Shown here: piece after piece, positions 1-64,000 of the stretch
Position numbering within the stretch: the first letter of the stretch is position 1
How the letters are laid out: the number at the start of each line of letters is the position of its first letter
Sequence record: PX068456.1
Source: a phage
Reading direction: 5' to 3' (one strand)
DNA length: 64,000 nucleotides
The notes under the pieces: generated by a model
Told to the model about the DNA's origin: nothing
Seen by the model: the letters and a program-made list of their open reading frames with translations, nothing else
Databases searched by the model: none
Position numbers and translations under genes: made by a program

Positions 1-1403
1 AACGCGATTTTTAGCGCCCCCCGATTTCTGCCGACCGTCCCCCTCAAATATCAATGAGAATTATTATCATTTGCATTATCATTCAATGACTTATAAGACT
101 TTTGATTATTTTCTAAGCAAGAAAGGCATTACTCACAACAAAACAGATAAATTCTAAGCAAATCAATGGCTTGGCAAGTCTAAACATCTATATACACCTT
201 GCCAAATGAAATGATCCTGCGTGAAATAGTGCCACCCGTGGAAGATAGCTGATAATGATTATCATTTGCATACTTTCTATACTATAAAACGCCCTAAAAA
301 TCAAAATAATTCTGATTTATTGCGCTTTTAAGAAAGTAGGCTCAACAAATAAGGAGGTACATTGCAACAAATAGGGATATTATTGGGGCAATAGTATGAA
401 AAACCATCTATTCATATATAAATAATTTTGCGCAATAGTGTTAATATTTTTCTTGTCAAGAAAGATTTCTTTGTGTTCACATAGCGCCCCCTGGAAGGTG
501 GCGCATTATGATCATCAGGGTCATTATTCACTATGTTTATTATTGGATAGCTTATATTATAGCCAATGTTCCAAACATTAGCTAATAATAACGCACCGCA
601 ACAATGTAAGGGAATACAATATACCATGTATATTGTTGCGCTTGCAGTTGTTGCAAGCTACATAAGCACAAATAATAACTATCGGTGATGGTTATTATGT
701 GGGGTGTGTAGTTGCGTTATTATTAGCCGCCTATGTGTCCGGCATAGGCTGCTAATGATACGCTTGCGAATTATATTTCTTGTTATAGTTATTGTATGAA
801 ATGATTACGGTATGAAATGATTACTTAGGTAATAGATAGGAAGGTAAAGGTTAGATCATAAATAGATAGGATATGAATTATTTAGTAATGTTACTAACGA
901 TTTAATAGTTACTTTGTGCAATAATTCAATAGATTATAGTTATAGTTTTAAAGGTTAGATAGATTATATTTAGCTTAGTAATGATTTATATTAGTTATTG
1001 TTGTTTAATATAAGGTTATCAATGAGATAGTAACAGTAAGTTATAAATAAAAGTAAGATAATTAGTTTTAATTTAGTTAGATAACTTATTATTTTATAGG
1101 TTAGATGGTCATAAGTTAAGAATGATTATCATTATTGCATTATGCAGTTTATTGCATAAATAATCAGCTATAAATAAGAATGATTATCATTTAAGAGGAA
1201 AGACAAGAAAAAGGCTGTTTTTGCCAGATAGTTGCATGGAGAAATTAAAAATAAGCGGTCTAAAACACGTTGTAAGCGCCTTATGATCTTCATGGTATGG
1301 TTGTTCATCTGCTCCTTGATTAGCTCGATACCGCGATCTATTCACTTTTTTCGGTGAACGTTTTTGATAGGTAAAAGCTATCATCTTTATTGAGGTAAAA
1401 AGA

Positions 1404-1424
1404 AAGGGCGCTTATTGCGCCCTT
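1404..1424 (-). terminator. intrinsic terminator hairpin AAGGGCGC-TTATT-GCGCCCTT
   Basis: inverted repeat followed by T-run on minus strand just downstream of 1439 stop; same hairpin family at 2245 and 5655. Confidence 0.5.
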
Positions 1425-1438
1425 GTATGGAATGTTAT

Positions 1439-1822
1439 TTACTGATAAGCTGGATCGTTTGTTATATCAATCCAATGAGTTAAATTAATTTTATTTTTTG
1501 CTTTCATTTTCTCGATCAACCGTTCGGCTAATGTTTCGGAACGAATATAAACATAATCGCTAAAATCTTGCCCCGTTTCTTCGTCGATCATTTCGCGATA
1601 TTCAATTTTCCCGATAAACGCGTGATTCAGCGCATAAGTTTTACCCGTGTACCAGTTATGTAAATGGATCTCGCATTTATAATCGTCGCTATAACCTTCG
1701 GTTGTTCTAACTTCAACCAAGTCACCTTTGAACACTGATAAGCACCACATAGGATCACGGTCTACAGCGCCGTTAAAATCTTTACCGTTTACAGTAGCCG
1801 CCAGGTTGATGATATTGCTCAT
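1439..1822 (-). CDS. hypothetical small early protein (127 aa)
   Basis: ORF track frame; start moved to internal ATG at 1822 with GAGGA RBS; promoter TTGACA-17-TATTAT upstream at 1863-1897. Confidence 0.5.
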   Translation of the reverse strand: MSNIINLAATVNGKDFNGAVDRDPMWCLSVFKGDLVEVRTTEGYSDDYKCEIHLHNWYTGKTYALNHAFIGKIEYREMIDEETGQDFSDYVYIRSETLAERLIEKMKAKNKINLTHWIDITNDPAYQ

Positions 1823-2244
1823 GGTGATTCCTCGTTTACCGTTTAAAATGATTTGCCCTACGTGATAAATAATAGTGTAAGCGTGATCCGGTGTCAATAG
1901 GTAGAATTGTAAAGATTTGATAGTTTATACCTTTGATGTTTTGTTGTTTAATAGGTATTAGCTATTAATATATAGCGGGATCTTCCGGTGATTATCTTCC
2001 CCTGTCCCCAGGTGCCGCCCGTTCCATAATAATAATCAAAAGCAGAATAAAAGGCAAGATAAAAAGCAAATTATTTCCTATGTGCTTTAAACGCTCTAGA
2101 TAGCTTTATAACGGCTTTTTCATCCTGGTAAGGTGATTAATCATCCCTACCTTGTTTAAGCGGTTATAATCGGTTTTAGGCTGTTTTACGCCACCTTTAC
2201 GCCTATTCTTTACGTGTTGTTTCCATCGTGAAAAAAGAATACAA

Positions 2245-2270
2245 AAAAGGGCGCTTAGTGCGCCCCTTTC
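2245..2270. terminator. bidirectional intrinsic terminator hairpin (GGGCGC stem)
   Basis: AAAAGGGCGCttagtGCGCCCCTTTC flanked by A/T runs, downstream of minus gene ending 2283. Confidence 0.5.
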
Positions 2271-2282
2271 TTTTACCGTGTA

Positions 2283-2672
2283 TTAATATTCATTATAATA
2301 CATCGCTAACTTTTCATCAAAAGCCGATTGACGATCAGCATACTCCCAGAAAATTTCCTGATCCTGTTGTTCGTCATCGTCCATCATATTAAATTGCGCA
2401 ACCTCCTGGTAAGTGATCGCCATATTATAACGATAGGTGATCTCTTCTGCGATGTTTTCCGGTAAAGATGATTCTACACTGTCTAACAGCATATTTAACA
2501 TCATTTCAGCCGCTTTTTCATCATTATCAAAACAGTAAGCAGACCATGCCGCATGATGTTTATTTTTCATCTTTGCAATCAAGCCATTGACTAAAAAAGG
2601 CGCTACGTTGTTAACGATACCCTGTAAAGATTGGAATTTTTCAACGTTAGAAACAGAAACCAGGTTGCGCAT
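2283..2672 (-). CDS. hypothetical small early protein (129 aa)
   Basis: ORF track frame; start at internal ATG 2672 downstream of promoter/hairpin cassette 2696-2756. Confidence 0.5.
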   Translation of the reverse strand: MRNLVSVSNVEKFQSLQGIVNNVAPFLVNGLIAKMKNKHHAAWSAYCFDNDEKAAEMMLNMLLDSVESSLPENIAEEITYRYNMAITYQEVAQFNMMDDDEQQDQEIFWEYADRQSAFDEKLAMYYNEY

Positions 2673-2695
2673 AGTATTTACCTTTTTGATTACCT

Positions 2696-2756
2696 GGCGG
2701 GAAACCATTTCCCGCCCTACGTGGTACACTTTACCAGATAACCGCATATTGTCAAA
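2696..2756 (-). promoter_or_regulatory. promoter + 5'UTR stem-loop cassette (TTGACA-16-TAAAGT, hairpin GGCGGGAAACCATTTCCCGCC)
   Basis: read on minus strand: -35 TTGACA, -10 TAAAGT, then perfect 9-bp-stem hairpin 2696-2716 before RBS. Confidence 0.55.
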
Positions 2757-2951
2757 CTATTTTTTACAAGGGATCAGTAAACTTCTCGCTACTGCTTCAC
2801 GAAAACCTTTACTTTTTATTAGATCTATTGTTGCAGGGTGACAAGTAAAAGCCTTTGACCATTTTTGATCACCTGGTTTACGGGCGAAAATGTATACTTC
2901 CCCGTCAATTTCATCCCAACGAGTATTGCTTGTTAGTTTTTTAAGCGCCAT
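2757..2951 (-). CDS. hypothetical small protein (64 aa)
   Basis: ORF track frame; internal ATG 2951 with AAGAGAAA RBS; cassette 2974-3030 upstream. Confidence 0.4.
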   Translation of the reverse strand: MALKKLTSNTRWDEIDGEVYIFARKPGDQKWSKAFTCHPATIDLIKSKGFREAVARSLLIPCKK

Positions 2952-2973
2952 GATGATTTCTCTTTTAGTTGTG

Positions 2974-3030
2974 AGCGGCACTATTGCCGCCCTACGCAAT
3001 ACATTCTACCCTATTTATAATTATTGTCAA
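2974..3030 (-). promoter_or_regulatory. promoter + stem-loop cassette (hairpin AGCGGCActattGCCGC variant)
   Basis: TTGACA at 3025-3030 (minus), hairpin 2974-2990. Confidence 0.5.
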
Positions 3031-3031
3031 A

Positions 3032-3301
3032 CTATTTTTTCAAGCTCGACCAGTCAAAACACGGCGGGATCTCGTTAAAACTTGTGCCCTGTAAAGCACA
3101 TAATTTTTTAGCAATAGCCGCCGTGACCTGGCGCTGTACGCGCGGATCTGCTACTGATTGGAGAAAGTAGGCGGCTTTATATGTGATCATGCTTTCGCCT
3201 GTTTCCTTGCTAACATGATGCACTATTTTAGCCTTATCATCTTTTACCAGGGTGTAACCGGATTCGATGGCCTTGATTGCAACGTCCAATGATATTTTCA
3301 T
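3032..3301 (-). CDS. hypothetical small protein (89 aa)
   Basis: ORF track; AAGAGATAAATC RBS; hairpin GGCGGGGAATACTCCCCCGCC at 3321-3341 in leader. Confidence 0.5.
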   Translation of the reverse strand: MKISLDVAIKAIESGYTLVKDDKAKIVHHVSKETGESMITYKAAYFLQSVADPRVQRQVTAAIAKKLCALQGTSFNEIPPCFDWSSLKK

Positions 3302-3320
3302 GATTTATCTCTTTATTGAT

Positions 3321-3341
3321 GGCGGGGAATACTCCCCCGCC
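3321..3341 (-). promoter_or_regulatory. 5'UTR stem-loop (GGCGGGGAATACTCCCCCGCC)
   Basis: perfect inverted repeat directly upstream of RBS of 3032..3301. Confidence 0.45.
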
Positions 3342-3348
3342 TTATTAA

Positions 3349-3519
3349 TTACTCTTCATCGTCGCCGTTATAGTATTCAATGCCGTTTTCATCGGTTACG
3401 GTAATATTAACGCCACCGATAGCAACACGATCACGGGCAAACGTCATGGCTTCATTTAAATCTTCAGACCAAAAAATATTGTGACCTTTGCGCGATACGT
3501 AAAACATAGTTGGGATCAT
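3349..3519 (-). CDS. hypothetical small protein (56 aa)
   Basis: ORF track frame; internal ATG 3519 after GAGAAGAGAAAC RBS; cassette upstream. Confidence 0.4.
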   Translation of the reverse strand: MIPTMFYVSRKGHNIFWSEDLNEAMTFARDRVAIGGVNITVTDENGIEYYNGDDEE

Positions 3520-3541
3520 GATTTGTTTCTCTTCTGCTGTG

Positions 3542-3599
3542 AGCGGCACTATTGCCGCCCTATGTGATAAACTTTACTACGTTGTTTGCCTACTGTCAA
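3542..3599 (-). promoter_or_regulatory. promoter + stem-loop cassette (TTGACA-17-TAAAGT, hairpin AGCGGCActattGCCGC)
   Basis: minus-strand reading of 3542-3599. Confidence 0.5.
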
Positions 3600-3600
3600 A

Positions 3601-3885
3601 TTATTTTTTAATGTTTTGCCCTACAAAATTGATCACTTCCTTAAGCTGTTTCTCAGTCATGATCGTGCCTGGTAATTCTTCTTTGATTTCTTGCGGTAAA
3701 TAGATATTACCGCGCCAGGTTAACAAGCAACCATTTTGATCTTTGCAGATAGAATAAGAGAAGATCCACTCATTATCATTCTCAAGCTCCCAAAAGCACA
3801 AAAAATCTTCTTTCCCTAAGTTTTCAACGGTTAAGCATAAGCCGCGACGTGCTGCATAGTTGGAAAGTGCTTTTGTGATCTTCAT
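3601..3885 (-). CDS. hypothetical small protein (94 aa)
   Basis: ORF track; RBS AGAAGAGATAAGAT; cassette 3906-3967 upstream. Confidence 0.5.
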   Translation of the reverse strand: MKITKALSNYAARRGLCLTVENLGKEDFLCFWELENDNEWIFSYSICKDQNGCLLTWRGNIYLPQEIKEELPGTIMTEKQLKEVINFVGQNIKK

Positions 3886-3905
3886 ATCTTATCTCTTCTG
3901 TTAAG

Positions 3906-3967
3906 GCGGGGAAACCATTTCCCCGCTCTATGAGATACAATATATTACTTATCAGGTGTGCTGTCAA
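3906..3967 (-). promoter_or_regulatory. promoter + stem-loop cassette (TTGACA-17-TATATT, hairpin GCGGGGAAACCATTTCCCCGC)
   Basis: minus-strand reading. Confidence 0.55.
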
Positions 3968-4291
3968 TCAATAATCTTTAATATTTTCTACATTTACAAA
4001 AGGGCGTTTATTTTCTAAGTTTTCGCCGTACCATTGCCCCATGTTGATTTCTGCGGTGCGCAACCAGGACATGCCGCGTTCTATCTTTTTGCTCGCAATG
4101 TCGATCCGGCTTTTGCATAGTGCTTTAGCTTGCAATGTAAAAACACTATCGCCCTGTAATGCTTCCAGGTCATCATGTGCAAGGCGATACTCTTTAAAGC
4201 CTGATTCTATCATTTCAATCGCATCAAGTAAACGCGCACGATGATAGAAAAAATCAGAGTTATCCAAATAAACACCGATCACAGATTTCAT
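3968..4291 (-). CDS. hypothetical protein (107 aa)
   Basis: ORF track frame; internal ATG 4291 with AAAGGG RBS; promoter TTGACA at 4357-4362. Confidence 0.45.
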   Translation of the reverse strand: MKSVIGVYLDNSDFFYHRARLLDAIEMIESGFKEYRLAHDDLEALQGDSVFTLQAKALCKSRIDIASKKIERGMSWLRTAEINMGQWYGENLENKRPFVNVENIKDY

Positions 4292-4391
4292 AATTTTACC
4301 CTTTTGTTTGCGGCCTTTGCCGTTTTCAAGATATATTTTAAAGCATAACAAAAAATTGTCAAGCCTTTAAAGCGTACAACTATAAAACCTA

Positions 4392-4511
4392 TTAAAACAC
4401 AATATATAATAACATGGCTATAGTAGCAATACAACATAAAGCCATGCTTGTTTTCCTTCCTTCCTCATATGCTGGATTTATTACGCTATACTGTACGGGA
4501 ATAATTTTCAT
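4392..4511 (-). CDS. tiny hydrophobic peptide (39 aa), putative membrane
   Basis: ATG at 4511 preceded by AAGGAAACAGC; promoter TTGACA-17-TATGCT at 4560-4584; below ORF-track size cutoff. Confidence 0.25.
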   Translation of the reverse strand: MKIIPVQYSVINPAYEEGRKTSMALCCIATIAMLLYIVF

Positions 4512-4620
4512 GCTGTTTCCTTAATGTTTTAAAACGTGGTTTACAATAGAAACAAGCATACAGAAGAAAAAAGATCCTGTCAATAAGATCCCGAAAAATA
4601 AATGTAAATAGGGCATGGTT

Positions 4621-4923
4621 TTACTCCTTAAAAAAATCATTGACAATTAAACTGATAACGCCCAGCACCAGATCACCAGGTAGCGCCGCGCTTTCGTTGT
4701 TGCTTGTTTGCACTTCCTCACTAGTATCAGCATTATAGATCGCATGGTAAGCAATAGTATAATAACCTTTTGTTATTTCTTTAAGATTAATGATTAGCAC
4801 GTTATTTGTTTCATCTTGAAATAATTTAGCGGTGATAGTATTGTTTTCTTTTACACTATCGACTTTTATTGATGGATCATTTACACCAGAAAAAAGAAAA
4901 AACGTTTTAGCTATGCCGTTCAT
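4621..4923 (-). CDS. hypothetical protein (100 aa)
   Basis: ORF track; AAGGAG RBS; promoter TTGACA-18-TAAGAT at 4940-4974. Confidence 0.5.
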   Translation of the reverse strand: MNGIAKTFFLFSGVNDPSIKVDSVKENNTITAKLFQDETNNVLIINLKEITKGYYTIAYHAIYNADTSEEVQTSNNESAALPGDLVLGVISLIVNDFFKE

Positions 4924-4970
4924 GTAGTTCTCCTTTGTTGTGTGTATCTTATAACGTGCTTTCTATATTG

Positions 4971-5372
4971 TCAATCTTTTATCTCGGTACATTTTGCTAG
5001 GGTATACGTTGCAAGTGCTGACACTAGTTTTTCATTGCTACGATCTGCGGCTGTACTGTGTACTTTTTGAATACTTTTTAACCACGGCGTAAAATTTTGA
5101 GTAGTGAGCACACTGGTAATAATTTCACATGGCACATCTTCATTTAAGCCATTAACAATAGATTTATCTATTTTTGCCGTTAATTGTGTAACAGCACCAT
5201 AAGCGATCATGTGTGAATCCTCCATGATTTCATCGGGGATCGCGTTATTAATGATCATGACGTTTTCCATTGCATCAACGGCGCTTAATTCTGCTACTGT
5301 GGAGGATATCGCCGCGCTAGATGTTCCAACCATGCCAAAAGAGATTAAACCAGCGATCAATAATTTTTTCAT
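4971..5372 (-). CDS. putative secreted/periplasmic protein (N-terminal signal peptide MKKLLIAGLISFGMVGTSSAA)
   Basis: ORF track frame; hydrophobic leader with AxA-like cleavage region; start chosen at 5372. Confidence 0.45.
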   Translation of the reverse strand: MKKLLIAGLISFGMVGTSSAAISSTVAELSAVDAMENVMIINNAIPDEIMEDSHMIAYGAVTQLTAKIDKSIVNGLNEDVPCEIITSVLTTQNFTPWLKSIQKVHSTAADRSNEKLVSALATYTLAKCTEIKD

Positions 5373-5380
5373 TTCTTGCC

Positions 5381-5563
5381 TCATATATGTTTTATTGAGA
5401 TTATATTGTCACTATATACAACGTTTTTCAACGTGTCAATAAAAATTTTATTCCCTTCAATCCCCAGGATCACGCCGCTAGTTATAAAGCCATATTGATC
5501 ACGATATCGGGCGCATAACCTTTGCCCCTGGGCTAGTGCCTTGCTTATTTCGTCTAATTTCAT
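5381..5563 (-). CDS. hypothetical small protein (60 aa)
   Basis: ORF track frame; internal ATG 5563 with AGGAG RBS. Confidence 0.35.
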   Translation of the reverse strand: MKLDEISKALAQGQRLCARYRDQYGFITSGVILGIEGNKIFIDTLKNVVYSDNIISIKHI

Positions 5564-5654
5564 TTTTAAAGCTCCTGTAAAGCTGTCTAACGTTGATTTA
5601 TAGGCTTGCCCTGGCGTTACCATTGCCTATGGGTAACAAGCCTCTATATAAGCT

Positions 5655-5680
5655 AAAAGGGCGCTTATTGCGCCCTTTTT
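5655..5680 (-). terminator. intrinsic terminator hairpin AAAAGGGCGCttattGCGCCCTTTTT
   Basis: third copy of GGGCGC hairpin; immediately downstream of small ORF stop at 5682. Confidence 0.5.
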
Positions 5681-5681
5681 G

Positions 5682-5819
5682 TTATCCGTTCCAGTGTCTT
5701 TTAGTGCTGCGATCTCTTTTTGTTTTGTTCCGCTTGTCGCCTTTCTTGGTGATCTCTTCGTTCCAATCTTTACGCGCTTTGTTGCGGTTGAATTTTTCGA
5801 TCTGCTGTGATGCGTTCAT
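5682..5819 (-). CDS. tiny basic protein (45 aa, Lys/Arg-rich)
   Basis: ATG 5819 with GAGAGGAAAAAC RBS, translationally coupled to upstream gene, followed by terminator. Confidence 0.35.
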   Translation of the reverse strand: MNASQQIEKFNRNKARKDWNEEITKKGDKRNKTKRDRSTKRHWNG

Positions 5820-5833
5820 GTTTTTCCTCTCGA

Positions 5834-6193
5834 TTACGCTACGTTATGATATTTTGCCAAAGTTACGATCATGCTTGCAATATATAACCAATAATTTTCC
5901 CGCTCACGGGTAACGGTTGTTTCTTTGCTTGTTTCTTTTATGTACTTCCATTCAATTAACAAGTGATCGATCTCGTTATAATCAAAAGCAATATTGACTT
6001 CTGACGGTAAACCTTGTAACCATGAGGCTATTGCCTTGATCACGTTATAATTGTAACGTTTTTGATTATCGGGATACCAGTATTCAGAATTAAAACGGCG
6101 CATCAGTTCGGTGATTTTTTCTTTTTCGGTTGTAGTACCATCAAAAGAAATAGCCGATAAAATGTAAGTTTTAATTGCTTTTGCTGATTTCAT
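5834..6193 (-). CDS. hypothetical protein (119 aa)
   Basis: ORF track; RBS AAGAGATAAGATT; cassette 6214-6272. Confidence 0.5.
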   Translation of the reverse strand: MKSAKAIKTYILSAISFDGTTTEKEKITELMRRFNSEYWYPDNQKRYNYNVIKAIASWLQGLPSEVNIAFDYNEIDHLLIEWKYIKETSKETTVTRERENYWLYIASMIVTLAKYHNVA

Positions 6194-6213
6194 AATCTTA
6201 TCTCTTTATTGAT

Positions 6214-6272
6214 GGCGGGAAACCATTTCCCGCCGTTGTTGTTACTTTACTTATAAATGATGCTACTGTCAA
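6214..6272 (-). promoter_or_regulatory. promoter + stem-loop cassette (TTGACA-17-TAAAGT, hairpin GGCGGGAAACCATTTCCCGCC)
   Basis: minus-strand reading. Confidence 0.55.
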
Positions 6273-6279
6273 GCGGATA

Positions 6280-6450
6280 TTATTTATTTTTTAACGTTAA
6301 TGTTCCCAGCTTATCAGCGTGACGCAGACCAGGAAAGATCCATTTTCCTGATTCATCTTTCACCGGGGCTTTAAGCGTAGCGCCCAGGTTGGCGGCATTA
6401 ACTTTACGTGCAACGTTGCGAGCGGCTTCACGGGTGGCGAAAGTGATCAT
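6280..6450 (-). CDS. hypothetical small protein (56 aa)
   Basis: hand-translated; ATG 6450 after GAGAAGAGGAAACATC RBS; cassette 6474-6534 upstream; below ORF-track cutoff. Confidence 0.4.
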   Translation of the reverse strand: MITFATREAARNVARKVNAANLGATLKAPVKDESGKWIFPGLRHADKLGTLTLKNK

Positions 6451-6473
6451 GATGTTTCCTCTTCTCTTTGTTA

Positions 6474-6534
6474 GGCGGTGGGCTATTCCACCGCCTTAAT
6501 GAATATAGTTTACTTTATTTTACCAGGTTTGCAA
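6474..6534 (-). promoter_or_regulatory. promoter + stem-loop cassette (TTGCAA-17-TATATT, hairpin GGCGGTGGGCTATTCCACCGCC)
   Basis: minus-strand reading. Confidence 0.45.
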
Positions 6535-6540
6535 GTAGTT

Positions 6541-6756
6541 TTATGAAATAATTGTCAAAGTAAAATCATAATCTTTTGACAGTTTATATTGCACCTTGTT
6601 ACCGTATATGTCACCTTTACGTAAAGATCCACGGATACCGATAACATCCTTCACGTCTTTTAAATTTTTCACGCCTGTAATGTCTTTGTTGAAATACTCG
6701 TCATCTGAAAATAAAACTTGACTTGCATTTTTTAACAGTGTGCGGATATTAACCAT
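6541..6756 (-). CDS. hypothetical small protein (71 aa)
   Basis: ORF track; cassette 6781-6837 upstream. Confidence 0.45.
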   Translation of the reverse strand: MVNIRTLLKNASQVLFSDDEYFNKDITGVKNLKDVKDVIGIRGSLRKGDIYGNKVQYKLSKDYDFTLTIIS

Positions 6757-6780
6757 CGTGATAATCTCTCTTCTGTTATG

Positions 6781-6837
6781 AGCGGCACTATTGCCGCCCT
6801 ACGTAATACAGTTTACTCTTTTTCTTTCCCGTGTCAA
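6781..6837 (-). promoter_or_regulatory. promoter + stem-loop cassette (hairpin AGCGGCActattGCCGC)
   Basis: TTGACA at 6832-6837 (minus), hairpin 6781-6797. Confidence 0.45.
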
Positions 6838-6846
6838 CAATCTTTT

Positions 6847-7074
6847 TCAGATTAATTCATCCAGGCATAACAGACGATCAACATTGAGATCGGTCAGGCT
6901 AATCGTTGGCACCTGGTAGGATTCGATGTACTCAACGCTCGACCATTGCCCAAAGTTAGCGACCGCCCAGCTATTCAAGGAGGAGTGAAGATCATCCCCT
7001 TTCTTCTCGGTGATAACTGCTACTACCTGGGAGATTCCAACCGTGCCGGATACGCGAACAATAACGATAGCCAT
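6847..7074 (-). CDS. hypothetical small protein (75 aa)
   Basis: ORF track; RBS AAAGAAAGG; cassette 7097-7156. Confidence 0.45.
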   Translation of the reverse strand: MAIVIVRVSGTVGISQVVAVITEKKGDDLHSSLNSWAVANFGQWSSVEYIESYQVPTISLTDLNVDRLLCLDELI

Positions 7075-7096
7075 AATGATAACCTTTCTTTCATTT

Positions 7097-7156
7097 GGCG
7101 GGAAACCATTTCCCGCCCTATGTGATAAACTATACCAGATTAAAAAACGTTGTCAA
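7097..7156 (-). promoter_or_regulatory. promoter + stem-loop cassette (TTGACA-16-TATAGT, hairpin GGCGGGAAACCATTTCCCGCC)
   Basis: minus-strand reading; best-matching cassette. Confidence 0.6.
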
Positions 7157-7165
7157 CTGCTTTTA

Positions 7166-7405
7166 TTACATTCCTACCATAGCGGCGCGGATACTGGTTT
7201 TACTGAATTTATAGCCATCTGGCGTAGTATTTTGGCCCATTTCGTTAAGTAGTGACATCATTTCACGCGCGGCGTTATCTTTATTGTTGTTCACGGCTAT
7301 AAATTCTTTTGCCATATTATAAAAACCTGGATCGTTATTAATCCAAAGGCTTACATTCCAATGAGTTTTATTTTTGTGACCGTTGTACATTTTAGATTTA
7401 GCCAT
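7166..7405 (-). CDS. hypothetical small protein (79 aa)
   Basis: ORF track; RBS AAAGAGATTAACATC; cassette 7430-7488. Confidence 0.45.
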   Translation of the reverse strand: MAKSKMYNGHKNKTHWNVSLWINNDPGFYNMAKEFIAVNNNKDNAAREMMSLLNEMGQNTTPDGYKFSKTSIRAAMVGM

Positions 7406-7429
7406 GATGTTAATCTCTTTTTCAGTGAG

Positions 7430-7488
7430 GCGGGAACTATTCCCGCTCTCGATATAAGTATTATATGCTTTTTATTCGTGCTGTCAAT
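7430..7488 (-). promoter_or_regulatory. promoter + stem-loop cassette (hairpin GCGGGAACTATTCCCGC)
   Basis: TTGACA at 7483-7488 (minus). Confidence 0.45.
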
Positions 7489-7493
7489 GCTTT

Positions 7494-7859
7494 TTATAAA
7501 TCTTTTTTACGTTTTACATCGCTTGCATGACTGTATACAGCGATCCCATTGTCACGGCAAAAACGGGAAAGGTAAGCATAATTTGAAAAGTCTTTACCTT
7601 CCAGGTTGATAACCTTGCTAAACTCTTCTAGGGCAACGGTATCAAAATGATCCCCATAGCCATATTGAAACGGAACGTTAACGACTTCAATCAGTTTACC
7701 GCCGATCTCAACGTCAACCATCAAAGAGAAATAAGTATTACCATAAGACTTTTGAAACCAGCGACGGGCGCTAATATGTACCGCTTCAATGCTGGATAGT
7801 TCAATTTTAGCAGTGTTAGCCAGGGTAGCATAAGCAGAAACATTGATATTTTTAGCCAT
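7494..7859 (-). CDS. hypothetical protein (121 aa)
   Basis: ORF track; RBS AAAGAGATTAAAGACT; promoter TTGACA-17-TAATAA at 7885-7935. Confidence 0.5.
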   Translation of the reverse strand: MAKNINVSAYATLANTAKIELSSIEAVHISARRWFQKSYGNTYFSLMVDVEIGGKLIEVVNVPFQYGYGDHFDTVALEEFSKVINLEGKDFSNYAYLSRFCRDNGIAVYSHASDVKRKKDL

Positions 7860-7954
7860 AGTCTTTAATCTCTTTTGATTAGTTAGGAGTATTCCCGATA
7901 AAAGTTATTATGCTTGTACTATCGTTCGTTGTCAATAGCACAAGACTAAAACTT

Positions 7955-8134
7955 TTAACGATAATCATCATATGCTTTATTGACCTGGCGAATATAACAT
8001 TCAAAAGCTAGATCAATAGATTTATATTCACGGATATATTCACCATAGGAAACCACATACATTTCTATAGCTTCCTCATATGCCAGGATGATAGAATCTA
8101 AACCTACGATCTCAGTCTTTGCAATAATAGCCAT
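7955..8134 (-). CDS. hypothetical small protein (59 aa)
   Basis: hand-translated; AAGGAATAAAAGC RBS; consensus promoter TTGACA-17-TATAAT at 8168-8198. Confidence 0.4.
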   Translation of the reverse strand: MAIIAKTEIVGLDSIILAYEEAIEMYVVSYGEYIREYKSIDLAFECYIRQVNKAYDDYR

Positions 8135-8167
8135 GCTTTTATTCCTTAGTAATGTTTCAATCTATAT

Positions 8168-8198
8168 AAGCATTATAGCTTACTGATTTCAGGTGTCA
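8168..8198 (-). promoter_or_regulatory. sigma70-consensus promoter (TTGACA-17-TATAAT)
   Basis: perfect -35 and -10 hexamers on minus strand. Confidence 0.6.
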
Positions 8199-8279
8199 AG
8201 TGATTTTTTATTTCACCTTTGAGGCGTTGCCCCGCTCTATGTGGTATATATTACGGGGCTTGTTTGCATATGTCAAGCC

Positions 8280-8834
8280 TTACACAATGCAATTTTCATA
8301 ATTTTTTAAGGCTTGTCTTTTTTCCTCTTCCGTCGGCATGTATGGCTGGATCTCTTCCTCTTCCAGGGTGGGCATGATTTCTTCCTCTTCCTCCTGGTCG
8401 CCCTGGTCTTCCTCTTGCGCTACTGCAACAAGTTTATTGATCTTCTCCTGGGCTTTAATCAATTTTGCATCTAGCACCATTTTAGCGGTGTTGTATACAG
8501 TCCAGGCCATGCGCTTTTCTTCGTATGCCTTATCTAGTGCGGCTAATTTAGCGGGATACTCTTCCAACACCTTAAAAGCCGGATCAATGCTGTACAAGGG
8601 ATTATTTTTAGCGTCATCGCTTGGATCTGCGGCGCTTGCAATGTCAGCGTTACCATTCGCCAGCCATCCAGGACGAACGGATCGCGTCCTGGTGTTGCCG
8701 TTGCTCTTTGCCGCTCGATTTCCTATCTGCTCCCCGCTATACCCTACCATGTGATCGATCATGTCATCTGGTATTATGCGCGGATCATTTGCGTCATGCT
8801 TTACCCAGGACTGGATCACATATTCACGCCCCAT
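8280..8834 (-). CDS. hypothetical protein with highly acidic Glu-rich C-terminal segment (184 aa)
   Basis: ORF track; RBS AGAAGAGG. Confidence 0.5.
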   Translation of the reverse strand: MGREYVIQSWVKHDANDPRIIPDDMIDHMVGYSGEQIGNRAAKSNGNTRTRSVRPGWLANGNADIASAADPSDDAKNNPLYSIDPAFKVLEEYPAKLAALDKAYEEKRMAWTVYNTAKMVLDAKLIKAQEKINKLVAVAQEEDQGDQEEEEEIMPTLEEEEIQPYMPTEEEKRQALKNYENCIV

Positions 8835-8835
8835 G

Positions 8836-9096
8836 TTAGTTCGCCTCTTCTGTTAGTAGTTTACATACCTTAAACATGCTTGCAGCGTCTTTTGACGGTA
8901 GCCAGCCTATCCGATACACTCCAGGATCTGGATTAGTTACATCAGTCAGTTGCGCGTTGCGATGATTAAAAATAGTGTAACCGCCGCCAGCACGGGGATA
9001 AACATTATCTTTAAACCTGATAGCGTATCTCGCCAGGTCGAACGTTGTAGCATGTTCAAAAGCGATCACATTATCAAAAACTTTTAGAAAAAACAA
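8836..9096 (-). CDS. hypothetical protein (86 aa), TTG start
   Basis: ORF track; GGAGGA RBS 5 nt before TTG. Confidence 0.4.
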   Translation of the reverse strand: MFFLKVFDNVIAFEHATTFDLARYAIRFKDNVYPRAGGGYTIFNHRNAQLTDVTNPDPGVYRIGWLPSKDAASMFKVCKLLTEEAN

Positions 9097-9098
9097 GA

Positions 9099-9245
9099 TT
9101 ATCCTCCCCAGCGTTTAAAGCCCGTTGCACGGTTATTTTTTAGCTCTCGTTTTAGTCTCTTGCAACGGTTTACAAGTGCAAACCGTGCCGGAGTCGTAAC
9201 AGTAGCGCCGTTTTTGGTGTGAATACTCATTACATATTGTTTCAT
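9099..9245 (-). CDS. tiny basic protein (48 aa)
   Basis: hand-translated; ATG 9245 after hairpin cassette 9265-9317; stop overlaps RBS of next gene. Confidence 0.3.
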   Translation of the reverse strand: MKQYVMSIHTKNGATVTTPARFALVNRCKRLKRELKNNRATGFKRWGG

Positions 9246-9264
9246 AAAGTTTTATCCTATGTAA

Positions 9265-9317
9265 GCGGGAATAGTTCCCGCTTTAAGATAGCTTATCAGG
9301 TTTTAGTGCAATGTCAA
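9265..9317 (-). promoter_or_regulatory. promoter + stem-loop cassette (TTGACA-17-TATCTT, hairpin GCGGGAATAGTTCCCGC)
   Basis: minus-strand reading. Confidence 0.45.
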
Positions 9318-9323
9318 CCGTTT

Positions 9324-9686
9324 TTATTCGTAAATTTTACCGCTTTCTACCCATACCATAACACGGCGCATGTTATCCCATGCATCTTGTCGCAGATTTA
9401 AGGCATGCAATTCTTCCGTGGTGCTCATACCTGGAACGGGCTTGCTATATGTTACAAAGAGATCGCCAGCATATTCATAAGCCAGGGTAAGATCACATTG
9501 AATCATCTTTTTAATCATAGCATCAAGCATCATATTAGCGGCATGTTGATCACGTTTCAGCGGTAACGTTGCGATCTGTGTGCGATAGCTTTCGATCCGT
9601 GCATCCACTGCATCACGCGAAAGGTTTTTCACGTCATCGCGGAAAGATACCAGGTTTAACATGATAGTATTGATTTGCTTGCTCAT
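9324..9686 (-). CDS. hypothetical protein (120 aa)
   Basis: ORF track; RBS AAAGAAAGGG; cassette 9709-9769. Confidence 0.5.
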   Translation of the reverse strand: MSKQINTIMLNLVSFRDDVKNLSRDAVDARIESYRTQIATLPLKRDQHAANMMLDAMIKKMIQCDLTLAYEYAGDLFVTYSKPVPGMSTTEELHALNLRQDAWDNMRRVMVWVESGKIYE

Positions 9687-9708
9687 TGTGTTACCCTTTC
9701 TTTGTTTT

Positions 9709-9769
9709 GGCGGGAAACCATTTCCCCGCCTTATGGAGTATATATTACCAAATTATTTTTCAGTGTCAA
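9709..9769 (-). promoter_or_regulatory. promoter + stem-loop cassette (hairpin GGCGGGAAACCATTTCCCCGCC)
   Basis: TTGACA at 9764-9769 (minus). Confidence 0.5.
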
Positions 9770-9772
9770 GAC

Positions 9773-10045
9773 TTAAAGCAAAAACGCTACATCTTGCGCT
9801 TTTAGTGTAGTGTCGATCATTTTCGGGCTTTTATAATCCACAAATCGCGCGGTTTTTTCAATAGCGAAACCGAGATAATCTTGTTTATTGAAATTACATT
9901 CTTTTTTAAACGTTTCCCGTGCCACTGTGATCGCTGCGTCCAGGGATAAACGTCCATCAATATTGATGTTAGCGAAAGATCCGCCACCGCGCATAGGTTT
10001 ACCAGTGATGCCAGCTACGATCATTGATGCGCTATATGATGCCAT
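9773..10045 (-). CDS. hypothetical protein (90 aa)
   Basis: ORF track; RBS AAGAGAGAAATAATC; cassette 10068-10128. Confidence 0.5.
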   Translation of the reverse strand: MASYSASMIVAGITGKPMRGGGSFANINIDGRLSLDAAITVARETFKKECNFNKQDYLGFAIEKTARFVDYKSPKMIDTTLKAQDVAFLL

Positions 10046-10067
10046 GATTATTTCTCTCTTCTGTTAT

Positions 10068-10128
10068 GAGCGGCACTATTGCCGCCCCTCGACAAGATGA
10101 ATACTACGCTACCAGGTGAGGAACGTCA
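10068..10128 (-). promoter_or_regulatory. promoter + stem-loop cassette (TTGACG, hairpin AGCGGCActattGCCGC)
   Basis: minus-strand reading; first cassette of the leftward array. Confidence 0.45.
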
Positions 10129-10240
10129 ACCATTTTTTTAATCTTTTTTTCATTTCTTTTTTGCTTGCTATCTATAAAGGAAACGGCTATTATCTTTCTA
10201 CCGCGCCAACCAGGGCGCACATCAAAGAAAGGGCGATACC

Positions 10241-10507
10241 ATGACAAATACTCCTTTACATCTCATGCACTCATTGGGCTGGCAAGGCGGCACGGTGCAC
10301 CAGGTAGCAAGCGCAACGGGCTTAAAGGTTGAAACCGTTCTCAACCTGGGCGATCATAAGGTGGAAGAAATAGAAAACTTTGATCCGTTCGCTGATGGTT
10401 ATCTATGGGCTTGCAGTGGCGGCGGGGAAAGCAAGATCCCGCCAGGGGCGCGGGGCGACATGTATTTTTGGTTAGGTGTCCTATCCTGGCAAGAAAACAA
10501 AAAATAA
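10241..10507 (+). CDS. hypothetical protein (88 aa) in GC-rich island
   Basis: ORF track; RBS AAAGAAAGGGCG; local GC visibly higher than flanks. Confidence 0.4.
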   Translation: MTNTPLHLMHSLGWQGGTVHQVASATGLKVETVLNLGDHKVEEIENFDPFADGYLWACSGGGESKIPPGARGDMYFWLGVLSWQENKK

Positions 10508-10508
10508 T

Positions 10509-10538
10509 CTTGACAAGCCCAGGGATCGGGCTTATACT
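10509..10538 (+). promoter_or_regulatory. sigma70-like promoter (TTGACA-18-TATACT) with no ORF downstream
   Basis: hexamers read directly; downstream ~150 nt GC-rich and lacks an ATG-initiated ORF. Confidence 0.4.
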
Positions 10539-10759
10539 GTTTTACATACAGAAGAGGAAACGCCACCCCCACGGCGTAAAGGCGGGGCTAACATACCAGG
10601 GGGCACTGGTTGGAAGGTTGATCGCCGGTAGCTCGTCCAAAATAAATTTGTAAAGAAATGTAAAGATAAAAATAATCGCTTGCTTTTGTTGTTGGTTATG
10701 CTATTCTTATTGTATGGCGAGGGGACACGGGAGCGCGAGACAAACACCGCCCCTGCGCG

Positions 10760-10885
10760 TTATTCTGTAAATGAGAAAAATTCTCATTTGCTAATGATTC
10801 TCATTCTCTTAGTGAGAATGCTTATCATTTACATAATTAAATGATAATGATTCTCATTTACAAATGAGAATGATTATCATACGCA
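10760..10885. repeat. cluster of Fur-box-like palindromes (AATGAT-T-ATCATT / ATGAGAAT..ATTCTCAT)
   Basis: at least four overlapping copies; related copies at 56-92, 250-275, 1118-1192. Confidence 0.45.
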
Positions 10886-10904
10886 TACCCATAAAAACAC
10901 GAAA

Positions 10905-11104
10905 TTGAACTTTTCATTTTTGATTTTTCTACGGAAAAAGGCAAAAAAACTTTAAATAAACTGGGGAATTTTTAAAAAATTGAAGTTTTCATTTTCAAAA
11001 TCTGGATAGAAATACATACAAAAACTTTAAATAATTTTGACCAAACTTGAACTTTTCATTTTCAAAATTTGTATCCAAAAATCTGTAAAAACTTTAAATA
11101 ATTT
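10905..11104. repeat. three ~60-65 bp direct repeats (TTGAACTTTTCATTTTCAAAAT ... AAAAACTTTAAATAA)
   Basis: units at about 10905-10960, 10980-11036, 11047-11104 in an AT-rich non-coding stretch. Confidence 0.55.
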
Positions 11105-11320
11105 TGTCCTTTTTATAAAAATGATTTTACTGTTCTGTTATAAATAGTAGTTAAGAGATAGTATGCCTTTTAAAAACCAGATATCATAATCCAACAAACA
11201 AATTAAATAATTTATTAACAGAGTACAAAATAATATTTACTCTGAATATATTATTCAGAGGGTGAATTTCCGTACATGAAACCCACACCCCTTTTTATAA
11301 AAATAAAAATTTTCAAAATA

Positions 11321-11872
11321 TCAGGAAATATCAGATTGTGTTTTTAGAAAAACAGCAAGGTCTGTATGCCATTTTCCTAAAAGATTTTGTCCTTTCCAAC
11401 AATCCTTATTTTCCACGTCCCGATCCCACATCCCCATTTTGATACCATAAATAGAATCATAGGGGCTTGCCTCTACGAACTCCTTATCTGCGTAAGCGAT
11501 AAGTTTATTTTTGAGATCTTCATTTTGTGTGTATTTAAGATACAAACCACGCTTGACAATCTTCTCCCGTAAAGAAGCCCAGGTATCTTCATCATAATCT
11601 TTAACTAATCTGCCTAGTCGCTTATAATATGCTTGTTCTTTTTCTCCTGTATATCTTAGATCTCCGGTTAAAATAGAAGATGCAATGTTGTAATCATAAA
11701 ACAAACATGCTTTTCTCCACATCATATATTGTTCCACACAAGTAAATTCAACAGAACTTGTAATAGAATTATTATACTTGGGAGCTAAAGGTTCAATAAA
11801 AGATGATAGATACCAGTTGCTAAATTCATCTTTTGCCGAGAAGAAGAACACATACTTATCAGTAATCCGCAT
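11321..11872 (-). CDS. NADAR (YbiA-like, DUF1768) domain protein
   Basis: motifs FFFS..EFSNW, EQYMMW, EASPYDSIYGIKMG and KGQNLLGK match YbiA/NADAR pattern by eye. Confidence 0.6.
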   Translation of the reverse strand: MRITDKYVFFFSAKDEFSNWYLSSFIEPLAPKYNNSITSSVEFTCVEQYMMWRKACLFYDYNIASSILTGDLRYTGEKEQAYYKRLGRLVKDYDEDTWASLREKIVKRGLYLKYTQNEDLKNKLIAYADKEFVEASPYDSIYGIKMGMWDRDVENKDCWKGQNLLGKWHTDLAVFLKTQSDIS

Positions 11873-12862
11873 TTACACCTCCTTATTGTATACTAACTTG
11901 CCACCATATTGTGTAATAATTTTTTGAAGATTTTCCAAATCAGAAACACTTACTGTTTCTGTATGACCGTCTTTCAACTCTCTTGCTGTTAAAATACCAG
12001 TTTTTAATTTTTTCTTTATAGCTCTTTCAGCAGCCTTACACTGTTTCACTGTGCTAAAATCATATAAACAAATACGTTCCATAAAAAACAGATTACGGCT
12101 ATTTTGAATGTTTAATCGCCTATCACTATCTTTAGCTATACCAAACTTAAGAGCAACTATAATATTATCATCCTTAACAATATTAATATATAACTGCTGC
12201 TGACTATGACCAGCACACATAGGACAACCTCGACCGAGGCTTAATAAATTATTAGCACTCCCTATCTGCTCACCATGCACAAGACAAAGATATTTAAACT
12301 TACCTATAGAAGAGGGTTTGGTAATCCAATCTACCCAGACATACCCTTTCCCTTCTACTTCCTTTTTTACCCTATAGGTGATCTGGTCTTCTGTATACCG
12401 ATAGTTCCCACAACGACACGGAATATACCCTCGTTTAAGGTTATCTCCTTCAGAGTAAAATTTACCATCACAAACACCTGCTTGAACATATTCATCATGA
12501 GAGCAAACAGGACATTCAACCATCCAGATAATATTCCTACATCCTTTACCCCGTGTTCCTGTGTTAGTGAAGATAGTGCCTTCCTTAAATTCCCCTGTAG
12601 AAAAGAAATCTGCAATATGTTGATCGTCGGACATTGTTTGTGACTTCCTTATATTCTTCCTCCTACATTGTGGACAACCGCTACCACATTTAAAACTGTT
12701 AATACTTGTAGTATCCCATTTATAACCACAATGGCACAACAAATCAAGTTTTGTGTGGACCCCTTTCCATTGTCCCGTCCATCCTAAGATTTGGATTTGC
12801 TTACTCTCTGCTATTGGTATACACTCTTCTTTATATTGTTCCCATGATTTTGGTGCTGCCAT
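11873..12862 (-). CDS. Cys-rich protein with three zinc-ribbon-like repeats and C-terminal T5orf172 (GIY-YIG-like) domain; putative nuclease/DNA-binding
   Basis: repeated C-x-C...CPxC modules; C-terminal KFGIAKDSDRRL resembles T5orf172 KIGxT..RR motif. Confidence 0.45.
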   Translation of the reverse strand: MAAPKSWEQYKEECIPIAESKQIQILGWTGQWKGVHTKLDLLCHCGYKWDTTSINSFKCGSGCPQCRRKNIRKSQTMSDDQHIADFFSTGEFKEGTIFTNTGTRGKGCRNIIWMVECPVCSHDEYVQAGVCDGKFYSEGDNLKRGYIPCRCGNYRYTEDQITYRVKKEVEGKGYVWVDWITKPSSIGKFKYLCLVHGEQIGSANNLLSLGRGCPMCAGHSQQQLYINIVKDDNIIVALKFGIAKDSDRRLNIQNSRNLFFMERICLYDFSTVKQCKAAERAIKKKLKTGILTARELKDGHTETVSVSDLENLQKIITQYGGKLVYNKEV

Positions 12863-12900
12863 CTACTACTCCTCTTATTAAATCTGGCATTAATGCAAGA

Positions 12901-12922
12901 AAACCCGCCGAAGCGGGTTTTT
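12901..12922. terminator. intrinsic terminator hairpin AAACCCGCcgaaGCGGGTTTTT
   Basis: GC stem with T-run; between minus genes. Confidence 0.5.
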
Positions 12923-12936
12923 ATTTGCTGGCTTAC

Positions 12937-14064
12937 TTAAAACACACTTGCCAAAGTTGCACCATTGGTGATAGTTGGTTCCAGAACAATACGGAAAGAA
13001 TCTTCTGGATCATCACTAAACACAACGATTTTACCGCCTGTGATAAGGTCTGCTTTCATTTTTGTCGCATTCAACGGAATTCGAGCATCGCCTTCATCAT
13101 CAAAAACCACGTAAGAGCTATTAGCAAGGGCTTCTTTAGAATCTGCATCACTTGGAGATGACAAGTACACGTCTAGTGTGCACGAGCCACCTAAAAAGAT
13201 TGCAGGTGTAAAGTTATGCCAACTAGATACCCAGCTAACTTTCTGAAGTTTCCCATTAATAACAACACTGCTGATATCCCATTTATTACCACCACCTAAA
13301 GAAACGCCCATCATAGAGATGCATTCTTTAAAGGATAAATCAGGGTAGAAATTAAGTTCTTCTACTATACCTTGGATCACATCAAAGGATAACTCTAAAC
13401 TTACATCCCAAAGCCTTTGAAAATTATCAAAGTGTGCTTTGTTATCCAGGTTTTTATCTAAATAGTCAATCATAGTTTCTAGTGAGATTTTATCATAATT
13501 AAAATTATAAAACACACGACTAGGACGATTTAGAAAGAATTCAGAGATAAAGCCACTGTTTTTAGTTAGAATAAACAGTTTATTACCACTGCCAGTACCA
13601 TCTAACAAAGTGAGAAGTGCTTCTTGATCTTGTTTCTTCTCATATACTTTATCAAACTCGTCAAAAATAATCACTGCTTTGTCGGTGATCTTGCTAATAA
13701 GTTCAATGAAATTAGCATCGCTGTAGGCTTGAGTAACCATAATAGTTGGAATACCTTCTTCTACAAGGTCACGACTAATGAGTTTGGCTAACATAGTTTT
13801 ACCACTACCCTTAGTTCCTGTCAGAAGCAAGCCTGTATTTTTACCTTGTGCACTCCGGCGATGGAATGTACGGATAACGTGATTTGCTCGTTTTTCTGTT
13901 TCACCATACAGAACATCCGGTACACCTGTCAGATTACCACGGCTTAAAAAATAATTGCCAAGGGGATCACGACTAACAGTATAGAATCCAGGTGGAAGAT
14001 AGTTAGATTCCACGCCCATGTCTTTATTTACACTTACAATATCACCATAAATCGTGTATTTCAT
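12937..14064 (-). CDS. AAA-family ATPase (paralogue of 28044..29204)
   Basis: Walker A GTKGSGKT, Walker B IIFDEFDK; N-terminal 200 aa align with 28044 ORF. Confidence 0.65.
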   Translation of the reverse strand: MKYTIYGDIVSVNKDMGVESNYLPPGFYTVSRDPLGNYFLSRGNLTGVPDVLYGETEKRANHVIRTFHRRSAQGKNTGLLLTGTKGSGKTMLAKLISRDLVEEGIPTIMVTQAYSDANFIELISKITDKAVIIFDEFDKVYEKKQDQEALLTLLDGTGSGNKLFILTKNSGFISEFFLNRPSRVFYNFNYDKISLETMIDYLDKNLDNKAHFDNFQRLWDVSLELSFDVIQGIVEELNFYPDLSFKECISMMGVSLGGGNKWDISSVVINGKLQKVSWVSSWHNFTPAIFLGGSCTLDVYLSSPSDADSKEALANSSYVVFDDEGDARIPLNATKMKADLITGGKIVVFSDDPEDSFRIVLEPTITNGATLASVF

Positions 14065-14075
14065 TTTAACCCCTT

Positions 14076-14513
14076 TTATTTTTGTTGAGATGAACGAATT
14101 AAATCAGCAGCAAATTCAATCAGATACACTTTTGGTGCAATAATGATTTTTAGCCAATCAAAATTCGAAAAGAAAATAACAAATCCTAAAAAGAAAAAGA
14201 AAGCACAGACAACAAGACCAACAATAGGTAAAGCAGATACTTCACCATAACGATCTCGTGACCACAGGCATTCTTTATCTTTAATTGCTTTTACGATGTT
14301 CCGCACAGCAATAAAAGTAATAAACATAAAGCAAATACTAAAAAGTTGCCATAAACCTGCGGATACTGCTTTCCACACTAATAATTGATGGATTACTTCT
14401 GGAATTTGTTGTTTTCCAAACTCCACAACATCACTCATTGTTTGAATAGTGACGTTAACCATGTTCAGAAGTACATCCGTTGCTTTATCTGCGATTGCGT
14501 TTGTTTTACTCAT
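14076..14513 (-). CDS. putative membrane protein (145 aa)
   Basis: ORF track; long hydrophobic segments; GAGGAA RBS. Confidence 0.5.
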   Translation of the reverse strand: MSKTNAIADKATDVLLNMVNVTIQTMSDVVEFGKQQIPEVIHQLLVWKAVSAGLWQLFSICFMFITFIAVRNIVKAIKDKECLWSRDRYGEVSALPIVGLVVCAFFFFLGFVIFFSNFDWLKIIIAPKVYLIEFAADLIRSSQQK

Positions 14514-14527
14514 TCTTTATTCCTCAC

Positions 14528-14701
14528 TTACCTTTTAAGGAAACCAATCATAATGAAGAACCACATCCAGGCAGGAGAGATAATAAAGCCAAAGAAACCG
14601 CAAATAACCGCTTTCTTAATCTCTTCCAGACAACCCACCAGGAAAAGAACGAGTGAGACTACAATCCAGATAGCCATAAATACTGTAACAAAGAAACTCA
14701 T
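14528..14701 (-). CDS. small hydrophobic membrane protein (57 aa)
   Basis: hand-translated; GGGAGAAAGG RBS; below ORF-track cutoff. Confidence 0.35.
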   Translation of the reverse strand: MSFFVTVFMAIWIVVSLVLFLVGCLEEIKKAVICGFFGFIISPAWMWFFIMIGFLKR

Positions 14702-14721
14702 ACCTTTCTCCCGTCTGTATT

Positions 14722-14973
14722 TTAAAATTCAACCACCACTTTATCGAGGTGCTCTGCTTCAACTTGATCTAATGTTAACACCTCAACTAAACCCTTGTCA
14801 ATACCTAATTTAATAACATCAACATATTGTCCAAACAGATCCTGGATAGATATCTTGTGTTCGACAACAACAACCACTTCATTCCCTTTTGTGAATTCTC
14901 TCCATACACGTCCACATTTGAAAATAAAGTCTGCTTCATCTGCTGTTATCATTTTAGGTTTGATACTTAACAT
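14722..14973 (-). CDS. hypothetical protein (83 aa)
   Basis: ORF track; overlaps stop of upstream gene. Confidence 0.45.
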   Translation of the reverse strand: MLSIKPKMITADEADFIFKCGRVWREFTKGNEVVVVVEHKISIQDLFGQYVDVIKLGIDKGLVEVLTLDQVEAEHLDKVVVEF

Positions 14974-15524
14974 TATAAAACTCCGTATTCCGGCTCAAAA
15001 TCATATTTTTCACAAATCATGTCCCAGCGTTCGTTGCCGAAGCTGCGACCACAAATTGCATCGTAAGCATAATGCTCTGCTAACCATTTTACAACAGTGT
15101 CTACATCATTATCAAGTGGTAATCTGAATTCTTTGCCATATCGCATACGAAGAACAAATTCATCCCCTTCTTCAAACAAGTGCATATGGCTTTTTGCATA
15201 AGAAGCCAGGTTGAAAAAAGATACCTCTTCCCAGCATTCTTTTTCCACTGCAATTCCGTGATCAACAACTAAAGCACCGATGACGCGATACATAATAGGG
15301 CTAAACAGTGCGCTTGAGCTAGGTTGATCTTCAACTATAGACCAACCTGTTCCCTGCCAAATTTCATTTTTGAACCATTGTTCCATGTTATTTCCTTTTT
15401 CGTCTACAAGGGATCGGTTACGCATTTCAAACCATTCCCCTTCGCAAAAGTATTTATGTTTAACACGTTTGCCTTTTAACATTGCTTCTTTGGCTTCTAC
15501 CCAAGTCAGATCGGTGTTTTGCAT
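14973..15524 (-). CDS. hypothetical protein (183 aa)
   Basis: ORF track frame; start at internal ATG 15524 with GAGGAG RBS. Confidence 0.5.
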   Translation of the reverse strand: MQNTDLTWVEAKEAMLKGKRVKHKYFCEGEWFEMRNRSLVDEKGNNMEQWFKNEIWQGTGWSIVEDQPSSSALFSPIMYRVIGALVVDHGIAVEKECWEEVSFFNLASYAKSHMHLFEEGDEFVLRMRYGKEFRLPLDNDVDTVVKWLAEHYAYDAICGRSFGNERWDMICEKYDFEPEYGVL

Positions 15525-15554
15525 TCGTTTATCTCCTCTCATTTGTGTATGCAT

Positions 15555-15584
15555 TAAGATTAGCACAATAAAACAGTATGTCAA
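15555..15584 (-). promoter_or_regulatory. leftward promoter (TTGACA-16-TAATCT) in divergent switch region
   Basis: hexamers on minus strand; plus-strand cluster begins at 15641. Confidence 0.4.
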
Positions 15585-15640
15585 TACTTGATCTGAAATT
15601 AGTTTCTGGTACTCTGTGTGTATCGTAACAAAAGAGGTAG

Positions 15641-15934
15641 ATGATGAACATTACTTTAGCAACTAAGAATATTTCTGAAACAATTAACGGTTTTGGTGTG
15701 ATTGTAGCCTTGCACGGTAACAATGAGAAATGGTTGGCTTCTTTTGAAGAGGATCGTCAGCACAACATCATTTTAGACGCTCCTATAAAAGTTATGCATA
15801 TTGTTGGTGAAAGCAAAGTGCTCACTTCCTCCCGTTCAAGGGAACAAATTACAAATGAATTAGTAAAACTGCTTGACAATGTTCTTAACATGTTTGATGA
15901 TGCTCCCATCAACACAAAACGTGTCTTAATGTGA
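15641..15934 (+). CDS. hypothetical protein (97 aa)
   Basis: ORF track; RBS AAAGAGGTAG. Confidence 0.5.
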   Translation: MMNITLATKNISETINGFGVIVALHGNNEKWLASFEEDRQHNIILDAPIKVMHIVGESKVLTSSRSREQITNELVKLLDNVLNMFDDAPINTKRVLM

Positions 15935-15946
15935 GAGGAGAACCAA

Positions 15947-16234
15947 ATGTATTATTCACAAGATGAAGTAGCAAACATTAAACTGGCAGTGGGCGATCTT
16001 ATTGTGTCACCTAACTACTATTGGGATAACACAGATTTGGTTGAAGTAGTAACCTATGTTGGAGTTGAAGGTATTGTGCTCTACACACTAGGTGGAGGTG
16101 TTGTTGGGGAAATGGAACGTTATACGACAACGAAGAAACTGGTAAGCTCTTATCACATGTTTTTACACCAAGGTTCGGAAGAGTATACAGCTTTCTTGTT
16201 GAAATTAGATGCAGATCGGGAGAAGGCACGATGA
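15947..16234 (+). CDS. hypothetical protein (95 aa)
   Basis: ORF track; RBS GAGAGGAGAACC. Confidence 0.5.
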   Translation: MYYSQDEVANIKLAVGDLIVSPNYYWDNTDLVEVVTYVGVEGIVLYTLGGGVVGEMERYTTTKKLVSSYHMFLHQGSEEYTAFLLKLDADREKAR

Positions 16235-16584
16235 AAATTGTACACGATGAAATTCAATTTGAAGAGAGTGATCTTCTTGATCTGGATGTGACACTAAGTA
16301 AACTGATCTACAATGCACTTTCTGCGTATCGTGCAAAAGTGATAGCCACAAACAATGTTAAAATTCCTAGTGGGTTACTTCGTCGGATGTACCCACACGC
16401 TAAAGGTGACTATCTACCTTATATGGAAGAACGAGCAGCAGAACACTGGTTAGAAATTCTTGAAAAAATGGAGTCTTCTTTTAAGGACTCAACTCCACCA
16501 GAAGAAGTTAATGAAAAGCAGCGGCAAGATCGTTTAGAAGGTCGCATTTTGTTTGCTAAGTATTTCCATAATCTGTGGATGTAA
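16231..16584 (+). CDS. hypothetical protein (117 aa)
   Basis: ORF track; ATGA overlap coupling. Confidence 0.5.
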   Translation: MKIVHDEIQFEESDLLDLDVTLSKLIYNALSAYRAKVIATNNVKIPSGLLRRMYPHAKGDYLPYMEERAAEHWLEILEKMESSFKDSTPPEEVNEKQRQDRLEGRILFAKYFHNLWM

Positions 16585-16596
16585 TAAGGAGTAAAG

Positions 16597-16752
16597 ATGG
16601 TTATCTACAAAAATAAGTTCACTGGTTGTCTGCGTAAATTTATTGACAAAAAAGGGTATGTTTCTGTTGACAATGGTGTTACGTGGGTGCAAAATGGCAC
16701 TTCAGAACAACTGATCAAGGCTCTACCTTACTACGAGGAGTTTACAAAATGA
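16597..16752 (+). CDS. hypothetical small protein (51 aa)
   Basis: hand-translated; TAAGGAGTAAAG RBS. Confidence 0.35.
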   Translation: MVIYKNKFTGCLRKFIDKKGYVSVDNGVTWVQNGTSEQLIKALPYYEEFTK

Positions 16753-16949
16753 CAGAATGGGTAAAAGTAGAAGATCCATACGATATCCCACTAGGTGAGT
16801 ATGTGGTGGTAATGGAAGATGGTGGAAAAGGGTATTGTGAAGTGCATAAAAGTATGTCTGGTAAGATTATTGTGGTGAACCATCATTTTCACTTTGATTA
16901 CCCTCCTATTGTGGCATATATGCCTTTACCTAAATACGAAGGGGATTAA
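16749..16949 (+). CDS. hypothetical small protein (66 aa)
   Basis: ORF track frame; start at ATG 16749 after GAGGAG. Confidence 0.45.
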   Translation: MTEWVKVEDPYDIPLGEYVVVMEDGGKGYCEVHKSMSGKIIVVNHHFHFDYPPIVAYMPLPKYEGD

Positions 16950-17096
16950 ATGTTATTCTTTAGACTTAATATTGCTTTCTGTTTGTTTGCAAACATTGCA
17001 TTCTGGGTATTAGGTAGTGTAAAATTAGGCTACTTCTTTACTGTACTGCAAGCTATTTGTTTAGCTGGTCAAATAATCACTAAGGGGCGAGTATGA
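16950..17096 (+). CDS. small hydrophobic peptide (48 aa)
   Basis: hand-translated; fills gap; overlaps next start by ATGA. Confidence 0.3.
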   Translation: MLFFRLNIAFCLFANIAFWVLGSVKLGYFFTVLQAICLAGQIITKGRV

Positions 17097-17521
17097 CGCA
17101 ACAAATCCAAGACAAATTTAATGAACTCTATCCAGCAAGCGAAAGCGGCACTCATAACGTGCGTAAATCGCTCTATAACGTCTTTAAAGCAGGATGGGAG
17201 GCTTGCCTTCAGGCTCAAGAAGAACCAGCGTCAGGGACGCGTAACGGCTTTTATATCCCGATTGTTGAAAGTGAGGAAGGATGGGGTAGCAAACATGATG
17301 GTTATATGGTAGGATTCACCATAGAAGATCTTGAAGAACGCCGTAAAGTCTTTGAGGCAGCTAATACAGAAAAGTATGGCTACTATTATGAACGACCTGT
17401 TCGTTACATTCCTGTTGTCCTTAGTCCTAAAGCTGTTGAAACAATGTCTGCAACAGAAAAAGAAAGGACTCGCCATTGTGTATGGTTTGATGATATTGAC
17501 GATTTTCGATTTGGAGAATAA
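17093..17521 (+). CDS. hypothetical protein (142 aa)
   Basis: ORF track; RBS AAGGGGCGAG. Confidence 0.5.
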   Translation: MTQQIQDKFNELYPASESGTHNVRKSLYNVFKAGWEACLQAQEEPASGTRNGFYIPIVESEEGWGSKHDGYMVGFTIEDLEERRKVFEAANTEKYGYYYERPVRYIPVVLSPKAVETMSATEKERTRHCVWFDDIDDFRFGE

Positions 17522-17524
17522 ATT

Positions 17525-17797
17525 ATGAAAAATAAACACCCTTACTATAAATTATTGCATGTACTGCGCCGATTGCGCAATAAACAGATTGAAGATTTCC
17601 GTCACTTCAAGCGTGATCGTGTGAATCGTCAATGGATGGATCATCGTTTCTTCTCTCTAACTGTACGTAAGTTCCGTGAAGAGATTAAGAAGACAGACCA
17701 GGTAATTGCAGGTGCTAAACGTGCAATCTCTATGTCAAAAATCACAGGTGTAAATCATATGTACGACTTCAAAACAGACTCTGTTGTACCTATGTAA
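17525..17797 (+). CDS. hypothetical basic protein (90 aa)
   Basis: ORF track; RBS GGAGAATAAATT. Confidence 0.5.
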   Translation: MKNKHPYYKLLHVLRRLRNKQIEDFRHFKRDRVNRQWMDHRFFSLTVRKFREEIKKTDQVIAGAKRAISMSKITGVNHMYDFKTDSVVPM

Positions 17798-17961
17798 AAG
17801 TATTTTGTAAAGTTTTGTGGAGAGTATTGACTTTTTCAGAAAAACATGCTACCCTAAACCTGAAAGGTGACGAGCGAAGCGAGTTAGTATTCTCTATAGA
17901 TATTGTTCCTGTCACTCATGGAGGGGCAGGAACAGAGTATATTACTGTATAGGAGAATACT

Positions 17962-18228
17962 ATGGATGTTACTACACTAAGGTTTATACTTCTCTTCTTA
18001 CTTATAGTTATAGGATTAATTGTTATACCCTATCTATATGTCTACATGTTATCTCGTAAGTATGGTTATGATCGTATACCATTTTACTATTTAATACCTG
18101 TCTTAATTATCTACCTATTTCTCTTTTGTAGATATTGCCCTGAATTAGTTCCTGAACACTGGAAGTTAGAACCTGTTGAAGTTTACCATTGCGAATGGAA
18201 GACAGAATACAGATCTAACAGTAATTAG
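17962..18228 (+). CDS. small membrane protein (88 aa)
   Basis: ORF track; two hydrophobic helices; RBS AGGAGAATACT. Confidence 0.5.
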   Translation: MDVTTLRFILLFLLIVIGLIVIPYLYVYMLSRKYGYDRIPFYYLIPVLIIYLFLFCRYCPELVPEHWKLEPVEVYHCEWKTEYRSNSN

Positions 18229-18288
18229 TTATTGACTCTATCTACTAAATAATCTAGACTCTATGTAAAATTTACTAAGGAGACTACT

Positions 18289-18453
18289 ATGCAAAACATT
18301 TCTATCACTAAAACAAAAAGATCTGTACCTAAACTTACTCACTCTACATATCCTGTTATCATCCGTAAAGGAAAAGAATGGATTAAAGATGATCATGGTG
18401 GTTATGTAGAAGTGTCAAAGCTGAAAGAAGCAGAAGTTAACTTTGTACGCTAA
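18289..18453 (+). CDS. hypothetical small protein (54 aa)
   Basis: hand-translated; AAGGAGACTACT RBS. Confidence 0.4.
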   Translation: MQNISITKTKRSVPKLTHSTYPVIIRKGKEWIKDDHGGYVEVSKLKEAEVNFVR

Positions 18454-18463
18454 GGAGTAGACT

Positions 18464-18745
18464 ATGACTGAAGAATTTAAGCAATGGTTTGATAAAAACT
18501 TTCTACCCCATCTGTGGCCTAATGAAGAAGAACGTCAAGAGATGATGATCTACACTTGGCTTGCCTGGCGGGATGGTATCCGTAGCAAAGAAGCCCAGGA
18601 AGAGGAACCTATTGCTTACATCTTTAAACATCCAGCAGGTAAGTTGTTTTGGGCTTTAACAGATGAAAGTAATAAAGATCACCACGATGTTATTCCTGTG
18701 TATACCAAGAGCAATGTAAAGGATCAATCAGATGACAAGGTATAG
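18464..18745 (+). CDS. hypothetical protein (93 aa)
   Basis: ORF track; RBS TAAGGAGTAGACT. Confidence 0.5.
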   Translation: MTEEFKQWFDKNFLPHLWPNEEERQEMMIYTWLAWRDGIRSKEAQEEEPIAYIFKHPAGKLFWALTDESNKDHHDVIPVYTKSNVKDQSDDKV

Positions 18746-19214
18746 CATATGGGGTAGAATGGGCGAAGACCATGATTACTATTGCTTGAAAAGTAATGTT
18801 GAACAGGCAGATGTTGATAAAATTATAAAGCACTACCTGAAAACATGGCGTGAAGTGGAGTTTAGAGAGTTCGCTATCCTCCATAGTCAAGAAGGAGAAA
18901 AGGAGATAGACATGAGTACACTAACTAAAGCAGTACAAACGCATAAGGAGTATGAGGAAGCAGTTAAAGATGAAGTAAACCCTACTTCACTGACCTTCGA
19001 AAACCTTACCCCTTTGTTTTGGTCATATGATGGTAATGAAATTTTTACACATGATACACCAGAGGCTGTTAAAAATTGGGAAGGCTGTTGTAATTCCTAT
19101 GAGGTGTTATATGTTGTAGAAGAAGATGATACGTACATTATGTTCCGCATAGATAACGGTTGTGGTGATCAGTGGGATATTGTTCTTTCTAAACATTTGC
19201 AATTGGGTGGTTAA
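18732..19214 (+). CDS. hypothetical protein (160 aa)
   Basis: ORF track. Confidence 0.45.
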   Translation: MTRYSIWGRMGEDHDYYCLKSNVEQADVDKIIKHYLKTWREVEFREFAILHSQEGEKEIDMSTLTKAVQTHKEYEEAVKDEVNPTSLTFENLTPLFWSYDGNEIFTHDTPEAVKNWEGCCNSYEVLYVVEEDDTYIMFRIDNGCGDQWDIVLSKHLQLGG

Positions 19215-19215
19215 A

Positions 19216-19578
19216 ATGCTAAAGTACCTGATGATCACTTGGTTATGTTTACTTTCATTTGCTGTGCATGCAACAGAAGGTTTTAAACTTGGTGCTGACG
19301 GTACTAAATTCTTTACATATTGGGGTGGGAAAGCCTTATACCAAGAAGAAAAGAATAGCATAGAATGTACGGTTAGTAAGAAGATTAAATCAGTAGATCA
19401 ATATGGGGATGCCTATACTGGTGTAGGTTTTAACTGTGGAAAAGATTTATTTCTATTTGTTAAGAAGTATTTAGATGTTAACCTTGTATTGCTTATTGTT
19501 GTAGATCCTGCTAAGTTTGAAGAGCGTAAAGCATATCGTGCAGATATGTTCCTAGAATATGATGATAAGGAGAAATAA
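19216..19578 (+). CDS. putative secreted protein with signal peptide (120 aa)
   Basis: ORF track frame; start at ATG 19216; MLKYLMITWLCLLSFAVHA leader. Confidence 0.45.
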   Translation: MLKYLMITWLCLLSFAVHATEGFKLGADGTKFFTYWGGKALYQEEKNSIECTVSKKIKSVDQYGDAYTGVGFNCGKDLFLFVKKYLDVNLVLLIVVDPAKFEERKAYRADMFLEYDDKEK

Positions 19579-19929
19579 ATGCTTGATGTAACTATTAATG
19601 GTGTTAAATATATTCCTTATGTAGAGAAAAGCAATCCTGATGCCCTGGATGTTATGTTTGAGGATTCAGATCTTGGTACTGTCACTGTACGGGAATATTT
19701 CCGACAACTACTCTCTACGTTATGGAGAGAAGAAGAGTGTTTTAATGGTAAACGTCCATTTGGTAACTCATGCTGGCAATTTGATATGATCCGTGCCTTA
19801 ATTGAGGCAGGGTATATTGAAGGTACAGTTGTGTACGATGAAGATGGATATCCAGAAGAAACTGATTACGACAGTAAAGAAGCTAATAAATTTATACAGG
19901 GCTTGATTGCACAGATGTGTTTGGGTTAA
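19579..19929 (+). CDS. hypothetical protein (116 aa)
   Basis: ORF track. Confidence 0.5.
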   Translation: MLDVTINGVKYIPYVEKSNPDALDVMFEDSDLGTVTVREYFRQLLSTLWREEECFNGKRPFGNSCWQFDMIRALIEAGYIEGTVVYDEDGYPEETDYDSKEANKFIQGLIAQMCLG

Positions 19930-19930
19930 T

Positions 19931-20317
19931 ATGAAAGTATTAAATTTCTACCATTTAGGTAAAGTAATACCTGAAGGTGCAGTGTACATTGGCAGAGCTA
20001 TGCCTCATATGGGGCTAAAAGCCTCAAAGTTTGCAAATCCTTTTAAGCTAAAGGATGATGAACCACGAGGATCAACTATACAAAGATATAAAGAGTGGTT
20101 GTGGGAACAAATTCGTTGTGGTAAAATCACTCTTGAGGATTTGTTAGAATTAGAAGGGAAAGACTTAGTTTGCTTCTGCTCACCTCAACCTTGTCATGGT
20201 GATGTGTTGGTAGCAGCGGTTGCTTGGGCTAGAACAGAGTGGGATAAAAGGCATCCTACTTACACAGATGATTATTGGATTTGGGAGGATATTTATGAAG
20301 ACTACACAAGAAATTAA
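19931..20317 (+). CDS. DUF4326-like protein (128 aa)
   Basis: motifs YIGR...ANPF and CFCSP.PCHGDVL recalled as DUF4326 signature; not verified. Confidence 0.4.
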   Translation: MKVLNFYHLGKVIPEGAVYIGRAMPHMGLKASKFANPFKLKDDEPRGSTIQRYKEWLWEQIRCGKITLEDLLELEGKDLVCFCSPQPCHGDVLVAAVAWARTEWDKRHPTYTDDYWIWEDIYEDYTRN

Positions 20318-20660
20318 CGTATTTGATCTGTCAGGTTTAGATATGGAAAAAGCAACCCTGTATCATCACGATAAAGATAACATTACGTACATCTACATCG
20401 GAGCAGACAAATATAACATTCCTGAAAACTCCCTGGCAGTAATGAAGGAAGGGGATATGCCTTTGCAAGAGAAGATGATTGGTTTTTCCTTTCGTCAAGA
20501 TGTTAAGATGGACGGTGTTATTGCTGTCTTCCAGGTGGACGAGTTTTATATGGTTACTTTTGTCACACCAAATTTCACCAATATCAATGGGGAAGAGGCA
20601 GCAAACGATGTTATTGTTCTAACGTTGGGTAATGCCTTAAAAGATTTAGAAAACGTTTAA
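20295..20660 (+). CDS. hypothetical protein (121 aa)
   Basis: ORF track frame; start at ATG 20295 with GGGAGGA RBS. Confidence 0.45.
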   Translation: MKTTQEINVFDLSGLDMEKATLYHHDKDNITYIYIGADKYNIPENSLAVMKEGDMPLQEKMIGFSFRQDVKMDGVIAVFQVDEFYMVTFVTPNFTNINGEEAANDVIVLTLGNALKDLENV

Positions 20661-20681
20661 CAAACCAATAAGGAAAATATA

Positions 20682-21197
20682 ATGTTTTTTGATGCTCAAT
20701 CTCCACTTGTTGACTCTGTAAGCAGGGCGGTAATATATCCAGACTTTGATGAAAGAGAAATATGGCTTAAGGAACACCACTATGATCCAGAAAATGTCAA
20801 CTGGTGCAATCTGGATGTTGGTAAGTATCCGCGAGATAAGGGCATCTTGAAATATTATGCTTGCTATACGGTGGATAACATCTATGAATATTATGTGTTT
20901 CGTAGTTTGATTATCCATCTAAATAAATTGGGTGCTCTAACAGGGGATTGTCAATTCACTCTAGGCCACTATAAACCATTTAAGAAAGGTGGAGAGCACT
21001 TTCCAAGTAATTGGATTATACAAACATTAAAAGATAATTCTCGTGCTAGTGATGTTATCCCGGACAAAAAAGAAAAGTGGACATGGCATGAGCAAATGGA
21101 GTATATTATACAACATATGCCACAACGTGTATTGTACGATGAAAAGTTGGTCAACCGTTGTGCCGAGTTAATACAAATTGTTAAGGGGTTTTACTAG
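20682..21197 (+). CDS. hypothetical protein (171 aa)
   Basis: ORF track; RBS AAGGAAAATAT. Confidence 0.5.
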   Translation: MFFDAQSPLVDSVSRAVIYPDFDEREIWLKEHHYDPENVNWCNLDVGKYPRDKGILKYYACYTVDNIYEYYVFRSLIIHLNKLGALTGDCQFTLGHYKPFKKGGEHFPSNWIIQTLKDNSRASDVIPDKKEKWTWHEQMEYIIQHMPQRVLYDEKLVNRCAELIQIVKGFY

Positions 21198-21205
21198 GGG
21201 GAAAT

Positions 21206-21682
21206 ATGTCTAAACGTTTTGGTCGTAATCAAAAAAGAAAGTTAAGTGCTCAACTAGCAGCTTTGCAAAAAGAGGTTAACACTTTACAAAAAAGTGTTTG
21301 TGAACTCAAGGAACAAAACCAGCTTGAAAAAGAATGTATTCAGCTTACACAGGAAGTTATTGGGGAGTATTTCCCTTCATTAGTGCCTAAGAAGGTGGCT
21401 CTTAGGGAAAATCTACCTTTTGCCTTATCCTTGATGCAAACAAGGGATAGATTCCAAACTGAAACTGAGGATTTGATGTTTGCAATGCATCAATTACGTG
21501 GTTTAGAATATACAGCACAAGTGGATAAACTTCGTAACATGCTATATGTGCGGGTAGAAACACCTAAAGGTGAGACAGTAGCGTTTAATTATAATTTCCA
21601 ACAACTACCTGATCATATTATTGAACAAATTTTAAAACGAGATTTTGTTCCTATGCTTGTTAAACAAATTAAGAGAGGTTGA
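21206..21682 (+). CDS. hypothetical coiled-coil protein (158 aa)
   Basis: ORF track. Confidence 0.5.
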   Translation: MSKRFGRNQKRKLSAQLAALQKEVNTLQKSVCELKEQNQLEKECIQLTQEVIGEYFPSLVPKKVALRENLPFALSLMQTRDRFQTETEDLMFAMHQLRGLEYTAQVDKLRNMLYVRVETPKGETVAFNYNFQQLPDHIIEQILKRDFVPMLVKQIKRG

Positions 21683-21683
21683 A

Positions 21684-23420
21684 ATGGCTAAGAAAGAGTT
21701 GAGTTTTACTCCAACAGAAGAGCAAACAGCTATTAAGGAGGCTTTTCCAGATCATCGGTTTTTAACTATCCAAGCTAAATCTGGATCAGGAAAAACGTCA
21801 ACACTTTATTTGCTGGCTAACAGTACAGAAGATCGCATTCTTTACTTAGCTTTCAATAAAAGCATGGCAGAAGAAGCACGGCGTAAGATGCCACCAAATG
21901 TAGAATGCCGTACATTGCATTCCATTTGCTATCAATTCCTGGATCATCGTTTACGTGCAAAACTGTCACGACCAGAAGGGCAGTATGTTAACGTTGCAGG
22001 TACAGGTAGTGAGATAGCAAAGAAATTTAAGATTAATAATCTTATTGATAAACGAGGGAAAACACTTTTAACTCGTGCTATGATTGGTTTAATGATCAAG
22101 CAAACCGTAGGTAAGTTTGAATTTTCGGATGATCCTTTTATCAGCCGTAAACATTTTCCTGGTGTACATCTTGCAGATATTAAAAGAAAAGGTATTAACG
22201 AACACAAACTAATTACAGAAGTAGTTAAGTATGCAAAACAATTGTGGCGAGAGCGCATTGATCCTAACACAGATACTTTGATGACGCATGACACCTATGT
22301 AAAATTGTTTGAATTGTCTGGTGCTGATCTTGGTTATGACATTATTTTTGGGGATGAATTCCAGGATGTTAACCCTGCATTCTTGTCTATTCTGCGGAAT
22401 GCTAAATCTGCAAAACAAGTAGTGGTGGTGGGAGATGAATATCAGAGCATCTACCAGTTCCGTGGAAGCCAAAATATGATGAAGGAAACCTCTACATATG
22501 GGGCAGAGCTTCCATTAACTGCTTGCTTCCGTTTTGGCCCCAAAGTGGCAAACATTGCGAATATGATTTTAAGTGATAAAGAACCTTTGCGTCATCCTTT
22601 GGTTGGTAAAGGCTTTGATACTGTAGTAGGTAGCTACAAATCAGATGTTGTAGACTATACAAAACCTTACACTATCATCTTTCGCAAGAATTTAACCTTG
22701 CTTATGGAGGCAATGGATCGTATTGCAGATGGGGAAGAAATTATTATTAACGTAGATACCAGGGATTTTATCTCTATGGTAGATAGTGTTAATGCTCTTC
22801 GGAGAGGAGATATTGAGAAAGTAAAACATGAAACTGTATTACCTTACGCAGACTGGAATGAATTTGTTGAGTGTGCAGAGGCTGATCCAGATGCTAAACG
22901 CTTGTTAAACATCGTAGTTTCTGGCAAGGCAAACACTATAGCACATACACTTAGAACGCATAGAAACTCTCCTACAGCAAAAGTCACACTGACTACAGCA
23001 CATAAGTCTAAAGGTTTGGAGTGGGATCAGGTTATTGTTGCTAATGATTTTCCTTCCAACTATGATAAAAAGACTGGTGAGTGGGTAGGACTAGAAGAGG
23101 CAGAGCGAAACCTATTGTATGTAGCGCATACCCGTTGTGTTAAATGCTTACAATGGAACACAACCGTACAGGAGATTATAGATATCAACCGTGTTGCAAC
23201 AGAGAAAGTACCCACAAGCACTACTTTACCGATCAATGGTATTAAACTTGGTGTATTTGGTGCTGGCACATCTCGAAAAACTGTAGAAAAATTTGTTGCA
23301 GATTCTTTTGATGGTAACTATAATCATGCACAAGCATATGAGAGTTGGCTAGAGGAAGGTGAAGGTGATTTCTTAGGTGAAATAAATCTTTTACCAGACA
23401 TAAATAAACTGGTAAACTAA
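21684..23420 (+). CDS. UvrD/Rep-like superfamily 1 DNA helicase
   Basis: Walker A AKSGSGKTST, motif II IFGDEFQD, motif III VVVGDEYQSIYQFRG, motif VI TAHKSKGLEWDQV. Confidence 0.7.
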   Translation: MAKKELSFTPTEEQTAIKEAFPDHRFLTIQAKSGSGKTSTLYLLANSTEDRILYLAFNKSMAEEARRKMPPNVECRTLHSICYQFLDHRLRAKLSRPEGQYVNVAGTGSEIAKKFKINNLIDKRGKTLLTRAMIGLMIKQTVGKFEFSDDPFISRKHFPGVHLADIKRKGINEHKLITEVVKYAKQLWRERIDPNTDTLMTHDTYVKLFELSGADLGYDIIFGDEFQDVNPAFLSILRNAKSAKQVVVVGDEYQSIYQFRGSQNMMKETSTYGAELPLTACFRFGPKVANIANMILSDKEPLRHPLVGKGFDTVVGSYKSDVVDYTKPYTIIFRKNLTLLMEAMDRIADGEEIIINVDTRDFISMVDSVNALRRGDIEKVKHETVLPYADWNEFVECAEADPDAKRLLNIVVSGKANTIAHTLRTHRNSPTAKVTLTTAHKSKGLEWDQVIVANDFPSNYDKKTGEWVGLEEAERNLLYVAHTRCVKCLQWNTTVQEIIDINRVATEKVPTSTTLPINGIKLGVFGAGTSRKTVEKFVADSFDGNYNHAQAYESWLEEGEGDFLGEINLLPDINKLVN

Positions 23421-23431
23421 GGGGGGTTAAA

Positions 23432-23683
23432 GTGGCAGGGTATCATTTGAAGGAGATTAGCAAAGAGGAATATGGTTCTGTTGCTAAGATTCAAGAAGAG
23501 CTTTATGAACTTCAGGATGCTATTGCTCAAGATTGCAAGCTGATGCAACTTATTGAGTTATCAGATATTGTAGGCGCTGTTGAAGGTGTTCTTGAACAGC
23601 ATTTTCCTGATATGACGCTTCAAGATTTGATCACTATGTCAAACATTACTAAACGTGCATTCCGCAGCGGAGGTCGATCATGA
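23432..23683 (+). CDS. putative MazG/HisE-like all-alpha NTP pyrophosphohydrolase (83 aa), GTG start
   Basis: EE..EL...A.....L.ELSD pattern resembles MazG-type NTP-PPase. Confidence 0.35.
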   Translation: MAGYHLKEISKEEYGSVAKIQEELYELQDAIAQDCKLMQLIELSDIVGAVEGVLEQHFPDMTLQDLITMSNITKRAFRSGGRS

Positions 23684-24252
23684 ATGTTGCAGTAATAGCT
23701 CAAGCTATTGATTACTATGGTCGGTTTGCACAAATGTTGGAAGTTCCCTATCTCGTGGATGCTGATATACTGGCGTACACACTACCAGAAAATAAAGAGG
23801 ATCGCCCATTAGGGCATCCTAACGGTAAATACTATGTAGCTAGTGCAGAACAATCTTTCCTGCAAATGGAGAAGGATGGTTTTGAATTTGCAGCAGGTAA
23901 TCCGTATATGGCACTAACACCATGTTACCGTACAGAAGAAAATTTAGATGATACCCATTTTAATATTTTCTTGAAATTGGAGTTGATTGAGTTCTACCCT
24001 GATGCTACAATTGAAGAGTATGCTAACGCTATGCGCTGTTTCTTCTCTACTTATTATGGAGTTAAAACATATTTAGTACCCACTAATATTGGGGTTGACG
24101 TAGAGGATGAATATGGTTTAGAATTAGGTTCATTCGGTATGAGGGAGTCTCCAAAAGGTCATCCTTATATCTATGCAACAGGTATTGCAGAGCCTAGGGC
24201 TTCACTGGCAATAAACCGTGTTGTAAATAACATTCAAAGCATTAGCAAATAA
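23680..24252 (+). CDS. class-II aminoacyl-tRNA-synthetase-like catalytic core fragment (190 aa)
   Basis: motif-2-like TPCYRTEE....HF..LELIEF and motif-3-like GIAEPRASLAI; pattern recognition only. Confidence 0.35.
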   Translation: MNVAVIAQAIDYYGRFAQMLEVPYLVDADILAYTLPENKEDRPLGHPNGKYYVASAEQSFLQMEKDGFEFAAGNPYMALTPCYRTEENLDDTHFNIFLKLELIEFYPDATIEEYANAMRCFFSTYYGVKTYLVPTNIGVDVEDEYGLELGSFGMRESPKGHPYIYATGIAEPRASLAINRVVNNIQSISK

Positions 24253-24264
24253 GAGGAGAATAGA

Positions 24265-24699
24265 ATGTCTATTGTGACACAAATGAAAGCAGATCGTATC
24301 TTAGCACGTACAACCGATAAGGGTGCTTTTGCTTTGTTAACTAATATTATTGGTGAGTTTGACCTTGCTCGTACTCAAAAGGCAAATCTAAACAAATCAG
24401 AAGACGATATTATGATTAACATTGTTAAGATTGGTATTGCACACGCTAAAGAGGAACTAGACTCGCTTAAGAAAGTTAATGCTTCCATTAGTAAGTGTGA
24501 GCGAGCTATGCGTGATATCACCACTCTGGAAAAATATTTACCAGAAATGCTATCTGAAGATGATCTTCGCGCTATTGCTGAAGAATTTGCCTTGACAGGC
24601 AAGAAAATGCCAGATATGATGAAACACCTTAAAGCAGAGTATCCGAATCAATATGATGGAAAACTTGCTTCTACCATTGCAAAAGAAATTTTAAACTAA
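24265..24699 (+). CDS. GatB/YqeY-domain protein (144 aa)
   Basis: C-terminal YLPEMLSEDDLRAIAEEF...DGKLASTIAKEIL matches YqeY-domain pattern. Confidence 0.45.
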   Translation: MSIVTQMKADRILARTTDKGAFALLTNIIGEFDLARTQKANLNKSEDDIMINIVKIGIAHAKEELDSLKKVNASISKCERAMRDITTLEKYLPEMLSEDDLRAIAEEFALTGKKMPDMMKHLKAEYPNQYDGKLASTIAKEILN

Positions 24700-24716
24700 T
24701 TTAGAAGGAGAACATA

Positions 24717-25667
24717 ATGATTGCATTTTACGCTAATAAACTGGAAGTTAAAAAAGCAGCAGAAGAGATGGGTATCCTGCATATTCTTAACGAAGCAATT
24801 CACAAGAGTTTTGGTTACACAACTGAAGCAGAAATCAATGATCTGATTCACAGTGTTAATGATTTGTTCTTCTACCCTAACTTTCTACAGCAGTTAGATG
24901 GTTGTGGATTTGAATATATGGAACTTCATCCTGAATATACATTTATGGAAGTAACACCTGAAGGTTTTCTGGAAATTATTCGTACTGAATATCTTGCTAA
25001 TGAGGATAAAGAAAAAGATATGGCTGAAAAAGTACAACTGACTGTGCATAATACGTGTTTCCTGGATACTGATGCCACGGAAGAAGATATTAGTTATCTG
25101 CTTTCAGTTTGTAATCCTCGTTGTCCACAACCACATTGGAAAAATGCAGATCATTATCTAATGTATTCAACTGAAGAAAACATTACTTTCTTCGATGAAA
25201 ACAGTGGTATTAATGGTGCACATAAGAATTCTCCATATCGGAAAGATCGGTTTGTAGTTGATGTAAAAACATTTACTAAACTGTTTGAGGAGTATTATTC
25301 AAAAGATGAAAGTAAAACTGAATCTTCACCAAAACCACGTTTTCGCCGACCGCGTAAACCTGTGCCTACTCGTTCTGTAAGTTATGTTCGTATCATTTAC
25401 ACTACACAGCAGGTATATACTCTTAAGAACGTAAGTGTTCTTACTGTACAAGAAGATGCAATTAATATTGTGCGCAATAATGTTATTACAGAGGGTATTG
25501 AGGAAAAGATTATGTCTGTTATCGATCCTAAACTTGTTATGGCAATCATTATTAATGAACCAAAAGGTGTAACAACATTGTTCCGAAATATTCATGGTAC
25601 TTGGGAAACTCAAGTTGACGGTTTGACTTCTGACGGTTGTACACGTATTACCAAAAACCTTGACTAA
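24717..25667 (+). CDS. hypothetical protein (316 aa)
   Basis: ORF track; RBS GAAGGAG. Confidence 0.5.
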   Translation: MIAFYANKLEVKKAAEEMGILHILNEAIHKSFGYTTEAEINDLIHSVNDLFFYPNFLQQLDGCGFEYMELHPEYTFMEVTPEGFLEIIRTEYLANEDKEKDMAEKVQLTVHNTCFLDTDATEEDISYLLSVCNPRCPQPHWKNADHYLMYSTEENITFFDENSGINGAHKNSPYRKDRFVVDVKTFTKLFEEYYSKDESKTESSPKPRFRRPRKPVPTRSVSYVRIIYTTQQVYTLKNVSVLTVQEDAINIVRNNVITEGIEEKIMSVIDPKLVMAIIINEPKGVTTLFRNIHGTWETQVDGLTSDGCTRITKNLD

Positions 25668-25714
25668 GATCAAGGACAATCTTACGAAAAAGATTTAAAA
25701 TAAAGATCCACCCT

Positions 25715-25740
25715 AAAGCCAGCTTAATGCTGGCTTTTAT
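25715..25740 (+). terminator. intrinsic terminator AAAGCCAGCttaatGCTGGCTTTTAT
   Basis: GC stem plus T-run. Confidence 0.5.
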
Positions 25741-25756
25741 TTTCCACGGAGGATTA

Positions 25757-27556
25757 ATGACCCAAAAACTATATGAGGATGTAATCGGATTCCTCGAACA
25801 AACATCCGAAGAATTTACTCGTGAAAATGCAAACAAACCTGCAATGATTGTTAATACTCACCGAGACTTACTAGCAGGTATTCTGAGCAAGCACATGGCA
25901 ATGACCCATATTTTACCGGAAGATTTAGCAGAATGGCATAAAAGCGGGTATGGTCACATTCACGATTTAGATTATTTACTCTCACCTTTAACTAATTGTT
26001 GCCTGGTAAATTACCAAGATATGCTTGAGAACGGTTTCCGTATTGGTAATGCACATATTGAAAAACCAAAATCTATCGGTGTAGCAACTACTGTTCTAAC
26101 TCAAATTATTCAAGCAGTAGCTTCTAGCCAATATGGTGGACAAACTTGTGCACATATTGATACTGGGCTTAGTCAATACGTTAAAGCAAGTTTTAATAAA
26201 ATATATGCCGATGTTGGCGATTATGATATTGCTATGCGTATGGTAGATAAACAGGTCTATGATGCAATGCAAACTTTAATCTACCAGGTGAACACCCTAA
26301 TGAGTGTAAATGGTCAGTCACCTTTTATAACAATTAGTTTAGGTTTGGATACCTCTGCTTTTGGTAGAATGATCACTAAAAACTACCTAATGGTGCACAA
26401 ACAAGGTTTAGGAAAAGATAGGGTAACTCCTGTGTTCCCTAAAGTTATCTTCTTCTTGGAAGATGGTGTTAACATGAAAGCTGGTGATCCAAACTACGAT
26501 TTGAAGCAACTGGCAATGGAGTGTTGTGCTGAACGCATTTATCCTGATTTTATCTCTGTACCTTTAAACAAAGAAGTTACAGGATCTTCAGATGGTCGCG
26601 TCACAAGCATGGGTTGTAGAAGTTTCTTGTCATACTATGCAACAGAGCAAGGTGAAAAATATGATGGTCGTTTCAATTTAGGCGTAGTTTCTTTAAACTT
26701 ACCTATCATTGCAGCAGAGTCCCGTGAAAAGGGCATCTTATTTACTGAACTGTTGGAACAACATATGGAGATGGCGTATAAGGCACATATGCTACGTGTT
26801 AACCGTATTAGACATACCAAAGCATCTCAAAACCCTACATTGTTTATGGAAGGGGCTTTAGCTCGATTAGAAGCTAATGAAGAGATTGGTAAACTATTTG
26901 AAGGTGGTTATGCCTCTATTAGTATCGGTTATGTAGGTTTAGCAGAAGCTATGGAGATTTTATACCCAAATAACACCAATCCAAAAGCAATGGGTAAAAA
27001 CATCCTTCAATATATGAAGGATATCTGTTGCACATTTAAAGAACGTTCTGGTTTAGCTTTTAGTTTGTATGGAACACCAGCAGAATCCTTGTGCTATAAA
27101 TTTGCCAAAGCGTTAAATGATCGCTACCCTGGTTCTATTGATCGTGACTACTTGACAAACTCTTTCCATCAACCTGTATGGATGCACACTACCCCGTTCC
27201 AAAAATGGGATTATGAGGAAGGTTTTGCACAAATTAGTAATGGTGGGAACATAGGTTATGTAGAAACACCGAACCTTAAAAATAACTTGCAAGCACTGGA
27301 AACTCTTGTAGATTATGCCTACAACAAAATTCCTTATTTTGGCGTGAACCAACCTGTAGATCAGTGTTTCAAATGTGGTTTTCATGGTGAATTTAAGGCA
27401 ACAGCTAAAGGCTTCGAGTGTCCAAGTTGTGGAAATCATGAAGAAGAATCCATATCTGTGATCAGAAGAGTGTCAGGATACCTTTCTGCCCCTAACTCTC
27501 GCCCTTATAATAAAGGTAAAATGCAAGAGGTACTAGAAAGGGAGAAACACTTTTGA
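25757..27556 (+). CDS. nrdD: anaerobic ribonucleoside-triphosphate reductase
   Basis: size and N-terminal region; C-terminal Zn site CFKCG...CPSCG and glycyl-radical-type motif RRVSGYL. Confidence 0.8.
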   Translation: MTQKLYEDVIGFLEQTSEEFTRENANKPAMIVNTHRDLLAGILSKHMAMTHILPEDLAEWHKSGYGHIHDLDYLLSPLTNCCLVNYQDMLENGFRIGNAHIEKPKSIGVATTVLTQIIQAVASSQYGGQTCAHIDTGLSQYVKASFNKIYADVGDYDIAMRMVDKQVYDAMQTLIYQVNTLMSVNGQSPFITISLGLDTSAFGRMITKNYLMVHKQGLGKDRVTPVFPKVIFFLEDGVNMKAGDPNYDLKQLAMECCAERIYPDFISVPLNKEVTGSSDGRVTSMGCRSFLSYYATEQGEKYDGRFNLGVVSLNLPIIAAESREKGILFTELLEQHMEMAYKAHMLRVNRIRHTKASQNPTLFMEGALARLEANEEIGKLFEGGYASISIGYVGLAEAMEILYPNNTNPKAMGKNILQYMKDICCTFKERSGLAFSLYGTPAESLCYKFAKALNDRYPGSIDRDYLTNSFHQPVWMHTTPFQKWDYEEGFAQISNGGNIGYVETPNLKNNLQALETLVDYAYNKIPYFGVNQPVDQCFKCGFHGEFKATAKGFECPSCGNHEEESISVIRRVSGYLSAPNSRPYNKGKMQEVLEREKHF

Positions 27557-28023
27557 ATTACGCCGGATATGAACCTGTTGACATGCTCAACGGTGACGGT
27601 GTAAGATGCTCTTTGTGGGTGAGCGGTTGTAGCCACGGTTGCCGTGGCTGCTTTAACCAGAAAGCCTGGTCGTATAACTACGGACAAGAGTTCACTACTG
27701 AAACATTAGATTTTATCTTGGAAGATTTATCTCGACCTTTCATTAAAGGATTAACAGTTTTAGGTGGTGAACCTCTTGACAAAGAGAACATTGACACTGT
27801 AGAGTATGTTCTTGAGAAGGTAAGAGATTGTTTTGGAAACAAAAAAGATATTGTCTTATATACAGGATATCTTTTTGAAGAAATTCCAGAGAAAATTAAA
27901 AAACTGGTTGACATAGTGATAGATGGTAAGTATGATATGAATCAACCAACAACGAAACGTTATAGAGGTTCAGATAATCAACGAATGTGGGTTAAGAAAG
28001 ACAACATTTGGGAATCTGACTAA
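27553..28023 (+). CDS. nrdG: anaerobic ribonucleotide reductase activating protein (radical SAM), TTG start
   Basis: CSHGCRGCFN radical-SAM cysteine motif; overlaps nrdD stop. Confidence 0.75.
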   Translation: MNYAGYEPVDMLNGDGVRCSLWVSGCSHGCRGCFNQKAWSYNYGQEFTTETLDFILEDLSRPFIKGLTVLGGEPLDKENIDTVEYVLEKVRDCFGNKKDIVLYTGYLFEEIPEKIKKLVDIVIDGKYDMNQPTTKRYRGSDNQRMWVKKDNIWESD

Positions 28024-28043
28024 ATTAAATAGAGGAGAAAACT

Positions 28044-29204
28044 ATGTTTACAGTATTCGGCAATCAAATCTTCCTGCGTCAGAAGTCTGGTACAGATATT
28101 GAAGAAATTCCAGCAGGAACTTTTGGTGTAGGTGTTACTCAAAGTGGCGAGTTCTTCCTGTATCCTAAAAATGATATGGAAGTCCCTTCAGTAACATACG
28201 GTGATACTGATGATAAATCAGAACGTATTATCAAGACGTTCCTTAGCCGCAAAGGTAAAAACACAGGTGTTCTCCTTGAGGGTACGAAAGGTAGCGGTAA
28301 AACTTTGCAAGCTAAAATGTTGTCTTCTGCTCTTCGTGAAATGGGTATTCCTACTATTTCTATCGGTAGTGCTTTTAATGGTGAAGGCTTTATCAATTTT
28401 ATGTCTAAAATCACACAACCTGTGATGATTATGATTGATGAATTTGATAAACTGTATGCTGAAAAAGATGCACAAGATGGTTTGCTTACCCTGCTGGATG
28501 GTGTTGGTGGTTATGACAAGCTGTTTGTATTGACTAAAAATGATGGTTATGTATCAGAATTTTTGCGTAATCGTCCTAGCCGTATTTTCTACAGTTTTAG
28601 CTATAAGAAACTACCTAAAGCTACTATGGATGATTATCTGGCTAAAAATCTGGAGAACAAAGCCTTCTTACCAGATTTTGAAACGCTTTATAATCTCTCC
28701 GTGGATTTGAACTTTGATATTGTTCAGTCATTAGTAGAAGAACTTAACCGTTATCCTAATGACAAATTCTCTGATGCACTTGCATTAATGGGTATCAGTA
28801 TTACTGAACACCGCTATGCTGCAAAAGAAGTTAAACTTCTGAAAGTTAACGGTGTAGATCGTACAGCAGATGTTTCGTCAGACACCGATATTGACGGTAT
28901 GACAGCACAAGGTTTGTTTAGCGGTAATCGTTATGTTGTAGCTGTAGATCATAAGTCAGGAGAAGAGCATCTTCCTGAAATGGAAGGGATTGTTACCGTA
29001 GAAGATAAAGATGAAGAAGGTGACTACTACTGGGGTGTAGACCGTATCTTGCTAACGTATGATGAAAAACACATTCGTACAATGGGTGGTGACGGTTATC
29101 ACTTTATGTTCACCGATGATAAAGGTAACAACATTGAAGTTGTTATTAAAAACAAAGAACGTAAAAACTACACAGAGTATGTGTTTGGTGGTCGTTCTTA
29201 CTAA
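28044..29204 (+). CDS. AAA-family ATPase (paralogue of 12937..14064)
   Basis: Walker A GTKGSGKT, Walker B IMIDEFDK; shared N-terminal region with minus-strand paralogue. Confidence 0.65.
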   Translation: MFTVFGNQIFLRQKSGTDIEEIPAGTFGVGVTQSGEFFLYPKNDMEVPSVTYGDTDDKSERIIKTFLSRKGKNTGVLLEGTKGSGKTLQAKMLSSALREMGIPTISIGSAFNGEGFINFMSKITQPVMIMIDEFDKLYAEKDAQDGLLTLLDGVGGYDKLFVLTKNDGYVSEFLRNRPSRIFYSFSYKKLPKATMDDYLAKNLENKAFLPDFETLYNLSVDLNFDIVQSLVEELNRYPNDKFSDALALMGISITEHRYAAKEVKLLKVNGVDRTADVSSDTDIDGMTAQGLFSGNRYVVAVDHKSGEEHLPEMEGIVTVEDKDEEGDYYWGVDRILLTYDEKHIRTMGGDGYHFMFTDDKGNNIEVVIKNKERKNYTEYVFGGRSY

Positions 29205-29209
29205 GTGAT

Positions 29210-29238
29210 AAAAGGAGGCGAAAGCCTCCTTTATTTAT
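29210..29238 (+). terminator. intrinsic terminator AAAAGGAGGCgaaaGCCTCCTTTATTTAT
   Basis: GC stem plus T-run. Confidence 0.55.
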
Positions 29239-29250
29239 ATGGAGGGTATT

Positions 29251-29442
29251 ATGGATCATTATTTTGTTTTTAAAGATAAAGTTGATACCGCAGGTGGTCA
29301 CGTTGCTAAAAATGATCGTGACATTAAAGAAGTATTAGGAGATTTGATTAACATTTTAGAACAAAAAGAGTTGCTTTTAGATAAGGATATTGCTAGACTT
29401 CTGGGTGTGGGGCTAAGTGACATACAAAGATTACCATTCTAA
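29251..29442 (+). CDS. hypothetical small protein (63 aa)
   Basis: ORF track frame; start at ATG 29251 after GGAGGG. Confidence 0.4.
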   Translation: MDHYFVFKDKVDTAGGHVAKNDRDIKEVLGDLINILEQKELLLDKDIARLLGVGLSDIQRLPF

Positions 29443-29453
29443 AGGGGAAGAAA

Positions 29454-29609
29454 ATGCTTACAGATGATGAATATAAAGCTATCCAGGAAAAACTAACGGA
29501 GCTTGAAATTCTTGCTGTCAATATTAAAGATCAATCACATGCTGGAAAGTTACTACATCAAGAGATCAATAAAATTAAGCAGATGATATTCTTTTGGACG
29601 GAGGATTAA
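29454..29609 (+). CDS. hypothetical small protein (51 aa)
   Basis: hand-translated; AAAGGGGAAGAAA RBS. Confidence 0.35.
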   Translation: MLTDDEYKAIQEKLTELEILAVNIKDQSHAGKLLHQEINKIKQMIFFWTED

Positions 29610-29611
29610 AA

Positions 29612-30268
29612 ATGACTGTTAAGCATATTTCTTTTGATGTATGGAATACTCTTATTACTGCTAATCCTTTGTATGCAGAAGAACGCAACAAGGTTATTGC
29701 CGAGTATGCCTCTTGTTCTGAGGCAGAAGCAGCTACCGTATATAAAGAGGTAAAAACTCTCCTGGATTTAAAAGCAGAAAAAGGCATTTGTGGAACGTCT
29801 AGGAATGCTTGGGAAACACTTTCTGCTCGTTTGAACATTGATCTTGATAAAGTAGATGGGTTAAAAAGAGACTGTTTAGCAATGTTTATAAAACATCCTC
29901 CAATATTGAACCCTGAGCTTTGCAAGAAGTTGGAAGAGCTAAGTTCAACCTATTCTTTGAGTATTAAGAGCAATACTAATTTTGTACCAGGTAGTTTCTT
30001 AGCTGTATATTCTGGCTTAACAAAATTACCATTTGATTTTATGCATTTTTCTGATGAGTTTTGCTTGTGTAAACCAGATCCTAGGTTTTTTAAACTCTCT
30101 TTTGATGAAATGGTAACGTTTGATCTCGCACCAGAGGAGATTTTACACGTTGGAGATAGTTTGATTTATGATGGAAAAGCTGTTGACATAGGGATGAAGT
30201 TCTGTCATATTACTAATCCAGAAGACTTGTTGGCTAAACTTAAAAAAGAGGAACTTATTAATGCGTAA
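29612..30268 (+). CDS. HAD-superfamily-like hydrolase (218 aa)
   Basis: N-terminal ISFDVWNTLI (motif I-like, second Asp replaced) and C-terminal HVGDSLIYDG (motif IV-like). Confidence 0.45.
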   Translation: MTVKHISFDVWNTLITANPLYAEERNKVIAEYASCSEAEAATVYKEVKTLLDLKAEKGICGTSRNAWETLSARLNIDLDKVDGLKRDCLAMFIKHPPILNPELCKKLEELSSTYSLSIKSNTNFVPGSFLAVYSGLTKLPFDFMHFSDEFCLCKPDPRFFKLSFDEMVTFDLAPEEILHVGDSLIYDGKAVDIGMKFCHITNPEDLLAKLKKEELINA

Positions 30269-31118
30269 TCAAATTCAACATTTTGCTAATACTTTTACTA
30301 ACCTGAAGGAAGCAAAATTTAACATTGCAGATTATTCCAAACTAAAGTTTGGTAGTAACCAGGCAGCAAAAAGAATGGGACGCATTCTGGCTGAAAGTTT
30401 CTTTTCTAAATATGAAGAACGACTAGTAAATGAAAGTTTTGTTGTTATTCCATCTCCATACAACTATGTGAAAAATGCAGCTACAGTGTTATCTGAACAT
30501 TTTGTAGATCACCTCAACTACCTAATCTCTATCAAAGGAGGTAAAGCAGTAGAGTGGGATATCGTTCATCGTAAAGTGAGTTATATCAATGATTATGGAT
30601 TTCTTAGCAAAGAAGATCGTAAGGCTTTGATCGATGGTGACACTTTCTCTATCAATCGTGATTTCTGGGGTAATAAAACTCTGATTTTCATTGATGATGT
30701 TAATATTACAGGAACACACGAAGAAAAACTTATTGAAATTTTAGACAAAGAAGGTGTTGAAAACGATACGTTTTTTCTGTACTTTGCAAAGTATGAAGGT
30801 ACAGAAGCCAACACCGAAGCTGCACTTAACTTCAACTATATCAATAACCTGGCAGCTTTTATTAAAATGATTAAGCAAGAAACTGATGCTAAATGTTTGG
30901 TTCGTCCTATTAAGTATCTAATGAGTCAAAGCGAAGTTGATTTTAAAATTGCACTTTCACAACTTCCTTTGTATTATGTAGAACAACTGTTCTTTGGTTG
31001 CCTTGCAGAAGGTTACAATAATATTGAAAAATACAAAGAGAACTTTGATTTCCTGCGTCAATTTTTTGAAAGCAACATTATCAACAAATCTAATGTTAAA
31101 GGGGATTATTATGTCTAA
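30261..31118 (+). CDS. type I phosphoribosyltransferase (PRTase) family protein (285 aa)
   Basis: PRPP-binding signature LIFIDDVNITGTHEE. Confidence 0.55.
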   Translation: MRNQIQHFANTFTNLKEAKFNIADYSKLKFGSNQAAKRMGRILAESFFSKYEERLVNESFVVIPSPYNYVKNAATVLSEHFVDHLNYLISIKGGKAVEWDIVHRKVSYINDYGFLSKEDRKALIDGDTFSINRDFWGNKTLIFIDDVNITGTHEEKLIEILDKEGVENDTFFLYFAKYEGTEANTEAALNFNYINNLAAFIKMIKQETDAKCLVRPIKYLMSQSEVDFKIALSQLPLYYVEQLFFGCLAEGYNNIEKYKENFDFLRQFFESNIINKSNVKGDYYV

Positions 31119-31827
31119 TAAAGTGACGACTTTCGGAGATCCTATCACCAATATTACAGAAAAAGATTTTGGGCGTGTAGCAACAGATAAAGATGGTGTC
31201 TTAAGAATTCGTGTACAAGGCATTACAGCACAGGATGAATATGCTGTGTATGTTTCAGGTCTTAATTATATTGATGATCGCATCACACAAAACTTTGCAC
31301 TGATCGGTGGTGTAGAGAAAATGTACTGGGAAGATGAAATTGTAACAAGTTATCCAGCAGGTATCATTGAGGTATACGGTGATCTTTTAGCAGCAGCCGA
31401 GAGAGGCGATATCGACGCTATAGCACACTGCTGTAACTGTTTTTGCACTATGGGTAGTGGTATTGCACCAAAAATTAAAAGCAAGTGGCCTGGTGCGTTT
31501 AAAGCAGATTGTGCCACTAAACGTGGTGATTATAAAAAATTAGGTACGTTTACTAAGTATACAGAAAACAATTTGACAATTTATAATTTATATGGACAAT
31601 ATGGTTATAGTCGTCGTGAGGAAGGTAAGCGTGACCTGAATTATGAAGCTATCTACAATGCGTTAGATAGTATGGGAGACGATGTTGTATCTTCAGGCGG
31701 TAAAATTGTAGGTTTACCAATGCTTGGTTGTGGTTTGGCTGGAGGTTCTTGGAATATTGTAAAACTTATGATCGAAGAAACTCTAGTAAACAAAGGTTTA
31801 AATGTAATTGTTTACAAACTGAAATAA
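31111..31827 (+). CDS. macro-domain protein (ADP-ribose binding/processing) with ~100 aa N-terminal extension
   Basis: GDIDAIAHCCN and GLPMLGCGLAGGSW resemble macro-domain GDIT..DAIVNAAN and P.I.tGvyG motifs. Confidence 0.45.
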   Translation: MSNKVTTFGDPITNITEKDFGRVATDKDGVLRIRVQGITAQDEYAVYVSGLNYIDDRITQNFALIGGVEKMYWEDEIVTSYPAGIIEVYGDLLAAAERGDIDAIAHCCNCFCTMGSGIAPKIKSKWPGAFKADCATKRGDYKKLGTFTKYTENNLTIYNLYGQYGYSRREEGKRDLNYEAIYNALDSMGDDVVSSGGKIVGLPMLGCGLAGGSWNIVKLMIEETLVNKGLNVIVYKLK

Positions 31828-31836
31828 GGAGAAAGT

Positions 31837-32043
31837 ATGGCAGGTGTTTTAGCAGTATTAGGTTGTTTTATTGTTGTATTCTTGATTGTGTTAATCCCTA
31901 GTTGGCTACTGCTTTTAGCATACAACTATATGATTGACATTATCGGTTTAGACTGGCATCATGTTCCTGTAACGTTTTGGAGTGTAGTCTGTGTGACGTT
32001 CATTCTTGCGGTACTTCGTGGTATCTTTCAATCTAACAAATAA
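31837..32043 (+). CDS. small membrane protein (68 aa)
   Basis: ORF track; two hydrophobic helices; RBS AAGGAGAAAGT. Confidence 0.45.
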   Translation: MAGVLAVLGCFIVVFLIVLIPSWLLLLAYNYMIDIIGLDWHHVPVTFWSVVCVTFILAVLRGIFQSNK

Positions 32044-32057
32044 GAGAGGATTTTTAT

Positions 32058-32306
32058 ATGCGTAAAGTAAATGTTGAAGTGCTTGAAAAATTTATAAACA
32101 CTCGTGATTGTACTGTTGGTAAGGTTTATGAGGCTATTCTCCTTGAAGATGGAGATATTGTTCCTGCCCCGTATCACGCCTTTAATGGCCAGGTTAGCAA
32201 AGTGGAAGGTGGTCTTGCTGTTTGCTTTATTGATGATGTAGGTGATGCTGTAGCTTTCCCTATCATTAACAAAGAAGATAAACTTAAAATTACAGAACTG
32301 AACTAG
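32058..32306 (+). CDS. hypothetical protein (82 aa)
   Basis: ORF track. Confidence 0.45.
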   Translation: MRKVNVEVLEKFINTRDCTVGKVYEAILLEDGDIVPAPYHAFNGQVSKVEGGLAVCFIDDVGDAVAFPIINKEDKLKITELN

Positions 32307-32346
32307 TTGACTTTCTTTAAAAACAGTTTATAGTATACGACATAGA

Positions 32347-32365
32347 GCGGAGGATTGTCCTCCGC
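32347..32365 (+). promoter_or_regulatory. stem-loop GCGGAGGAttgTCCTCCGC upstream of TerC-like gene
   Basis: perfect 8-bp inverted repeat, no clear U-tract. Confidence 0.35.
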
Positions 32366-32383
32366 ATTAAAGAGGAGAAAAGA

Positions 32384-33361
32384 ATGCAACTGGGTTTCCC
32401 AATTATTGATGTGGTTGTTTTAGTGGGTATTTTAGTCTTGTCGATTTGTATTGATTTCTTTGGACACAGGGAAAACAAAGAAATTTCATTTAAATCTGCA
32501 ATTGGCTGGTCAATTTTCTGGATTGGGGTATCATTAGCCTACTATGGTTTTGTATACTTCCAACACGGTGCTGATTTTGCGAGCTTGTTCTTGAGTGGGT
32601 ATGTGTTGGAGAAATCTCTTTCTGTAGATAACTTAGTAGTATTTGTGGCAGTATTCGCAAGTTTTGGTATTAAAAGTACACACTTGCAACACAAGATTCT
32701 ACTTTGGGGTATTGCAGGTGCGATTGTCTTCCGAGGTGTGTTTGTAGCAGTAGGTACTTACTTGTTGAGTTTGGGCTGGTATGTTAATATCTTCTTCGGT
32801 GCGGTCATCCTTTTCTGTGCAGCTAAAATGGTATTCGCTGGAGATAATGACGCAGAAGTTGATTACTCTAAACACTGGGCTACTCGCATTGTTCGTAAGC
32901 TGTTCCCTGTATCTGATCAGATGGATGGTGAGAAGTTCTTCACAATCAAAAATGGTGTTCGTGTAGCAACTCCTGCATTGGTTTGTGTGTTTGTAATGGA
33001 AATGGTTGACGTAATCTTTGCAGTAGACTCTGTTCCAGCAGTAATTGCAGTGACACAAGAACCTCTGCTTGTATTTTCTTCAATGCTGTGTGCAATTTTA
33101 GGTCTACGTGCTCTGTTCTTTGTCCTTAGTGTTGCACTGAAATATTTGGTTCATCTGGAGAAAGCAGTTATCGTAGTCCTGGTATTTGTGGGTGTAAAAC
33201 TGATGTATCACCCGTTTGCAGAAACTCTGCACGCAAAAATGAGTTTCCTGCCAGCACACATTGATCCGACGATCAGTATGTATATTGTGTTAGGTACTCT
33301 TGGGCTGGGTGTTATTGCAAGTTTAATCTTCCCTGAAAAAGAAGACCAGACTGTTGCTTAA
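32384..33361 (+). CDS. TerC-family integral membrane protein
   Basis: hallmark EKSLSVDN motif, multiple TM helices, size 325 aa. Confidence 0.7.
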   Translation: MQLGFPIIDVVVLVGILVLSICIDFFGHRENKEISFKSAIGWSIFWIGVSLAYYGFVYFQHGADFASLFLSGYVLEKSLSVDNLVVFVAVFASFGIKSTHLQHKILLWGIAGAIVFRGVFVAVGTYLLSLGWYVNIFFGAVILFCAAKMVFAGDNDAEVDYSKHWATRIVRKLFPVSDQMDGEKFFTIKNGVRVATPALVCVFVMEMVDVIFAVDSVPAVIAVTQEPLLVFSSMLCAILGLRALFFVLSVALKYLVHLEKAVIVVLVFVGVKLMYHPFAETLHAKMSFLPAHIDPTISMYIVLGTLGLGVIASLIFPEKEDQTVA

Positions 33362-33366
33362 TTCAT

Positions 33367-33385
33367 TAAGCCCCTTCGGGGGCTT
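33367..33385 (+). terminator. hairpin AAGCCCCttcgGGGGCTTT
   Basis: GC stem with short T-run after TerC gene. Confidence 0.4.
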
Positions 33386-33400
33386 TGTTGAGGTGATCTG

Positions 33401-33607
33401 ATGGTGGTTTTACGTGTTCTTTGGATTCTGTTTGAAAATATTTGTTTTGCTTTAGGGCTATTTTGTTTGATTTTTATATTGACAACATATATTGATAACC
33501 ATACAATTACTATCAACAGGAACGGAGAACAGATGTATTGTTTCTCTAGAGATTTTAAAAATTGTGTTGAGACTTTAAATGAGAGGGTTACAAATGAAAA
33601 ACATTAA
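33401..33607 (+). CDS. small hydrophobic protein (68 aa)
   Basis: ORF track; RBS GAGGTGA; overlaps next gene start. Confidence 0.35.
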   Translation: MVVLRVLWILFENICFALGLFCLIFILTTYIDNHTITINRNGEQMYCFSRDFKNCVETLNERVTNEKH

Positions 33608-34184
33608 ATCTTTTATTGTTGCAGTTGTTTTAGGCAGTGCATTGCTGGTAGGTTGTGATGATTCTGAAAATGTACAAAACCAACGTTACCAACAAACACC
33701 AAATCAGATGGTAGATGAACAATATGTAAATCAACCTGCACCTCAAGTTGTTCAAGCAGCACCTGCACAACCTTCAACAGTTGTTGTGCAAGGAGGCGGC
33801 AGTGGTTCTTCTGGTGTAGGTGAGTTTGCTACAGGTATGCTTCTTGGTCATATGTTGAGTGGTAATAGTGGCGGTGGTGGTTATAGAGATGGTGGTAGCA
33901 ATACAACAGTTATTAATAACAACGCTGCTCCTACAACTAACAGTAAAGCATATACAACACAAAAGCATAGTTTTTATGATAAACAAGGGAATACATATAC
34001 AACCACTAAACAAAACACAATTAAGCAGCAAAGTGTACAAACGTATTCACGCCCATCAACAACAAAAGTGAATAGTAATTACTCTGCTCGTAAGTCTTAC
34101 TCAAGCCCTATTAGCTCTTATAGTAAGTCTTCGAAAAGTTATTCTTCGTCGAAACGTAGTTTTAGTAGCTCACGTCGTCGTTAA
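33594..34184 (+). CDS. putative lipoprotein with Gly/Ser-rich low-complexity tail
   Basis: signal peptide with lipobox LLVGC; Ser-Tyr-Lys repeats at C-terminus. Confidence 0.5.
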   Translation: MKNIKSFIVAVVLGSALLVGCDDSENVQNQRYQQTPNQMVDEQYVNQPAPQVVQAAPAQPSTVVVQGGGSGSSGVGEFATGMLLGHMLSGNSGGGGYRDGGSNTTVINNNAAPTTNSKAYTTQKHSFYDKQGNTYTTTKQNTIKQQSVQTYSRPSTTKVNSNYSARKSYSSPISSYSKSSKSYSSSKRSFSSSRRR

Positions 34185-34219
34185 TAATTTAATACAGATT
34201 AAATAAGAAGGAGAAACAG

Positions 34220-35071
34220 ATGAAACTAGAAGTTGGTAAAGTGTATCGCCTGGAAGGTTGGATCTTTAATCAAGAAATTCTTGAGAAGAATAAGGATGGT
34301 TTTGAGTTTGTTGGTACTACCAAAGAAAGTATGCACGATGACGAATACTGTAAATTCGTTGGTAAAAATACAGGTCAAGAACAATTTTGCTTTAAAAGCG
34401 CAATCGGTGATTATGCTTCTGTAATGCCAACGCCAGAAAAAACTTCGAAACAATATACTGTCTTTGGTGTAAAACTTGAAGAGCTTGTAGAACACCCACG
34501 TTTTGAAGAGTTTAAGGTTGCTGCAATGTGCAAGCATTCTGAAATTAAGATACATAATTTGTTTGATTTAGAAGATCGGTTTGATATCTTTATGTATGAT
34601 CGCAGGGGAAAGCATTTTGATGCAACGACTTCAAAATTTGCTGCAACAGAGGATATTAAAATCCTTGATGTTGATACCTTTCTTGAGAGTGTATCGTTTG
34701 TATTCATTCCTAAATGCAAAAAACGTAGTGATCATAAACGTGTGAAAGGAACTCCTCGTAAAAAACGTACTGTAAACAAAGCAACTTTGCACTTCACTTC
34801 TGGTGATAAATATACTCTCAAAGGGTTTGAAAGTGTTTTGTATGATGCTGGAACGGGTAATATCAAGTTTATCATTAAGGCAACCTACAAAGGTACGGTA
34901 TTGCACGAAGAGGCTGTTACACTACCTGTATTCGATATCTCTCGTGTTGAGGTACGGGGTGTTAAAGAGTCCTTCGATCTGGATTTCTTAACCACTAATG
35001 CTACTGGTTATGTTAATCTGGAAGCAGATGGAGCATTTATTACTACAAATTATTTAGATATGTTTGTTTAA
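34220..35071 (+). CDS. hypothetical protein (283 aa)
   Basis: ORF track; RBS AAGAAGGAGAAACAG. Confidence 0.5.
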   Translation: MKLEVGKVYRLEGWIFNQEILEKNKDGFEFVGTTKESMHDDEYCKFVGKNTGQEQFCFKSAIGDYASVMPTPEKTSKQYTVFGVKLEELVEHPRFEEFKVAAMCKHSEIKIHNLFDLEDRFDIFMYDRRGKHFDATTSKFAATEDIKILDVDTFLESVSFVFIPKCKKRSDHKRVKGTPRKKRTVNKATLHFTSGDKYTLKGFESVLYDAGTGNIKFIIKATYKGTVLHEEAVTLPVFDISRVEVRGVKESFDLDFLTTNATGYVNLEADGAFITTNYLDMFV

Positions 35072-35139
35072 TACTTAATTTGTGTTATGATGGTGGTACA
35101 GAGGTATCACCATCTACTAAAGAATATGGAGGAAATTGA

Positions 35140-36243
35140 ATGTCCAGTCCTTTTATCAGTGCCGTAAAAAGCAAACCGTCTGAAATGAGTGTATTCACGG
35201 CAACAACAGAAAAAAGTAAGTCTTTGTTTGCTCCAAGTGCTATGGATGCAAGCCCTGTATATGCCCCTGCTGTTGCACGACCTGTACAAATGCTGCCTCC
35301 AATGTCTCGTGAAGAGATTGAACAAGTTGGTGCTGATGCAGGACTTACTCTTCGTAACCTTAATGCTGAAGTGCTTAAACACCAGCGTTCATCTCAGGGG
35401 GATGAAATGAGTGAACGTTTAACTGCACTTATTAAGCAAGCAAAGCAACTTGATCCTAATTCTATTAAACAATCTAAAGGCTTAGGTAAACTAGTTAAGA
35501 AAGTATTAGGTATGAAAGAAGATTTGTTTGGTGAATTTGACACCATCAATAATCGTATTGAAGGTTTGGTAAAGACACTCCAAACAGACTTGAAAAAAGA
35601 AGAAGATTCTTTACGATATCTGCAACGTTTAGAAGAGGCTATTGCAAAATATGCTCTTAGCTTAAACAGGGATATAGAGCTTCTAACAGCTACTTATGAA
35701 AAAGAAGAAGTTCGCCTTAATACACTACCTGAAAATGAAGTAGAAGAGCGTCAACGTACTCGTGATACTATGGATCTGCTTGAAATTCGTATTGCAGACC
35801 TGAAAGCCTTGCGTTTACTGTGTGTTCAGATGGGGCCACGTGTACAAAGTATGCAGAAAGTATCTGCAAGTTTGATGCGATCAGCCCGTAATATTGTGAA
35901 TAATGTTATTCCTGCTTACTCTGCAAACTTTTCTATGTATATTGAAAGTCTACGCCAGAAGAAAGCAGCCGATACACAGAACAATGTACTGAATGAATTT
36001 AATGCGGCTATTGCAATGGGTAGTGATCTGGCTGCACAAAACCAAATTGAAGCTACGCAACTTGCTAATCGTCAAGTATTGGATATTGAAACATTACGTC
36101 GCGATCAAGAAAACTTAGTTAAAATGTTGGAAGAAACTAACCGAATCAACACTGAAGCCCGTGCTGCTCGTATTGATTACATTCAAGAAGTGCAATCTCT
36201 TGAAGATGGTATGATTCAAACTGTTAAACGTGGTCTACTTTAA
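35140..36243 (+). CDS. TelA/KlaA-like toxic-anion-resistance family protein (coiled-coil)
   Basis: size 367 aa, coiled-coil composition and context next to TerC/TerD/vWA; family call by resemblance only. Confidence 0.4.
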   Translation: MSSPFISAVKSKPSEMSVFTATTEKSKSLFAPSAMDASPVYAPAVARPVQMLPPMSREEIEQVGADAGLTLRNLNAEVLKHQRSSQGDEMSERLTALIKQAKQLDPNSIKQSKGLGKLVKKVLGMKEDLFGEFDTINNRIEGLVKTLQTDLKKEEDSLRYLQRLEEAIAKYALSLNRDIELLTATYEKEEVRLNTLPENEVEERQRTRDTMDLLEIRIADLKALRLLCVQMGPRVQSMQKVSASLMRSARNIVNNVIPAYSANFSMYIESLRQKKAADTQNNVLNEFNAAIAMGSDLAAQNQIEATQLANRQVLDIETLRRDQENLVKMLEETNRINTEARAARIDYIQEVQSLEDGMIQTVKRGLL

Positions 36244-36256
36244 GGAGAAATATATT

Positions 36257-36463
36257 ATGAATATTAAAATTTACAAACTGTCTGGTTCTATGATCGCTGT
36301 CCAGTATGACAATGAAGATCGTTATGTTCTCCTCCAGGATGCCTGGTTAGATGATCCTAATGTATTTACTGTCCTGCGAGAACTACGTTCTGTCTATACC
36401 TATTCTTCTAAAGATGGTTTTGATAGTTCAACGATGGAATTGGTAAAAGAGGAGAATGTGTAA
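36257..36463 (+). CDS. hypothetical small protein (68 aa)
   Basis: ORF track frame; ATG 36257 after AAGGAGAAAT. Confidence 0.45.
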   Translation: MNIKIYKLSGSMIAVQYDNEDRYVLLQDAWLDDPNVFTVLRELRSVYTYSSKDGFDSSTMELVKEENV

Positions 36464-36663
36464 TGAATAAAGATATTCACTTAACTCGTGAAGAATTACA
36501 AACCATTATGGAAGATGCTTTCATTGATGGTTGGAAACAAGGTCAAGAGTCAGATTGGTATGATGCCGAAGACTTTTTGTATTATCATATGACTGCACCT
36601 GTAGACGAGCAAACACATTCTGAAACAACTTTGGCTTTAATTGATCTTAAGGCTGGTGTATAA
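36463..36663 (+). CDS. hypothetical small acidic protein (66 aa)
   Basis: ORF track; coupled starts. Confidence 0.45.
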   Translation: MNKDIHLTREELQTIMEDAFIDGWKQGQESDWYDAEDFLYYHMTAPVDEQTHSETTLALIDLKAGV

Positions 36664-37226
36664 TGGGATGTTTTAGTTTCTTGTGCAAAGAGTCTGGTAA
36701 TGCTGCTCTTTCTACCTCTTTCGATGGTTCTCCTTGCTACCTATTTCTTTTGAAAGGTGGTAAAGTTGTTGAAGAGATGTATGGCAATTATGATAGCTAT
36801 GGTAGTGTTTTCTCTAATGAAGAAGATAAACATGGCAATCGTAAAAGATTTAAGTGGTCTATGCCTTGGGAAGAAGTTTGTAATTTGATGTTCTCTTCCG
36901 ATCTTGGAGATGGTATCGCTATGGTATTAGAAGAGCACTTTACAGGTGAGATCCCAACAGAAAGATCTGAAGAAGACCCTAACCAGGGTTGGGGTGATGG
37001 AGAAGAAGATCCAGATTGCTTCTTCAGCACTGAAAATAATAAATTTAAACGTGTTGACAATCCTTACCACAAAGTGCATAATACTTGCATTGAGACAGAA
37101 GAAGACTCAAAGCTAGAAATTGAAGATGATTTAGTTGTAACTATCTCTTTAAACGAGTTGCAAAAGATCACCAGAGAGGCTTTCTATTTAGGCTGGAGGG
37201 CAGGTAAAGGAGAAGACAGTGCTTAA
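36663..37226 (+). CDS. hypothetical protein (187 aa)
   Basis: ORF track. Confidence 0.5.
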   Translation: MGCFSFLCKESGNAALSTSFDGSPCYLFLLKGGKVVEEMYGNYDSYGSVFSNEEDKHGNRKRFKWSMPWEEVCNLMFSSDLGDGIAMVLEEHFTGEIPTERSEEDPNQGWGDGEEDPDCFFSTENNKFKRVDNPYHKVHNTCIETEEDSKLEIEDDLVVTISLNELQKITREAFYLGWRAGKGEDSA

Positions 37227-37488
37227 ATTTAATATCAAAGACGATAAATCAGATGAACCTAAATGTTTTGGAGAACTTGACGCAGGTGATACATTCGTAT
37301 ATTATGTTGCGTATCAAGATTCTGGTTTAGATACGTTCAGAAACTTAGTGTTTATTAAAGTTAATACAAACCAAGCAATGTGTCTGAACGGTTCACAAAG
37401 AGGTCAACTTAGCTGTATTTCATATGATACAGAAATGGTAGAAGTGGATTTAGAAGTTACTAACATTACACTCAGAAAGGAGAAATAA
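37219..37488 (+). CDS. hypothetical protein (89 aa), GTG start
   Basis: ORF track; AAAGGAGAAGACA RBS. Confidence 0.45.
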   Translation: MLKFNIKDDKSDEPKCFGELDAGDTFVYYVAYQDSGLDTFRNLVFIKVNTNQAMCLNGSQRGQLSCISYDTEMVEVDLEVTNITLRKEK

Positions 37489-37489
37489 T

Positions 37490-38284
37490 ATGTCCAATAA
37501 AATCAGTCTTAAAAAACGTCAAGAAACTCTTACTGTATCTCTGCGTAAGAAAAAGATTAACGATGTTGTTCTTCGTGTCGGTAGCGCCTTAGATATTTCG
37601 GGTAGTATGTGTGAGCTGTATCGTGATGGCACTGTTAGTGATTTTGTAGGTAAACTGCTGCCGTTTGGTATGAAGTTTGATGACAATGCACAGATTGACA
37701 TGTGGGCTTTCAATAGTTCTTCTTTTGAACTGCCTCCTGCAACGGCTGATGTGTATGATGATTATGTCGGCTCTTGCATGTCTAATGTTTGCATCAATGG
37801 TGGTACTGCTTATGCTCCAGTAATGCAGGAGATCTATGATACATACTTCGGTAGTGTACCTATGAAAAATATTACACGCGAAGTCGTTGAGTATGAAGAA
37901 GTCCCAGCTAAGGGTTTCCTTGCTAAACTAACTGGTAAAAAAGAACTTGTAGAAGTAACACGTACTGTTGTAGAACAGGTTGTAGATACTGATGCACAAG
38001 TTGATCGTACTCCTGCAATGATTTTCTTCCAAACTGACGGGGAAAACATGGATACTTCAGCAGTACGTAGCTTACTGAACAAACACCGCAATACGCCTGT
38101 TTACTGGTTTATGGTTGGTGTAGGTAATGCAAACTTTAAATTCCTGAAAGACTTGGCAAAAGAGTACGATAATGTTGATTTTATCGGTATTGCAGATTTG
38201 TCCTTGTCTGATGAAGAACTTTACGATAAATTGTTATCTGAAGAGTTTGGTGAGTGGGTTAAAAAATTCGGAGCAAAAGCGTAA
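37490..38284 (+). CDS. von Willebrand factor A (vWA) domain protein, TerY-like
   Basis: MIDAS motif LDISGSM plus GGTAYAP; adjacent to TerD. Confidence 0.6.
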   Translation: MSNKISLKKRQETLTVSLRKKKINDVVLRVGSALDISGSMCELYRDGTVSDFVGKLLPFGMKFDDNAQIDMWAFNSSSFELPPATADVYDDYVGSCMSNVCINGGTAYAPVMQEIYDTYFGSVPMKNITREVVEYEEVPAKGFLAKLTGKKELVEVTRTVVEQVVDTDAQVDRTPAMIFFQTDGENMDTSAVRSLLNKHRNTPVYWFMVGVGNANFKFLKDLAKEYDNVDFIGIADLSLSDEELYDKLLSEEFGEWVKKFGAKA

Positions 38285-38293
38285 AAAAAACGC

Positions 38294-38322
38294 TTGACTT
38301 TGTAGAAAAGATTAGTAAAATA
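38294..38322 (+). promoter_or_regulatory. sigma70-like promoter TTGACT-17-TAAAAT upstream of TerD gene
   Basis: hexamers read directly. Confidence 0.45.
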
Positions 38323-38358
38323 GACAACGTAAATTAACAACAAAGGAGATAATAAATT

Positions 38359-38955
38359 ATGACTCAGAAAATTTCCCTGAAAAAAGGTTCTAGCGAAAAA
38401 GTTTCTCTGAAAAAGATCGCACCAGCACTGAAACGCATTCGTCTGGAATTCTCTTGGAAATCTAACGAAAAACTGGATCTGGATGTTAGTGCTCTGATTT
38501 GCCGACACAATGCATCTGGTCTGCCGGAACTGTTGTCTCCTCGTCACCTGGTGTGCTACGCACAGAAATTTGATCCTGAACGTTCTACTTTTGCAGGTGA
38601 AGATGTTCGTGATGGTGTAGGACAGATGGAGCAGATTGATGTTACACTGGATAATATCTCTGCTGAAGCACAGGAAATTGCATTCGTAATTACTATTGAT
38701 GACGAAACGGGTAAGAAACGCCTTGGTCACGCTACCGAAGGTTTCCTTAAAATCTTCGATGATGAACGTAATGTTGAACTGCTGGACTTTGACTTCTTGG
38801 CTCCAGAACTTGCAGGTAACACCATTTGCCACGTTGCCTCCCTGGTGCGAGAAGATAGCGAATGGAAACTGAAAGCATATGGTGTAGGTAAAGCTGGGCT
38901 TGACATTTACGATGTAGTTAAAGCGTTTGGCGCTGGCGAAGATTGGTTCGAGTAA
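38359..38955 (+). CDS. TerD-family stress protein
   Basis: N-terminal ISLKKG..VSLKK, DLDVSA, FAGEDVRDG, FVITI and C-terminal GEW-type signature match TerD architecture. Confidence 0.65.
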   Translation: MTQKISLKKGSSEKVSLKKIAPALKRIRLEFSWKSNEKLDLDVSALICRHNASGLPELLSPRHLVCYAQKFDPERSTFAGEDVRDGVGQMEQIDVTLDNISAEAQEIAFVITIDDETGKKRLGHATEGFLKIFDDERNVELLDFDFLAPELAGNTICHVASLVREDSEWKLKAYGVGKAGLDIYDVVKAFGAGEDWFE

Positions 38956-38975
38956 TACATCAAGTAATAAATCAT

Positions 38976-38991
38976 AGCGCCCTTCGGGGCG
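38976..38991 (+). terminator. hairpin GCGCCCttcgGGGCGC
   Basis: GC stem after TerD gene. Confidence 0.4.
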
Positions 38992-39019
38992 CATATTTGA
39001 AATAAAAGAGGAGAAAACA

Positions 39020-39622
39020 ATGAGTATTACTTTAGAAGGTCAAAAACTTATTCGTAGCGGCAATTTTCTTGTAGATATTGACAACAATGAAGATTATGCT
39101 TTAGAAGTTAGTGATGTGCTGTTTGATGCTTTGCAGTCTGGTTTCAATTTTGAAGTTTATGAAGTAATCCGTGGAACTAAACTCAGAGAAACCCTTGGAT
39201 CATCTAGTGATGTTTATTCGGCAATCTGGCAATATTTCGGGTTAATGGAGGGTAAGACATATCTTACTGATAGTTATTCTGAAGATGTTGTTTATCTTGA
39301 TATGGAAGAGTTTCGTCGTCTGTTCAAAAGTGAAGAAAATGAAGAAGAGGGTGAACTTTTTGAAGGAATTACTCTCGAAGGTAATGTTGAAATTGTGTAT
39401 AAAGCAGGAAAAACATTCCACTTACGCGAGAACGGTAAAGCAAAAGTTGATTTTGTAAACAAGACAGTGACAACTGAACATAATTATCTTAAAGATGGTC
39501 AACCAGCTTTTGAACGTGTAAAAATTAAATTTAAAGTGTTGTCTGCACTAGTTACGGATCAAGAACGTATTGATTTTGTAGAAGATGGTGTAGTAACTCA
39601 TACAAAGGTTTACAATATCTAA
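39020..39622 (+). CDS. hypothetical protein (200 aa)
   Basis: ORF track; RBS AAAGAGGAGAAAAC. Confidence 0.5.
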   Translation: MSITLEGQKLIRSGNFLVDIDNNEDYALEVSDVLFDALQSGFNFEVYEVIRGTKLRETLGSSSDVYSAIWQYFGLMEGKTYLTDSYSEDVVYLDMEEFRRLFKSEENEEEGELFEGITLEGNVEIVYKAGKTFHLRENGKAKVDFVNKTVTTEHNYLKDGQPAFERVKIKFKVLSALVTDQERIDFVEDGVVTHTKVYNI

Positions 39623-39714
39623 CAGGGTGTAAGAGGGGGATTATCCCCCTCCACTTGCAAAATAGCCTCTTCTGTGTTACAATAAAAGTTCGTTTAACAA
39701 AATAGGAGGCAAGT

Positions 39715-40224
39715 TTGTCAATAAAAACCTTTGTCGCAATTGCGTTACTATCCTTAACTGCTTTTACATTTACACCTGTTGTGGCGCAAGCCGAAGCTGC
39801 AAACGTAAAAACTGCTAAAGTAGTTCACAAGTGTACAAAGCGTGATAGTAAAGAAAATCTATTAGCTTGTGCAATCTATGCAGAAAGTCGTAATCAAGGA
39901 AAGCGCGGTATGTCTGCTGTTGGTAATGTAGTATTGAATAGGGCGAGAGATTCATATTTCCCTGATACTATAAAAGAAGTTTTGTTTCAAAAAGGACAAT
40001 TCTCTTACACGAAGACATTCAACGTTATGGAACACGATAAGTGGAAAGACGCTAAAGCTATAGCAGAACGTCTACTTTATCTCGATAACCATTTTCCAGA
40101 ATTACGAATTGCATTAGATATTACAAAAGGAGCACTATACTTTAAAAAATCTACAATAAGAGCACACTGGGAAAAAGATATGGTTCTAGTGTACCGCTAC
40201 AAAGAACATCAATTCTATCGCTAA
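39715..40224 (+). CDS. SleB-like cell-wall hydrolase with signal peptide (TTG start)
   Basis: CAIYAESRNQG...VGNVVLNRARDSYFPDTIKEVLFQKGQF resembles Hydrolase_2/SleB signature. Confidence 0.45.
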   Translation: MSIKTFVAIALLSLTAFTFTPVVAQAEAANVKTAKVVHKCTKRDSKENLLACAIYAESRNQGKRGMSAVGNVVLNRARDSYFPDTIKEVLFQKGQFSYTKTFNVMEHDKWKDAKAIAERLLYLDNHFPELRIALDITKGALYFKKSTIRAHWEKDMVLVYRYKEHQFYR

Positions 40225-40234
40225 GGAGATATAG

Positions 40235-40513
40235 ATGAAAGATGGCGTTATCGTTGCAAGTTATCTTGTTATTGGTCTTACAGAAGAGGATGTACATTAC
40301 ATTAGGAAACATTTAGAACAGTTTGCAATGATGTTCATCGAAGACGAAGACAATGTGGATGTTTATTCAATTGAAATGATCAATGATAACGTCTATCCTT
40401 GTATAGCTTTACGAGTCGATGAAGATGTTTGGGAACGTTTTTCACGTAGTCACGATAATGTTGAATGTTCTATGGTTATGTCACAAAACAACATACTGGG
40501 AGTGTTACACTGA
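40235..40513 (+). CDS. hypothetical protein (92 aa)
   Basis: ORF track; RBS TAAGGAGATATAG. Confidence 0.45.
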   Translation: MKDGVIVASYLVIGLTEEDVHYIRKHLEQFAMMFIEDEDNVDVYSIEMINDNVYPCIALRVDEDVWERFSRSHDNVECSMVMSQNNILGVLH

Positions 40514-40743
40514 TGGCTGATGTTATTGAAGTTAACTTTAAAACAAAAAAGAAAGTTGATAAGTATACAATCTTAAAAAATATTTGCGTTGTGTGCTTCA
40601 ATTCTGTAATATATGACTCACGTAAGGGCGAAAATGAAAATGAACCTTACATCCAGATTTCTAAAGGTAAAGGGCAGTGTATCTGCAAAAACTGCGCTGT
40701 AGCAATTAAGGAGGTTGTAGATGAAAACCATTGGGATCAATGA
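40513..40743 (+). CDS. small zinc-ribbon protein (76 aa)
   Basis: CVVCF...CICKNC cysteine pairs; ORF track frame. Confidence 0.4.
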   Translation: MADVIEVNFKTKKKVDKYTILKNICVVCFNSVIYDSRKGENENEPYIQISKGKGQCICKNCAVAIKEVVDENHWDQ

Positions 40744-40915
40744 TACTGGTGAAGTTGTAAAATCTTGGGATGATCTTAGTGGTATCCCTACAGATAAACT
40801 GATTAAACTGCGTGATGTTTGTCGTGATCATCTTAACGAAACATATAAAGAGTATATGGAAGCACGAGATCACAGTTTAGCTATCCAAATGGAACTCGCA
40901 AAACGTAATCAATAG
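40721..40915 (+). CDS. hypothetical small protein (64 aa)
   Basis: ORF track; AAGGAGG RBS. Confidence 0.4.
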   Translation: MKTIGINDTGEVVKSWDDLSGIPTDKLIKLRDVCRDHLNETYKEYMEARDHSLAIQMELAKRNQ

Positions 40916-40972
40916 GTAAAACCATTTGGACTTTTTAGTCTAAAAATGCTAAAGTAATAATACGGAGGGAGT

Positions 40973-41536
40973 ATGATATTTCACATAACTCCCTATCTTT
41001 CTGGAGATATTGGAAAAGGTATCAATGACACAATAAGTGTCTTACCAGAAGATAGTTGGATTTGCCTAAGAGACATTGATACAATGTTTCTTCTTCCAGA
41101 ACAACCTGCTTGGTTGGAATCAATAGTCCGTTCAAATCCTGATTTTGATGTTCTTGGTGCATCTTGTAATAGATTGGGATCAACATATCAATTATTTAAT
41201 AATGAAAGAAGTGAAGATCCAAATATATTACACCACATTGAGATTGCAAAAAGAGCACATCTAGAATGGGGAAACTCAGTAGAGGAAGTACCTACAGATG
41301 CTATCTTAGCAGGATTCTTTCTTCTCTTTCGTAAGAGTCTGTGGAATGAAATCCCTTTTGAGGAAAGATCAATACAGTTTGATATAATTTTCTCTAAAGC
41401 ATTACACGCTAACAATAAAAGGCTAGGTTTACTACGTGGGTTATATTTATTTCACACATACCGTTTAGGTAATGATGATCCTAGAAAAGCTGTTTCACAC
41501 CTTTTACATTGTCAAGACATGAATAAAATTATTTAA
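40973..41536 (+). CDS. putative glycosyltransferase-like protein (DxD-type, GT-A-like)
   Basis: LRDIDTMF DxD-like motif; context next to three other glycosyltransferases. Confidence 0.35.
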   Translation: MIFHITPYLSGDIGKGINDTISVLPEDSWICLRDIDTMFLLPEQPAWLESIVRSNPDFDVLGASCNRLGSTYQLFNNERSEDPNILHHIEIAKRAHLEWGNSVEEVPTDAILAGFFLLFRKSLWNEIPFEERSIQFDIIFSKALHANNKRLGLLRGLYLFHTYRLGNDDPRKAVSHLLHCQDMNKII

Positions 41537-41545
41537 GGAGTTATT

Positions 41546-42232
41546 TTGGAAAATACAAAAATTGGTGTTGGTGTTATTACTGTAGGTAAGCGTCCTCTTA
41601 AAGATTATCTTGTGACTGATCCTAATGCTACTTTTGTTGTACAGTATGATCGGGAACGAAAAGGTGTTGCATATGCCCGTAATGAACTGATGAAAAAGTT
41701 TTATGATGAAGGGTATGATTACTGGTTTATTTTTGATGATGATTGCTATCCGGTTGTGCCAGGTTGGGAAACATATTTTGTAAAACAGGCTAAGGAAAAT
41801 GGCTGGGATTTCTTTGGTATGCCTGAATATTTTAAAGATAAAGTAAAAGGTATTGAAGGTGAAGTGGTTATTTGGGAACTAGGTATGTGCCAGTTTGGTA
41901 TGTATTCCCGTGCAGTTATTGAGAAAGCTGGCTATTTCCGTTCATACACCCACGGTTATGGATATGAAGATGCAGAGTGGATTCAGCGCGTTCCACTGGC
42001 AGGTTTGAACCGAGGTATTCACGGCGTACCATGTCCTATTCGAATTATGGCGTTTATCCATCCTGACGATGTGTTTGGAGATAATCCTTTACCTTTTGCA
42101 AATCTGTCAAAAGAAGAGAAAGAACAGGGGATTGGTGTAAACTGGGAACAATATAAACAATCACTGGAGGATCTTCGCAATGGTAAAACTTTTATCTCTT
42201 ATGAGGAGGCTCAAAAATATGGTAAATCCTAA
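41546..42232 (+). CDS. glycosyltransferase family 2-like protein (TTG start)
   Basis: YDYWFIFDDDCYP DxD motif and YGYEDAEW. Confidence 0.5.
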   Translation: MENTKIGVGVITVGKRPLKDYLVTDPNATFVVQYDRERKGVAYARNELMKKFYDEGYDYWFIFDDDCYPVVPGWETYFVKQAKENGWDFFGMPEYFKDKVKGIEGEVVIWELGMCQFGMYSRAVIEKAGYFRSYTHGYGYEDAEWIQRVPLAGLNRGIHGVPCPIRIMAFIHPDDVFGDNPLPFANLSKEEKEQGIGVNWEQYKQSLEDLRNGKTFISYEEAQKYGKS

Positions 42233-43193
42233 TACTCCTGTACTTAAGTGTGATAATAAGTTAGGCAGTGGTTGTGATTACCATCGTATTGTAATGCCAT
42301 TTGCGGGAAATACGTTTAAGCCTAAGAAAGACGTTTTAGTTTTTAATAGAGTGTATTCTCGTGGATCAGACGAAGTTAAACGCCTGAAGGCACAAGGTGT
42401 TAAGATTATTGTTGATTTAGATGACTTTTATTCGCTTAATCCTGAACATTATATGGCTGGCGTATTTACTAATCACTCAAAGACTATTGTAGAGATGGTT
42501 AAGTTAGCAGATGTTGTTACTGTAACAACAGAATACCTAGCTTACAAAATTCGTCATTTAAATCGTAATGTTGTCGTTATTAGAAACGCACTACCTTACG
42601 ATGAAGGTCAATTTACTTTGACAAAAGACCGTTATTCTGACACGCCTATCGTTTGGGCTGGAGGAGCAAGCCATGAACCTGATTTATCTCTTGTAGCTAA
42701 CACATTTGATGATACGCTATTGACAATTGCAGGGTATGAAGTGTATCCTTCTGCACCTGTTGGAAATAATAGTCAGTATCTAACTACTGCGGAGTGGGTT
42801 AAAGTAAAACGTAAAATTCCAAATGCACAGTATAAACCAGCTATTAAAAATTTAGGTGAGTATATGTCTGTGTATGACGGTCACAGTATTGCAATTGCTC
42901 CTCTGGTAGATAATGACTTCAACAACTGTAAAAGCAATCTGAAGATTTTGGAAGCAGGTGCAAAGGGTCTTCCTATTATCTGTTCTCCTGTGCTGCCGTA
43001 CTTCAATCCTGTGGATGCAAAGGCTGTTATTTATGCAGACTCCAAAGCATCTTGGCATTATGAAGTTGTCAAGCTAATGAGGAACCCTAGATACACAGAA
43101 GATCGTGGTATGATGCTTGCAGAACACGTTCGTCTTAATTATAATCTTGCAGATGCCAATGAACTGCGTCGTCAAGTTATTGAAAGTCTTTAA
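42219..43193 (+). CDS. GT-B-fold glycosyltransferase (paralogue 1)
   Basis: KSNLKILEAGAKGLPIICSP resembles GT1/GT4 E..G..EA.A.G.P motif; paralogous to 43205 ORF. Confidence 0.5.
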   Translation: MVNPNTPVLKCDNKLGSGCDYHRIVMPFAGNTFKPKKDVLVFNRVYSRGSDEVKRLKAQGVKIIVDLDDFYSLNPEHYMAGVFTNHSKTIVEMVKLADVVTVTTEYLAYKIRHLNRNVVVIRNALPYDEGQFTLTKDRYSDTPIVWAGGASHEPDLSLVANTFDDTLLTIAGYEVYPSAPVGNNSQYLTTAEWVKVKRKIPNAQYKPAIKNLGEYMSVYDGHSIAIAPLVDNDFNNCKSNLKILEAGAKGLPIICSPVLPYFNPVDAKAVIYADSKASWHYEVVKLMRNPRYTEDRGMMLAEHVRLNYNLADANELRRQVIESL

Positions 43194-43204
43194 CAAGGAG
43201 CCAT

Positions 43205-44149
43205 ATGCCTAATATTATTCTTGACACACGTGGACATGAAAGGTATAGTGTATGTGATTTTCATAGAATCATTTTGCCATATAAACGCAAACTGACCATT
43301 AATCCTAAGCATAATATTTTTGTGTTCAATGGAGTACCAACTCGTGGAAAGCCAGGTTTCCTGGCTCTTAAACAACTTGGGTTTAAATTGGTAATGGATC
43401 TGGATGATTCTTTAATTATTCCTGAAGGGCATATGTTGGAAGGATTATTTGAAAATCAAATCCGAGACGACCTAAAATGGTTCCTTGAAAGAAGCGATCT
43501 TGTAACTACAACAACTCCAGCATTAAAGGTTGAATTAAGCCAATACAATGATAATGTACATATTGTGCCTAACGGACTACCTTTTGATGAAGGGCAGTTT
43601 GTTCTTACTAAAGATCGTTATTCTAAAAGCCCACTGGTTTGGGCGGGAAGTGAAACACATAAACATGATTTAGCAATTCTTCCTACTTTTGGTAAAGATT
43701 TAACGTTATGTGGATTTCGTAGAGATCACGAAGAGTTAAGTAGTGCTCAATGGTTGCAAATTAAAGAAGAGATTCAACCAGATTGTGTTTATGAAGGTAT
43801 TCGTCCTTATGAGTGTTATATGGAGGCATACGATGGTCATCAAATCTCCATAGCTCCATTAGTAAATAATCATTTTAATAATGCCAAAAGTAATTTAAAA
43901 ATTCTTGAGGCTGGTGCTAAAGGTTTGCCACTCGTTTGTTCTCCACGAGAGAACTACTATACGGAAGAATTTAAAGATCTAATCTTCTTTGCTGATTCAG
44001 TTAAAGAGTGGAAAGATGTTGTAGAATACTTAATCGAATCTCCTGATGTTTGTATTGAGAAAGGATTAGCTCTTGCTAAGTATGTAAGAGATAACTACAA
44101 TATTGATGATTTAAATGAAACCCGCAGACTGCTTATCGAGGATTTATAA
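43205..44149 (+). CDS. GT-B-fold glycosyltransferase (paralogue 2)
   Basis: shares LPFDEGQF.LTKDRYS, YDGH.I.IAPLV.N.FNN.KSNLKILEAGAKGLP with 42219 ORF. Confidence 0.5.
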   Translation: MPNIILDTRGHERYSVCDFHRIILPYKRKLTINPKHNIFVFNGVPTRGKPGFLALKQLGFKLVMDLDDSLIIPEGHMLEGLFENQIRDDLKWFLERSDLVTTTTPALKVELSQYNDNVHIVPNGLPFDEGQFVLTKDRYSKSPLVWAGSETHKHDLAILPTFGKDLTLCGFRRDHEELSSAQWLQIKEEIQPDCVYEGIRPYECYMEAYDGHQISIAPLVNNHFNNAKSNLKILEAGAKGLPLVCSPRENYYTEEFKDLIFFADSVKEWKDVVEYLIESPDVCIEKGLALAKYVRDNYNIDDLNETRRLLIEDL

Positions 44150-44418
44150 TGAACACTTTTGATTTTGAGTATAAACAAGATAATAAAGAACCTATTATTG
44201 TTGAAGTAGATTACTATTATGAAGAACCTAATCCTTTTTCACGAGAAAGTGATTGGGATTATTATGGTGGCCTTATTGTTGATGGTATTAGGTTCTATTC
44301 TGGTACAAAAGAACTTTTTGATATAGATATTTCACCATCGGAAATTGTTTACCAATTTAAGAAACATATGGAAGATTTGGAAATGCAATATATTATGGAG
44401 ACAAACGAATCATTTTAG
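44149..44418 (+). CDS. hypothetical protein (89 aa)
   Basis: ORF track. Confidence 0.45.
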   Translation: MNTFDFEYKQDNKEPIIVEVDYYYEEPNPFSRESDWDYYGGLIVDGIRFYSGTKELFDIDISPSEIVYQFKKHMEDLEMQYIMETNESF

Positions 44419-44430
44419 TAGGAGAATCAT

Positions 44431-46203
44431 GTGTCTTATGTTGTAAATAAATATGGGTATAACATTGACCTAAGTCAAGAAGGACATACTGGGTGTCCTC
44501 GTTGTATGAAAGGAGGGCGTGATCGCTCACAAAACAATTTGATGGTATATGGCTTAGATGCCGATGAAGACCATCGAGGCGCACATTGTTTTTCTTGTGG
44601 CTTTACTATCCCTGATCAAAAATGGTTAAATGCACACGGCGAAGAAATTGAAGAGGAGGATATCTTGGGTAGTGAGTTTAATCCAGAAGTACATGATAAG
44701 CTAAAAGCCAGCACTGGAACTAATCCAAAAGGTTATCGCGGTATTCGTGAAGATATCTCTAAACCTTTCGGTGTACGCTATATGTACGATGAAGCTACTG
44801 GCGAAGTAATTTCAACATTATACCCTACAACTAAAGATTACAATATTGCTGGGTATAAACAACGTATCGATCCAAAAGATTTTTCACATCCTATTGGTGA
44901 AACAGGAAAGGATTGTGATCTTTTTGGGGAGTTTAAATATCGTAACCACAGCGGTACTATTCTAATCGTTGGTGGTGAACACGATATGCTGGCTGCAACA
45001 CAGATGCTAAAAGATTATAACAAGGGCGGTAAATATCCTGTTCCTGCTGTAGTATCTGGTACTTGTGGCGAAACATCTCTGCATAAGCAGCTTCAACATC
45101 GTTATAAATTTTTAGATCAATTTAAAAAGATTGTTCTGTGTATGGATAATGATGAAGCTGGACGTGCAGCAGTTGAGAAATGTGTTAAAATCTTACCACG
45201 TAATAAAGTTTATGTGATGGAACTAACGGATGTTAAAGATCCTAACCAGGCACTAGTAGAAGGAAAAATTGATCACTTTCTTGATCGTTTTTTCAAAGCT
45301 AAACTGTACACACCTGCTGGTGTTTATGCTTCTAACGTACTGTATGAAGCAGCCTTGGAATGCCTGGAAGCTAAAATGATCACCCTTCCTCCATTCATGC
45401 GTGTTGCTTCTAATATGTTAGGTGGAGGCTTGGTAGAAGAAGAAATTACTGTTATACTTGCAAAAACAAGTATCGGTAAAACACTGTTGGTTAACGAGAT
45501 TACAAAGCACATTATTCTTGCACACCCAGAACATACTCTTGGTATTTTATCTTTGGAGGCAACGTATAAGAAGTATTCTCGTAACTTACTGTCTTCATTC
45601 TTGCACATCCCTCTTCACCGTAAAACAAAAGAAGAGAAGGAAAAGATTTTAAAAGATAATGAAGAAAAGATTCGTGATTTTTACGAACGAGAAGATGGAA
45701 CACCACGTTTCTATGTTTGTGATGATCGTGGAGCTAACGTAGATGTGATTAAAGAGAAGGTTCTGGAAATGATTATTTATTTCGGAGTAACCATTCTTGT
45801 TATCGACCCTTATTCTGACTTGCTTTCTGGTATGGACGTGTCACAACAAGAGGAACTTGCGACGTGGCTCAAACGCATTATGAAAGAGTACGCAATTACC
45901 ATTGTTGTAATTTCACACGTTAAAAAGTCTTCTAACAATAGTAATGAACATATTGTAGAAGATGATGCAATGGGTAGTAGCTTCCTTGCTAAAGGTGCTG
46001 GTATCACAATTGCGCTGGAGCGTGATAAACAAGCTGAAGATCCTATGGAACGTAACCGCACATATTGCTACATCCTAAAGAACCGTGAGTTCTCAGAGAC
46101 TGGTGCAGCAGGTAGTTTCTTCTATGAGATTAAAACAGCGACACTTCACGATTACGATCAATACACAAGTAACCCAGAGAATATTCCTGATGGTTCTTAT
46201 TAA
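44431..46203 (+). CDS. bifunctional DNA primase/helicase (T7 gp4-like), GTG start
   Basis: N-terminal Zn finger CPRC...CFSC, TOPRIM-like IVGGEHDM / CMDNDEAGR, C-terminal P-loop and Walker B VLVIDPYSD. Confidence 0.7.
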   Translation: MSYVVNKYGYNIDLSQEGHTGCPRCMKGGRDRSQNNLMVYGLDADEDHRGAHCFSCGFTIPDQKWLNAHGEEIEEEDILGSEFNPEVHDKLKASTGTNPKGYRGIREDISKPFGVRYMYDEATGEVISTLYPTTKDYNIAGYKQRIDPKDFSHPIGETGKDCDLFGEFKYRNHSGTILIVGGEHDMLAATQMLKDYNKGGKYPVPAVVSGTCGETSLHKQLQHRYKFLDQFKKIVLCMDNDEAGRAAVEKCVKILPRNKVYVMELTDVKDPNQALVEGKIDHFLDRFFKAKLYTPAGVYASNVLYEAALECLEAKMITLPPFMRVASNMLGGGLVEEEITVILAKTSIGKTLLVNEITKHIILAHPEHTLGILSLEATYKKYSRNLLSSFLHIPLHRKTKEEKEKILKDNEEKIRDFYEREDGTPRFYVCDDRGANVDVIKEKVLEMIIYFGVTILVIDPYSDLLSGMDVSQQEELATWLKRIMKEYAITIVVISHVKKSSNNSNEHIVEDDAMGSSFLAKGAGITIALERDKQAEDPMERNRTYCYILKNREFSETGAAGSFFYEIKTATLHDYDQYTSNPENIPDGSY

Positions 46204-46213
46204 GGAGAGAAAT

Positions 46214-46609
46214 ATGAAAGACAACGAAAATATCCTCTATGGGGTATCCCCTTCTGCGTTAGGGTATGATTATACGAAAACTATTGCCAAGTTTAAATTT
46301 CAAGATGGATCGGAGTTAGAACCATACGGTTATGCTTATGGCGAACATTTGTGGTTTGAGGATGGTTGCCTATACCTTCTCATTCAAACTACCAGTGGTT
46401 TTGTGGGAGAGCTTGTAGATCGCATGCTGAAAAATGTTAGTGATAAAGTTGTTCTTGATATCGCTAGTAAGGATGAAAACATTAATAACATTGTTTCCAC
46501 TTTTAGTGGCTTAACAGGAACAGTTAAAATTGACCGTGTAGGCTTGAGAAATACCAATGGTGTCCCTAATTGCCTTATTAAAGTACAATTAAGTGCTGAC
46601 AATAAATAA
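46214..46609 (+). CDS. hypothetical protein (131 aa)
   Basis: ORF track frame; ATG 46214 after AAGGAGAGAAAT. Confidence 0.5.
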   Translation: MKDNENILYGVSPSALGYDYTKTIAKFKFQDGSELEPYGYAYGEHLWFEDGCLYLLIQTTSGFVGELVDRMLKNVSDKVVLDIASKDENINNIVSTFSGLTGTVKIDRVGLRNTNGVPNCLIKVQLSADNK

Positions 46610-46613
46610 CAAG

Positions 46614-46631
46614 AAGGGGCGAAAGCCCCTT
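46614..46631 (+). terminator. hairpin AAGGGGCgaaaGCCCCTT
   Basis: GC stem, weak T-run. Confidence 0.4.
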
Positions 46632-46699
46632 TACAAAACAATTAATTTATGGTACAGTATTAACAAATTAAGACTTTAGAAATATTTTAAGGAGGGAGA

Positions 46700-49279
46700 A
46701 TGGGAGCTTTTACTTTCGACATTGAAAGTAACAACTTGCTTAATGACGAAAGTGTAGATTACTTGGCAAGTCCATATCGTTTAAAAGATAGTTTTGCAAT
46801 GCACTGTATTGTGTGTGAAAGTCATGATACTGGAGAGATTATTGCTTTCCATGATGGTGATAAATATCTTTTCGATGGTCGTCCGTATATTGAGACTGAC
46901 GGAAAGTATGAATACCGACTGGAGGAATATGAGCATTTAGAATATACCCATTTCCCTCTTAAAGATTTTCCTGATTTTGTAAATGGAACAGGTAAATTTA
47001 AAGGTAATTCAAACTATAAAATTACCAAAGTAGTTGGACACAACATCATTAACTTCGACTTACTGGCAATTAAATTATTTTTTAAACTCAACTACAGTAT
47101 TAAGTACAATACTTGGGGTAATAGTAACATTGAAATTTGTGATACTATGATCTTAAGTAAGACACTAAACCCTGATCGCTTCGGTGGTCATAGTCTGGCA
47201 GAGTTATCTAAGAAAGCTGGAGGGGATGTTAAAATTGATTTTAGAAAAAACATCCCTGAAACTGAAAGATTTAGAACATTTGCAGCAGATATGCTGTATT
47301 ACTGTATTTACGATAACAAAGCTAACACCGCAGTGTTCCGTTATTTGATGGAAGAGTGGGGTGATTATAATAAGTGGTCTGAACCATTTAACTTAGAACA
47401 ACGTGTAGCTGATATTATTACACGTCAAGAGCACCGTGGCTTTGCTTTCAATATGAAACAAGCAGAAGATAATATTCGTGATCTGGATGCTCGAATGGAA
47501 GCATGTCGTTTAGAGGCAGAACCTGTACTACCTCCTAAACCTGCTACTAAAGGTTATTTGAAATCATTCATTCCACCTAAACTACAGTTTAAAAAGAATG
47601 GTGAACCTTCAAGTAACATGATAAAGTTTGCAGAGAAACATTCTGGTGAACTTGTACAAAAAGAAGATGGTTGGTGGTTATTTGCATTAGGTAAAGAGTT
47701 TAAACTACCTATTCCAGCAGAAGAACCTATTTGTGATCCTACAGTACCTGCTACTTTAGACGACACTACACATATTAAAAATTGGTTAGTTGGTTTAGGT
47801 TGGAGTCCATCTGAATATAAAGATAAAGATATCACTCTTAAATCTGGCACTAAGATTAAGAAAGATGAAGCACAAATGGAGAAAGCTATTCGTGACTATG
47901 TTGATCAAACATTAGCATCTAACTTCTGCCAGGATAGATGTGATCATCTGGAGTGCACACCAGAAACTTTGGAATGGAAACTAAGAGATCGTATTGCTAA
48001 AGCTAAAGGTCGTGGTGTTAAAGTGCTTACTAACCCTTCCTTTACAAAAGGGCAAGAGAAGGATATTTGTCCTAACTTGGAAGCACTAGGTGAAAAGTTT
48101 CCTTACGCTACGCAGATTGTGCAGTATCTTACGTATAAACATCGTAGAAACTCTATTCTAGGTGGTGGTGCTGATTGGGAAGAGGATGAAGAGGATTACG
48201 ATAAAGGTTATCTGGCGGCAGTAAGGGCTGATGGTCGTATACCAACTCCTGCTGCAACGTGTGATGCAGCTACGTCTCGTATGAAACATAGGTTAGTAGC
48301 AAATATTCCACGTGTAACATCTCTGTACGGATATGAAATGCGTAACTTATTTGGTGTAGAAGTTCCAAAATACTTCCAAATTGGTTATGACTTTGATTCT
48401 CTTGAGGCAAAGATAGAATCACACTACTGTTGGCGGTACGAGCAGGAACCACACGAATATTGTAATGCTCTATTGTTGGAAAAACCTAATGATGTTCATA
48501 CAATGATGGCTCGACGTATTTCTGACACTATTGGTCGTAAGTTTGAACGAAGCCCTGCTAAATCTGTTAAGTATGGTATTACTTATGGTGCTCAAGCTGC
48601 AAAAGTAGCAAAAACTATTGGTAGTGATATGTATACAGGACAGCTTGTATACGATGCTTTCTGGGAAGCTGCAAAACCTCTTGCACTTCTTAAAGAACGT
48701 CTGCATGATTTTTGGGTTAAAACAGGTAAGAAATACATTCTTGGTATTGATGGTAGGAAAGTACCTACACGATCTGCACACGCAATACTTAACTCTCTGT
48801 TCCAGAGTGGTGGTGTTATTTGTGCAAAAAGAGCAATGGTTATCTACGATGATCTTATCGAAGAAGAAGGATTAGCTGTTGACTTTTTTGTTGATGACTG
48901 GAAAAATAAGTCATTCGTTCAACAAATGATTGCATATCACGATGAAGCACAGCTTGAAGTAACTCGTGATCTCGTGCATTTTAAATGGTTCTCTAAAGAA
49001 TCTTTAGGTTGGACTCAAGTTGATGATCCAGAAGAACAAAAGAAAATTGATAAAGAATGTTTGGATAAAGTTAACGCCTGGAAAGAAGAGGAAGAGAAAC
49101 GTACTGGCAAGATTTGGGCTAACGTACATGAATCTCCGAAAGGTGGTTGGTTTACAGCCTATAGTCGTGCTGGAGAGTTAGCATCTATCGCTGTTAATAA
49201 AGCTGGTGAGTATTACAATCTTAATGTACCTCTCACTGCTGGTTACGATGTTGGTAACTCATGGGCCAGTTGTCACTGA
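46700..49279 (+). CDS. family A DNA polymerase with 3'-5' exonuclease domain
   Basis: Exo I FDIES, Exo II HNIINFD; motif B-like R..AKSVKYGITYGA; motif C HDE. Confidence 0.8.
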   Translation: MGAFTFDIESNNLLNDESVDYLASPYRLKDSFAMHCIVCESHDTGEIIAFHDGDKYLFDGRPYIETDGKYEYRLEEYEHLEYTHFPLKDFPDFVNGTGKFKGNSNYKITKVVGHNIINFDLLAIKLFFKLNYSIKYNTWGNSNIEICDTMILSKTLNPDRFGGHSLAELSKKAGGDVKIDFRKNIPETERFRTFAADMLYYCIYDNKANTAVFRYLMEEWGDYNKWSEPFNLEQRVADIITRQEHRGFAFNMKQAEDNIRDLDARMEACRLEAEPVLPPKPATKGYLKSFIPPKLQFKKNGEPSSNMIKFAEKHSGELVQKEDGWWLFALGKEFKLPIPAEEPICDPTVPATLDDTTHIKNWLVGLGWSPSEYKDKDITLKSGTKIKKDEAQMEKAIRDYVDQTLASNFCQDRCDHLECTPETLEWKLRDRIAKAKGRGVKVLTNPSFTKGQEKDICPNLEALGEKFPYATQIVQYLTYKHRRNSILGGGADWEEDEEDYDKGYLAAVRADGRIPTPAATCDAATSRMKHRLVANIPRVTSLYGYEMRNLFGVEVPKYFQIGYDFDSLEAKIESHYCWRYEQEPHEYCNALLLEKPNDVHTMMARRISDTIGRKFERSPAKSVKYGITYGAQAAKVAKTIGSDMYTGQLVYDAFWEAAKPLALLKERLHDFWVKTGKKYILGIDGRKVPTRSAHAILNSLFQSGGVICAKRAMVIYDDLIEEEGLAVDFFVDDWKNKSFVQQMIAYHDEAQLEVTRDLVHFKWFSKESLGWTQVDDPEEQKKIDKECLDKVNAWKEEEEKRTGKIWANVHESPKGGWFTAYSRAGELASIAVNKAGEYYNLNVPLTAGYDVGNSWASCH

Positions 49280-49416
49280 CATCCCTTTGATTTTAAAGGA
49301 GTTTTTATGTGGGACAATCTATTATTGCCAAGGTTGTTCCACACTTTTAAACCATTTCATAATTAGATGTTTGAACATCTAGAATAACGCAAAGACCATA
49401 AGAGATAGGAGAAAAT

Positions 49417-50010
49417 ATGAATATTGAAGATCAAAAAGTACGCGCTTTAGAAGTATTACGTATGTGCCAACTGGTAGATCCGTTTGCAATTGTAGCTGGC
49501 GGCGCTGTACGTGATTGGCGATTAGAAACACCTGCGCAAGATATTGACATTTACTTGCGTATGCCTAACCACAATACAACCGTACTGGTAGAGAAATTTT
49601 TGATGTTGGGTGTTGGTGCACGTAATGTTAAACAACTTACTAAGCAAACAGAACACACTTATGCCGAACTACCACATTTGAAATGGGTATTTGAAGCATA
49701 CTATAAAGATCTTAAGTTTAACTTTATGATCATGGAAGAGGGTGTACGCAGTGAAATCGTATGGAACTTTGACGTAGCTATTTGCCTGTGTTACTGGGAT
49801 GGTCAAAATTATGTATATCATCCAGACTTTGACTTTGCATTGAAGACTAATATTTGCACTATTAATCACCGATACACAGGTAAAGAAGCACACGTCCGTA
49901 AAATGGCAGAACGTTTCCCTATGTTCCGCTTTGTAAAAGACGTTTTCATCCCCAAAGAACCAGAAGTACGTACACTGGATTCGTTTAACAACGAAGAATT
50001 TAAGATTTAA
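49417..50010 (+). CDS. hypothetical protein (197 aa)
   Basis: ORF track; RBS GATAGGAGAAAAT. Confidence 0.5.
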   Translation: MNIEDQKVRALEVLRMCQLVDPFAIVAGGAVRDWRLETPAQDIDIYLRMPNHNTTVLVEKFLMLGVGARNVKQLTKQTEHTYAELPHLKWVFEAYYKDLKFNFMIMEEGVRSEIVWNFDVAICLCYWDGQNYVYHPDFDFALKTNICTINHRYTGKEAHVRKMAERFPMFRFVKDVFIPKEPEVRTLDSFNNEEFKI

Positions 50011-50033
50011 GTGTTGACAAACCTTACAATTAT
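50004..50033 (+). promoter_or_regulatory. sigma70-like promoter TTGACA-18-TATTAT
   Basis: hexamers read directly upstream of 50054 gene. Confidence 0.45.
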
Positions 50034-50053
50034 GTGTTATTATGAGGACTTGA

Positions 50054-50452
50054 ATGACAGACAATCGTTCTAAAATCTTAGTCGAGACGTTCTATAGTAG
50101 AGAAACTAATCGTCTTGAACTAACTAAAAAAGATGTTGAACCTCAAGATAATACCTTTTTTATTCAAATACTATGTCTCTTTGGTGGATACAACCGTTTA
50201 ACAGTGCGGGTAGAAGACAAAGAGATATCTGAAACCACTATCACAAAACGTGATCTAATGCTACTACAGGACACAATACGAGATGTTTTGGACAATCCTG
50301 GAAAAGCAAAAGTAATTAACCTTGGTGGAGAAAAGATACAAATTCTCCATTTTGAAAGTGGTGAAATAGGATTTGGTATTGGTCTTGGTAAATACCTGTT
50401 GGAAGAAACTGACGCTACTCTTTTACGAGAGTTTTGTGTTAAAGTAATGTAA
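50054..50452 (+). CDS. hypothetical protein (132 aa)
   Basis: ORF track. Confidence 0.5.
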   Translation: MTDNRSKILVETFYSRETNRLELTKKDVEPQDNTFFIQILCLFGGYNRLTVRVEDKEISETTITKRDLMLLQDTIRDVLDNPGKAKVINLGGEKIQILHFESGEIGFGIGLGKYLLEETDATLLREFCVKVM

Positions 50453-50468
50453 TTATAGAGGAGAATTT

Positions 50469-51416
50469 ATGCCAGTAATTAATTCTGAAATCGACCGCCG
50501 TACTAAAAAAGAAGCATTCTGGGCTGAAGGTATTGTCGAATATGTCAAACTAGATAAGTTTGATGAAATGAAAGTCTCTTATATTAAGGTTGCAGGTCAG
50601 CCAGATAAGAAAATTGAATCAACTCACAAAGCATCTCTGCTTATTAAAGAGAAAGGTGCTGGTGCTGATGATAAAGGTGTTTGGGTTAGCCTAGGTGAAG
50701 TTAAACTGCACCCAGAACATGAAAATCTGCAAGTTAAAGATGGTGATAAGTGGGTTACTATCGAAAAAGGTGTAGAACTAACTATGGATGTTAAACCTTC
50801 TGAATGGAATGGCAAAACATACTACAACTCCTCTAAAGGTAAAATCACTATTCTTTCAACAGAAGGTGTTCAGCAAGCGCAATCCTCCTCAAAAGGTGGA
50901 AATAAGCCATCTAATAACGACGGTAGCAAGCCTAACTACAAAAAACGTGATACCGTAGGGATTGAAACAGGACACGCTGTAAACGGCGCTCTGGAGCTTC
51001 TACGTGCTGGTGTGAAAGGTGATGCTTTCGACTTGGCTGGTGTGGTACAATCTGCAACTGTTACTCTGAAAGCTGAAATTGCTAAAGATCGTGGCGTTGA
51101 TGTAACTGACTATGATCTTGGTGCTTCAGTTGGACACGCAATTCTTAACGCTTGTCGTGATCATACAGGTAAAACTGTAACGGCAGAAGAGATTATTGAA
51201 GCTGCTCGTGAAGTTCTTGCTTTGTCTGATAAAGTAGCTGCTGCTATCCGTGGAATGTCTACCCCAGTACAAGAAGTTAAGAAAGAAACTAAAAAAGTAG
51301 AGAAGAAAGAGCCAGCACCGAAAGAACCAGAACCTGTTGTTCAAGATTTCGATGATGATATCCCATTTGCTCCTATTGGTTTGCAATATGGTCGAAACTT
51401 CCTGCACTGTTTCTAA
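50469..51416 (+). CDS. putative single-stranded DNA-binding protein (SSB-like acidic tip DFDDDIPF near C-terminus)
   Basis: DFDDDIPF is identical to the E. coli SSB C-terminal tip; location within replication module. Confidence 0.45.
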   Translation: MPVINSEIDRRTKKEAFWAEGIVEYVKLDKFDEMKVSYIKVAGQPDKKIESTHKASLLIKEKGAGADDKGVWVSLGEVKLHPEHENLQVKDGDKWVTIEKGVELTMDVKPSEWNGKTYYNSSKGKITILSTEGVQQAQSSSKGGNKPSNNDGSKPNYKKRDTVGIETGHAVNGALELLRAGVKGDAFDLAGVVQSATVTLKAEIAKDRGVDVTDYDLGASVGHAILNACRDHTGKTVTAEEIIEAAREVLALSDKVAAAIRGMSTPVQEVKKETKKVEKKEPAPKEPEPVVQDFDDDIPFAPIGLQYGRNFLHCF

Positions 51417-51438
51417 TAATTAAATATTGTGTGAATAT

Positions 51439-51464
51439 AAGGAGCCTAACGGCTCCTTTTCTTT
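51439..51464 (+). terminator. intrinsic terminator AAGGAGCCtaacGGCTCCTTTTCTTT
   Basis: GC stem plus T-run. Confidence 0.55.
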
Positions 51465-51476
51465 GAAGGAGATATA

Positions 51477-52208
51477 ATGAGCGAATTTGTAAACAACACC
51501 GCATTAAACTACCTGCAAACCCTCGAAAGCAATAGTGTAGATTTGATTCTTACTGACCCACCATATGCTATTTCTCGTGACACAAATTTTCAATCTGGAG
51601 AGCCTACTGGAAAAGATACGGATAGATTCCGTGTATCTTACAACTTTGGTGACTGGGATGTTGTAGATATTCCTTACTTTAGAGAAGTATTCAAAGAAGC
51701 CTATAGGGTGCTTAGAAAAGGTGGCACTTGCATAGTTTGGTATGATATCTGGAAGATCCAGGAGCTACGTGAAATCCTTGAACCGCTTGGTTTTCGTATG
51801 TTCCGTACTATTGAATGGATTAAAACAAACCCTGTACCCATCAACAGTGGTGTTAACTACCTTAGTAACGCTAAAGAGATGGCTATTGTTTGTGTTAAAG
51901 GTTCGAAGCCAACCTTCAATGCTTCCTACCATAAGGGTGTGTTTGAGTATCCTATCTATCAAGGAGCAGATCGTTTTCATCCAACACAAAAACACTTGAC
52001 TTTGTTTTGTGACCTTATTAATATACATACCAACGAAGGAGATGTAGTCTTAGACTTCTTCTCTGGAAGTGCAACAACACAAATTGCGGCACTTTTAACA
52101 GGTAGAGAATACTTAGGCTGTGAAGCCGATGTAAATATTTTTAAGCAAGCGGAGGAACGACTAAATGAGTACACTGAACAGCAAAATCACCCTGAAAGCA
52201 CTGATTAA
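51477..52208 (+). CDS. DNA N6-adenine (or N4-cytosine) methyltransferase, beta-class
   Basis: motif IV DPPY near N-terminus, motif I DFFSGSATT near C-terminus. Confidence 0.7.
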   Translation: MSEFVNNTALNYLQTLESNSVDLILTDPPYAISRDTNFQSGEPTGKDTDRFRVSYNFGDWDVVDIPYFREVFKEAYRVLRKGGTCIVWYDIWKIQELREILEPLGFRMFRTIEWIKTNPVPINSGVNYLSNAKEMAIVCVKGSKPTFNASYHKGVFEYPIYQGADRFHPTQKHLTLFCDLINIHTNEGDVVLDFFSGSATTQIAALLTGREYLGCEADVNIFKQAEERLNEYTEQQNHPESTD

Positions 52209-52596
52209 CAACGGTATGAATTTGGACTCTGGTCTGTCTCCAAAGATTTCTATGGCACGACTGGAACAAGTTACTGGTCTTCGTCAAGTAAGTAATGGCG
52301 GTAAGATTATTCGTGATGACGCTGTACCTTTTAATAAATTTCAGATTGAACGTCACTACGATCCTGTAACTGCAAGTCTTACTGGTGTAACTTTCTCAGG
52401 TTATCGTACTGCTGGATACCAACGTAAGGTTGTAGCTGAACGTATTAAGAGTCGCAAACAGAAAATTGCAACATTGAAGAAACTGGTAGAGAAAGATGTT
52501 TCAGAACTTCTTAACCTGTATGAAACTCTTGAGACAAAAGGTGAAAATCATAAACTCTTTTCTAAAGAAGATGTAAGCGTAATTTTCACTGATTAA
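52165..52596 (+). CDS. hypothetical protein (143 aa)
   Basis: ORF track; RBS GGAGGAACGACTAA. Confidence 0.5.
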   Translation: MSTLNSKITLKALINNGMNLDSGLSPKISMARLEQVTGLRQVSNGGKIIRDDAVPFNKFQIERHYDPVTASLTGVTFSGYRTAGYQRKVVAERIKSRKQKIATLKKLVEKDVSELLNLYETLETKGENHKLFSKEDVSVIFTD

Positions 52597-52605
52597 GATA
52601 AAAGA

Positions 52606-52630
52606 AAAGGAGCCTAATGGCTCCTTTTTT
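52606..52630. terminator. bidirectional terminator AAAAGGAGCCtaatGGCTCCTTTTTT at convergent junction
   Basis: GC stem flanked by A-run and T-run between plus and minus gene ends. Confidence 0.6.
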
Positions 52631-52631
52631 A

Positions 52632-55451
52632 TTAGTCGTAATATTTCAAACCTGTAATAAAGACTGATCCCCAATCGTACAAGCTGGAGTAGTTTATTGT
52701 CCAAGTAGATGCCGTACCAGAGAATACGTCACGAACAACGTCTCCGTTGGAATAGTAAACATCCACACCAGTATGTCCGTTCCTTGGTATAGTGAAGGAT
52801 ACTCCTCCTAAATTTCCAGGATACGTGCAGACATAAGGCGATCCAGCTTTTGATGTTTCTCCTGTAGAAGCACCTTCAAGCTGTGGCAACCAAACTGCAA
52901 GGTTACTAGTACCATCCCCAGCGAAAATCTCCGCACCAGTTGCATCCAAGGCAATTATTTCAAAACTTATGGAGGACTGTTTGGCTATCCCTGTTTTATG
53001 CAGAATAGCACGATACCAACCGTTGCCCATAGATATAATATTAGCTTCACTTCCTGTGAATGTACCTGCTGCTAAATCAAAAGTACCCTCATTAACTTCA
53101 GTTCCTGCTTTTAATCTTAGTTTGGCCTTAGTAATCCCGTTCGCTTTCAAGAAAACAGAGGCAGACCAGTTACGTCCGGCAGATATGTTGTACGCGTTAG
53201 TATATGTTGCAGTTAAGATATGACTACCAGAGGTTGTAGTCGGAGTTAATTTGAATACATTAGCAGTAGTTCCAGCCGGAGAGTTATCAGATGAAGCTGC
53301 AACAGTTAAGTTGGTCTTTACCCACGGGCTTGCACTTGTTAAGGCGTTGTTGACAAAAATTTGTGTAGCTGTGTTAGCTGTTACACGTCTACCTACAGGG
53401 GTAGTGCCAACATACTCCAACGGAGCAACCAAGGTGTTAGTGGCTACAAGTGTATCTCCAGAAGCACGAGCAAAAGAGTTCCCACCATTAACCTTAACAT
53501 CTGATGGAAGAGTTTCTTGCGTCAAATCATAGTCCATCACGACAGGTTTATCTTCTACTTTTCCTGCTGTAACGCTAACATTAAAACGTACTAAAGGAGA
53601 TAACACATCATTTGCTTCGTCATAATATGCAACATCAAATATCGTAGTACCTGCTGCAAAACCATATTGTTCTACTTGATCTGCATAGGTAAACGTATAA
53701 CTGTTCGTATTAAGCGTTTGTTCAGTTAATACAGATGCTGTTAAGACGTTAATATTACGGAAGTAGTGTTTACTATAACCTTGAGCATCCCATGCTAAGA
53801 TTGTATCTTGATTAGGTTGGGAAGTAGCTGTTGCTCCAGTTGGAACAGCCATATCAACCCAAACAGGTGACGTTGATGTTAGGTCTGTACCGTCTGCTGC
53901 TGATTTAGCAAGTTTTGTAGCTGCTGTCTGGTATACAGAAGAAATATAATGGATACGACCATCAATACCTTCTTCATAAACATAACCACTGTAACGTTCA
54001 GCACCATCTACCCAAGAACCAATGATAACATCATCACGTGCCGTAGAGATGGCTCTTTGTACATTTCTGTATTTCTGCCAATCCACACCATTAACTTCTA
54101 CACCATATAGATAAGAACGTCCTAGGATCTGCCAAACAATTTTTGCTTGAGAAGCAGGAACTATTGTACGCATCTTATCAAAGATAGCTATCGTAGCATC
54201 ATGGTAACGTGTAGTGTTACTGTATCTACCTGCAACAGTCGAAGATGCTGATACAGCATCATTTTCACCTTGTCCCCAAATAATCGCTTTAACCTTACTT
54301 GCATAAGGTGTGACTTTAGTGATAAAGTTAGTTAAGCATGGCCCGTCTGCTGTGTTATCCAGATCATACCAGTAGTTGTCTGGTGTACCTGTTCCGGCTT
54401 TATCATCTGCATATTTATCTGCTGCTGACGATCCAGAAGCTGTATTTAACGGGAGAACTTCAGCATTTGCTAAACCACGTTGCGTAGCATATGCATTACG
54501 GGCTGTTGTGCTACTCATTGCTGCTTTATTTGCACCAGATAGTTCTGTAAAGTGTGCATTTACGTTATCTTGTCCAGCAAAGACAATAACTTCTTTAATG
54601 AATGAATCATCTGTAGCTATTGAGTTATTAAAGATAACGGGTGCTGCTTTGGTGCTCTTAACGCTAATTTTAAGGTATGTTGGAGCAAACCCATAAAGAG
54701 GAATAGAGTCAGAGATATCAAAGTAAGCGTAAGTATTCGTGGTTGTTGTAGTCCACTGGACACTGTTATTACTTAAATCTAATACTTCTACAGTATAAGT
54801 ATCACCATCTAGCGGATCAGCTACATCCCAAGCAACACGAACGTCTCCGTAGCTGTTTGCCACGGCTGTTACATTAGAAATAACAGGAACAGCATTAACA
54901 CCTAAATAAGAACTATCAGAGGCCACCACTGTTCCTTGATAAGTTGCAGTGCAACCTATACGGCAACTGCCATCTTTAAGAGCAGTTATTAATCCTGTAG
55001 GACTTACAGTAGCTACTTCTGGATCTGTTGTGGTGTACGTAATTACCATATCTGGAAGGTCTTTAGCACCTTCTGGACTGATTGTAGCAACCAATTGTTG
55101 AGTAGTTCCTGCATCCATAGCAGACAGACTTTCAGTGTACACACTTAATTCTGAAGCATAGCCACCAGATTGATCAGTTAAGACAGCACCTAAATTATTT
55201 TTAGCTGTCATTATTGCATCAAAACCGCCTTCAGCAACAAACTCCATCATACCGTTATTATCTATAACCATTTTGGTATTATCTGAAGATGAAAAAGCTA
55301 TATCAAATAACGCACCATCTTCCGGTGAAACTGTGTATGTCAGTTGCTTTTTACTACCAACTATTGCAATACCAATAGAGGAAGTGGTTATAGATGTAGC
55401 TGTTACTACTGAAGCTGATGTTGTTGACATAAATAAAGGAATAGGATACAT
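52632..55451 (-). CDS. tail fibre / structural protein with Ig-like (BIG2-type) domain and SGNH-esterase-like region
   Basis: 939 aa; BIG2-like TDPEVATVSPTGLITALKDGSC; FAGQDNVNAHF and WGQGENDA resemble sialate O-acetylesterase motifs. Confidence 0.5.
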   Translation of the reverse strand: MYPIPLFMSTTSASVVTATSITTSSIGIAIVGSKKQLTYTVSPEDGALFDIAFSSSDNTKMVIDNNGMMEFVAEGGFDAIMTAKNNLGAVLTDQSGGYASELSVYTESLSAMDAGTTQQLVATISPEGAKDLPDMVITYTTTDPEVATVSPTGLITALKDGSCRIGCTATYQGTVVASDSSYLGVNAVPVISNVTAVANSYGDVRVAWDVADPLDGDTYTVEVLDLSNNSVQWTTTTTNTYAYFDISDSIPLYGFAPTYLKISVKSTKAAPVIFNNSIATDDSFIKEVIVFAGQDNVNAHFTELSGANKAAMSSTTARNAYATQRGLANAEVLPLNTASGSSAADKYADDKAGTGTPDNYWYDLDNTADGPCLTNFITKVTPYASKVKAIIWGQGENDAVSASSTVAGRYSNTTRYHDATIAIFDKMRTIVPASQAKIVWQILGRSYLYGVEVNGVDWQKYRNVQRAISTARDDVIIGSWVDGAERYSGYVYEEGIDGRIHYISSVYQTAATKLAKSAADGTDLTSTSPVWVDMAVPTGATATSQPNQDTILAWDAQGYSKHYFRNINVLTASVLTEQTLNTNSYTFTYADQVEQYGFAAGTTIFDVAYYDEANDVLSPLVRFNVSVTAGKVEDKPVVMDYDLTQETLPSDVKVNGGNSFARASGDTLVATNTLVAPLEYVGTTPVGRRVTANTATQIFVNNALTSASPWVKTNLTVAASSDNSPAGTTANVFKLTPTTTSGSHILTATYTNAYNISAGRNWSASVFLKANGITKAKLRLKAGTEVNEGTFDLAAGTFTGSEANIISMGNGWYRAILHKTGIAKQSSISFEIIALDATGAEIFAGDGTSNLAVWLPQLEGASTGETSKAGSPYVCTYPGNLGGVSFTIPRNGHTGVDVYYSNGDVVRDVFSGTASTWTINYSSLYDWGSVFITGLKYYD

Positions 55452-55469
55452 TTAATCTCCTTAAATAAT

Positions 55470-55488
55470 AAGCCCCCGAAGGGGCTTT
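55470..55488 (-). terminator. hairpin AAGCCCCcgaaGGGGCTTT between late genes
   Basis: GC stem. Confidence 0.4.
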
Positions 55489-55490
55489 GA

Positions 55491-57461
55491 TTATGTGCGT
55501 TTAGCAACAATAGCATCCACGTAATCGCCAACACCACAATATGTTAGTTGTAGTATTGTTACTCCGTTAGGATCTGTATTAATATCACTAGAACCAATTA
55601 CTTTGTAAGATGGATCTAAAGTAACAGTACGACCTCCAGTGGCATCTTGGATAAGATAAACTATTGCAGAGAATGGTTTAGGTTTTGTACTATCTTCGAC
55701 ACCAGGCCATGCTTTTATAGTAGCGTTACCAGTAAGATTCAACACATTCATGTTATGTGTTCCTGGAGGTGTCCAGTCACCTGTAACAGAATTGTTGGTA
55801 TATGCTGTAACCTCTATAAAATTAGTTGTTACTTTTGTTGGAACTATATCTTGACCATCTACAGAATTAGTGAGTTCTTCCCATGCCCCATCTTTACGAG
55901 CATAAGTCTTACCATCACTAGGTGCATCTGTGATACTAGGTAGTGTACCTTGAGAAGTCCAGACCGTTGCAGATGTTTTTAAGAACACCTCGCCAGTGGA
56001 GATATTAAAGGCATAATCACCTTGTTTACCATCACTAGAGATTGGATCTGTTGTTTTAACAATCCAAGTTGCACCGTCTGTACCGTTAGTACCAGCGTCA
56101 CCTTTCTCACCTTTTTCACCCTTATCACCTTTCAAACTACCCATATCTACATATTCAGCAGTTTGAGTTTGTTCATTATAGGTGTAAATGTAAAGATGAC
56201 CTGTATCTTCCGTCAGATAAGCATCACCGTAATTGGCTGTAGGAGGAAGCGCACTTGCAGACGCAACGTGTCCTTTTGCAGTGATTGGAGTACCAGCTAA
56301 ACGACCAACATTTGTCCACTCTGTGGCTCCTTGCAACCAGACCCAAAGTTCACTATTGATCAGATAACCATCACCCTCTTCTCCAGTTTGTGGTAGTTCA
56401 GAAGTGTTAGTCAGAATGTCAATAATGGTCAACCCTGCACCAGTTGGCCCCGTCAAGCCTTGTATACCCTGTTCACCTTGATCACCCTTGTCTCCCTTAT
56501 CACCTTTTTCTCCTTTCAGAGAGGCAATATATTCGTCAATAGTACCAACGTTACCAGCATTTAACCAGACTTGATAAGCTGAATCACCAGTGTTACCCTT
56601 ATCTCCTTTGTCGCCTTTATCTCCTTTTGGCCCCACTATAGCACCCATATTAATCCATTCTACACCGTTTGACACGTATAGATATGTACCAACACTCCAT
56701 GCTTGAGATGTGTTTCCATGAGATGCAGAAGGAAGATCTGAAACGGAATTAGCTGCGCCTTGGTAATCAAAACCATTAGCATTGTTACCTGGCACACCTT
56801 GTGGCCCCTCTGGGCCAGGCTCCCCTTTATCACCTTTAATTGAAGCAAGATAGTCTAGTTCTGTACCTTCATTTCCTGCTGCAAGCCATACTTCATAAGC
56901 AGATTTACCTTCTGGCCCCTGTGAGTTTACTTTTCTCCAAGCAGTACCATCCCAAGCATACATATTCTCGCCTACAATCCATGCATCCCCTGCATTGTTT
57001 CCACTTGTAGGTAATTGGTTGGTATTAGATAGTGTCCCTAATAGCTTTAATGGAGCACCTGGATCACCTTTTAAAGAAGCCAACCACTGTGTCTCAGTAC
57101 CTTGGAAACCATTGTCTACGGCAATCTGGTAAGCTGATTTACCAGCTTCTGGGATGGATTCTCTAAGATCTTCAATTTCAGCTTCAATAGCATCTAATTC
57201 TGATTCTATTTGAGCAATGTCATCTGCATTACCCACATTTTTCCAAGCTGTATCTGAAATCCCTCCAGTAGATGTAGGAGTAGAGTTAGCAGGTACAACT
57301 TTAGGTAGAGAACCTTTCCACTGATAGTAGTTACCGTCAGCTTCAAAGAGCAATGCTTCACGAGCATCTCTTAAGGTAAAACCACTTGCAAAACTTCTAC
57401 GCTTTCTATAGCGAGACTCTACCATGTCTGCAATGGCACTATTTGGACGTGTTAAAATCAC
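55491..57461 (-). CDS. tail fibre protein with collagen-like Gly-X-Y repeats and repeated fibre modules
   Basis: GDKGDKGDKG / KGEKGDKGDKGDQGEQG runs; three copies of SAYQ.W...G..GT...Y.ASLKG module. Confidence 0.65.
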   Translation of the reverse strand: MILTRPNSAIADMVESRYRKRRSFASGFTLRDAREALLFEADGNYYQWKGSLPKVVPANSTPTSTGGISDTAWKNVGNADDIAQIESELDAIEAEIEDLRESIPEAGKSAYQIAVDNGFQGTETQWLASLKGDPGAPLKLLGTLSNTNQLPTSGNNAGDAWIVGENMYAWDGTAWRKVNSQGPEGKSAYEVWLAAGNEGTELDYLASIKGDKGEPGPEGPQGVPGNNANGFDYQGAANSVSDLPSASHGNTSQAWSVGTYLYVSNGVEWINMGAIVGPKGDKGDKGDKGNTGDSAYQVWLNAGNVGTIDEYIASLKGEKGDKGDKGDQGEQGIQGLTGPTGAGLTIIDILTNTSELPQTGEEGDGYLINSELWVWLQGATEWTNVGRLAGTPITAKGHVASASALPPTANYGDAYLTEDTGHLYIYTYNEQTQTAEYVDMGSLKGDKGEKGEKGDAGTNGTDGATWIVKTTDPISSDGKQGDYAFNISTGEVFLKTSATVWTSQGTLPSITDAPSDGKTYARKDGAWEELTNSVDGQDIVPTKVTTNFIEVTAYTNNSVTGDWTPPGTHNMNVLNLTGNATIKAWPGVEDSTKPKPFSAIVYLIQDATGGRTVTLDPSYKVIGSSDINTDPNGVTILQLTYCGVGDYVDAIVAKRT

Positions 57462-57477
57462 TTTACTACTCCTTTTA

Positions 57478-57500
57478 TAAAGGGGCTTTCGCCCCTTTTA
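57478..57500 (-). terminator. hairpin AAAGGGGCtttcGCCCCTTTT between late genes
   Basis: GC stem plus T-run. Confidence 0.45.
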
Positions 57501-57501
57501 A

Positions 57502-59916
57502 TTAAGCATTATTGACAGTAACAAAAGTAACAGGGTTCAGAGCTTTAATTTGTGTATTCTCTGCTGTAGGTGTTACAATTGGATCTGCAATATCTATTGT
57601 GTACAAACTATTTGTCACATATGTAGCACGTGCTATAGTTGTCACAAGATCGCCGCCATTTGCACCTGCACCTGGAATAACAATCTTAGTACCTGCTGCT
57701 TTAGCGTAGCCATTACTAGCCCAGTTTAAAGCATTAGACTGTAGATAGGTTTGACCTGTAACAGTTGCTTTTATTTTCTCGTTGTCACTAAAGAAAGCAC
57801 CACCTACTGTAACAACATGTTTTTTACCGCTGGCACAATGAATAACTGTTCCAGTAGGGAAGTCACGCCCACCTGGGAATTCATCATAATCTGTAAAATA
57901 TTGTTCAGAAATAGTGGTTAAAACTGGCCCACGATGACCTGTACCATCAACAGCAGTTGGAACACCAAAGTTATTTCCAACCTGATCGCAACGATCCGTG
58001 TAGATTTTAGCAAAGGAAACTGTTGTTTCATCTCCGCTAAGTGCTGTACATCCTACCCACTTCATATATGTGAATTGGCTGCGAGCATAGAAACCGCCAC
58101 CACTTCCTTCTCCGCTTCCGTGTTGACCAATAAAGTCAATACTACGGCAACGAATATTATTAAAAGTAGAGCTAGATGGTAGCCCACGCCATTTAAAATC
58201 ATTACAATTGATGTTACTAACAATTGTAGAGTTTTCCCAGGCGTCTGATCCAGCCGTTGCAATCTCAATCGAAGATTCTGGAATATCCAAATTCTTAATT
58301 GTAAAGTTAATTGGTGGCCCCGCATATCTTCCACCGTTAACACCCCAGTCAATAAAGACCATGCGTGTTGAAACAGACGGATCATTAAGCAGATAACCAG
58401 TTAAACCATCAACTTCAAAGTCTTGGCATCCGTATAATGCAACACCACAAGTAGTTAAACCTGTACCTGTTGAAACTGCTGTGTTAGGATAAACTTCGTT
58501 ATCACGTATTGTGAAGTTTTTACCCATTTCAACGTGTAGACATTGACGGCAATTGTAAACTCTATTTCCAACGATACTGAAGTTACGTACATATTGTGAA
58601 TCAGGAGCATCAACACCATATGGGCCACTACCTGCTACACCAATACCAATACCCCAGTTTGCACCTTGTCCAGAAGCATCTACGTTAGCAATGTGGTTAT
58701 TCTCGATGATCAAACCTTCAGTGTAGTGTCTTTGAACTACGTTAAGTTCAATAGCATCACCTTTAATATCGTGAATATAGTTGTTAGAGTAACGCCCATA
58801 GGTCATTACTTCTCCAGTACCTTGTTGCAGGATCGCATATTTACAACCATACATTTCGTTGTAACTGAAGTCCAACGTACCTTCACTTGTCATTGCTTGC
58901 ATTAAGAATGCTGCTGTAGATGTTGCGTTGGAGAAGATATTACGATAGAATCGGCAATCACCACCTAACATCTTAACATAACATTTTTCAAAGCGAACGT
59001 TTTCAATCCAACAGGACACAGTAGAAATCATTGTTCCACCGTTACCAGTGAATGTACCACCATACCAACGAATACCAGACATAGCAATTGAGCTTGTGAA
59101 TCTATAATTCTTATCTGCTCGTACTTGAATGTTATTCGTGTTAGCGAAAGTAATGGTTTTTAGAATTGCTTGAGTATCATCGGTAACTCCATCACCAATT
59201 GCACCAAACTGCTCAGGCGTTACAAAGTATTGAGCTTGTAACAGGTTGCCTCCAGATGGAAGACCAACCATTGCTGCACCAGTGGTAGATGACAAAAGGT
59301 TTTTCTCTACGTAAGAAGTAGAGGCTGTTGTTTTACCAATAAAAGCAAACAATTTGTTAGGTAGACCAGTAGACGGATCTAAACCTAATGGTTCTGCCAG
59401 AATAATTTTACTATCTTTGATAGTAAATGCTTCACCCTGAATCTGAATTACACCGTTAATGGTGACAATAGCATTATCAAAGATATAAGGAGGACTGATT
59501 TCTGTTTCATATCCTGTAGCACCTTTAAAATACCAAGGATACACATCTGAAGCTAACTGTTCAGTTTTAAGAGCATACAGAGTCCAGTTACTGTCTCCTA
59601 CAGGTGTACCCTGCATAGGTACAGGGTTCGCAGTAGTGGCAGATGGAGCATAGTAGTACCCACTCAAGATACCGTTTTCAAAATAACGTAACTGGTTAAA
59701 TACAGTTTCAGTTGATCCTGCTGACCAAGCAACAGGACTCTTAAAGAAGAAGTTATCAACAAGTGCTTTACGCAGTGTAGGTATTAAACCTGTTTCGGTT
59801 TCTACAGTTGCTGTAGCATCCCCGTTAATAACATCATGCATCTGGTTAGACGAGAATATAACCAGATCAACACCTTGTTCTAGTGTCGTAGCAGGATATG
59901 TTGGAAAATTCGCCAT
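57502..59916 (-). CDS. tail spike / tail fibre protein (804 aa, beta-rich)
   Basis: size, composition and position among fibre genes; no enzymatic motif confirmed. Confidence 0.5.
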   Translation of the reverse strand: MANFPTYPATTLEQGVDLVIFSSNQMHDVINGDATATVETETGLIPTLRKALVDNFFFKSPVAWSAGSTETVFNQLRYFENGILSGYYYAPSATTANPVPMQGTPVGDSNWTLYALKTEQLASDVYPWYFKGATGYETEISPPYIFDNAIVTINGVIQIQGEAFTIKDSKIILAEPLGLDPSTGLPNKLFAFIGKTTASTSYVEKNLLSSTTGAAMVGLPSGGNLLQAQYFVTPEQFGAIGDGVTDDTQAILKTITFANTNNIQVRADKNYRFTSSIAMSGIRWYGGTFTGNGGTMISTVSCWIENVRFEKCYVKMLGGDCRFYRNIFSNATSTAAFLMQAMTSEGTLDFSYNEMYGCKYAILQQGTGEVMTYGRYSNNYIHDIKGDAIELNVVQRHYTEGLIIENNHIANVDASGQGANWGIGIGVAGSGPYGVDAPDSQYVRNFSIVGNRVYNCRQCLHVEMGKNFTIRDNEVYPNTAVSTGTGLTTCGVALYGCQDFEVDGLTGYLLNDPSVSTRMVFIDWGVNGGRYAGPPINFTIKNLDIPESSIEIATAGSDAWENSTIVSNINCNDFKWRGLPSSSTFNNIRCRSIDFIGQHGSGEGSGGGFYARSQFTYMKWVGCTALSGDETTVSFAKIYTDRCDQVGNNFGVPTAVDGTGHRGPVLTTISEQYFTDYDEFPGGRDFPTGTVIHCASGKKHVVTVGGAFFSDNEKIKATVTGQTYLQSNALNWASNGYAKAAGTKIVIPGAGANGGDLVTTIARATYVTNSLYTIDIADPIVTPTAENTQIKALNPVTFVTVNNA

Positions 59917-60257
59917 TAATTTTTGTCCTTACTTTGTGTGCGCTTCGTAATCTCCTCTAGCATTAATTGAACAGGAGCATTTTTTAAATCCATTATTTTT
60001 TCAATCTTCTGTTCTAAGGCAGTATTATTTGCCATTAATGTAGAGTTGATCTGGTTAAGCATTTGAGCAAGTTCTGCTTTGGTAGCATAAGTGGATTCAA
60101 CAAACACCAACTTCTTTTCTAGTTCACGGTATTTGTCTTCCATTTTATCCAAATCACTTGCTATATCATCTATCTTCTGTTTGAAGACCACCCAGATTAC
60201 ACCAATAAGAGGGATAATCGCCTCTTTAGCGATATCCCATACTTCTGTTAGCTCCAT
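59916..60257 (-). CDS. hypothetical coiled-coil protein (113 aa)
   Basis: ORF track; coupled to downstream gene. Confidence 0.45.
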   Translation of the reverse strand: MELTEVWDIAKEAIIPLIGVIWVVFKQKIDDIASDLDKMEDKYRELEKKLVFVESTYATKAELAQMLNQINSTLMANNTALEQKIEKIMDLKNAPVQLMLEEITKRTQSKDKN

Positions 60258-60266
60258 ACATTACCC

Positions 60267-60818
60267 CTATTTCTTAGGTCTTGTAGGCCAAGTTATATTA
60301 GGTGCATCTTCAACGTTAATTTGAATCAGTGTTGCACGATATAGTTTAACTTTTCCTAACCAATCTTTTTGTTCTTCAGATAAACCTTGTAATTCCTCTA
60401 AATCTTGAATTGCAGATATTTGATTTGTGGCCCAAGTTAATTCTTTTTCCATTTTAAGGTTGGCATCTTCTATTGCAAACCCATTATGAGAAATAAACTT
60501 ACCATTGTCATATTTCCACGATCCTAGATTGCTTTCTTCTTCTATCTTATCTGGAACATTGTATGTTACAAGAACAGTAAGACCAGCGGGAAAATATGTA
60601 GAAACATCTTTCGTAGCTGCAACAACTACATTGTTGTGATCTAGAGTTAAGAAATAGGCATCAGGGTAATTTTTGGATAAATATTTCTGAATTTCGTACC
60701 AATCATTACCATCTTTATCTTTAAGAAAACCAGCACCTATTGAAAGATAGATGACATTTTCTTCTGTCAATTCTGGTTGATATAGTTCAAAGCCAGTGTA
60801 AATAACATCTTTTTTCAT
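60267..60818 (-). CDS. putative tail fibre assembly/structural protein (183 aa)
   Basis: ORF track; position. Confidence 0.35.
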   Translation of the reverse strand: MKKDVIYTGFELYQPELTEENVIYLSIGAGFLKDKDGNDWYEIQKYLSKNYPDAYFLTLDHNNVVVAATKDVSTYFPAGLTVLVTYNVPDKIEEESNLGSWKYDNGKFISHNGFAIEDANLKMEKELTWATNQISAIQDLEELQGLSEEQKDWLGKVKLYRATLIQINVEDAPNITWPTRPKK

Positions 60819-60830
60819 GTGTTCTCCTTA

Positions 60831-61811
60831 CTAAACGTTGGTTACTGTTATCCACCTACCATTAATGTAATATTGTAGTGGGGCAGACCAATACCAAGCA
60901 CCACGAAGTTCTTTCTTATCACCAAAACCCCAGCCTGTGATCACGTGACCAGCATAGAAAGGAGATTCAGATACACCAGCTTTAATACGTGTACCTAAAC
61001 GGATAGAAGACACAACAGAGGAAACTCTATTGTTAATGTTATTAATTTGGCCTTGCAAGTTACTATTAACGTTGTTAATATTATTTTGCAGTGTACTTTG
61101 CAATGAGTTTAGTCTTGAGTTAAGATAATCTAATCTTACAAGAGCATTACCATTGCCAGTATCTTGACCAGAATTAGAACGAGGATTGTCTATTAAAACA
61201 TAACCTGCATCATACAAACGGACTCCACAAGATGTTCCTCCAGTAGATGGATTTATTCTATAAATATAGAGTTGACCACCTGCACCTGGTTCAGAAGACA
61301 TATTGCCTACTGTTTGTCCATTATAGTTTCTAAAAAATAATGTTGCAGGATCTGTAGCACCTGTACCACAAGTGTAAATATCACCTGCATAGATAGCACC
61401 ACCATTATCACGCTTAACAAGGACATTCCCTACAACTTGGTTTGATGTTGCGTCTGTAATGTTAGCTGATAAGTGATTATGGCTGTTATCTACGACTTGA
61501 ATAGATAATGTTACAGCAGCATTACCATTCCATGTAACTTCACCTGTAGCATCACCTGCCATTGTAATTTTAGTACCGACTATAGGAAGATATGTAGTAG
61601 GCAATGTTGGGAAGAATTCATCTTGCATATAACGAATCCAAGACCCAATATTGTTTAAGATCCAGTTCATTTCTTCACAAGTCATAATCTGACCAAAGTC
61701 CATACCGACATTACGGATGGTTTCTTTTGGTCTAATCTTGTTTGTGTTTCCCGTTCCTGGGAGGGTTACTGTTTGTGTCGCCCAGTCAGGGTAGTATTGT
61801 GGCTTTGCCAT
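60831..61811 (-). CDS. putative baseplate/tail fibre protein (326 aa)
   Basis: ORF track; Asn/Gln-rich C-terminal repeats; position. Confidence 0.4.
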   Translation of the reverse strand: MAKPQYYPDWATQTVTLPGTGNTNKIRPKETIRNVGMDFGQIMTCEEMNWILNNIGSWIRYMQDEFFPTLPTTYLPIVGTKITMAGDATGEVTWNGNAAVTLSIQVVDNSHNHLSANITDATSNQVVGNVLVKRDNGGAIYAGDIYTCGTGATDPATLFFRNYNGQTVGNMSSEPGAGGQLYIYRINPSTGGTSCGVRLYDAGYVLIDNPRSNSGQDTGNGNALVRLDYLNSRLNSLQSTLQNNINNVNSNLQGQINNINNRVSSVVSSIRLGTRIKAGVSESPFYAGHVITGWGFGDKKELRGAWYWSAPLQYYINGRWITVTNV

Positions 61812-61824
61812 TAAGAGTAACTCC

Positions 61825-62454
61825 TTATTCTATTTGAGCTATCAGCATAGTCATTCGCCCTGTATCATCTCCTTCAGCCTCTGTGTAAAGAGAACCTAAA
61901 CCACCTATACCATGAGGTGGCTTTGTGGCATAATAGGAAGTGAAACCAAAGGCTGCACCCGCTTTCGCACCTAAGCGATAACTACTTAGGATCGGGAAAA
62001 CGTTAAGTAACTGTGCTACTGCCTGATCGGATTGTAGACACAAATTATAAAAGAATACGTCGAATGTTTTATTTAATCCAACGTATGTATTGATCGTTTC
62101 TTTTTCTGTTCCTGTAAAACGAGCGAACATATCAATGATATCATCTCGCGTACCAGAAGACGCAACACGATAAGCCCTGATTTTTAATATTGTACGATAC
62201 TCTTCATCCGTAGCACCATTTCTCTCCATCCCCATCTCTTCACCAATAAGATCTAAATACTTACCAGTTGCAGTAGAGATTAAGCGGTGTTTGGCAAGAT
62301 AGATCATTGCCTGATCTATCTTTTGTTTTTCGCTAGAAATGATATAGAGTAGTTTGACAATGTTCGGAGAAGATTTAAAATCTTCAATCAGTAGGTCTTT
62401 AACATCTTCATTGATACTATCCCACGTTGTCACATGGTCAACACTCACTGCCAT
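61825..62454 (-). CDS. putative baseplate protein (209 aa)
   Basis: ORF track; position next to baseplate J-like gene. Confidence 0.4.
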   Translation of the reverse strand: MAVSVDHVTTWDSINEDVKDLLIEDFKSSPNIVKLLYIISSEKQKIDQAMIYLAKHRLISTATGKYLDLIGEEMGMERNGATDEEYRTILKIRAYRVASSGTRDDIIDMFARFTGTEKETINTYVGLNKTFDVFFYNLCLQSDQAVAQLLNVFPILSSYRLGAKAGAAFGFTSYYATKPPHGIGGLGSLYTEAEGDDTGRMTMLIAQIE

Positions 62455-62456
62455 TT

Positions 62457-63944
62457 TTAGACTCCGTACTCGTAGGAAATATTATCAAGGTCAAAGGATG
62501 GTACAACATTGTACGCTGGAGTGATATCTCCCTCATTATATTTACTGTCATCCTCAGTATTAAGTTTAACATAAACACGGAGAGAAGTCAAGCGTCCGAA
62601 CGCAAGTGCAGAATAAATTACACCTTTTATCTGGTCGTTAGTTACTGTTGACCCTAATTCAAAATAAGCCTGTAAGTTTGCAAGAGCAGAAACAATATTT
62701 TCTCTTTCTGTTGTACTTAACACACTACCATTACCAGTTTGATATACCAGTTTAAGTGAGTATTCCGCATTATCACCAGGAGAAAAACGAATTACTTCTT
62801 GACCACCATCTTCTGTTACGATAGTAATTGCTGTCGTACCATAAGTTAATGTGTTAATAGGCTTAGTATTATAAATAACCTGTGCAACTTCTTCTGCTGT
62901 ACCACCGTACACAATAGTTTGGAATGTCATAGCTGGAGCATGTTCCTGATCGTGTAGTGTAGGGTTATCATAAATCTTAACCTTTGTCACACCATCTGTC
63001 AGTAATAGAGCTTTAACAATAGCAGCACGAGTAGCAGCATTAGCTTCATCCATATTATCATTGAAACGAGAACGGAATTCTGCATCTGTTTCAACATCTG
63101 TACCTGGAGAGAACGGATAGAAGTTACCTGTATCTAAAAAGCCTGTAAACGTTGAAGAAATACCTGTAATACTTTCTGTACCTACTGGATTATAACCAAC
63201 ATCTGAACACGTAACTGGAATTTCACTCCATTTTGTACCAATTGCAATGGATGCATAAAATTTCACTGGTGTTACTAGACCTATTGGGTTAACATTATCT
63301 TCTGGATTATAACCCATATAAACATTACTAGCATCATTCCATACTAAAGCACGATCTGTTGTTGATACGTTAGCTTTAATGAAATTCGTGAGATCTACAA
63401 TAAAGTTTGTATTGCTAGGACTTAGTGTTTTACTGTTAAGACCACCATCAATAGCACTTTGAATGTAGAAAGTAATAGAAGTTTCACCAGAAGCTGTTGC
63501 GTTTGCTTTAGAAATGGTATATGCTCCAATCTTAGCATTCAACATTGTTGGTGCACTGACATAATATGTCAAATCGTTATCGGCATTAAAATAAACATCT
63601 GTGCTTAGTTCATAAGTCCAAGCTGCCTTATTGTTAGATTTAACATAAGCATAACCACTACCAGCAGAAGCAGCTTTACGATAAAAACCTCTTTTAGAGA
63701 AGATTTCATCAAGGTAAATACCTTCTGCACCATCTAAGGTTTGGGTATTGTAAACACCTTGCATACCTTCCCAAAGGGTGTAATCTGTATATGCAATAAT
63801 ACGAAACAGTTGACCAAAGACAGTATCTTCAGATGTAGCTGTATCTGCACCGAAAGTGTTTTTCAATGCTGTCATATAATTATTTAAAATATCATCAAAC
63901 GTTGGAATGACAAAACCAGCATCTGTTAAACCATAATCTGCCAT
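62457..63944 (-). CDS. putative baseplate wedge protein (baseplate J-like)
   Basis: size 495 aa and position upstream of tail-fibre genes; RBS AAGGAGGATAACTA. Confidence 0.4.
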   Translation of the reverse strand: MADYGLTDAGFVIPTFDDILNNYMTALKNTFGADTATSEDTVFGQLFRIIAYTDYTLWEGMQGVYNTQTLDGAEGIYLDEIFSKRGFYRKAASAGSGYAYVKSNNKAAWTYELSTDVYFNADNDLTYYVSAPTMLNAKIGAYTISKANATASGETSITFYIQSAIDGGLNSKTLSPSNTNFIVDLTNFIKANVSTTDRALVWNDASNVYMGYNPEDNVNPIGLVTPVKFYASIAIGTKWSEIPVTCSDVGYNPVGTESITGISSTFTGFLDTGNFYPFSPGTDVETDAEFRSRFNDNMDEANAATRAAIVKALLLTDGVTKVKIYDNPTLHDQEHAPAMTFQTIVYGGTAEEVAQVIYNTKPINTLTYGTTAITIVTEDGGQEVIRFSPGDNAEYSLKLVYQTGNGSVLSTTERENIVSALANLQAYFELGSTVTNDQIKGVIYSALAFGRLTSLRVYVKLNTEDDSKYNEGDITPAYNVVPSFDLDNISYEYGV

Positions 63945-64000
63945 TAGTTATCCTCCTTATCAGGGGCAGGTGATCTGCCCCAACGTAAATCTATTAAATT

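Follow-up and report, generated by a model that had tools for sequence, protein, structure and literature searches.

A predicted MazG/HisE-like protein is the conserved partner of a minimal seryl-tRNA synthetase-like core found mostly in large phages

A minimal catalytic core resembling seryl-tRNA synthetase (SerRS) and a small protein predicted to be of the MazG/HisE type constitute a widespread module of two predicted enzymes. The conserved partner of this core is the MazG/HisE-like protein and not the YqeY-family protein, even though the latter is encoded immediately downstream of the core in the phage DNA from which this study began. That DNA is a stretch of 64,000 nucleotides (PX068456.1), hereafter called the window, and it shares 98-99% identity with phi92-like coliphages (genus Justusliebigvirus). 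Full-text searches of the literature revealed no description of the module.

Gene arrangement in the window

Five genes are located head to tail on the + strand, each preceded by a GGAG-type ribosome-binding site. They encode a UvrD-like helicase, the MazG/HisE-like protein of 83 amino acids (23432..23683; phi92 gp197; phrog_6408), the SerRS-like core of 190 amino acids (23680..24252; phi92 gp196; phrog_4806), a YqeY-family protein of 144 amino acids (24265..24699; phi92 gp195; phrog_1460) and a protein of 316 amino acids (24717..25667; phi92 gp194; phrog_15930). The 83 and 190 amino acid genes share the sequence ATGA, in which the stop codon of the former and the start codon of the latter overlap and, judging from this sequence, the two genes are translationally coupled. 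Only 12 nucleotides separate the gene for the core from the co-oriented YqeY gene.

There are no terminator-like sites on the + strand between positions 21903 and 25715. At that point, a terminator-like hairpin with a 9-bp stem and a T-run (25715..25737, + strand) ends the string upstream of NrdD, such that the gene for the 316 amino acid protein is the last of an apparent transcription unit and NrdD and NrdG lie beyond it. The 316 amino acid protein has no match in Pfam, NCBIfam or PADLOC, and the label 'ribonucleotide reductase' carried by phrog_15930 is without support. Among the loci compared, its gene is confined to phi92-like and Phapecoctavirus representatives. The YqeY and 316 amino acid proteins are apparently co-transcribed, lineage-specific additions to the module.

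A minimal class IIa catalytic core

The 190 amino acid protein is a genuine and complete, but minimal, class IIa aminoacyl-tRNA synthetase (aaRS) catalytic core that is SerRS-like and derived from bacterial-type SerRS. When a profile of its family is compared with the PDB, SerRS (2dq3) is the first match with an E-value of 8e-5, followed by AspRS and PylRS. An AlphaFold model with a pLDDT of 94.9 contains the hallmark of class II enzymes, which is an antiparallel beta-sheet core with flanking helices. All three class II motifs are found and can be aligned to those of SerRS. The first-pass annotation had recognized motifs 2 and 3 and had named structure prediction as a check on the fold, and in both respects its reading of this protein is confirmed.

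An alignment of 32 sequences reveals the invariant blocks YVASAEQSF, TPCYRxE, FLKLE, ELGSYGxR and GTGLAEPR. Within the family, P23 of motif 1 is nearly invariant, whereas R84, F97, K99 and E101 of motif 2 and R173 of motif 3, GTG(L/I)AEPR, are fully so. Even among sequences that are only about 30% identical, there is no variation in the catalytic arginines of motifs 2 and 3, in E148 and S151 or in the Phe that stacks on adenine. When the protein is aligned to the SerRS proteins of Aquifex and E. coli, SAE (positions 55-57) corresponds to TAE, TPCYRTE to TPCFRSE, F97-K-x-E101 to FDKVE, E148..S151 to EISS and T167...R173 to (S/T)GLAxxR. In the complexes of T. thermophilus SerRS, the residues corresponding to these elements (SAE, TPCYR, FxKxE, ExxS and TxxxxxR) hold ATP, Mg2+ and serine, the last by its amino and hydroxyl groups, and the same contacts may be predicted for the core. 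The putative counterparts of the serine-contacting residues of SerRS, namely E57 for the Glu of TAE, E101 for the Glu that closes motif 2 and T167 for the Thr or Ser six residues ahead of the motif-3 Arg, are invariant, where the second half of the protein is aligned by motif and structure only and gave no sequence match.

Homologs are uniform in length (175-200 amino acids). The protein begins at motif 1 and therefore lacks the coiled-coil arm of SerRS, and there is likewise no Pfam match to Seryl_tRNA_N, the N-terminal coiled coil that binds tRNA(Ser). In addition, its motif-2 loop has 6 residues fewer than that of SerRS. These features bear out the initial impression that the protein is too short to be a full synthetase. 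No Pfam aaRS model reaches its threshold, including tRNA-synt_2b, and the best match is a weak one to tRNA-synt_2d with an E-value of 0.13. The reading as a SerRS pseudogene or remnant was rejected because the length is constant, conservation is strong and approximately 1,600 clusters exist. From its sequence, the core should be able to adenylate a small amino acid while having no means of recognizing the body of a tRNA.

HisRS and HisZ are missing from the PDB profile matches of the family, and the likeness of the protein to HisRS is structural only and ranks below its likeness to SerRS. There is also no HisRS anticodon-binding domain or other extra domain in the protein, and no HisG partner, and thus we reject the name 'histidyl-tRNA synthetase' or HisZ. 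Perhaps the core nevertheless behaves as a HisZ-like regulator that ligates nothing. It would then sense ATP, an amino acid or a ligand resembling an aminoacyl-adenylate and control the MazG/HisE-like hydrolase allosterically, so that nucleotide pools or alarmones would be adjusted according to the amino-acid status. We regard this as improbable, given that sequence likeness is to SerRS rather than to HisRS or HisZ, and that the invariant catalytic arginines, E148/S151 and adenine-stacking Phe would exceed the usual needs of ligand sensing.

A predicted MazG/HisE-like pyrophosphohydrolase

The 83 amino acid protein is predicted to be a MazG/HisE-like all-alpha NTP pyrophosphohydrolase. It carries the acidic metal-binding motif EExxE...ExxD, wherein E22, E23, E26, E42 and D45 are invariant among 30 diverse members, and this motif aligns with that of HisE in 2a7w. 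The Pfam match of the protein itself is below threshold (16.2 bits versus a cut-off of 21.3), and sub-threshold PRA-PH matches are found for 24 of the 30 members, the best of which has an E-value of 0.0012. The corresponding fold searches produce E-values that are not significant on their own.

The two genes are linked in nearly all lineages

The loci compared comprise 9 from GenBank phages, 80 from IMG/VR, 9 metagenomic contigs and 15 from species-representative genomes, and partners were detected by searching the six-frame ORFs of each locus with iterated profiles. In all but two of 98 loci (96), the aaRS-like gene is linked to a co-oriented MazG-like gene, which corresponds to 64 of 66 lineages when sequences are collapsed at 60% identity. 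Linkage by sample is similar (87 of 89 loci, then 7 of 7 further loci), and 13 of the 15 loci from metagenome-assembled genomes (MAGs) also have a linked MazG-like gene. The MazG-like gene is adjacent and upstream in 39 lineages, upstream with an insert in 13, downstream in 9 and fused in 3, and only two lineages have no such partner. The first-pass annotation had correctly placed a MazG/HisE-like gene upstream of the core, but mentioned it only in passing and missed that this is the real partner.

Single-polypeptide fusions occur in at least three lineages, with the aaRS-like domain at the N terminus and the MazG-like domain at the C terminus. Such a fusion is encoded by 7 viral loci, among them that of Microcystis phage MaMV-DH01, and by three archaeal MAG loci, and it is also seen in 8 of the 150 best cluster representatives. 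There is no third conserved gene around the pair, such as one for a carrier protein, according to all-versus-all clustering of neighbour ORFs from 89 loci, and no PP-binding domain is found in Pfam-labelled neighbourhoods. Apart from antisense shadow ORFs, this clustering yielded nothing but genes specific to particular lineages, and a conserved third component, either a carrier protein or an acceptor, was rejected on these grounds.

The pairing also brings to mind the synthesis of dinucleoside polyphosphates, because LysU, SerRS and other class II aaRS enzymes make Ap4A in a side reaction. The aminoacyl-adenylate formed by the core might be used to produce Ap4A or other ApnN compounds, whose levels would be shaped or limited by the MazG-like protein. 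An intact ATP site, the lack of an acceptor-recognition domain and a partner that is a predicted nucleotide pyrophosphohydrolase are all consistent with such a role. However, it would be futile to fuse the synthase of a compound to its hydrolase, an ApaH/Nudix context is not conserved, and the amino-acid pocket is strongly conserved even though the amino acid would have only a catalytic part in this reaction. ApnN synthesis is therefore a very unlikely function.

YqeY is a lineage-specific neighbour

The 144 amino acid protein scores 30.3 bits against Pfam PF09424 (cut-off 27) and matches the PDB entries 1ng6, a YqeY protein (E 1e-4), and 8xjg (E 0.01), in agreement with its original designation as a YqeY-type protein. 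The function of YqeY is still poorly understood, and YqeY domains are similar to the tRNA-binding tails of GatB and GlnRS (PMC13374519). This similarity, together with the adjacent and co-oriented genes in the window, is compatible with the original proposal of a split enzyme, here taken to be a synthetase or ligase made of the core and YqeY, with tRNA binding as the contribution of YqeY. Further encouragement comes from an unrelated metagenomic phage contig in which YqeY is located two genes upstream of the module.

Unfortunately for this proposal, the linkage that was to be expected in related genomes is not conserved. According to single-seed and two-seed iterative profiles, no more than 4 of 93 loci have YqeY at a distance of about 1.5 kb or less from the aaRS-like gene, and these represent just two lineages, namely the phi92-like phages and the metagenomic contig. 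YqeY is absent from the closest sister genus, Phapecoctavirus, whose aaRS-like protein is 76-83% identical and whose 316 amino acid gene directly follows the aaRS-like gene after a gap of 16 nucleotides, and it is also missing from 60+ other lineages. The phage distributions of the two genes are largely disjoint: YqeY is found in 152 phage records, mostly from other groups (Vibrio, Sinorhizobium, T5-like and jumbo phages), and some 45 kb separate it from the aaRS-like gene in Caulobacter phage CcrBL9. There are also no YqeY fusions among 194 members of the aaRS-like family. These observations leave the split enzyme with hardly any likelihood. A role as a non-canonical ligase is still reasonable, because the core lacks everything needed for canonical tRNA recognition, but the assignment of YqeY as its partner does not hold.

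Distribution of the module

An exhaustive HMM search recovers 1,601 clusters of the aaRS-like family at 50% identity, and 1,084 of these have E-values of 1e-30 or lower. The family is nearly confined to large phages and is also found on chromosomes of a few ultra-small, genome-reduced symbionts, the Saccharibacteria and DPANN archaea. In GenBank, the gene is present in 273 phage records that include phi92-like, Phapecoctavirus and rV5-like/Certrevirus phages, T4-like phages of Acinetobacter and Morganella, giant phages of Caulobacter and Brevundimonas, and Microcystis phages. Among 185,579 species genomes there are only 15 loci, all of which are on MAG contigs. In one of these, a Saccharibacteria contig of 798 kb, the module is located between fusA and rpoC and beside genes for an AAA_28 kinase and a NUDIX hydrolase. 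In a Nanoarchaeota MAG (locus L108), the fused gene is 0.9 kb from a full-length SerRS gene for which both Seryl_tRNA_N and tRNA-synt_2b are detected, and genes for an XPD helicase and adenylate kinase are nearby.

Gene neighbourhoods and fused domains

The neighbours of the module are heterogeneous, and three themes recur among them. The first theme is the metabolism of nucleotides or nucleotide cofactors. It includes NrdD/NrdG in the window, frd and td, which flank the module in Morganella phage MP1, and glutaredoxin/thioredoxin genes, such as the glutaredoxin/NrdH gene at the module in AM101 and Vibrio phage 2.275.O. A P-loop kinase is fused to the MazG-like domain in one locus (L098), and AAA_28/NadR-type kinases and NUDIX genes adjoin the module in three lineages, one of which is represented by a Saccharibacteria chromosome. 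The window additionally carries genes of the HAD, ComF-like PRTase and Macro types, after which come Ter genes.

The recurrence of such NAD- or ADPR-related neighbours (NadR-like, NUDIX, Macro, PRTase/HAD and Ter genes), and the fact that the module is overwhelmingly phage-borne, raise the possibility of a counter-defence function. The pair might bind, destroy or mimic an immune signal composed of an amino acid and a nucleotide, or a toxic nucleotide, with histidine-ADPR-type signals or chain-terminator nucleotides as example targets. An aaRS pocket would be pre-adapted to hold an amino acid beside an adenine nucleotide, and its partner would cleave pyrophosphate bonds. However, on the chromosomes of Saccharibacteria and DPANN archaea the module is surrounded by housekeeping genes, it has no relation to PADLOC systems, and the retention of the full ATP-binding set suggests use of ATP rather than binding of a signal. 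The chance that the pair serves in counter-defence appears to be very small. More generally, assignment of the module to a defence or anti-defence system or to a curated family was rejected in view of the lack of PADLOC or NCBIfam matches. Membership in the Ter cluster is attractive for the Stephanstirmvirinae, where the FBKp34 module is inside that cluster, but it was not seen in other lineages and was rejected.

The second theme relates to RNA repair and translation. RlaP is encoded within 2 kb of the module in 14 of 98 loci from three or four lineages, and in two of these loci (L097 and L100) it abuts the module with a CCA-adding enzyme upstream. A CCA-adding enzyme is also found near the module in rV5-like phages, a class I aaRS in locus L092 and Macro/phosphoesterase genes in locus L093. 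Moreover, an RNA polymerase alpha-CTD (HhH) domain is fused to the aaRS-like proteins of Caulobacter phages. Because RNA-repair genes recur in this manner, the main rival to the model favoured below is an enzyme acting on the ends of tRNA or other RNA. Perhaps the core aminoacylates or caps the 3' ends of tRNAs or their fragments, as part of tRNA repair or protection by the phage, with RNA bound in trans by YqeY, the alpha-CTD/HhH domain or the RlaP/CCA-adding machinery and with nucleotide substrates or by-products handled by the MazG-like protein. The presence of YqeY near the module in two independent lineages and the full SerRS beside the Nanoarchaeota fusion are likewise compatible with this role.

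However, the RNA-related neighbours are not conserved, whereas the MazG-like one is, and there are no tRNA genes within the 64-kb window. The absence of a SerRS arm and the shortened motif-2 loop also speak against a tRNA-end enzyme, as does the acidic character of both module proteins throughout their families (median pI of 5.1-5.2). Furthermore, indiscriminate charging of tRNA ends would be expected to cause harm. On balance, we judge this function to be unlikely.

The third theme is the presence of small radical-SAM enzymes in four or five lineages. Adjacency is limited to approximately these lineages and orthology among the radical-SAM proteins is not clear, and a partner of this type was rejected for these reasons. 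Some MazG-like proteins are fused to a cupin-like domain (phrog_4784).

A model for the function of the module

The model that we favour, albeit tentatively and at somewhat less than an even chance, is that the mini-SerRS core adenylates a serine-like amino acid for a non-tRNA, nucleotide-type acceptor in a process coupled to MazG-like pyrophosphohydrolysis. The core would bind ATP and a small serine-like alpha-amino acid to form an aminoacyl-adenylate and PPi, and the activated amino acid would then be passed to a putative acceptor. This acceptor should not be a tRNA because the core alone cannot recognize the tRNA body, and it is most plausibly a small molecule of the nucleotide type. The MazG-like partner may either make the acceptor by converting an NTP to an NMP and PPi or process the product afterwards, and the two proteins probably work as a complex. 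There are precedents for both options, as T4 gp56 supplies the NMP for dCMP hydroxymethylase and HisE processes phosphoribosyl-ATP. The model draws on the retained SerRS-type residues, the missing arm and shortened motif-2 loop, the linkage and fusion of the two genes with their ATGA overlap, the invariant acidic motif, the nucleotide-related neighbours and the lack of a conserved third gene. Counting against it are the sub-threshold MazG/HisE assignment, the heterogeneous neighbourhoods, the recurring tRNA/RNA theme and the fact that no modified nucleotide or DNA base is known to us in phi92-like phages.

If an adenylating core indeed works with a pyrophosphohydrolase, then we infer that its physiological role is in the chemistry of nucleotides or nucleotide cofactors, for the benefit of large phages and of salvage-dependent CPR/DPANN cells, and not in canonical translation. 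A more speculative extension, possible but doubtful, is that the pair is an ancient two-component enzyme that makes or dismantles a conjugate of an amino acid and a nucleotide, and that the 190 amino acid protein is a tRNA-free, near-minimal class II unit. The conjugate might be a nucleotide or nucleotide cofactor in aminoacylated or amino-acid-amidated form, or else a signal of the amino-acid-ADPR type, and the pair would serve large phages and salvage-dependent CPR/DPANN cells.

Annotation and implications

In the original annotation of phi92, gene 197 is already labelled 'MazG-type fold', gene 196 'putative seryl-tRNA synthetase' and gene 195 'YqeY-like protein', whereas elsewhere gene 196 is called 'hypothetical' or bears the PHROG and RefSeq name 'histidyl tRNA synthetase'. 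The GenBank names 'seryl-' and 'histidyl-tRNA synthetase' overstate current knowledge. Hundreds of such labels in GenBank and RefSeq, along with 'tRNA amidotransferase' labels for YqeY, inflate the counts of phage translation genes and need correction.

To our knowledge, the core is among the smallest natural class II cores (approximately 180-190 amino acids), and its size bears on ideas of minimal ancestral synthetases. If the favoured model holds, the module would represent a new tRNA-independent branch of aaRS paralogs alongside HisZ, AsnA, EpmA and the amino acid:[carrier protein] ligases, and an NTP pyrophosphohydrolase would be an unprecedented partner for such a paralog. Because the module is abundant in large phages of diverse hosts and also occurs in Saccharibacteria and DPANN archaea, it probably provides a metabolite or activity that is linked to nucleotides and of broad use. 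Such a product would be missing from present metabolic maps.

Comparison with known systems

Relative to bacterial-type SerRS, the core is without the N-terminal arm and without some 60-100 residues of insertions, its motif-2 loop is shortened, and it is paired with or fused to a MazG/HisE-like protein. AsnA, EpmA/PoxA (GenX) and further class II aaRS-like ligases also have class II cores, and these adenylate a carboxylate that is then handed on to ammonia or a lysine residue of a protein. Amino acid:[carrier protein] ligases are truncated SerRS homologs of approximately 290 amino acids that originate from the zinc-dependent SerRS of methanogens and have a carrier-protein gene adjacent. In comparison with these ligases (Bll0957/Atu2573), the 190 amino acid core is smaller and of bacterial type, it has no conserved carrier gene in 89 loci, and its partner is instead a predicted nucleotide pyrophosphohydrolase.

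From the system of HisE and HisZ, a HisRS paralog that serves as the regulatory subunit of ATP phosphoribosyltransferase, the pair differs in that the core has no sequence similarity to HisRS or HisZ, keeps its catalytic residues and has no HisG partner. E. coli has a long-form HisG and is without HisZ. Finally, in 2-aminoadenine phages MazZ, a small (d)NTP pyrophosphohydrolase of the MazG/HisE family, supplies the NMP for PurZ, an NTP-dependent enzyme which ligates an amino acid to a nucleotide, and the two genes are adjacent (PMC8342488). PurZ is a homolog of adenylosuccinate synthetase and does not have an aaRS fold, and none of PurZ, DatZ and DpoZ is present with the MazG-like/mini-SerRS pair. 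The analogy is therefore one of pathway logic only, wherein a small hydrolase of the MazG/HisE family is encoded beside an enzyme that ligates an amino acid.

Module copies in cellular genomes

The MazG-like/aaRS-like pair is found at positions 4651-5486 of locus L111, which derives from a 798-kb contig of a Saccharibacteria MAG (JAXLZU010000001.1). There the pair is flanked by fusA (EF-G) and rpoC, and it is adjoined by genes for an AAA_28 P-loop kinase and a NUDIX hydrolase. Because this is a cellular chromosome, the module is not strictly viral. In a Nanoarchaeota MAG contig (JAGQJW010000007.1; locus L108, 2783-5777), a full-length SerRS (Seryl_tRNA_N plus tRNA-synt_2b) is encoded 0.9 kb upstream of a fused aaRS-like::MazG-like gene, and genes for an XPD-type helicase, a nitroreductase and adenylate kinase are located close to the fusion. 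SerRS and the fused gene may constitute a paralog pair in this DPANN genome.

GenBank entries MG065656 and MG065639 (hits H32, H89 and H90) are named 'Campylobacter phage' with C. jejuni as host. Their sequences are ~98-100% identical to the coliphage genes described here, and host mislabelling or contamination is likely.

Additional domains on module proteins

N-terminal extensions are present on the aaRS-like proteins of two giant phages, Caulobacter phage CcrColossus (L003, 4743-5597) and Brevundimonas phage Bambus (L007, 4527-5651). For CcrColossus, PF03118 (30.9 bits) identifies this extension as the CTD (HhH) of the RNA polymerase alpha subunit, a hint of contact with nucleic acid or RNA polymerase. 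In four jumbo-phage contigs (L043, 3064-4014; L054, 3157-3987; L055, 4471-5433; L058, 2890-3855), the MazG-like domain forms the C-terminus of a longer protein, whose N-terminal domain of ~200-230 amino acids carries the motif IHDHRY, matches phrog_4784 and gives a weak cupin/cysteine-dioxygenase-like signal.

Genomic neighbourhood of the module

The UvrD-like helicase of the window (21645-23420, 591 amino acids) is uninterrupted. Its counterpart in phi92, PHB05 and others is 2.8 kb long and carries an intein annotation; megablast matches of these phages fall there into two pieces separated by a gap of ~1 kb. NrdD is annotated as split or spliced in phi92, whereas it is a single intact ORF in the window (region 25715-27556). 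The mechanically listed NrdD start, 25727, falls within a terminator-like hairpin, and therefore the true start is probably ~30 nucleotides downstream. The 316-amino-acid protein (24717-25667) is named 'ribonucleotide reductase' by PHROG/RefSeq (phrog_15930), which looks unfounded because Pfam, NCBIfam and PADLOC give the name no support.

A 136-amino-acid protein with the motif CFCSPQPCHGD (window 19907-20317) is a recurrent gene product ~3-4 kb away from the module; neighbour clustering has it in nine loci, from phi92-like, Erwinia and Morganella T4-like phages.

Ahead of Ter genes (TerC/TelA/TerD in relatives), the window encodes a HAD hydrolase at 29594-30268, a ComF-like PRTase_3 at 30261-31118 with a score of 143 bits and, at 30994-31827, a Macro-domain protein. 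The aaRS-like module of Klebsiella phage FBKp34 lies within this Ter-linked cluster. Together with the Ter genes, the three window genes make up a phage-borne version of the 'Ter nucleoside-like metabolite' system.

Follow-up and report, generated by a model that had tools for sequence, protein, structure and literature searches.

The window, a 64,000-nucleotide stretch of phage DNA (PX068456.1), comes from a lytic, phi92-like coliphage (Justusliebigvirus) with about 99% identity to phages already deposited, and between positions 29612 and 38955 its + strand encodes a HAD hydrolase, a PRTase_3 phosphoribosyltransferase, a macrodomain protein, TerC, TelA, a vWA protein and TerD (Table 1). The initial annotation had proposed these seven ORFs, and all proved to be present, with every domain family call reproduced in Pfam and other searches; the replication-gene context was also as it described, nrdD/nrdG lying upstream and glycosyltransferases, primase/helicase and DNA polymerase downstream. 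Judged by its genes, the phage carries a minimal, cut-down Ter/TelA module of two linked sub-units: a predicted translationally coupled HAD-PRTase_3 enzyme pair, and a predicted envelope set of TerC, TelA, a TerF-type vWA protein and one TerD, with several small membrane proteins and a lipoprotein encoded in between.

Table 1. Features of the module and its borders, with positions in the window.
Position	Strand	Feature	Evidence or remark
29211..29232	+	Terminator-like hairpin AAAGGAGGC-GAAA-GCCTCCTTT, then T-rich tail	3' of AAA+ ATPase gene
29612..30268	+	HAD-superfamily hydrolase, subfamily IA-like	PDB, PHROG, NCBIfam, near-threshold Pfam
30261..31118	+	PRTase_3 (ComF-like type I phosphoribosyltransferase)	PF15610 1e-41
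31111..31827	+	Macrodomain protein	PF01661 2e-7
31837..32043	+	Small hydrophobic protein, 68 aa	Probably two membrane helices
32307..32365	+	Sigma-70-like promoter and 5'-UTR stem-loop	Upstream of TerC
32384..33361	+	TerC-family integral membrane protein, putative divalent-cation exporter	PF03741 1e-38
33401..33607	+	Small protein, 68 aa	N-terminal membrane helix
33579..34184	+	Putative inner-membrane lipoprotein	Lipobox LVGC, then Asp at +2
34220..35071	+	283-aa protein between TerC and TelA across Stephanstirmvirinae	PHROG 27504
35140..36243	+	TelA/KlaA/YceH-family all-helical coiled-coil protein	PF05816 5e-34
36230..37488	+	Four small/unknown ORFs (77, 66, 187, 89 aa)	TelA-vWA interval
37490..38284	+	vWA domain protein, TerF C-terminal type	PF10138 vWA-TerF-like 1e-38
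38294..38321	+	Sigma-70-like promoter TTGACT, 16 nt, TAAAAT	Gap before TerD; consensus match only
38359..38955	+	TerD-family beta-sandwich protein	PF02342 5e-28
38977..38992	+	GC-rich palindromic hairpin GCGCCC-TTCG-GGGCGC	Just 3' of TerD

The hairpin that precedes the HAD gene, which has an equivalent at the same site in the comparison sequences L011 and L012, is likely the 5' boundary of a HAD-PRTase-macro transcription unit, and the palindrome behind TerD is a possible 3' boundary of the module. The TerC promoter (TTGACT, 16 nt, TATAGT; 32307-32334) is followed by the stem-loop GCGGAGGA-TTG-TCCTCCGC (32347-32365); the phAPEC8 annotation places a 'host dependent promoter' at this position, and hexamers and hairpin are kept in four lineages, with compensatory changes in five of the seven stem pairs. 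Sigma-70-like promoters stand before both TerC and TerD, so host RNA polymerase probably transcribes the module; promoter-like sites are no more frequent across the region than in shuffled sequence, so early timing is something we infer. Among the small genes, the hydrophobic protein behind the macrodomain gene (homologues in L007, L011, L012 and L014) and the 68-aa protein behind TerC (a weak DUF6693 match) are kept in Stephanstirmvirinae, and the lipoprotein (PHROG 21570), which ends in a Ser/Tyr/Lys-rich low-complexity tail, is kept across the subfamily. The 283-aa protein is weakly conserved and had no Pfam, NCBIfam or credible PADLOC match, and the 187-aa gene is absent from the close relative L009 and therefore accessory.

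With 322.8 bits for TIGR03718, whose cut-off is 246.4, TerC falls within the Alx/TerC subfamily; it shares 46% identity with plasmid TerC (E 1e-100) and carries the EKSLSVDN motif, and in E. coli genomes the sole DNA similarity is to terC. Its residues E76, D82, E206, D209 and D215 align with the five acidic residues of Alx that are essential for Mn2+ export (PMC10197570), and we regard it as a putative cation exporter with an apparently intact acidic translocation path. TelA falls in PHROG 5890 ('tellurite resistance'), is 78.5% identical to the phAPEC8 protein and is helical in a low-confidence AlphaFold2 model. The vWA protein had been described as TerY-like: a vWA domain with a MIDAS is indeed present, its D-I-S-G-S, GGT and TDG residues conserved in the alignment and the site intact, but the TerY assignment was rejected on the strength of PF10138, of similarity to residues 192-404 of plasmid TerF (25% identity, E 2e-18) and of a PADLOC search that returned no TerY match for this protein. 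Whereas TerF has an N-terminal TerD domain, the phage protein has none, and it contains a subfamily-specific insert of about 25 aa. TerD matches PDB 2kxt (8e-15), also aligns with 3ibz, and has GEDVRDGVGQMEQ in place of the canonical calcium-binding loop GDNxTGxGDGDDE, a motif degenerate in the window lineage although other phage TerDs keep it.

These proteins might simply provide auxiliary metal homeostasis, TerC exporting Mn2+, Zn2+ or Ca2+ from the cytoplasm of the infected cell or supplying metal to envelope proteins of phage or host while TerD, vWA and TelA act as metal-binding regulators, with no part played by rival phages. The Alx/TerC subfamily membership and all five retained Mn2+-export residues are consistent with such a role, as are the Zn and Mn resistance given by TerC in K. 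pneumoniae, where a terC deletion strain was more Zn/Mn-sensitive and less phage-resistant (PMC12054061), the divalent cations bound by the TerD family (PDB 2kxt family) and by vWA MIDAS sites, and the neighbouring genes for a metal-dependent anaerobic ribonucleotide reductase and a secreted SleB-like cell-wall hydrolase. We nevertheless consider it unlikely as a full account: it leaves unexplained that PRTase-HAD and TelA travel with TerC/TerD in many phages, the TerD calcium loop is degenerate here, and the same bacterial genes yield phage-inhibition and colicin phenotypes, insertions in R478 terZ, terC and terD having cut or abolished phage inhibition and colicin resistance (PMC12054061). 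Metal homeostasis and the exclusion of rival phages are compatible, since the phage could achieve exclusion by altering cation flux.

The HAD protein scores 25.8 bits against Pfam PF00702, just below the gathering cut-off of 26.4, and is identified by a full-length match to PDB 2om6 (2.8e-9; FDVWNTL is common to both), by PHROG 14393 ('hydrolase', 2e-119) and by NCBIfam HAD-IA models. Its motif I, FDVWNTL, has Trp rather than the usual Asp at nucleophile+2, motifs II (SNTNF), III (CKP) and IV (VGDSLIYD) are intact, and the motifs are kept in an alignment of 22 homologues; as the family has an aromatic residue where phosphatases have the general-acid Asp, phosphatase activity is not assured. 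PRTase_3 has an intact PRPP loop, LIFIDDVNITGTHE, with the invariant residues of a 52-sequence alignment, and an additional C-terminal helical domain (residues ~197-279); a sequence search gave no PDB match, and its AlphaFold2 model (pLDDT 92) is closest in Foldseek to type I PRTases (HGXPRT 2e-6, ComF 2e-5, also PyrR). The two genes form an obligate pair, the PRTase_3 start overlapping the HAD stop by 8 nt and HAD lying immediately 5' of PRTase_3 in 42 of 44 loci.

This pair matches the 'two-gene' form of the biosynthetic module associated with Ter. PRTase and HAD are constant in such modules, and TerB is reported to be their near-constant companion, connecting them to TerC and TerD (PMC11994780). 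The parallel with bacterial Ter systems drawn in the initial annotation holds for homology and for a predicted nucleoside-making PRTase and HAD pair, but it extends to component classes only. TerB, TerA, TerY, TerW, ATP-grasp, HpcH lyase and StiP are all absent from the whole window, as is TerZ, and the phage HAD and PRTase_3 are not orthologous to their counterparts in the classical enterobacterial ter island, to which they have no detectable similarity. PADLOC defence models matched none of the module's Ter-type proteins.

Co-occurrence of the components is not due to chance: about nine divergent contigs of uncultivated phages hold clusters of the same families with the gene order shuffled. 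TerD, vWA, TelA or TerC lies within 10 kb of the pair in every Stephanstirmvirinae locus and, outside that subfamily, in about nine divergent contigs, PRTase_3 and TerD share a genome in at least four further phage groups, and PRTase-bearing phages of Rhizobium, Brevundimonas, Caulobacter and Xanthomonas have TerD elsewhere in the genome; Stephanstirmvirinae-type PRTase and TerD, as assigned by identity band, each occur in 132 records. In the comparison of the window with phAPEC8, synonymous divergence comes close to saturation (pS 0.54-0.73) and non-synonymous divergence is only 0.12-0.37, TelA (pN 0.137) and TerD (0.119) being as constrained as NrdD (0.132); purifying selection on the module genes is strong.

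The pair could also be an independent nucleotide-metabolism unit that happens to lie beside TerC-TerD, making for example a modified nucleoside or nucleotide for salvage, a DNA/RNA modification or an antimetabolite, in which case the 'module' would be two unrelated functions. In Rhizobiaceae, 12 genomes carry it, on plasmids and chromosomes alike, with no Ter genes close by, and about half of the divergent phage loci lack any Ter gene within 10 kb of it. In Klebsiella phage 05F01, nrdD/G, a radical SAM gene and a gene for ADP-ribosylation separate it from the TerC-TerD block, 9 kb away, and in Stephanstirmvirinae it is always found among nucleotide-metabolism genes. The terminator before the pair and the separate promoter before TerC point the same way. 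However, all phage groups in the collection that have PRTase_3 encode TerD at some place in their genomes, the pair lies less than 8 kb from TerD or TerC in two Bacteroidota assemblies, PRTase and HAD are the constant core of bacterial Ter biosynthetic modules (PMC11994780), and a phosphatase undoing the PRTase product would be unhelpful for salvage, which together make full independence rather unlikely.

The macrodomain protein had been counted as part of the Ter gene set; it is a genuine macrodomain protein but not a conserved member of that set. Residues 85-238 form a DarG/TARG1/SCO6735-class macrodomain behind about 85 lineage-specific N-terminal residues, with PDB matches to SCO6735, BT1257 and TARG1 (~4e-15) and matches to DarG in PADLOC (1e-13) and NCBIfam (5e-13), and the protein is homologous (E 1e-17) to T4 Tk.4/AdfM, an anti-DarTG2 factor. 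The gene has a ribosome-binding site and its start overlaps the PRTase stop by 8 nt. Because of the AdfM homology, the breadth of the family (~2,970 phage records) and an adjacency to PRTase confined to Stephanstirmvirinae, it is better read as an independent gene, probably for anti-DarT2 counter-defence rather than a Ter component, whose product would remove ADP-ribose from DNA in the manner of AdfM/DarG, apart from any Ter function.

That neighbour raises the question of whether the whole module serves counter-defence, akin to the host-takeover or anti-defence system suggested in the initial annotation, shielding the membrane from depolarising or permeabilising Abi effectors or supplying decoy or dominant-negative partners of host Ter. 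Defence against phages at the membrane involves TerB-domain systems (Bunzi, Shango) as well as the ter operon itself, and terC is carried by about 1,010 of 5,426 complete E. coli genomes, so Ter-bearing hosts are common. This proposal is quite improbable, as the phages plate on E. coli K-12, which has no ter operon, yet the genes are strongly constrained, and phages that infect very different hosts carry the module too. What the gene families are called, and the phenotype historically tied to them, would suggest a resistance 'moron' that protects infected or pseudolysogenic cells against tellurite or other xenobiotics, and Iyer et al. (PMC7824862) raise xenobiotic resistance in pseudolysogeny as a side possibility. 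Such a moron is barely credible in a strictly lytic phage type with no lysogeny function annotated across the ~49 kb examined and with TerB, TerA and TerZ missing, and the PhiPsa374 authors judged such partial sets unlikely to confer tellurium resistance.

Contrary to what the initial annotation suggested, Ter genes of lytic phages have already been discussed. All seven genes are already annotated in OR525700 (GenBank), one of the ~99%-identical deposited phages; Iyer et al. 2021 (PMC7824862) described Ter modules of lytic phages, the PRTase and HAD pair included; the paper on ZCKP1 (2018, PMC6141743), a closely related phage that shares 80.8% identity with the window in TerD, noted tellurite-resistance genes and gave the same functional idea; the phiKp34 paper (PMC8386662) named terC, terF-vWA, terD and telA and suggested an antiviral role; and the PhiPsa374 paper noted Ter genes in that phage. 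The claim of novelty therefore fails, and the functional proposal we favour for phage Ter systems is itself already published (PMC7824862; PMC6141743); the literature searched contained no experiments on any phage Ter gene.

We tentatively favour, at somewhat less than an even chance, an envelope/cation module that keeps out rival phages and colicins and may be expressed early, together with a compound made by HAD-PRTase_3 and a separate macrodomain counter-defence gene. For an exclusion role speak the identities of the parts, their strong purifying selection and their linkage across phages, the retained TerC acidic residues and vWA MIDAS, the conserved TerC promoter and hairpin, the bacterial precedent (PMC12054061; PMC11994780) and the same proposal in print; against it stand the missing TerB, the degenerate TerD calcium loop, a HAD without the general-acid Asp, the occurrence of the pair without nearby Ter genes in some genomes, the lack of PADLOC defence matches among the Ter-type proteins and of phage Ter experiments in the literature searched. 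Under the exclusion reading, TerC, with metal-binding TerD and vWA and coiled-coil TelA beneath the membrane, would shift divalent-cation flux and change the inner-membrane and envelope state of the infected cell, while HAD-PRTase_3 would convert PRPP into a small ribosylated, nucleoside-like compound acting with or on the TerC/TerD/vWA/TelA complex. The phage would gain the phenotypes of bacterial terZ/C/D, inhibition of incoming phages and colicin resistance, and the module may thus act in superinfection and colicin exclusion while buffering envelope stress until lysis.

The proposal that this phage carries a Ter-like module reads the sequence correctly and interprets it in a reasonable way; the module in question is already known from the same phage lineage. 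Each open reading frame was reproduced, and all seven domain assignments were confirmed by matches in Pfam, NCBIfam, PDB and PHROG (see the table). The vWA protein kept its domain and lost its proposed TerY-like type, as Pfam places it in the subfamily of the TerF C-terminus (PF10138) and the TerY models of PADLOC find no match; of the TerY-P defence system, which joins a TerY vWA protein to a PP2C phosphatase and a Ser/Thr kinase, plasmid TerY, TerY-C and PP2C also have no homologue among the ORFs of the window. PADLOC matched no Ter-type protein of the module, and no PDB match to TelA, PRTase_3 or the vWA protein emerged from sequence searches. Weak PADLOC hits to Cas12g for a 283-aa ORF (E about 0.003-0.006, 14 bits) were dismissed as chance.

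Coordinates of the module, its neighbours and candidate expression signals; all block genes lie on the + strand
Feature	Position	Basis of the call	Label in KMB37 (OR525700)	Location or remark
AAA+ ATPase, 386 aa	28044-29204	PF00004, 1e-6	'ATPase or Zn metalloprotease'	between nrdG and HAD gene in Justusliebigvirus
Terminator-like hairpin	29211-29232			3' of upstream AAA+ gene
HAD	29612-30268	PF00702, 25.8 bits, just below 26.4 cut-off; PDB 2om6 full length, 2.8e-9; NCBIfam HAD-IA models; PHROG 14393 'hydrolase', 2e-119	HAD hydrolase	
PRTase_3	30261-31118	PF15610, 1e-41, 143.5 bits against cut-off 28.7	phosphoribosyltransferase	
Macro	31111-31827	PF01661, 2e-7	macro domain protein	
Sigma-70-like promoter (predicted)	32307-32334			gap 5' of TerC
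TerC	32384-33361	PF03741, 1e-38; Alx/TerC model TIGR03718, 322.8 bits against cut-off 246.4	TerC	
Putative lipoprotein	33579-34184	lipobox LVGC, Asp at +2		long Ser-, Tyr- and Lys-rich tail of low complexity
TelA	35140-36243	PF05816, 5e-34, 118.3 bits against cut-off 30	toxic anion resistance protein	
vWA, TerF-like	37490-38284	PF10138, 1e-38	'vWA found in TerF C-terminus'	
Sigma-70-like promoter (predicted)	38294-38321			gap 5' of TerD
TerD	38359-38955	PF02342, 5e-28; PDB 2kxt, 8e-15; PDB 3ibz, about 1e-14	TerD family	
SleB-like cell-wall hydrolase	39715-40224	PF07486, 7e-20		one unknown 200-aa gene separates it from the module

Megablast with positions 29594-38955 retrieved 122 deposited phage records, eight of which are at least 99% identical over the full length of the query (for example, Escherichia phages W22, EC.P2, ECGD1 and KMB37), and identified phi92 as a close relative; on this kinship we assign the window to Justusliebigvirus, the phi92-like myophages of the subfamily Stephanstirmvirinae. 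Four records with the full-length block at 98.4% identity are deposited as 'Campylobacter phage' A150, A145, C3 and A110a, with Campylobacter jejuni as host (MG065639, MG065645, MG065656 and MG065689); this host label looks doubtful and perhaps reflects a contaminating coliphage, or else an unexpectedly wide host range. All seven genes are already annotated in KMB37 (99.0% identical), partial sets of such labels occur in other deposited records, and a 2015 paper (PMC4690881) assigned gp172 and gp173 of phi92 to TerD and gp178 to tellurite resistance. Ter systems with the same component classes were described in virulent phages (Iyer et al., 2021; PMC7824862), the paper on ZCKP1, which is closely related to our phage, reports four tellurite-resistance genes and the same functional idea (PMC6141743), the TerD of ZCKP1 being 80.8% identical to ours, and phiKp34 (PMC8386662) and PhiPsa374 are additional published cases. 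The suggestion that the module was new to lytic phages must therefore be given up; full-text literature searches found no experiments on any phage Ter gene.

Set against the published modules of Acinetobacter phage ME3, Caulobacter jumbo phages, Klebsiella phages ZCKP1 and phiKp34, and Pseudomonas phage PhiPsa374, the block shows no essential difference: PRTase, HAD, TerD, TerC, a TerF-type vWA protein and TelA are found in both, in the same setting of virulent tailed phages and with the same inferred role of superinfection exclusion. The window is a further genome of an annotated lineage, to which we add that HAD and PRTase_3 form an obligate pair, that the residue two positions after the HAD nucleophile is aromatic, that the TerD loop of Stephanstirmvirinae is degenerate and that the macro gene has an identity of its own. 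In the published scheme, PRTase and HAD produce a signal of nucleoside or nucleotide type, the ligand-binding proteins are TerD and TerB, TerC sits in the membrane, and TelA and TerF-vWA lie beneath it (Iyer et al., 2021; PMC7824862). The reading we prefer makes this scheme more specific, and we rate it at just short of an even chance: the module would change cation flux and the envelope so as to bring about phage exclusion and colicin resistance. Host RNA polymerase would transcribe the genes for TerC, TerD, the vWA protein and TelA, whose products would assemble together with the lipoprotein and the small membrane proteins encoded in between. Through its effect on cation flux and envelope state, this assembly would confer on the infected cell the inhibition of phages and the resistance to colicins that terZ, terC and terD give to bacteria, with the HAD-PRTase_3 product as its small-molecule partner. 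Our analysis supplies the parts list, its conservation and its linkage; the remainder of this mechanism is inferred.

TerC shares 46% identity with plasmid TerC (E 1e-100) and 36% with E. coli Alx, in which Mn2+ export needs five acidic residues, E86, D92, E213, D216 and D222 (PMC10197570). These align with E76, D82, E206, D209 and D215 of phage TerC, all invariant, and because the five are retained the cation path is likely intact. The same residues are compatible with a pure metal-homeostasis role, which would not conflict with the preferred reading and which we consider unlikely. In an Rfam scan of positions 28000-41000 no family scored meaningfully, and TerC is not preceded by a yybP-ykoY Mn2+ riboswitch. 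Recent capture of the gene from the host was rejected, as DNA similarity to E. coli covers only about 190 bp at about 70% identity inside terC.

In the proposed envelope assembly, TerD and the vWA protein differ from their classical counterparts. The calcium-binding loop of K. pneumoniae TerD reportedly reads GDN(R/L)TG(E/A)GDGDDE; the loop of the phage protein is GEDVRDGVGQMEQ, in which V, Q and M replace three acidic positions, and it departs from the canonical form. The altered loop is common to all Stephanstirmvirinae, and the canonical one is kept in other phage TerDs. Of the 413 residues of plasmid TerF, the vWA protein aligns with 192-404 (25% identity, E 2e-18), so that it represents the vWA half alone, with the fused N-terminal TerD domain missing; its MIDAS residues are conserved and it carries a subfamily-specific insert of about 25 residues. 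TelA covers positions 13-330 of the 332 in the PF05816 profile, and its AlphaFold2 model, built on a 22-sequence alignment, reaches a pLDDT of only 57. Between TerC and TelA lies the putative lipoprotein, which adjoins small membrane proteins at 31837-32043 and 33401-33607; aspartate at +2 is the E. coli rule for retention of lipoproteins in the inner membrane.

Comparison with bacterial Ter systems shows how much of the classical apparatus the phage does without. The enterobacterial class comprises terZABCDEF with terXYW and the five-gene biosynthetic cluster, as found on IncHI2 R478 and on plasmids and islands of K. pneumoniae and E. coli. The plasmid locus used here was reached through the only DNA similarity of phage terC in E. 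coli, and it holds terZABCDE, a TerF-like vWA gene, a HAD gene, terX/Y genes with PP2C, and a cluster of ATP-grasp, PRTase-domain, StiP, HpcH and DUF4236 genes. When its proteins were searched with phmmer against all window ORFs of at least 40 aa, only TerC (2e-85), the TerD family (3e-18) and TerF (6e-24) had counterparts; TerB, TerA, TerY, TerW, ATP-grasp, HpcH, StiP and DUF4236 had none at E of 1 or below in the 64-kb window, and Pfam found no TerB among 20 ORFs scanned. The two systems share TerC, a TerD-family protein, a homologue of the C-terminal half of TerF and some PRTase and HAD, whereas the phage has one TerD paralogue against about six in the classical locus (TerZ, A, D, E, F and X), and lacks TerB, TerA, TerW, TerY, PP2C, ATP-grasp, HpcH lyase, StiP and DUF4236; TelA, conversely, belongs to the phage module and not to the enterobacterial locus.

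In the 2012 model of Anantharaman, Iyer and Aravind, as summarized in a later source, PRTase and HAD form the constant core of the biosynthetic module, which according to that source TerB accompanies almost always (PMC11994780); that the window lacks TerB is a real difference. The phage has this two-gene core, linked to TerD, TerC or TelA. The five-gene version adds a second PRTase, an ATP-grasp ligase and a TIM-barrel lyase, and searches with the plasmid counterparts found no homologue among the window ORFs. The closest bacterial composition is that of the Bacillus ter/yce clusters, which combine three terD genes, terC, an optional HpcH-PRTase-StiP-HAD module, yceG and yceH/TelA, and so place TerD, TerC, PRTase and HAD, and TelA in one cluster (PMC11994780). 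The likeness is one of component classes: three TerD paralogues and YceG, and often lyase and StiP, set these clusters apart from the phage, and in those described the vWA domain is always part of TerF, joined there to a TerD domain as the C-terminal half, in contrast to the separate vWA-only protein of the phage. Judged by its gene content, the phage set is a minimal version of Ter, comprising TerC, one TerD, a vWA-only relative of TerF, TelA and a two-gene PRTase-HAD module.

Motif I of the HAD protein reads F-D-V-W-N-T-L and departs from the DxDx(T/V) of HAD phosphatases, in which the second aspartate is the general acid/base; the residue two positions after the nucleophile is aromatic (W or Y) throughout an alignment of 22 family members and also in the uncharacterized PDB protein 2om6, giving the HAD family linked to PRTase_3 the consensus F-D-x-[W/Y]-x-T. 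Motifs II (SNTNF), III ((S/C)KP) and IV (HVGDxxxxD), including the Mg2+-binding GDxxxD, are kept across the family, and the protein is clearly an enzyme, though its phosphatase activity is an inference. The AlphaFold2 model of PRTase_3 has a pLDDT of 92, and in fold searches its N-terminal 175-200 residues resemble type I PRTases (HGXPRT, 2e-6; ComF, 2e-5; PyrR); its C-terminal helical domain found no fold match. The closest folds are 6-oxopurine PRTases, ComF and PyrR at 19% identity or less, and on this ground we rejected the label 'orotate phosphoribosyltransferase' used in GenBank. Neither enzyme has detectable similarity to the HAD (E 12) and PRTase (E 0.17) of the plasmid ter locus, and by sequence the phage pair is not orthologous to the enterobacterial biosynthetic genes.

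The HAD-PRTase_3 pair is the tightest unit of the module. We collected 44 further loci with PRTase relatives (21 IMG/VR contigs, contigs from protein collections, annotated phages, one plasmid and 15 loci from 100,044 species genomes) and searched their six-frame ORFs with the window proteins; the HAD gene lies immediately 5' of the PRTase in 42 of the 44, and the window copies share an overlap of 8 nt. TerD, vWA, TelA or TerC occurs within 10 kb of the PRTase in all Stephanstirmvirinae loci and in about nine other divergent phage contigs with PRTase identities of 34-51%, and as gene order differs among the divergent contigs, this argues for functional linkage over inherited synteny. At genome level, identity bands place a PRTase of Stephanstirmvirinae type in 132 records and a TerD of that type in 132, and PRTase-bearing phages of Rhizobium, Brevundimonas, Caulobacter and Xanthomonas also have TerD elsewhere in the genome. 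The converse fails: TerD occurs unaccompanied by this PRTase in many phages of Pseudomonas, Proteus, Bacillus and Streptomyces.

That the pair acts independently of the Ter proteins is an explanation that we think quite improbable; the isolated Rhizobiaceae loci speak for it. Bacterial members of the PRTase_3 subfamily are rare: the 15 loci from the species genomes comprise 12 in Rhizobiaceae, one on a phage-like contig and two in Bacteroidota assemblies. In the 12 Rhizobiaceae loci no Ter gene lies within 10 kb of the pair, and in Rhizobium, Sinorhizobium and Ensifer (L006 and L033-L044) it forms an isolated two-gene unit on plasmids and chromosomes; in the two Bacteroidota assemblies TerD or TerC lies within 8 kb. 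The same pair is present in Rhizobium phages, which suggests exchange between phages and host replicons. In Klebsiella phage 05F01 (L008), 9 kb separates the pair from TerC, TelA, vWA and TerD. A 426-aa 'ADP-ribosylation' gene and a radical SAM gene lie there between the pair and nrdD (19977-22203), with a macro gene 3 kb 5' of HAD; this local clustering of ADP-ribose-related genes around the PRTase could be meaningful or coincidental.

The macro gene is probably a separate anti-DarT2 factor and not a component of Ter, to judge from its relatives. Residues 85-238 match DarG models in PADLOC and NCBIfam (about 1e-13) and the solved macrodomains SCO6735, BT1257 and TARG1 (about 4e-15), and the same macrodomain occurs in about 2,970 phage records, among them the T-even gene tk.4, whose T4 product is 30% identical (E 1e-17); the protein thus belongs to the DarG/TARG1/SCO6735 class with homology to T4 Tk.4. 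One report states that SCO6735, the closest solved relative, removes thymidine-linked ADP-ribose from DNA in vitro (PMC9411070), and a 2025 preprint reports that T4 Tk.4, renamed AdfM, shields T4 from DarTG2. The window gene shares the macrodomain class of Tk.4/AdfM and DarG, with a predicted anti-DarT2 activity, and differs in its coupling to the PRTase. It adjoins the PRTase in Stephanstirmvirinae only; other PRTase loci have no macro gene, save for one weak match 7 kb away in locus L013. The gene has its own ribosome-binding site and overlaps the PRTase by 8 nt, a coupling that implies co-expression and not shared function. Across HAD, PRTase and macro (29612-31827) there are two such overlaps, each with the downstream ATG 5 nt before the upstream TAA stop, which suggests translational coupling of three enzymes, one probably with an unrelated role. 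An extra N-terminal region of about 85 residues (residues 1-85; 31111-31365) has no family match and distinguishes the window protein from the bare macrodomains of 155-157 aa in T4 and phage phAPEC8; it appears confined to close relatives, because only 70 of the about 2,970 records cover at least 80% of the protein.

The block is maintained by selection in this lytic phage, all of its genes included. Between the window and phAPEC8, pS is 0.54-0.73, near saturation, and pN is 0.12-0.37, with TelA (0.137) and TerD (0.119) under constraint like that of NrdD (0.132). Signals for its expression are less certain: promoter-like sites are as numerous in the region as shuffling would predict, so that the predicted promoters serve as leads only. 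The one before TerC is kept in four divergent lineages and coincides in position with a 'host dependent promoter' annotated in phAPEC8, and a stem-loop in the TerC 5'-UTR shows compensatory changes in five of seven pairs across four sequences. This leader of promoter, GC stem-loop and ribosome-binding site recurs at 32307-32383 in the window, at 12552-12631 in locus L007 and in L011, L012 and L014, the stem varying in sequence by lineage and retaining its pairing; L012 has a comparable promoter-plus-hairpin unit 5' of TerD. The layout may be a general 5' element of early transcripts in this phage group, or it may be a control specific to TerC. A GC hairpin lies directly 3' of TerD.

The block is flanked on its 5' side by nrdD/nrdG (anaerobic ribonucleotide reductase) and the AAA+ ATPase, and on its 3' side by the SleB-like cell-wall hydrolase, four glycosyltransferases, primase/helicase and DNA polymerase. 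Where the ATPase gene would be, phAPEC8 has a 201-aa 'putative hydrolase' instead. The counterpart of the SleB-like gene is annotated in phAPEC8 as an endolysin, and a homologue also lies near the Ter genes of the divergent contig L017. Upstream of the region, phage JohannJBalmer of the BASEL collection (L001, 1-1828) has an intein within a UvrD/Rep helicase, whereas the KMB37 annotation shows the helicase uninterrupted, with an HNH endonuclease nearby.

Host bacteria themselves carry Ter genes, terC being present in 1,010 of 5,426 E. coli genomes, and the module might serve as counter-defence against host Ter or membrane-acting host systems, which we regard as very unlikely. Tellurite resistance, phage inhibition and colicin resistance are phenotypes known for bacterial ter operons only (PMC12054061), and xenobiotic resistance as the role of the phage module is scarcely credible. 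Within the favoured reading of altered cation flux and envelope state, a stronger form is possible, though doubtful: the module would be a self-sufficient minimal Ter system, in which the unusual HAD, with its aromatic residue two positions after the nucleophile, and PRTase_3 make a diffusible nucleoside-like compound that, jointly with cation export by TerC and a sub-membrane assembly of TerD, vWA and TelA, shuts rival phages and colicins out of the infected cell.

Ter systems are widespread in bacteria and tied to pathogen fitness and phage resistance, and their mechanism has gone unexplained for decades. The present module is no new kind of system and is ordinary as a discovery; its value is that of a convenient, tractable model with a corrected parts list, moderately useful for the unsolved function of Ter. 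This phage lineage retains a stripped-down set of six recognizable genes under strong purifying selection, and as it includes BASEL-collection phages that grow on E. coli K-12, the question of Ter function becomes directly testable. If the self-sufficient minimal system proved true, it would offer the simplest genetic route to the decades-old question of how Ter proteins and their metabolite act, because it would work without TerB and sits in phages that plaque on K-12.

Follow-up and report, generated by a model that had tools for sequence, protein, structure and literature searches.

Three overlapping genes in the genome of a phi92-like Escherichia coli myophage, coding for a HAD-like hydrolase, a phosphoribosyltransferase (PRTase) and a macrodomain protein, raise the question of whether their products serve one pathway or separate functions. 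An initial annotation, made from the letters of the DNA and the translations of its open reading frames, had read the three as a single route for the synthesis or salvage of a ribosylated small molecule, possibly a form of NAD+ or ADP-ribose (ADPR) chemistry used to counter NAD-depleting immunity, or else the removal of an ADP-ribosyl signal. We analysed the locus within its window, a stretch of 64,000 nucleotides (sequence record PX068456.1). Judged from family memberships, catalytic motifs, gene order and gene neighbourhoods, the locus probably consists of two functionally separate modules, which lie head to tail in the Stephanstirmvirinae: a tellurite-resistance-type (Ter-type) cassette made up of the HAD enzyme and the PRTase, and a putative anti-DarT macrodomain gene.

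Results

Organization of the locus

The window belongs to a Justusliebigvirus, with 98-99.6% DNA identity to phages W22, ECGD1 and phi92 over 4.5 kb. The three open reading frames, which correspond to phi92 gp187 (HAD), gp186 (PRTase) and gp185 (macro), lie on the plus strand where the initial annotation had placed them (Table 1; the macro gene as a whole spans 31111-31827), and code for proteins of 218 (counted from the ATG), 285 and 238 amino acids. They are joined by 8-nt ATGNNTAA overlaps, which read ATGCGTAA between the HAD and PRTase genes (30261-30268) and ATGTCTAA between the PRTase and macro genes (31111-31118), both of them preceded by a purine-rich stretch resembling a ribosome-binding site (RBS); this layout fits the translational coupling that had been proposed.

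Upstream, a terminator-like hairpin, the equivalent of which is annotated as a terminator in relatives, is the probable upstream end of the transcription unit of the trio. It is followed by two small open reading frames, gp189 and gp188, the second of which ends 2 nt short of the HAD start; in Phapecoctavirus and Klebsiella relatives, they are replaced by a gene of ~200 codons annotated as MazG-like. The small hydrophobic protein gp184 reads like a two-helix membrane protein, and a gene of this type is kept 3' of the macro gene across the Stephanstirmvirinae. The locus also adjoins genes of nucleotide metabolism, NrdD and NrdG.

Table 1 Features of the HAD-PRTase-macro locus and of the downstream Ter genes, in window coordinates
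Feature	Position	Strand	Basis
Terminator-like hairpin, 9-bp stem then T-rich tail, after AAA ATPase gene	29211..29232	+	Matches consensus only; no enrichment over shuffled sequence
Two small ORFs, 67 aa (29239-29442) and 51 aa (29454-29609), phi92 gp189 and gp188	29239..29609	+	
HAD-superfamily IA-type hydrolase, phi92 gp187; opens the HAD-PRTase cassette	29612..30268	+	Profile and motifs
Type I phosphoribosyltransferase, PF15610 PRTase_3 'ComF-like', phi92 gp186	30261..31118	+	Pfam, predicted model
N-terminal extension of macro protein, ~85 aa	31111..31365	+	Predicted small beta-rich domain, low to moderate confidence
Macrodomain, C-terminal part of gp185, ALC1-like/TARG1/DarG/SCO6735 class	31366..31827	+	Pfam, PDB, model
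Two small genes, 68 aa hydrophobic (phi92 gp184) and 82 aa (gp183)	31837..32306	+	
Sigma-70-like promoter match TTGACT-16-TATAGT, just 5' of terC	32307..32334	+	Consensus match only
TerC/Alx-family integral membrane protein, phi92 gp182	32384..33361	+	Pfam TerC, 1e-38; NCBIfam TIGR03718, 322.8 bits (cut-off 246.4)
TelA-family protein, phi92 gp178	35140..36243	+	Pfam PF05816, 5e-34
vWA protein, TerF C-terminal type, phi92 gp173	37490..38284	+	Pfam PF10138, 1e-38
TerD-domain protein, phi92 gp172	38359..38955	+	Pfam PF02342, 5e-28

A HAD enzyme with a conserved DxW motif

The assignment of gp187 to the HAD superfamily held up, with a match to PDB 2om6 (E=3e-9) and with motifs II (SNT), III (KP) and IV (GDSxxxD) intact. 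Its score against Pfam PF00702 (25.9 bits) falls just below the cut-off of 26.4, whereas homologues from other loci score 33-35 bits, above the cut-off; none of its matches to NCBIfam models of HAD-IA subfamilies reaches the model's cut-off. SNT, KP and H-V/I-GD...D are conserved in an alignment of ~20 HAD homologues.

Motif I reads SFDVWNTL, which keeps the nucleophilic Asp and carries Trp in place of the general acid/base at D+2, a departure from the canonical DxD. FDVWNT had been called a degenerate motif I; the string is present, but it does not represent decay, since all of the HAD family, in phages and bacteria alike, keeps a signature S-F/L-D-x-W-x-T-L, with Trp at D+2, and DxW is also found in HAD-PRTase fusion proteins and in PDB 2om6. 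Because Trp at this position removes the usual general acid/base, it speaks against an efficient 5'-nucleotidase step of the simple kind, and 'dephosphorylation to nucleoside' may therefore be the wrong description.

A type I PRTase of a rare family

The PRTase call was borne out by a match of gp186 to PF15610 at 143.5 bits (cut-off 28.7; E=1e-41), in which residues 16-265 of its 285 align to profile positions 14-264 of 264, and by the presence of the motif IFIDDVNITGTHEE. The AF2 model (pLDDT 92) folds as a type I PRTase; residues 104-127 make up a flexible loop, and an additional, all-helical domain occupies the C-terminal part (~197-280). The PRPP/5'-phosphate loop DDVNITGTH is intact, and D145, D146, T150 and G151, which make up the acidic dyad and the DD..TG.T loop, are invariant in 51-55 PRTase sequences, as are further residues of the protein. 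With these invariant residues and a confident type I model, the enzyme is predicted to be catalytically competent. A full-text literature search by the names of the PF15610 family returned no biochemical data on any member.

Several GenBank phage records describe the protein as a 'putative orotate phosphoribosyltransferase', which, with NrdD and NrdG close by, would fit ordinary nucleotide salvage, with a generic nucleotidase encoded beside the PRTase. We find this reading scarcely credible. No NCBIfam family (PyrE, Hpt, Apt, Upp etc.) was matched by the PRTase at E<=0.01, and a profile search of the PDB gave one marginal match (E=0.98), which is confined to the PRPP loop. The model superimposes on HGPRTs with a TM-score of only 0.3-0.4 and carries the additional helical domain. 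Moreover, PRTase_3 is a rare family (858 clusters among 1.84 billion representatives), and a search of 5,426 E. coli genomes turned up no homologous DNA.

The HAD-PRTase pair and its Ter neighbours

A HAD gene lies directly 5' of the PRTase gene, usually overlapping it, in nearly all of ~55 phage and bacterial loci, drawn on the phage side from unrelated groups, namely Stephanstirmvirinae, Rhizobium, Caulobacter and Xanthomonas jumbo phages and from IMG/VR contigs, and on the bacterial side from Rhizobiaceae plasmids, Bacteroidota, Hymenobacter and Pedococcus. In addition, 12 of the 150 top family representatives are single-chain HAD(DxW)-PRTase_3 fusions. The HAD enzyme and the PRTase are a tight, conserved two-enzyme cassette.

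In the window, the pair lies 1.3 kb upstream of terC, the first of four genes for TerC, TelA, TerF-type vWA and TerD proteins, all of which score above Pfam thresholds and lie on the same strand within 7 kb downstream (32384-38955). These downstream genes are a decisive piece of context that was absent from the initial annotation. Of 19 other distinct viral loci, 7 have Ter genes within 10 kb of the pair, as do 7 of the 10 bacterial loci from outside the Rhizobiaceae. A scan of ORFs from 28044 to 44149 did not detect TerB, TerA/Z, ATP-grasp, PRTase_2/TRSP or StiP/PELOTA. Some pairs have no Ter genes nearby and adjoin RNA ligase and DUF2828/Ro-like genes, or stand by themselves on Rhizobium plasmids, so the Ter link is not obligatory.

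Ter-dependent stress-response or anti-phage systems with a metabolite biosynthetic module were reportedly described by Anantharaman, Iyer and Aravind in 2012. Later work included PRTase and HAD 'signal biosynthesis' enzymes in the Ter system, reported the system in phages, and predicted that the Ter-linked product is a 'nucleoside-like metabolite' (Iyer et al. 2021, PMC7824862). By its gene context, the HAD-PRTase pair of the window looks like part of the same set as the phage's Ter genes. The earlier proposal that the PRTase and HAD enzyme make a ribosylated small molecule agrees with this published prediction as far as these two proteins go; its inclusion of the macro protein is not supported.

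The family name (ComF-like) and the best PDB fold matches of the PRTase model, which comprise HGXPRT, H. pylori ComF (7p0h) and PyrR, bring in a different idea, namely that the pair acts on nucleic acids, as a ComFC-like binder of single-stranded DNA or RNA or within a pathway of RNA repair or modification. Direct interaction with nucleic acids has been raised for PRTases of mobile elements (Iyer et al. 2017, PMC5512222), and several phages carry the pair flanked by an RNA ligase gene and a DUF2828/DUF7788 (Ro/TROVE-like) gene, near genes for a CCA-adding enzyme, 2H and PTH2. We see an outside chance that this is so. An unvarying PRPP/5'-phosphate loop and acidic dyad are what a true phosphoribosyl transferase would show, and strict pairing and fusion with a small-molecule-type HAD-IA enzyme suit metabolite chemistry better; furthermore, the neighbours in the window are Ter genes, not RNA-repair genes.

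The fold of the PRTase also bears on the NAD+ reading, in which the locus would provide NARP-like NAD+ salvage against NAD-depleting immunity, the PRTase making a pyridine mononucleotide while the HAD and macro proteins recycle ADP-ribose products. Type II PRTases include NAMPT, NAPRT and QPRT, and Adps resembles PRPP synthetase. gp186 has a type I, ComF/HGPRT-like fold and showed no resemblance to NAMPT or to PRPP-synthetase-like Adps, a comparison that had been suggested: neither the type II nor the PRPP-synthetase-like class appears among the best 50 listed PDB fold matches, in the PDB profile search or in NCBIfam. Nor did Adps, NAMPT, Namat or NMNAT turn up in Pfam or NCBIfam searches of the trio and its neighbours, or in the relatives' annotation covering the whole window, and the recurrent partners of the pair in bacteria and phages are Ter proteins, which have no obvious link to NAD salvage. 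A Nudix gene that follows the pair in Rhizobium phages, the handling of ADP-ribose by a macrodomain and the fact that the sequence leaves nicotinamide or nicotinate possible as acceptor base speak weakly for NAD+ salvage. Because the PRTase is of type I and NAMPT, Adps and NMNAT were not found, the NAD+/NARP reading is without support, and we regard it as highly improbable.

A macrodomain related to T4 Tk.4/AdfM

The N-terminal extension of gp185 measures ~85 aa, shorter than the ~100 aa first estimated, and is found only in phi92-like phages and in one related metagenomic cluster. The macrodomain call for the remainder survived profile searches, with 31.3 bits against PF01661 (cut-off 22), and with 5e-13 and 1e-13 against DarG profiles, the latter from PADLOC. 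Sequence matches in the PDB are to SCO6735, BT1257, TARG1 and DarG, and the fold matches of the model include TARG1 (target-normalised TM-score, TMt, 0.90), BT1257 (0.82), DarG (~0.8) and Poa1p. The NCBIfam DarG equivalog gives 48.9 bits (cut-off 250) over profile positions 4-147 of 338 only, and gp185 is not a full DarG antitoxin. In BLASTP, it shares 30% identity over 139 residues with T4 Tk.4/AdfM (E=1e-17).

His106, Asn109, Gln163 and the GCGLAGG loop (G206/G208) of gp185 are the equivalents of His24, Asn27, Gln85 and Gly128 of SCO6735, and the corresponding columns vary little or not at all among 44 phage homologues. Gln163 and Ala stand at the positions of the catalytic Lys of TARG1/DarG (K84/K80) and of Asp125 of TARG1; the same applies to SCO6735 and T4 Tk.4. 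SCO6735 cleaves thymidine-linked ADP-ribose on DNA and requires the four residues named above (PMC9411070), and tk.4/adfM is required for the growth of T4 on a host carrying DarTG2, a defence that ADP-ribosylates DNA (preprint, bioRxiv 10.1101/2025.11.20.689424). By homology, the likely target of the macro gene product is a DarT-type ADP-ribose mark on DNA. Macrodomains of the TARG1/DarG/SCO6735 class also act on protein-linked ADP-ribose, and other macrodomains process ADP-ribose-1''-phosphate. The removal of an ADP-ribosyl signal, as first suggested for the trio, is nearly what we would propose for the macro gene, taken by itself.

The macro gene and the HAD-PRTase pair have different distributions

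It could be argued that the PRTase, HAD and macro proteins work one after another on a small molecule that is ribosylated or derived from ADP-ribose; the macrodomain, for example, might trim the product of the PRTase and HAD steps of its 1''-phosphate or of an ADP-ribosyl adduct. The 8-nt overlaps couple all three frames; the HAD-PRTase-macro order, and with it the position of the macro gene, is held in both Justusliebigvirus and Phapecoctavirus, at identities of 65% (PRTase) and 48% (macro); the macro protein has gained a lineage-specific N-terminal domain in phi92-like phages; and some macrodomains, such as Poa1p, do process small molecules like ADP-ribose-1''-phosphate. The coupling and the kept position in particular allow for some functional tie.

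Across genomes, however, the macro gene adjoins the PRTase gene only in the Stephanstirmvirinae, and it was found beside the HAD-PRTase pair in none of the 19 other viral loci and none of ~25 bacterial loci. Similarly, the macro query matched none of the 150 top PRTase family representatives, the 12 HAD fusions included. Even where the genes are neighbours they can be parted, by an HNH endonuclease gene in Klebsiella phage FKP3 and by a gap of 14 nt in phage ukendt. Relatives of the macro family occur in 2,973 phage records as against 157 with the PRTase, which makes them ~20 times more widespread, and nearly all of the macro-carrying records, T4 included, have no PRTase. These distributions speak against the trio as one pathway, and we consider sequential action of the three proteins unlikely.

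Discussion

In the reading that we favour, that of two separate modules, the HAD enzyme and PRTase_3 would form the minimal small-molecule-synthesis arm of a Ter-type system. The type I PRTase would use PRPP to transfer 5-phosphoribose onto a base-like acceptor, and the HAD enzyme might then carry out phosphoryl transfer on this product or on its precursor, with a nucleoside- or nucleotide-like metabolite as the outcome that we infer. The metabolite would be made in the early or middle programme together with TerC/Alx, TelA, the TerF-like vWA protein and TerD. Such Ter proteins are thought to form a membrane-associated complex, and the likely benefit would be a remodelling of the envelope or ion handling of the infected cell, or the exclusion of rival phages and colicins, effects that the known phenotypes of plasmid ter loci resemble. 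The macro protein, a predicted ADP-ribosyl glycohydrolase of the TARG1/DarG/SCO6735 class and a homologue of T4 Tk.4/AdfM, would most likely strip DarT2-type ADP-ribose from thymidines of the phage DNA, allowing replication to proceed in DarTG-carrying hosts. That Ter-linked enzymes of phages might make a nucleoside-like metabolite had already been pointed out by Iyer et al. 2021.

A more adventurous variant, which we hold to be a long shot, is that the DxW-HAD/PRTase_3 pair makes a non-canonical nucleoside or nucleotide in infected cells, as a signal for the phage's own TerD/TelA/TerC complex or as an antimetabolite against rival phages, and that in phi92-like phages the coupled macro protein, with its lineage-specific N-terminal domain, was recruited to process a ribosyl-linked intermediate, instead of or besides reversing the action of DarT. 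The HAD enzyme, which lacks the usual general acid, would then do something other than simple dephosphorylation. If true, the virus would be running a small-molecule system taken over from bacterial stress or immune functions, and the chemistry of both enzymes would be new.

Comparison with known systems

NARP1 consists of Adps and Namat, and NARP2 of Nampt and Nmnat. Like them, the locus studied here is phage-encoded, has one gene whose product uses a phosphoribosyl donor and has an ADP-ribose-handling domain nearby, but its enzymes are of other folds and families. With ComFC and the purine and pyrimidine type I PRTases, gp186 shares the type I core and the DD..TG.T PRPP loop, to which likeness in sequence is confined. 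It differs from them in its added C-terminal helical domain and lacks a zinc-finger N-terminus of the ComFC type, and it is the obligate partner of a DxW HAD enzyme, next to it or fused with it.

gp185 belongs to the same macrodomain class as T4 Tk.4/AdfM and TARG1, to judge by its identity to the former and the TMt to the latter, and, like SCO6735, carries Gln where TARG1 and DarG have their catalytic Lys, while keeping the His, Asn and Gly positions that SCO6735 needs. Like Tk.4, it is a stand-alone, orphan 'antitoxin-like' gene of a lytic phage. It differs from Tk.4 and nearly all other homologues in its additional N-terminal beta-rich domain, and from DarG in lacking the C-terminal DarT-binding domain. 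Its gene, unlike theirs, is coupled in translation to one for a PRTase; the comparison with AdfM is one between homologues of 30% identity, and the anti-DarT2 role of gp185 is a predicted one.

The cassette can also be set beside the Ter systems. As in those systems, TerC, TelA, a TerF-type vWA protein and TerD are encoded on one strand beside a PRTase and a HAD enzyme; moreover, a Hymenobacter plasmid has the PF15610 and HAD pair itself next to genes for TerD, vWA and kinase/PP2C proteins, and in Pedococcus and Bacteroidota metagenome-assembled genomes (MAGs) the pair adjoins TerD/vWA genes. The classical enterobacterial ter locus, in which tblastn with the PRTase found no match, has different enzymes, with PRTase_2 and TRSP, StiP and PELOTA, ATP-grasp, an HpcH aldolase and a HAD enzyme of the Hydrolase_3 type, whereas this phage has the minimal pair of PF15610 and a DxW HAD-IA enzyme. 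Here, moreover, the carrier is a lytic phage, so that the system would serve the virus.

Organisation of the locus

Over the 4.5 kb around the trio of genes encoding a HAD-like enzyme, a phosphoribosyltransferase (PRTase) and a macro protein, the DNA is 98-99.6% identical to the phi92-like E. coli myophages W22, ECGD1, phi92, JohannJBalmer and EmilieFrey, the last two being BASEL phages of the genus Justusliebigvirus (subfamily Stephanstirmvirinae). The phi92 counterparts of the three genes are gp187, gp186 and gp185, in the same order. The three open reading frames reported in the initial annotation were recovered unchanged, with 8-nt overlaps at both junctions. Since these overlaps, of the form ATGNNTAA, each have a purine-rich stretch a few bases 5' of them, translational coupling of the trio is plausible. 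The plus-strand early/middle block that holds the trio also encodes NrdD/NrdG (anaerobic ribonucleotide reductase), helicases, a primase and a DNA polymerase.

Features of the trio locus and its surroundings in the window
Feature	Position	Strand	Remarks
AAA-type ATPase paralogue	12937-14064	-	
AAA-type ATPase	28044-29204	+	immediately 5' of the putative transcription unit of the trio
Hairpin + T-run	29211-29232	+	3' of upstream AAA ATPase gene
51-aa ORF	29454-29609		
HAD ORF	29612-30268	+	218 aa
PRTase ORF	30261-31118	+	285 aa
Macro ORF	31111-31827	+	238 aa
TTGACT-16-TATAGT promoter match	32307-32334	+	5' of terC
TerC/Alx-family membrane protein	32384-33361	+	TIGR03718, 322.8 bits (cut-off 246.4)
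Lipobox-like protein	33579-34184	+	201 aa; between terC and telA
TelA protein	35140-36243	+	
vWA protein	37490-38284	+	TerF C-terminal type
TerD protein	38359-38955	+	
Four consecutive genes	40973-44149	+	just 5' of primase/helicase gene

The hairpin and the promoter match hint at a transcription unit running from ~29239 to 32306, boundaries that we treat as a hint only because the promoter and terminator scans gave no enrichment over shuffled sequences. A search of the whole 64,000-nt window with Rfam at the gathering threshold found no family, a Mn/PRE-type riboswitch 5' of the Alx-like terC being absent as well, and a tRNA scan of the window found no tRNA genes.

A number of other features of the window were noted. 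The sign of the GC skew switches at ~16 kb and ~53 kb, matching the switch of gene orientation. The two AAA-type ATPases, both labelled 'ATPase or Zn metalloprotease' in GenBank, share 47% identity over their N-terminal 254 residues; loci of the Justusliebigvirus type keep the copy upstream of the trio, whereas a search of the Phapecoctavirus locus did not recover it. Among the four consecutive genes 5' of the primase/helicase gene, which BASEL annotation describes as glycosyltransferases or 'disaccharide synthase', one matches TAGT (TET-associated glycosyltransferase), but below threshold (23.3 bits against 27.5), the third has GT1-type matches that are all sub-threshold, and the last is just over the cut-off for Glyco_trans_1_2 (25.8 against 25). 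Phage DNA, or else a glycan of the host, could be what the products of these genes modify.

A rare PRTase coupled to a HAD enzyme with an unusual motif I

The three domain assignments of the initial annotation held up in profile searches: the PRTase belongs to PF15610 (PRTase_3, "PRTase ComF-like"; E=1e-41), the macro protein passes the PF01661 threshold, and the HAD enzyme falls just below that of PF00702 (25.9 bits against 26.4). A confident structure model of the PRTase (pLDDT 92.3, pTM 0.89) has a core that resembles type I PRTases, including HGXPRT, H. pylori ComF (7p0h) and PyrR, at TM-scores of only 0.3-0.4, which are low because residues ~197-280 form an extra helical domain. In an alignment of the family, the acidic dyad and 5'-phosphate loop (D145, D146, T150 and G151) are invariant, as are K29, Y108, D111, R120 and D127, with R104 nearly so; residues 104-127 form a loop of lower model confidence that is probably mobile. 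The NAD+/ADPR-related pathway that the initial annotation had proposed for the trio gained no support from this analysis, as the PRTase is of the wrong fold class for it, and NAMPT, Adps and NMNAT were not found. On the same grounds we judge a role in NAD+ reconstitution, for which the one supporting observation is that Rhizobium phages have a Nudix gene beside the pair, to be very unlikely.

Among 1.84 billion cluster representatives, a profile search returned just 858 relatives of the PRTase (259 at E<=1e-30), and the family is therefore rare. The trio had no blastn match among 5,426 complete E. coli genomes, and thus was not recently acquired from the host. A sequence profile of the PRTase found no solved relative in the PDB beyond the PRPP loop (E=0.98), and a comparison with NCBIfam gave no match to a salvage enzyme. 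Taken with the low TM-scores and the extra helical domain, this rarity and these searches make ordinary orotate or purine salvage the least probable of the functions that we weighed. A full-text literature search for PF15610 or PRTase_3 had no match.

The HAD enzyme matches PHROG 14393 ("hydrolase"), the PDB entry 2om6 (E=3e-9) and several HAD-IA models of NCBIfam, the latter all under their cut-offs. Its motif I, FDVWNT, had been read initially as degenerate. An alignment, however, points to conservation and not decay: S-[FL]-D-x-W-x-T-L is maintained throughout the family, together with SNT as motif II, KP as motif III and H-[VI]-G-D...D as motif IV. In the HAD superfamily, the Asp at nucleophile+2 is the general acid/base in phosphatases and mutases; dehalogenases, phosphonatase and P-type ATPases have another residue there. 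Because a Trp is conserved at this position (DxW) while the metal-binding motif IV is kept, the sequence suggests not so much a plain 5'-nucleotidase as phosphoryl chemistry with a good-leaving-group substrate, or an aspartyl-phosphate that is long-lived. We see this substitution as the weakest point of a textbook scheme in which the PRTase acts and dephosphorylation follows. The nearest solved structure, 2om6, is that of an uncharacterised Pyrococcus horikoshii protein titled 'probable phosphoserine phosphatase', the motif I of which (FDVWNTL) is identical to that of the phage enzyme; as an experimental structure of a DxW HAD, it could show what replaces the general acid.

To follow the two genes across genomes, we collected PRTase relatives from a 5.8-billion-protein collection, annotated phages and plasmids, GTDB genomes and IMG/VR, and queried every fetched locus with the proteins encoded in the window. 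In nearly all of them, the HAD gene sits directly 5' of the PRTase gene and usually overlaps it. These loci include phages (Phapecoctavirus, Klebsiella Justusliebigvirus-like, Rhizobium Kleczkowskaviridae, Caulobacter CcrColossus and the Xanthomonas jumbo phage XaC1), many metagenomic T4-like or jumbo contigs, and bacteria (Rhizobium and Sinorhizobium plasmids, Bacteroidota MAGs, a Hymenobacter plasmid and Pedococcus). A tblastn search of 72,556 plasmids with the PRTase found matches only in Rhizobiaceae and on one Hymenobacter plasmid. In addition, 12 of the top 150 family representatives are single-chain fusions of an N-terminal HAD, again carrying the DxW signature, to a C-terminal PRTase_3 domain, and the same set contains one PRTase-HAD-PRTase protein and several proteins with two or three PRTase_3 domains in tandem. 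The occurrence of both domains on single polypeptides is strong evidence that the HAD and the PRTase work together.

The large proteins P0296, P0312, P0358 and P0384 (921-1153 aa) and P0269, P0290 and P0346 (538-571 aa) are of this tandem kind, with two or three PRTase_3 domains each, and no description of them was found; read by eye, the C-terminal segment of P0358 contains a canonical DxD-like motif, 'LLDYDDTL'. Immediately 5' of the HAD gene, Phapecoctavirus and Klebsiella Justusliebigvirus-like phages (loci L007, 7745-8350; L008, 7742-8347; L042, L043 and L045) carry a gene for a protein of ~200 aa that is without a Pfam match and is annotated in one record as a MazG-like pyrophosphatase. 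The matching slot in the window holds only the 51-aa ORF. A nucleotide-chemistry module might thus count this gene as its third member, and a dispensable one.

Linkage of the pair to Ter genes

Downstream of the trio and on the same strand lie tellurite-resistance-type (Ter) genes, a context that the initial annotation had overlooked. TerC, TelA, vWA-TerF and TerD together with a PRTase and a HAD constitute the gene set of Ter systems. A comparative analysis reports PRTase/HAD 'signal biosynthesis' enzymes within Ter systems, including those of phages (Iyer et al. 2021, PMC7824862), and the 2012 Ter analysis is cited by other papers in the same sense. All Stephanstirmvirinae loci have Ter genes (TerD, TerC, TelA or vWA-TerF) near the HAD-PRTase pair. 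Of 19 other distinct viral loci, 7 have them within 10 kb of the pair (L005, L044, L048, L050, L052, L053, L057), as do 7 of the 10 bacterial loci from outside Rhizobiaceae (L013, L030, L031, L033, L034, L035, L037). On the Hymenobacter plasmid, the pair is divergent from genes for three TerD and two vWA proteins, a PP2C phosphatase and a kinase; its PRTase passes PF15610, and so does that of Pedococcus.

Linkage to Ter is not strict. The pair is solitary on Rhizobium plasmids, and in XaC1 and two metagenomic phages (L003, L006, L011), which are large and unrelated, it lies between an RNA ligase gene and a DUF2828/DUF7788 gene. These RNA-repair-like neighbourhoods suggest a nucleic-acid-directed role for the ComF-like PRTase, which we consider distinctly improbable. 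Genes for a CCA-adding enzyme and for Nudix, 2H-like, PTH2 and ribosome-hibernation-factor proteins were also seen near the pair among these loci, a setting of RNA repair and translation and not of Ter.

The classical enterobacterial ter locus, as found on a Chimaeribacter ter plasmid, differs from the phage pair in encoding PRTase_2+TRSP, StiP+PELOTA, ATPgrasp_Ter, a Hydrolase_3-type HAD and an HpcH aldolase, and among the 72,556 plasmids the phage PRTase had no tblastn match on enterobacterial ter plasmids. For these reasons, we regard the phage pair, on its gene content, as a distinct, minimal Ter-linked module.

Two neighbouring products deserve description. The 201-aa protein encoded between terC and telA begins with a signal-like segment whose last residues, LLVGC, resemble a lipobox; a long low-complexity stretch rich in Q, S, G and T comes after it. 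The protein may thus be lipid-anchored, and is a possible candidate for superinfection exclusion. Near the pair in the phage contigs L003 and L048 there are weak homologues, which may be a mere effect of composition. In the window's TerD protein, the stretch that we take to be the expected place of calcium-binding GDN.TG..GDDE-type motifs reads '...FAGEDVRDGVGQMEQ...', which is divergent by eye, and the protein may be a non-metal-binding variant.

A macro protein related to an anti-DarTG2 factor

The C-terminal 150 residues of the macro protein match SCO6735 (5e3b), BT1257 (2fg1/2afc), TARG1 and DarG by sequence, and its model superimposes on the TARG1 fold with a target-normalised TM-score of 0.90 (rmsd 2.1 Å). 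The DarG profile of NCBIfam gives 5e-13 and that of PADLOC 1e-13, in both cases over no more than the macro portion of DarG. The latter was the sole match in the PADLOC scan, in which the HAD, PRTase, TerC, TelA, vWA and TerD proteins had no defence-system match. The macro protein is also 30% identical to T4 Tk.4 (E=1e-17), the product of the single T4 gene needed to grow on a DarTG2 host, recently renamed adfM (2025 preprint, bioRxiv 10.1101/2025.11.20.689424). Like SCO6735 and Tk.4, it lacks the Lys84/Asp125 dyad of TARG1, but it retains equivalents of His24, Asn27, Gln85 and Gly128, which SCO6735 needs to cleave thymidine-linked ADP-ribose from DNA (PMC9411070). Another anti-DarT factor, ICP1 AdfB, was set aside as a comparison, being a 77-aa DarT binder and not a macrodomain.

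Only phi92-like phages and a single metagenomic cluster related to them have the N-terminal extension of ~85 aa; it has no Pfam match, and is modelled with modest confidence (pLDDT 56-76) as a small beta domain. This lineage-specific domain, the translational coupling of the trio and the conservation of the macro gene's position across two genera would all fit a single three-enzyme pathway. We think such a pathway unlikely. Phage records with a macro relative number 2,973, against 157 with the PRTase; the neighbourhood of T4 tk.4 is without PRTase_3; and a search of the 150 PRTase family representatives with the macro query found no match. The macro gene adjoins the PRTase gene only in Stephanstirmvirinae, within which it also occurs as a stand-alone domain of 157 aa, separated from the PRTase gene by a 14-nt gap in phage ukendt. 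In Klebsiella phage FKP3, an HNH homing-endonuclease gene (L008, 9858-10511) is inserted exactly between the two, so that their coupling is not required there. In two other viral loci a macro homologue lies 6-8 kb from the pair, and in none is it adjacent. This distribution speaks for a macro gene that is independent of the PRTase.

Two proposed modules and their relation to known systems

On balance, we favour a reading of the trio as two modules, which we hold to be somewhat more probable than all else together. In the first, the PRTase would use PRPP to ribosylate a base-like acceptor, and the fused or adjacent DxW HAD would carry out phosphoryl transfer on its product or precursor, in an order that is proposed here, as are substrate and product. 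The resulting nucleoside- or nucleotide-like compound would then act with the phage TerD, TelA, vWA and TerC proteins at the membrane, the likely purpose being to change the infected cell's envelope or its ion homeostasis, or to keep competitors out. In the second, the macro protein would take DarT2-type ADP-ribose off phage DNA.

Two questions have stood since 2012: what Ter-linked PRTase and HAD enzymes make, and how ter loci act. On clinically important plasmids, these loci give resistance to tellurite, colicins and phages. The phages described here carry the smallest version of the Ter biosynthetic module, two genes (sometimes one fused gene) beside four Ter proteins. They are lytic E. coli phages that are easily cultured, several of them in the BASEL collection, which makes this old question directly testable. 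As a likely anti-DarTG2 factor, the macro gene bears on host-range prediction for phi92-like phages, and these serve in cocktails for therapy.

This is not a new kind of system, and both modules fall in families already described by comparative genomics. PF15610, the comparative genomics of Ter, PRTase/HAD-containing Ter systems in phages and the tie between this macrodomain class and the T4 anti-DarTG2 factor were all known, and BASEL annotation already labels the trio HAD-like, phosphoribosyltransferase and macrodomain. Set beside these systems, the appeal of the locus lies in the chemistry of the Ter-linked pair, in the strictly conserved, unusual substitution in the HAD active site, and in the presence of so compact a version in easily handled phages.
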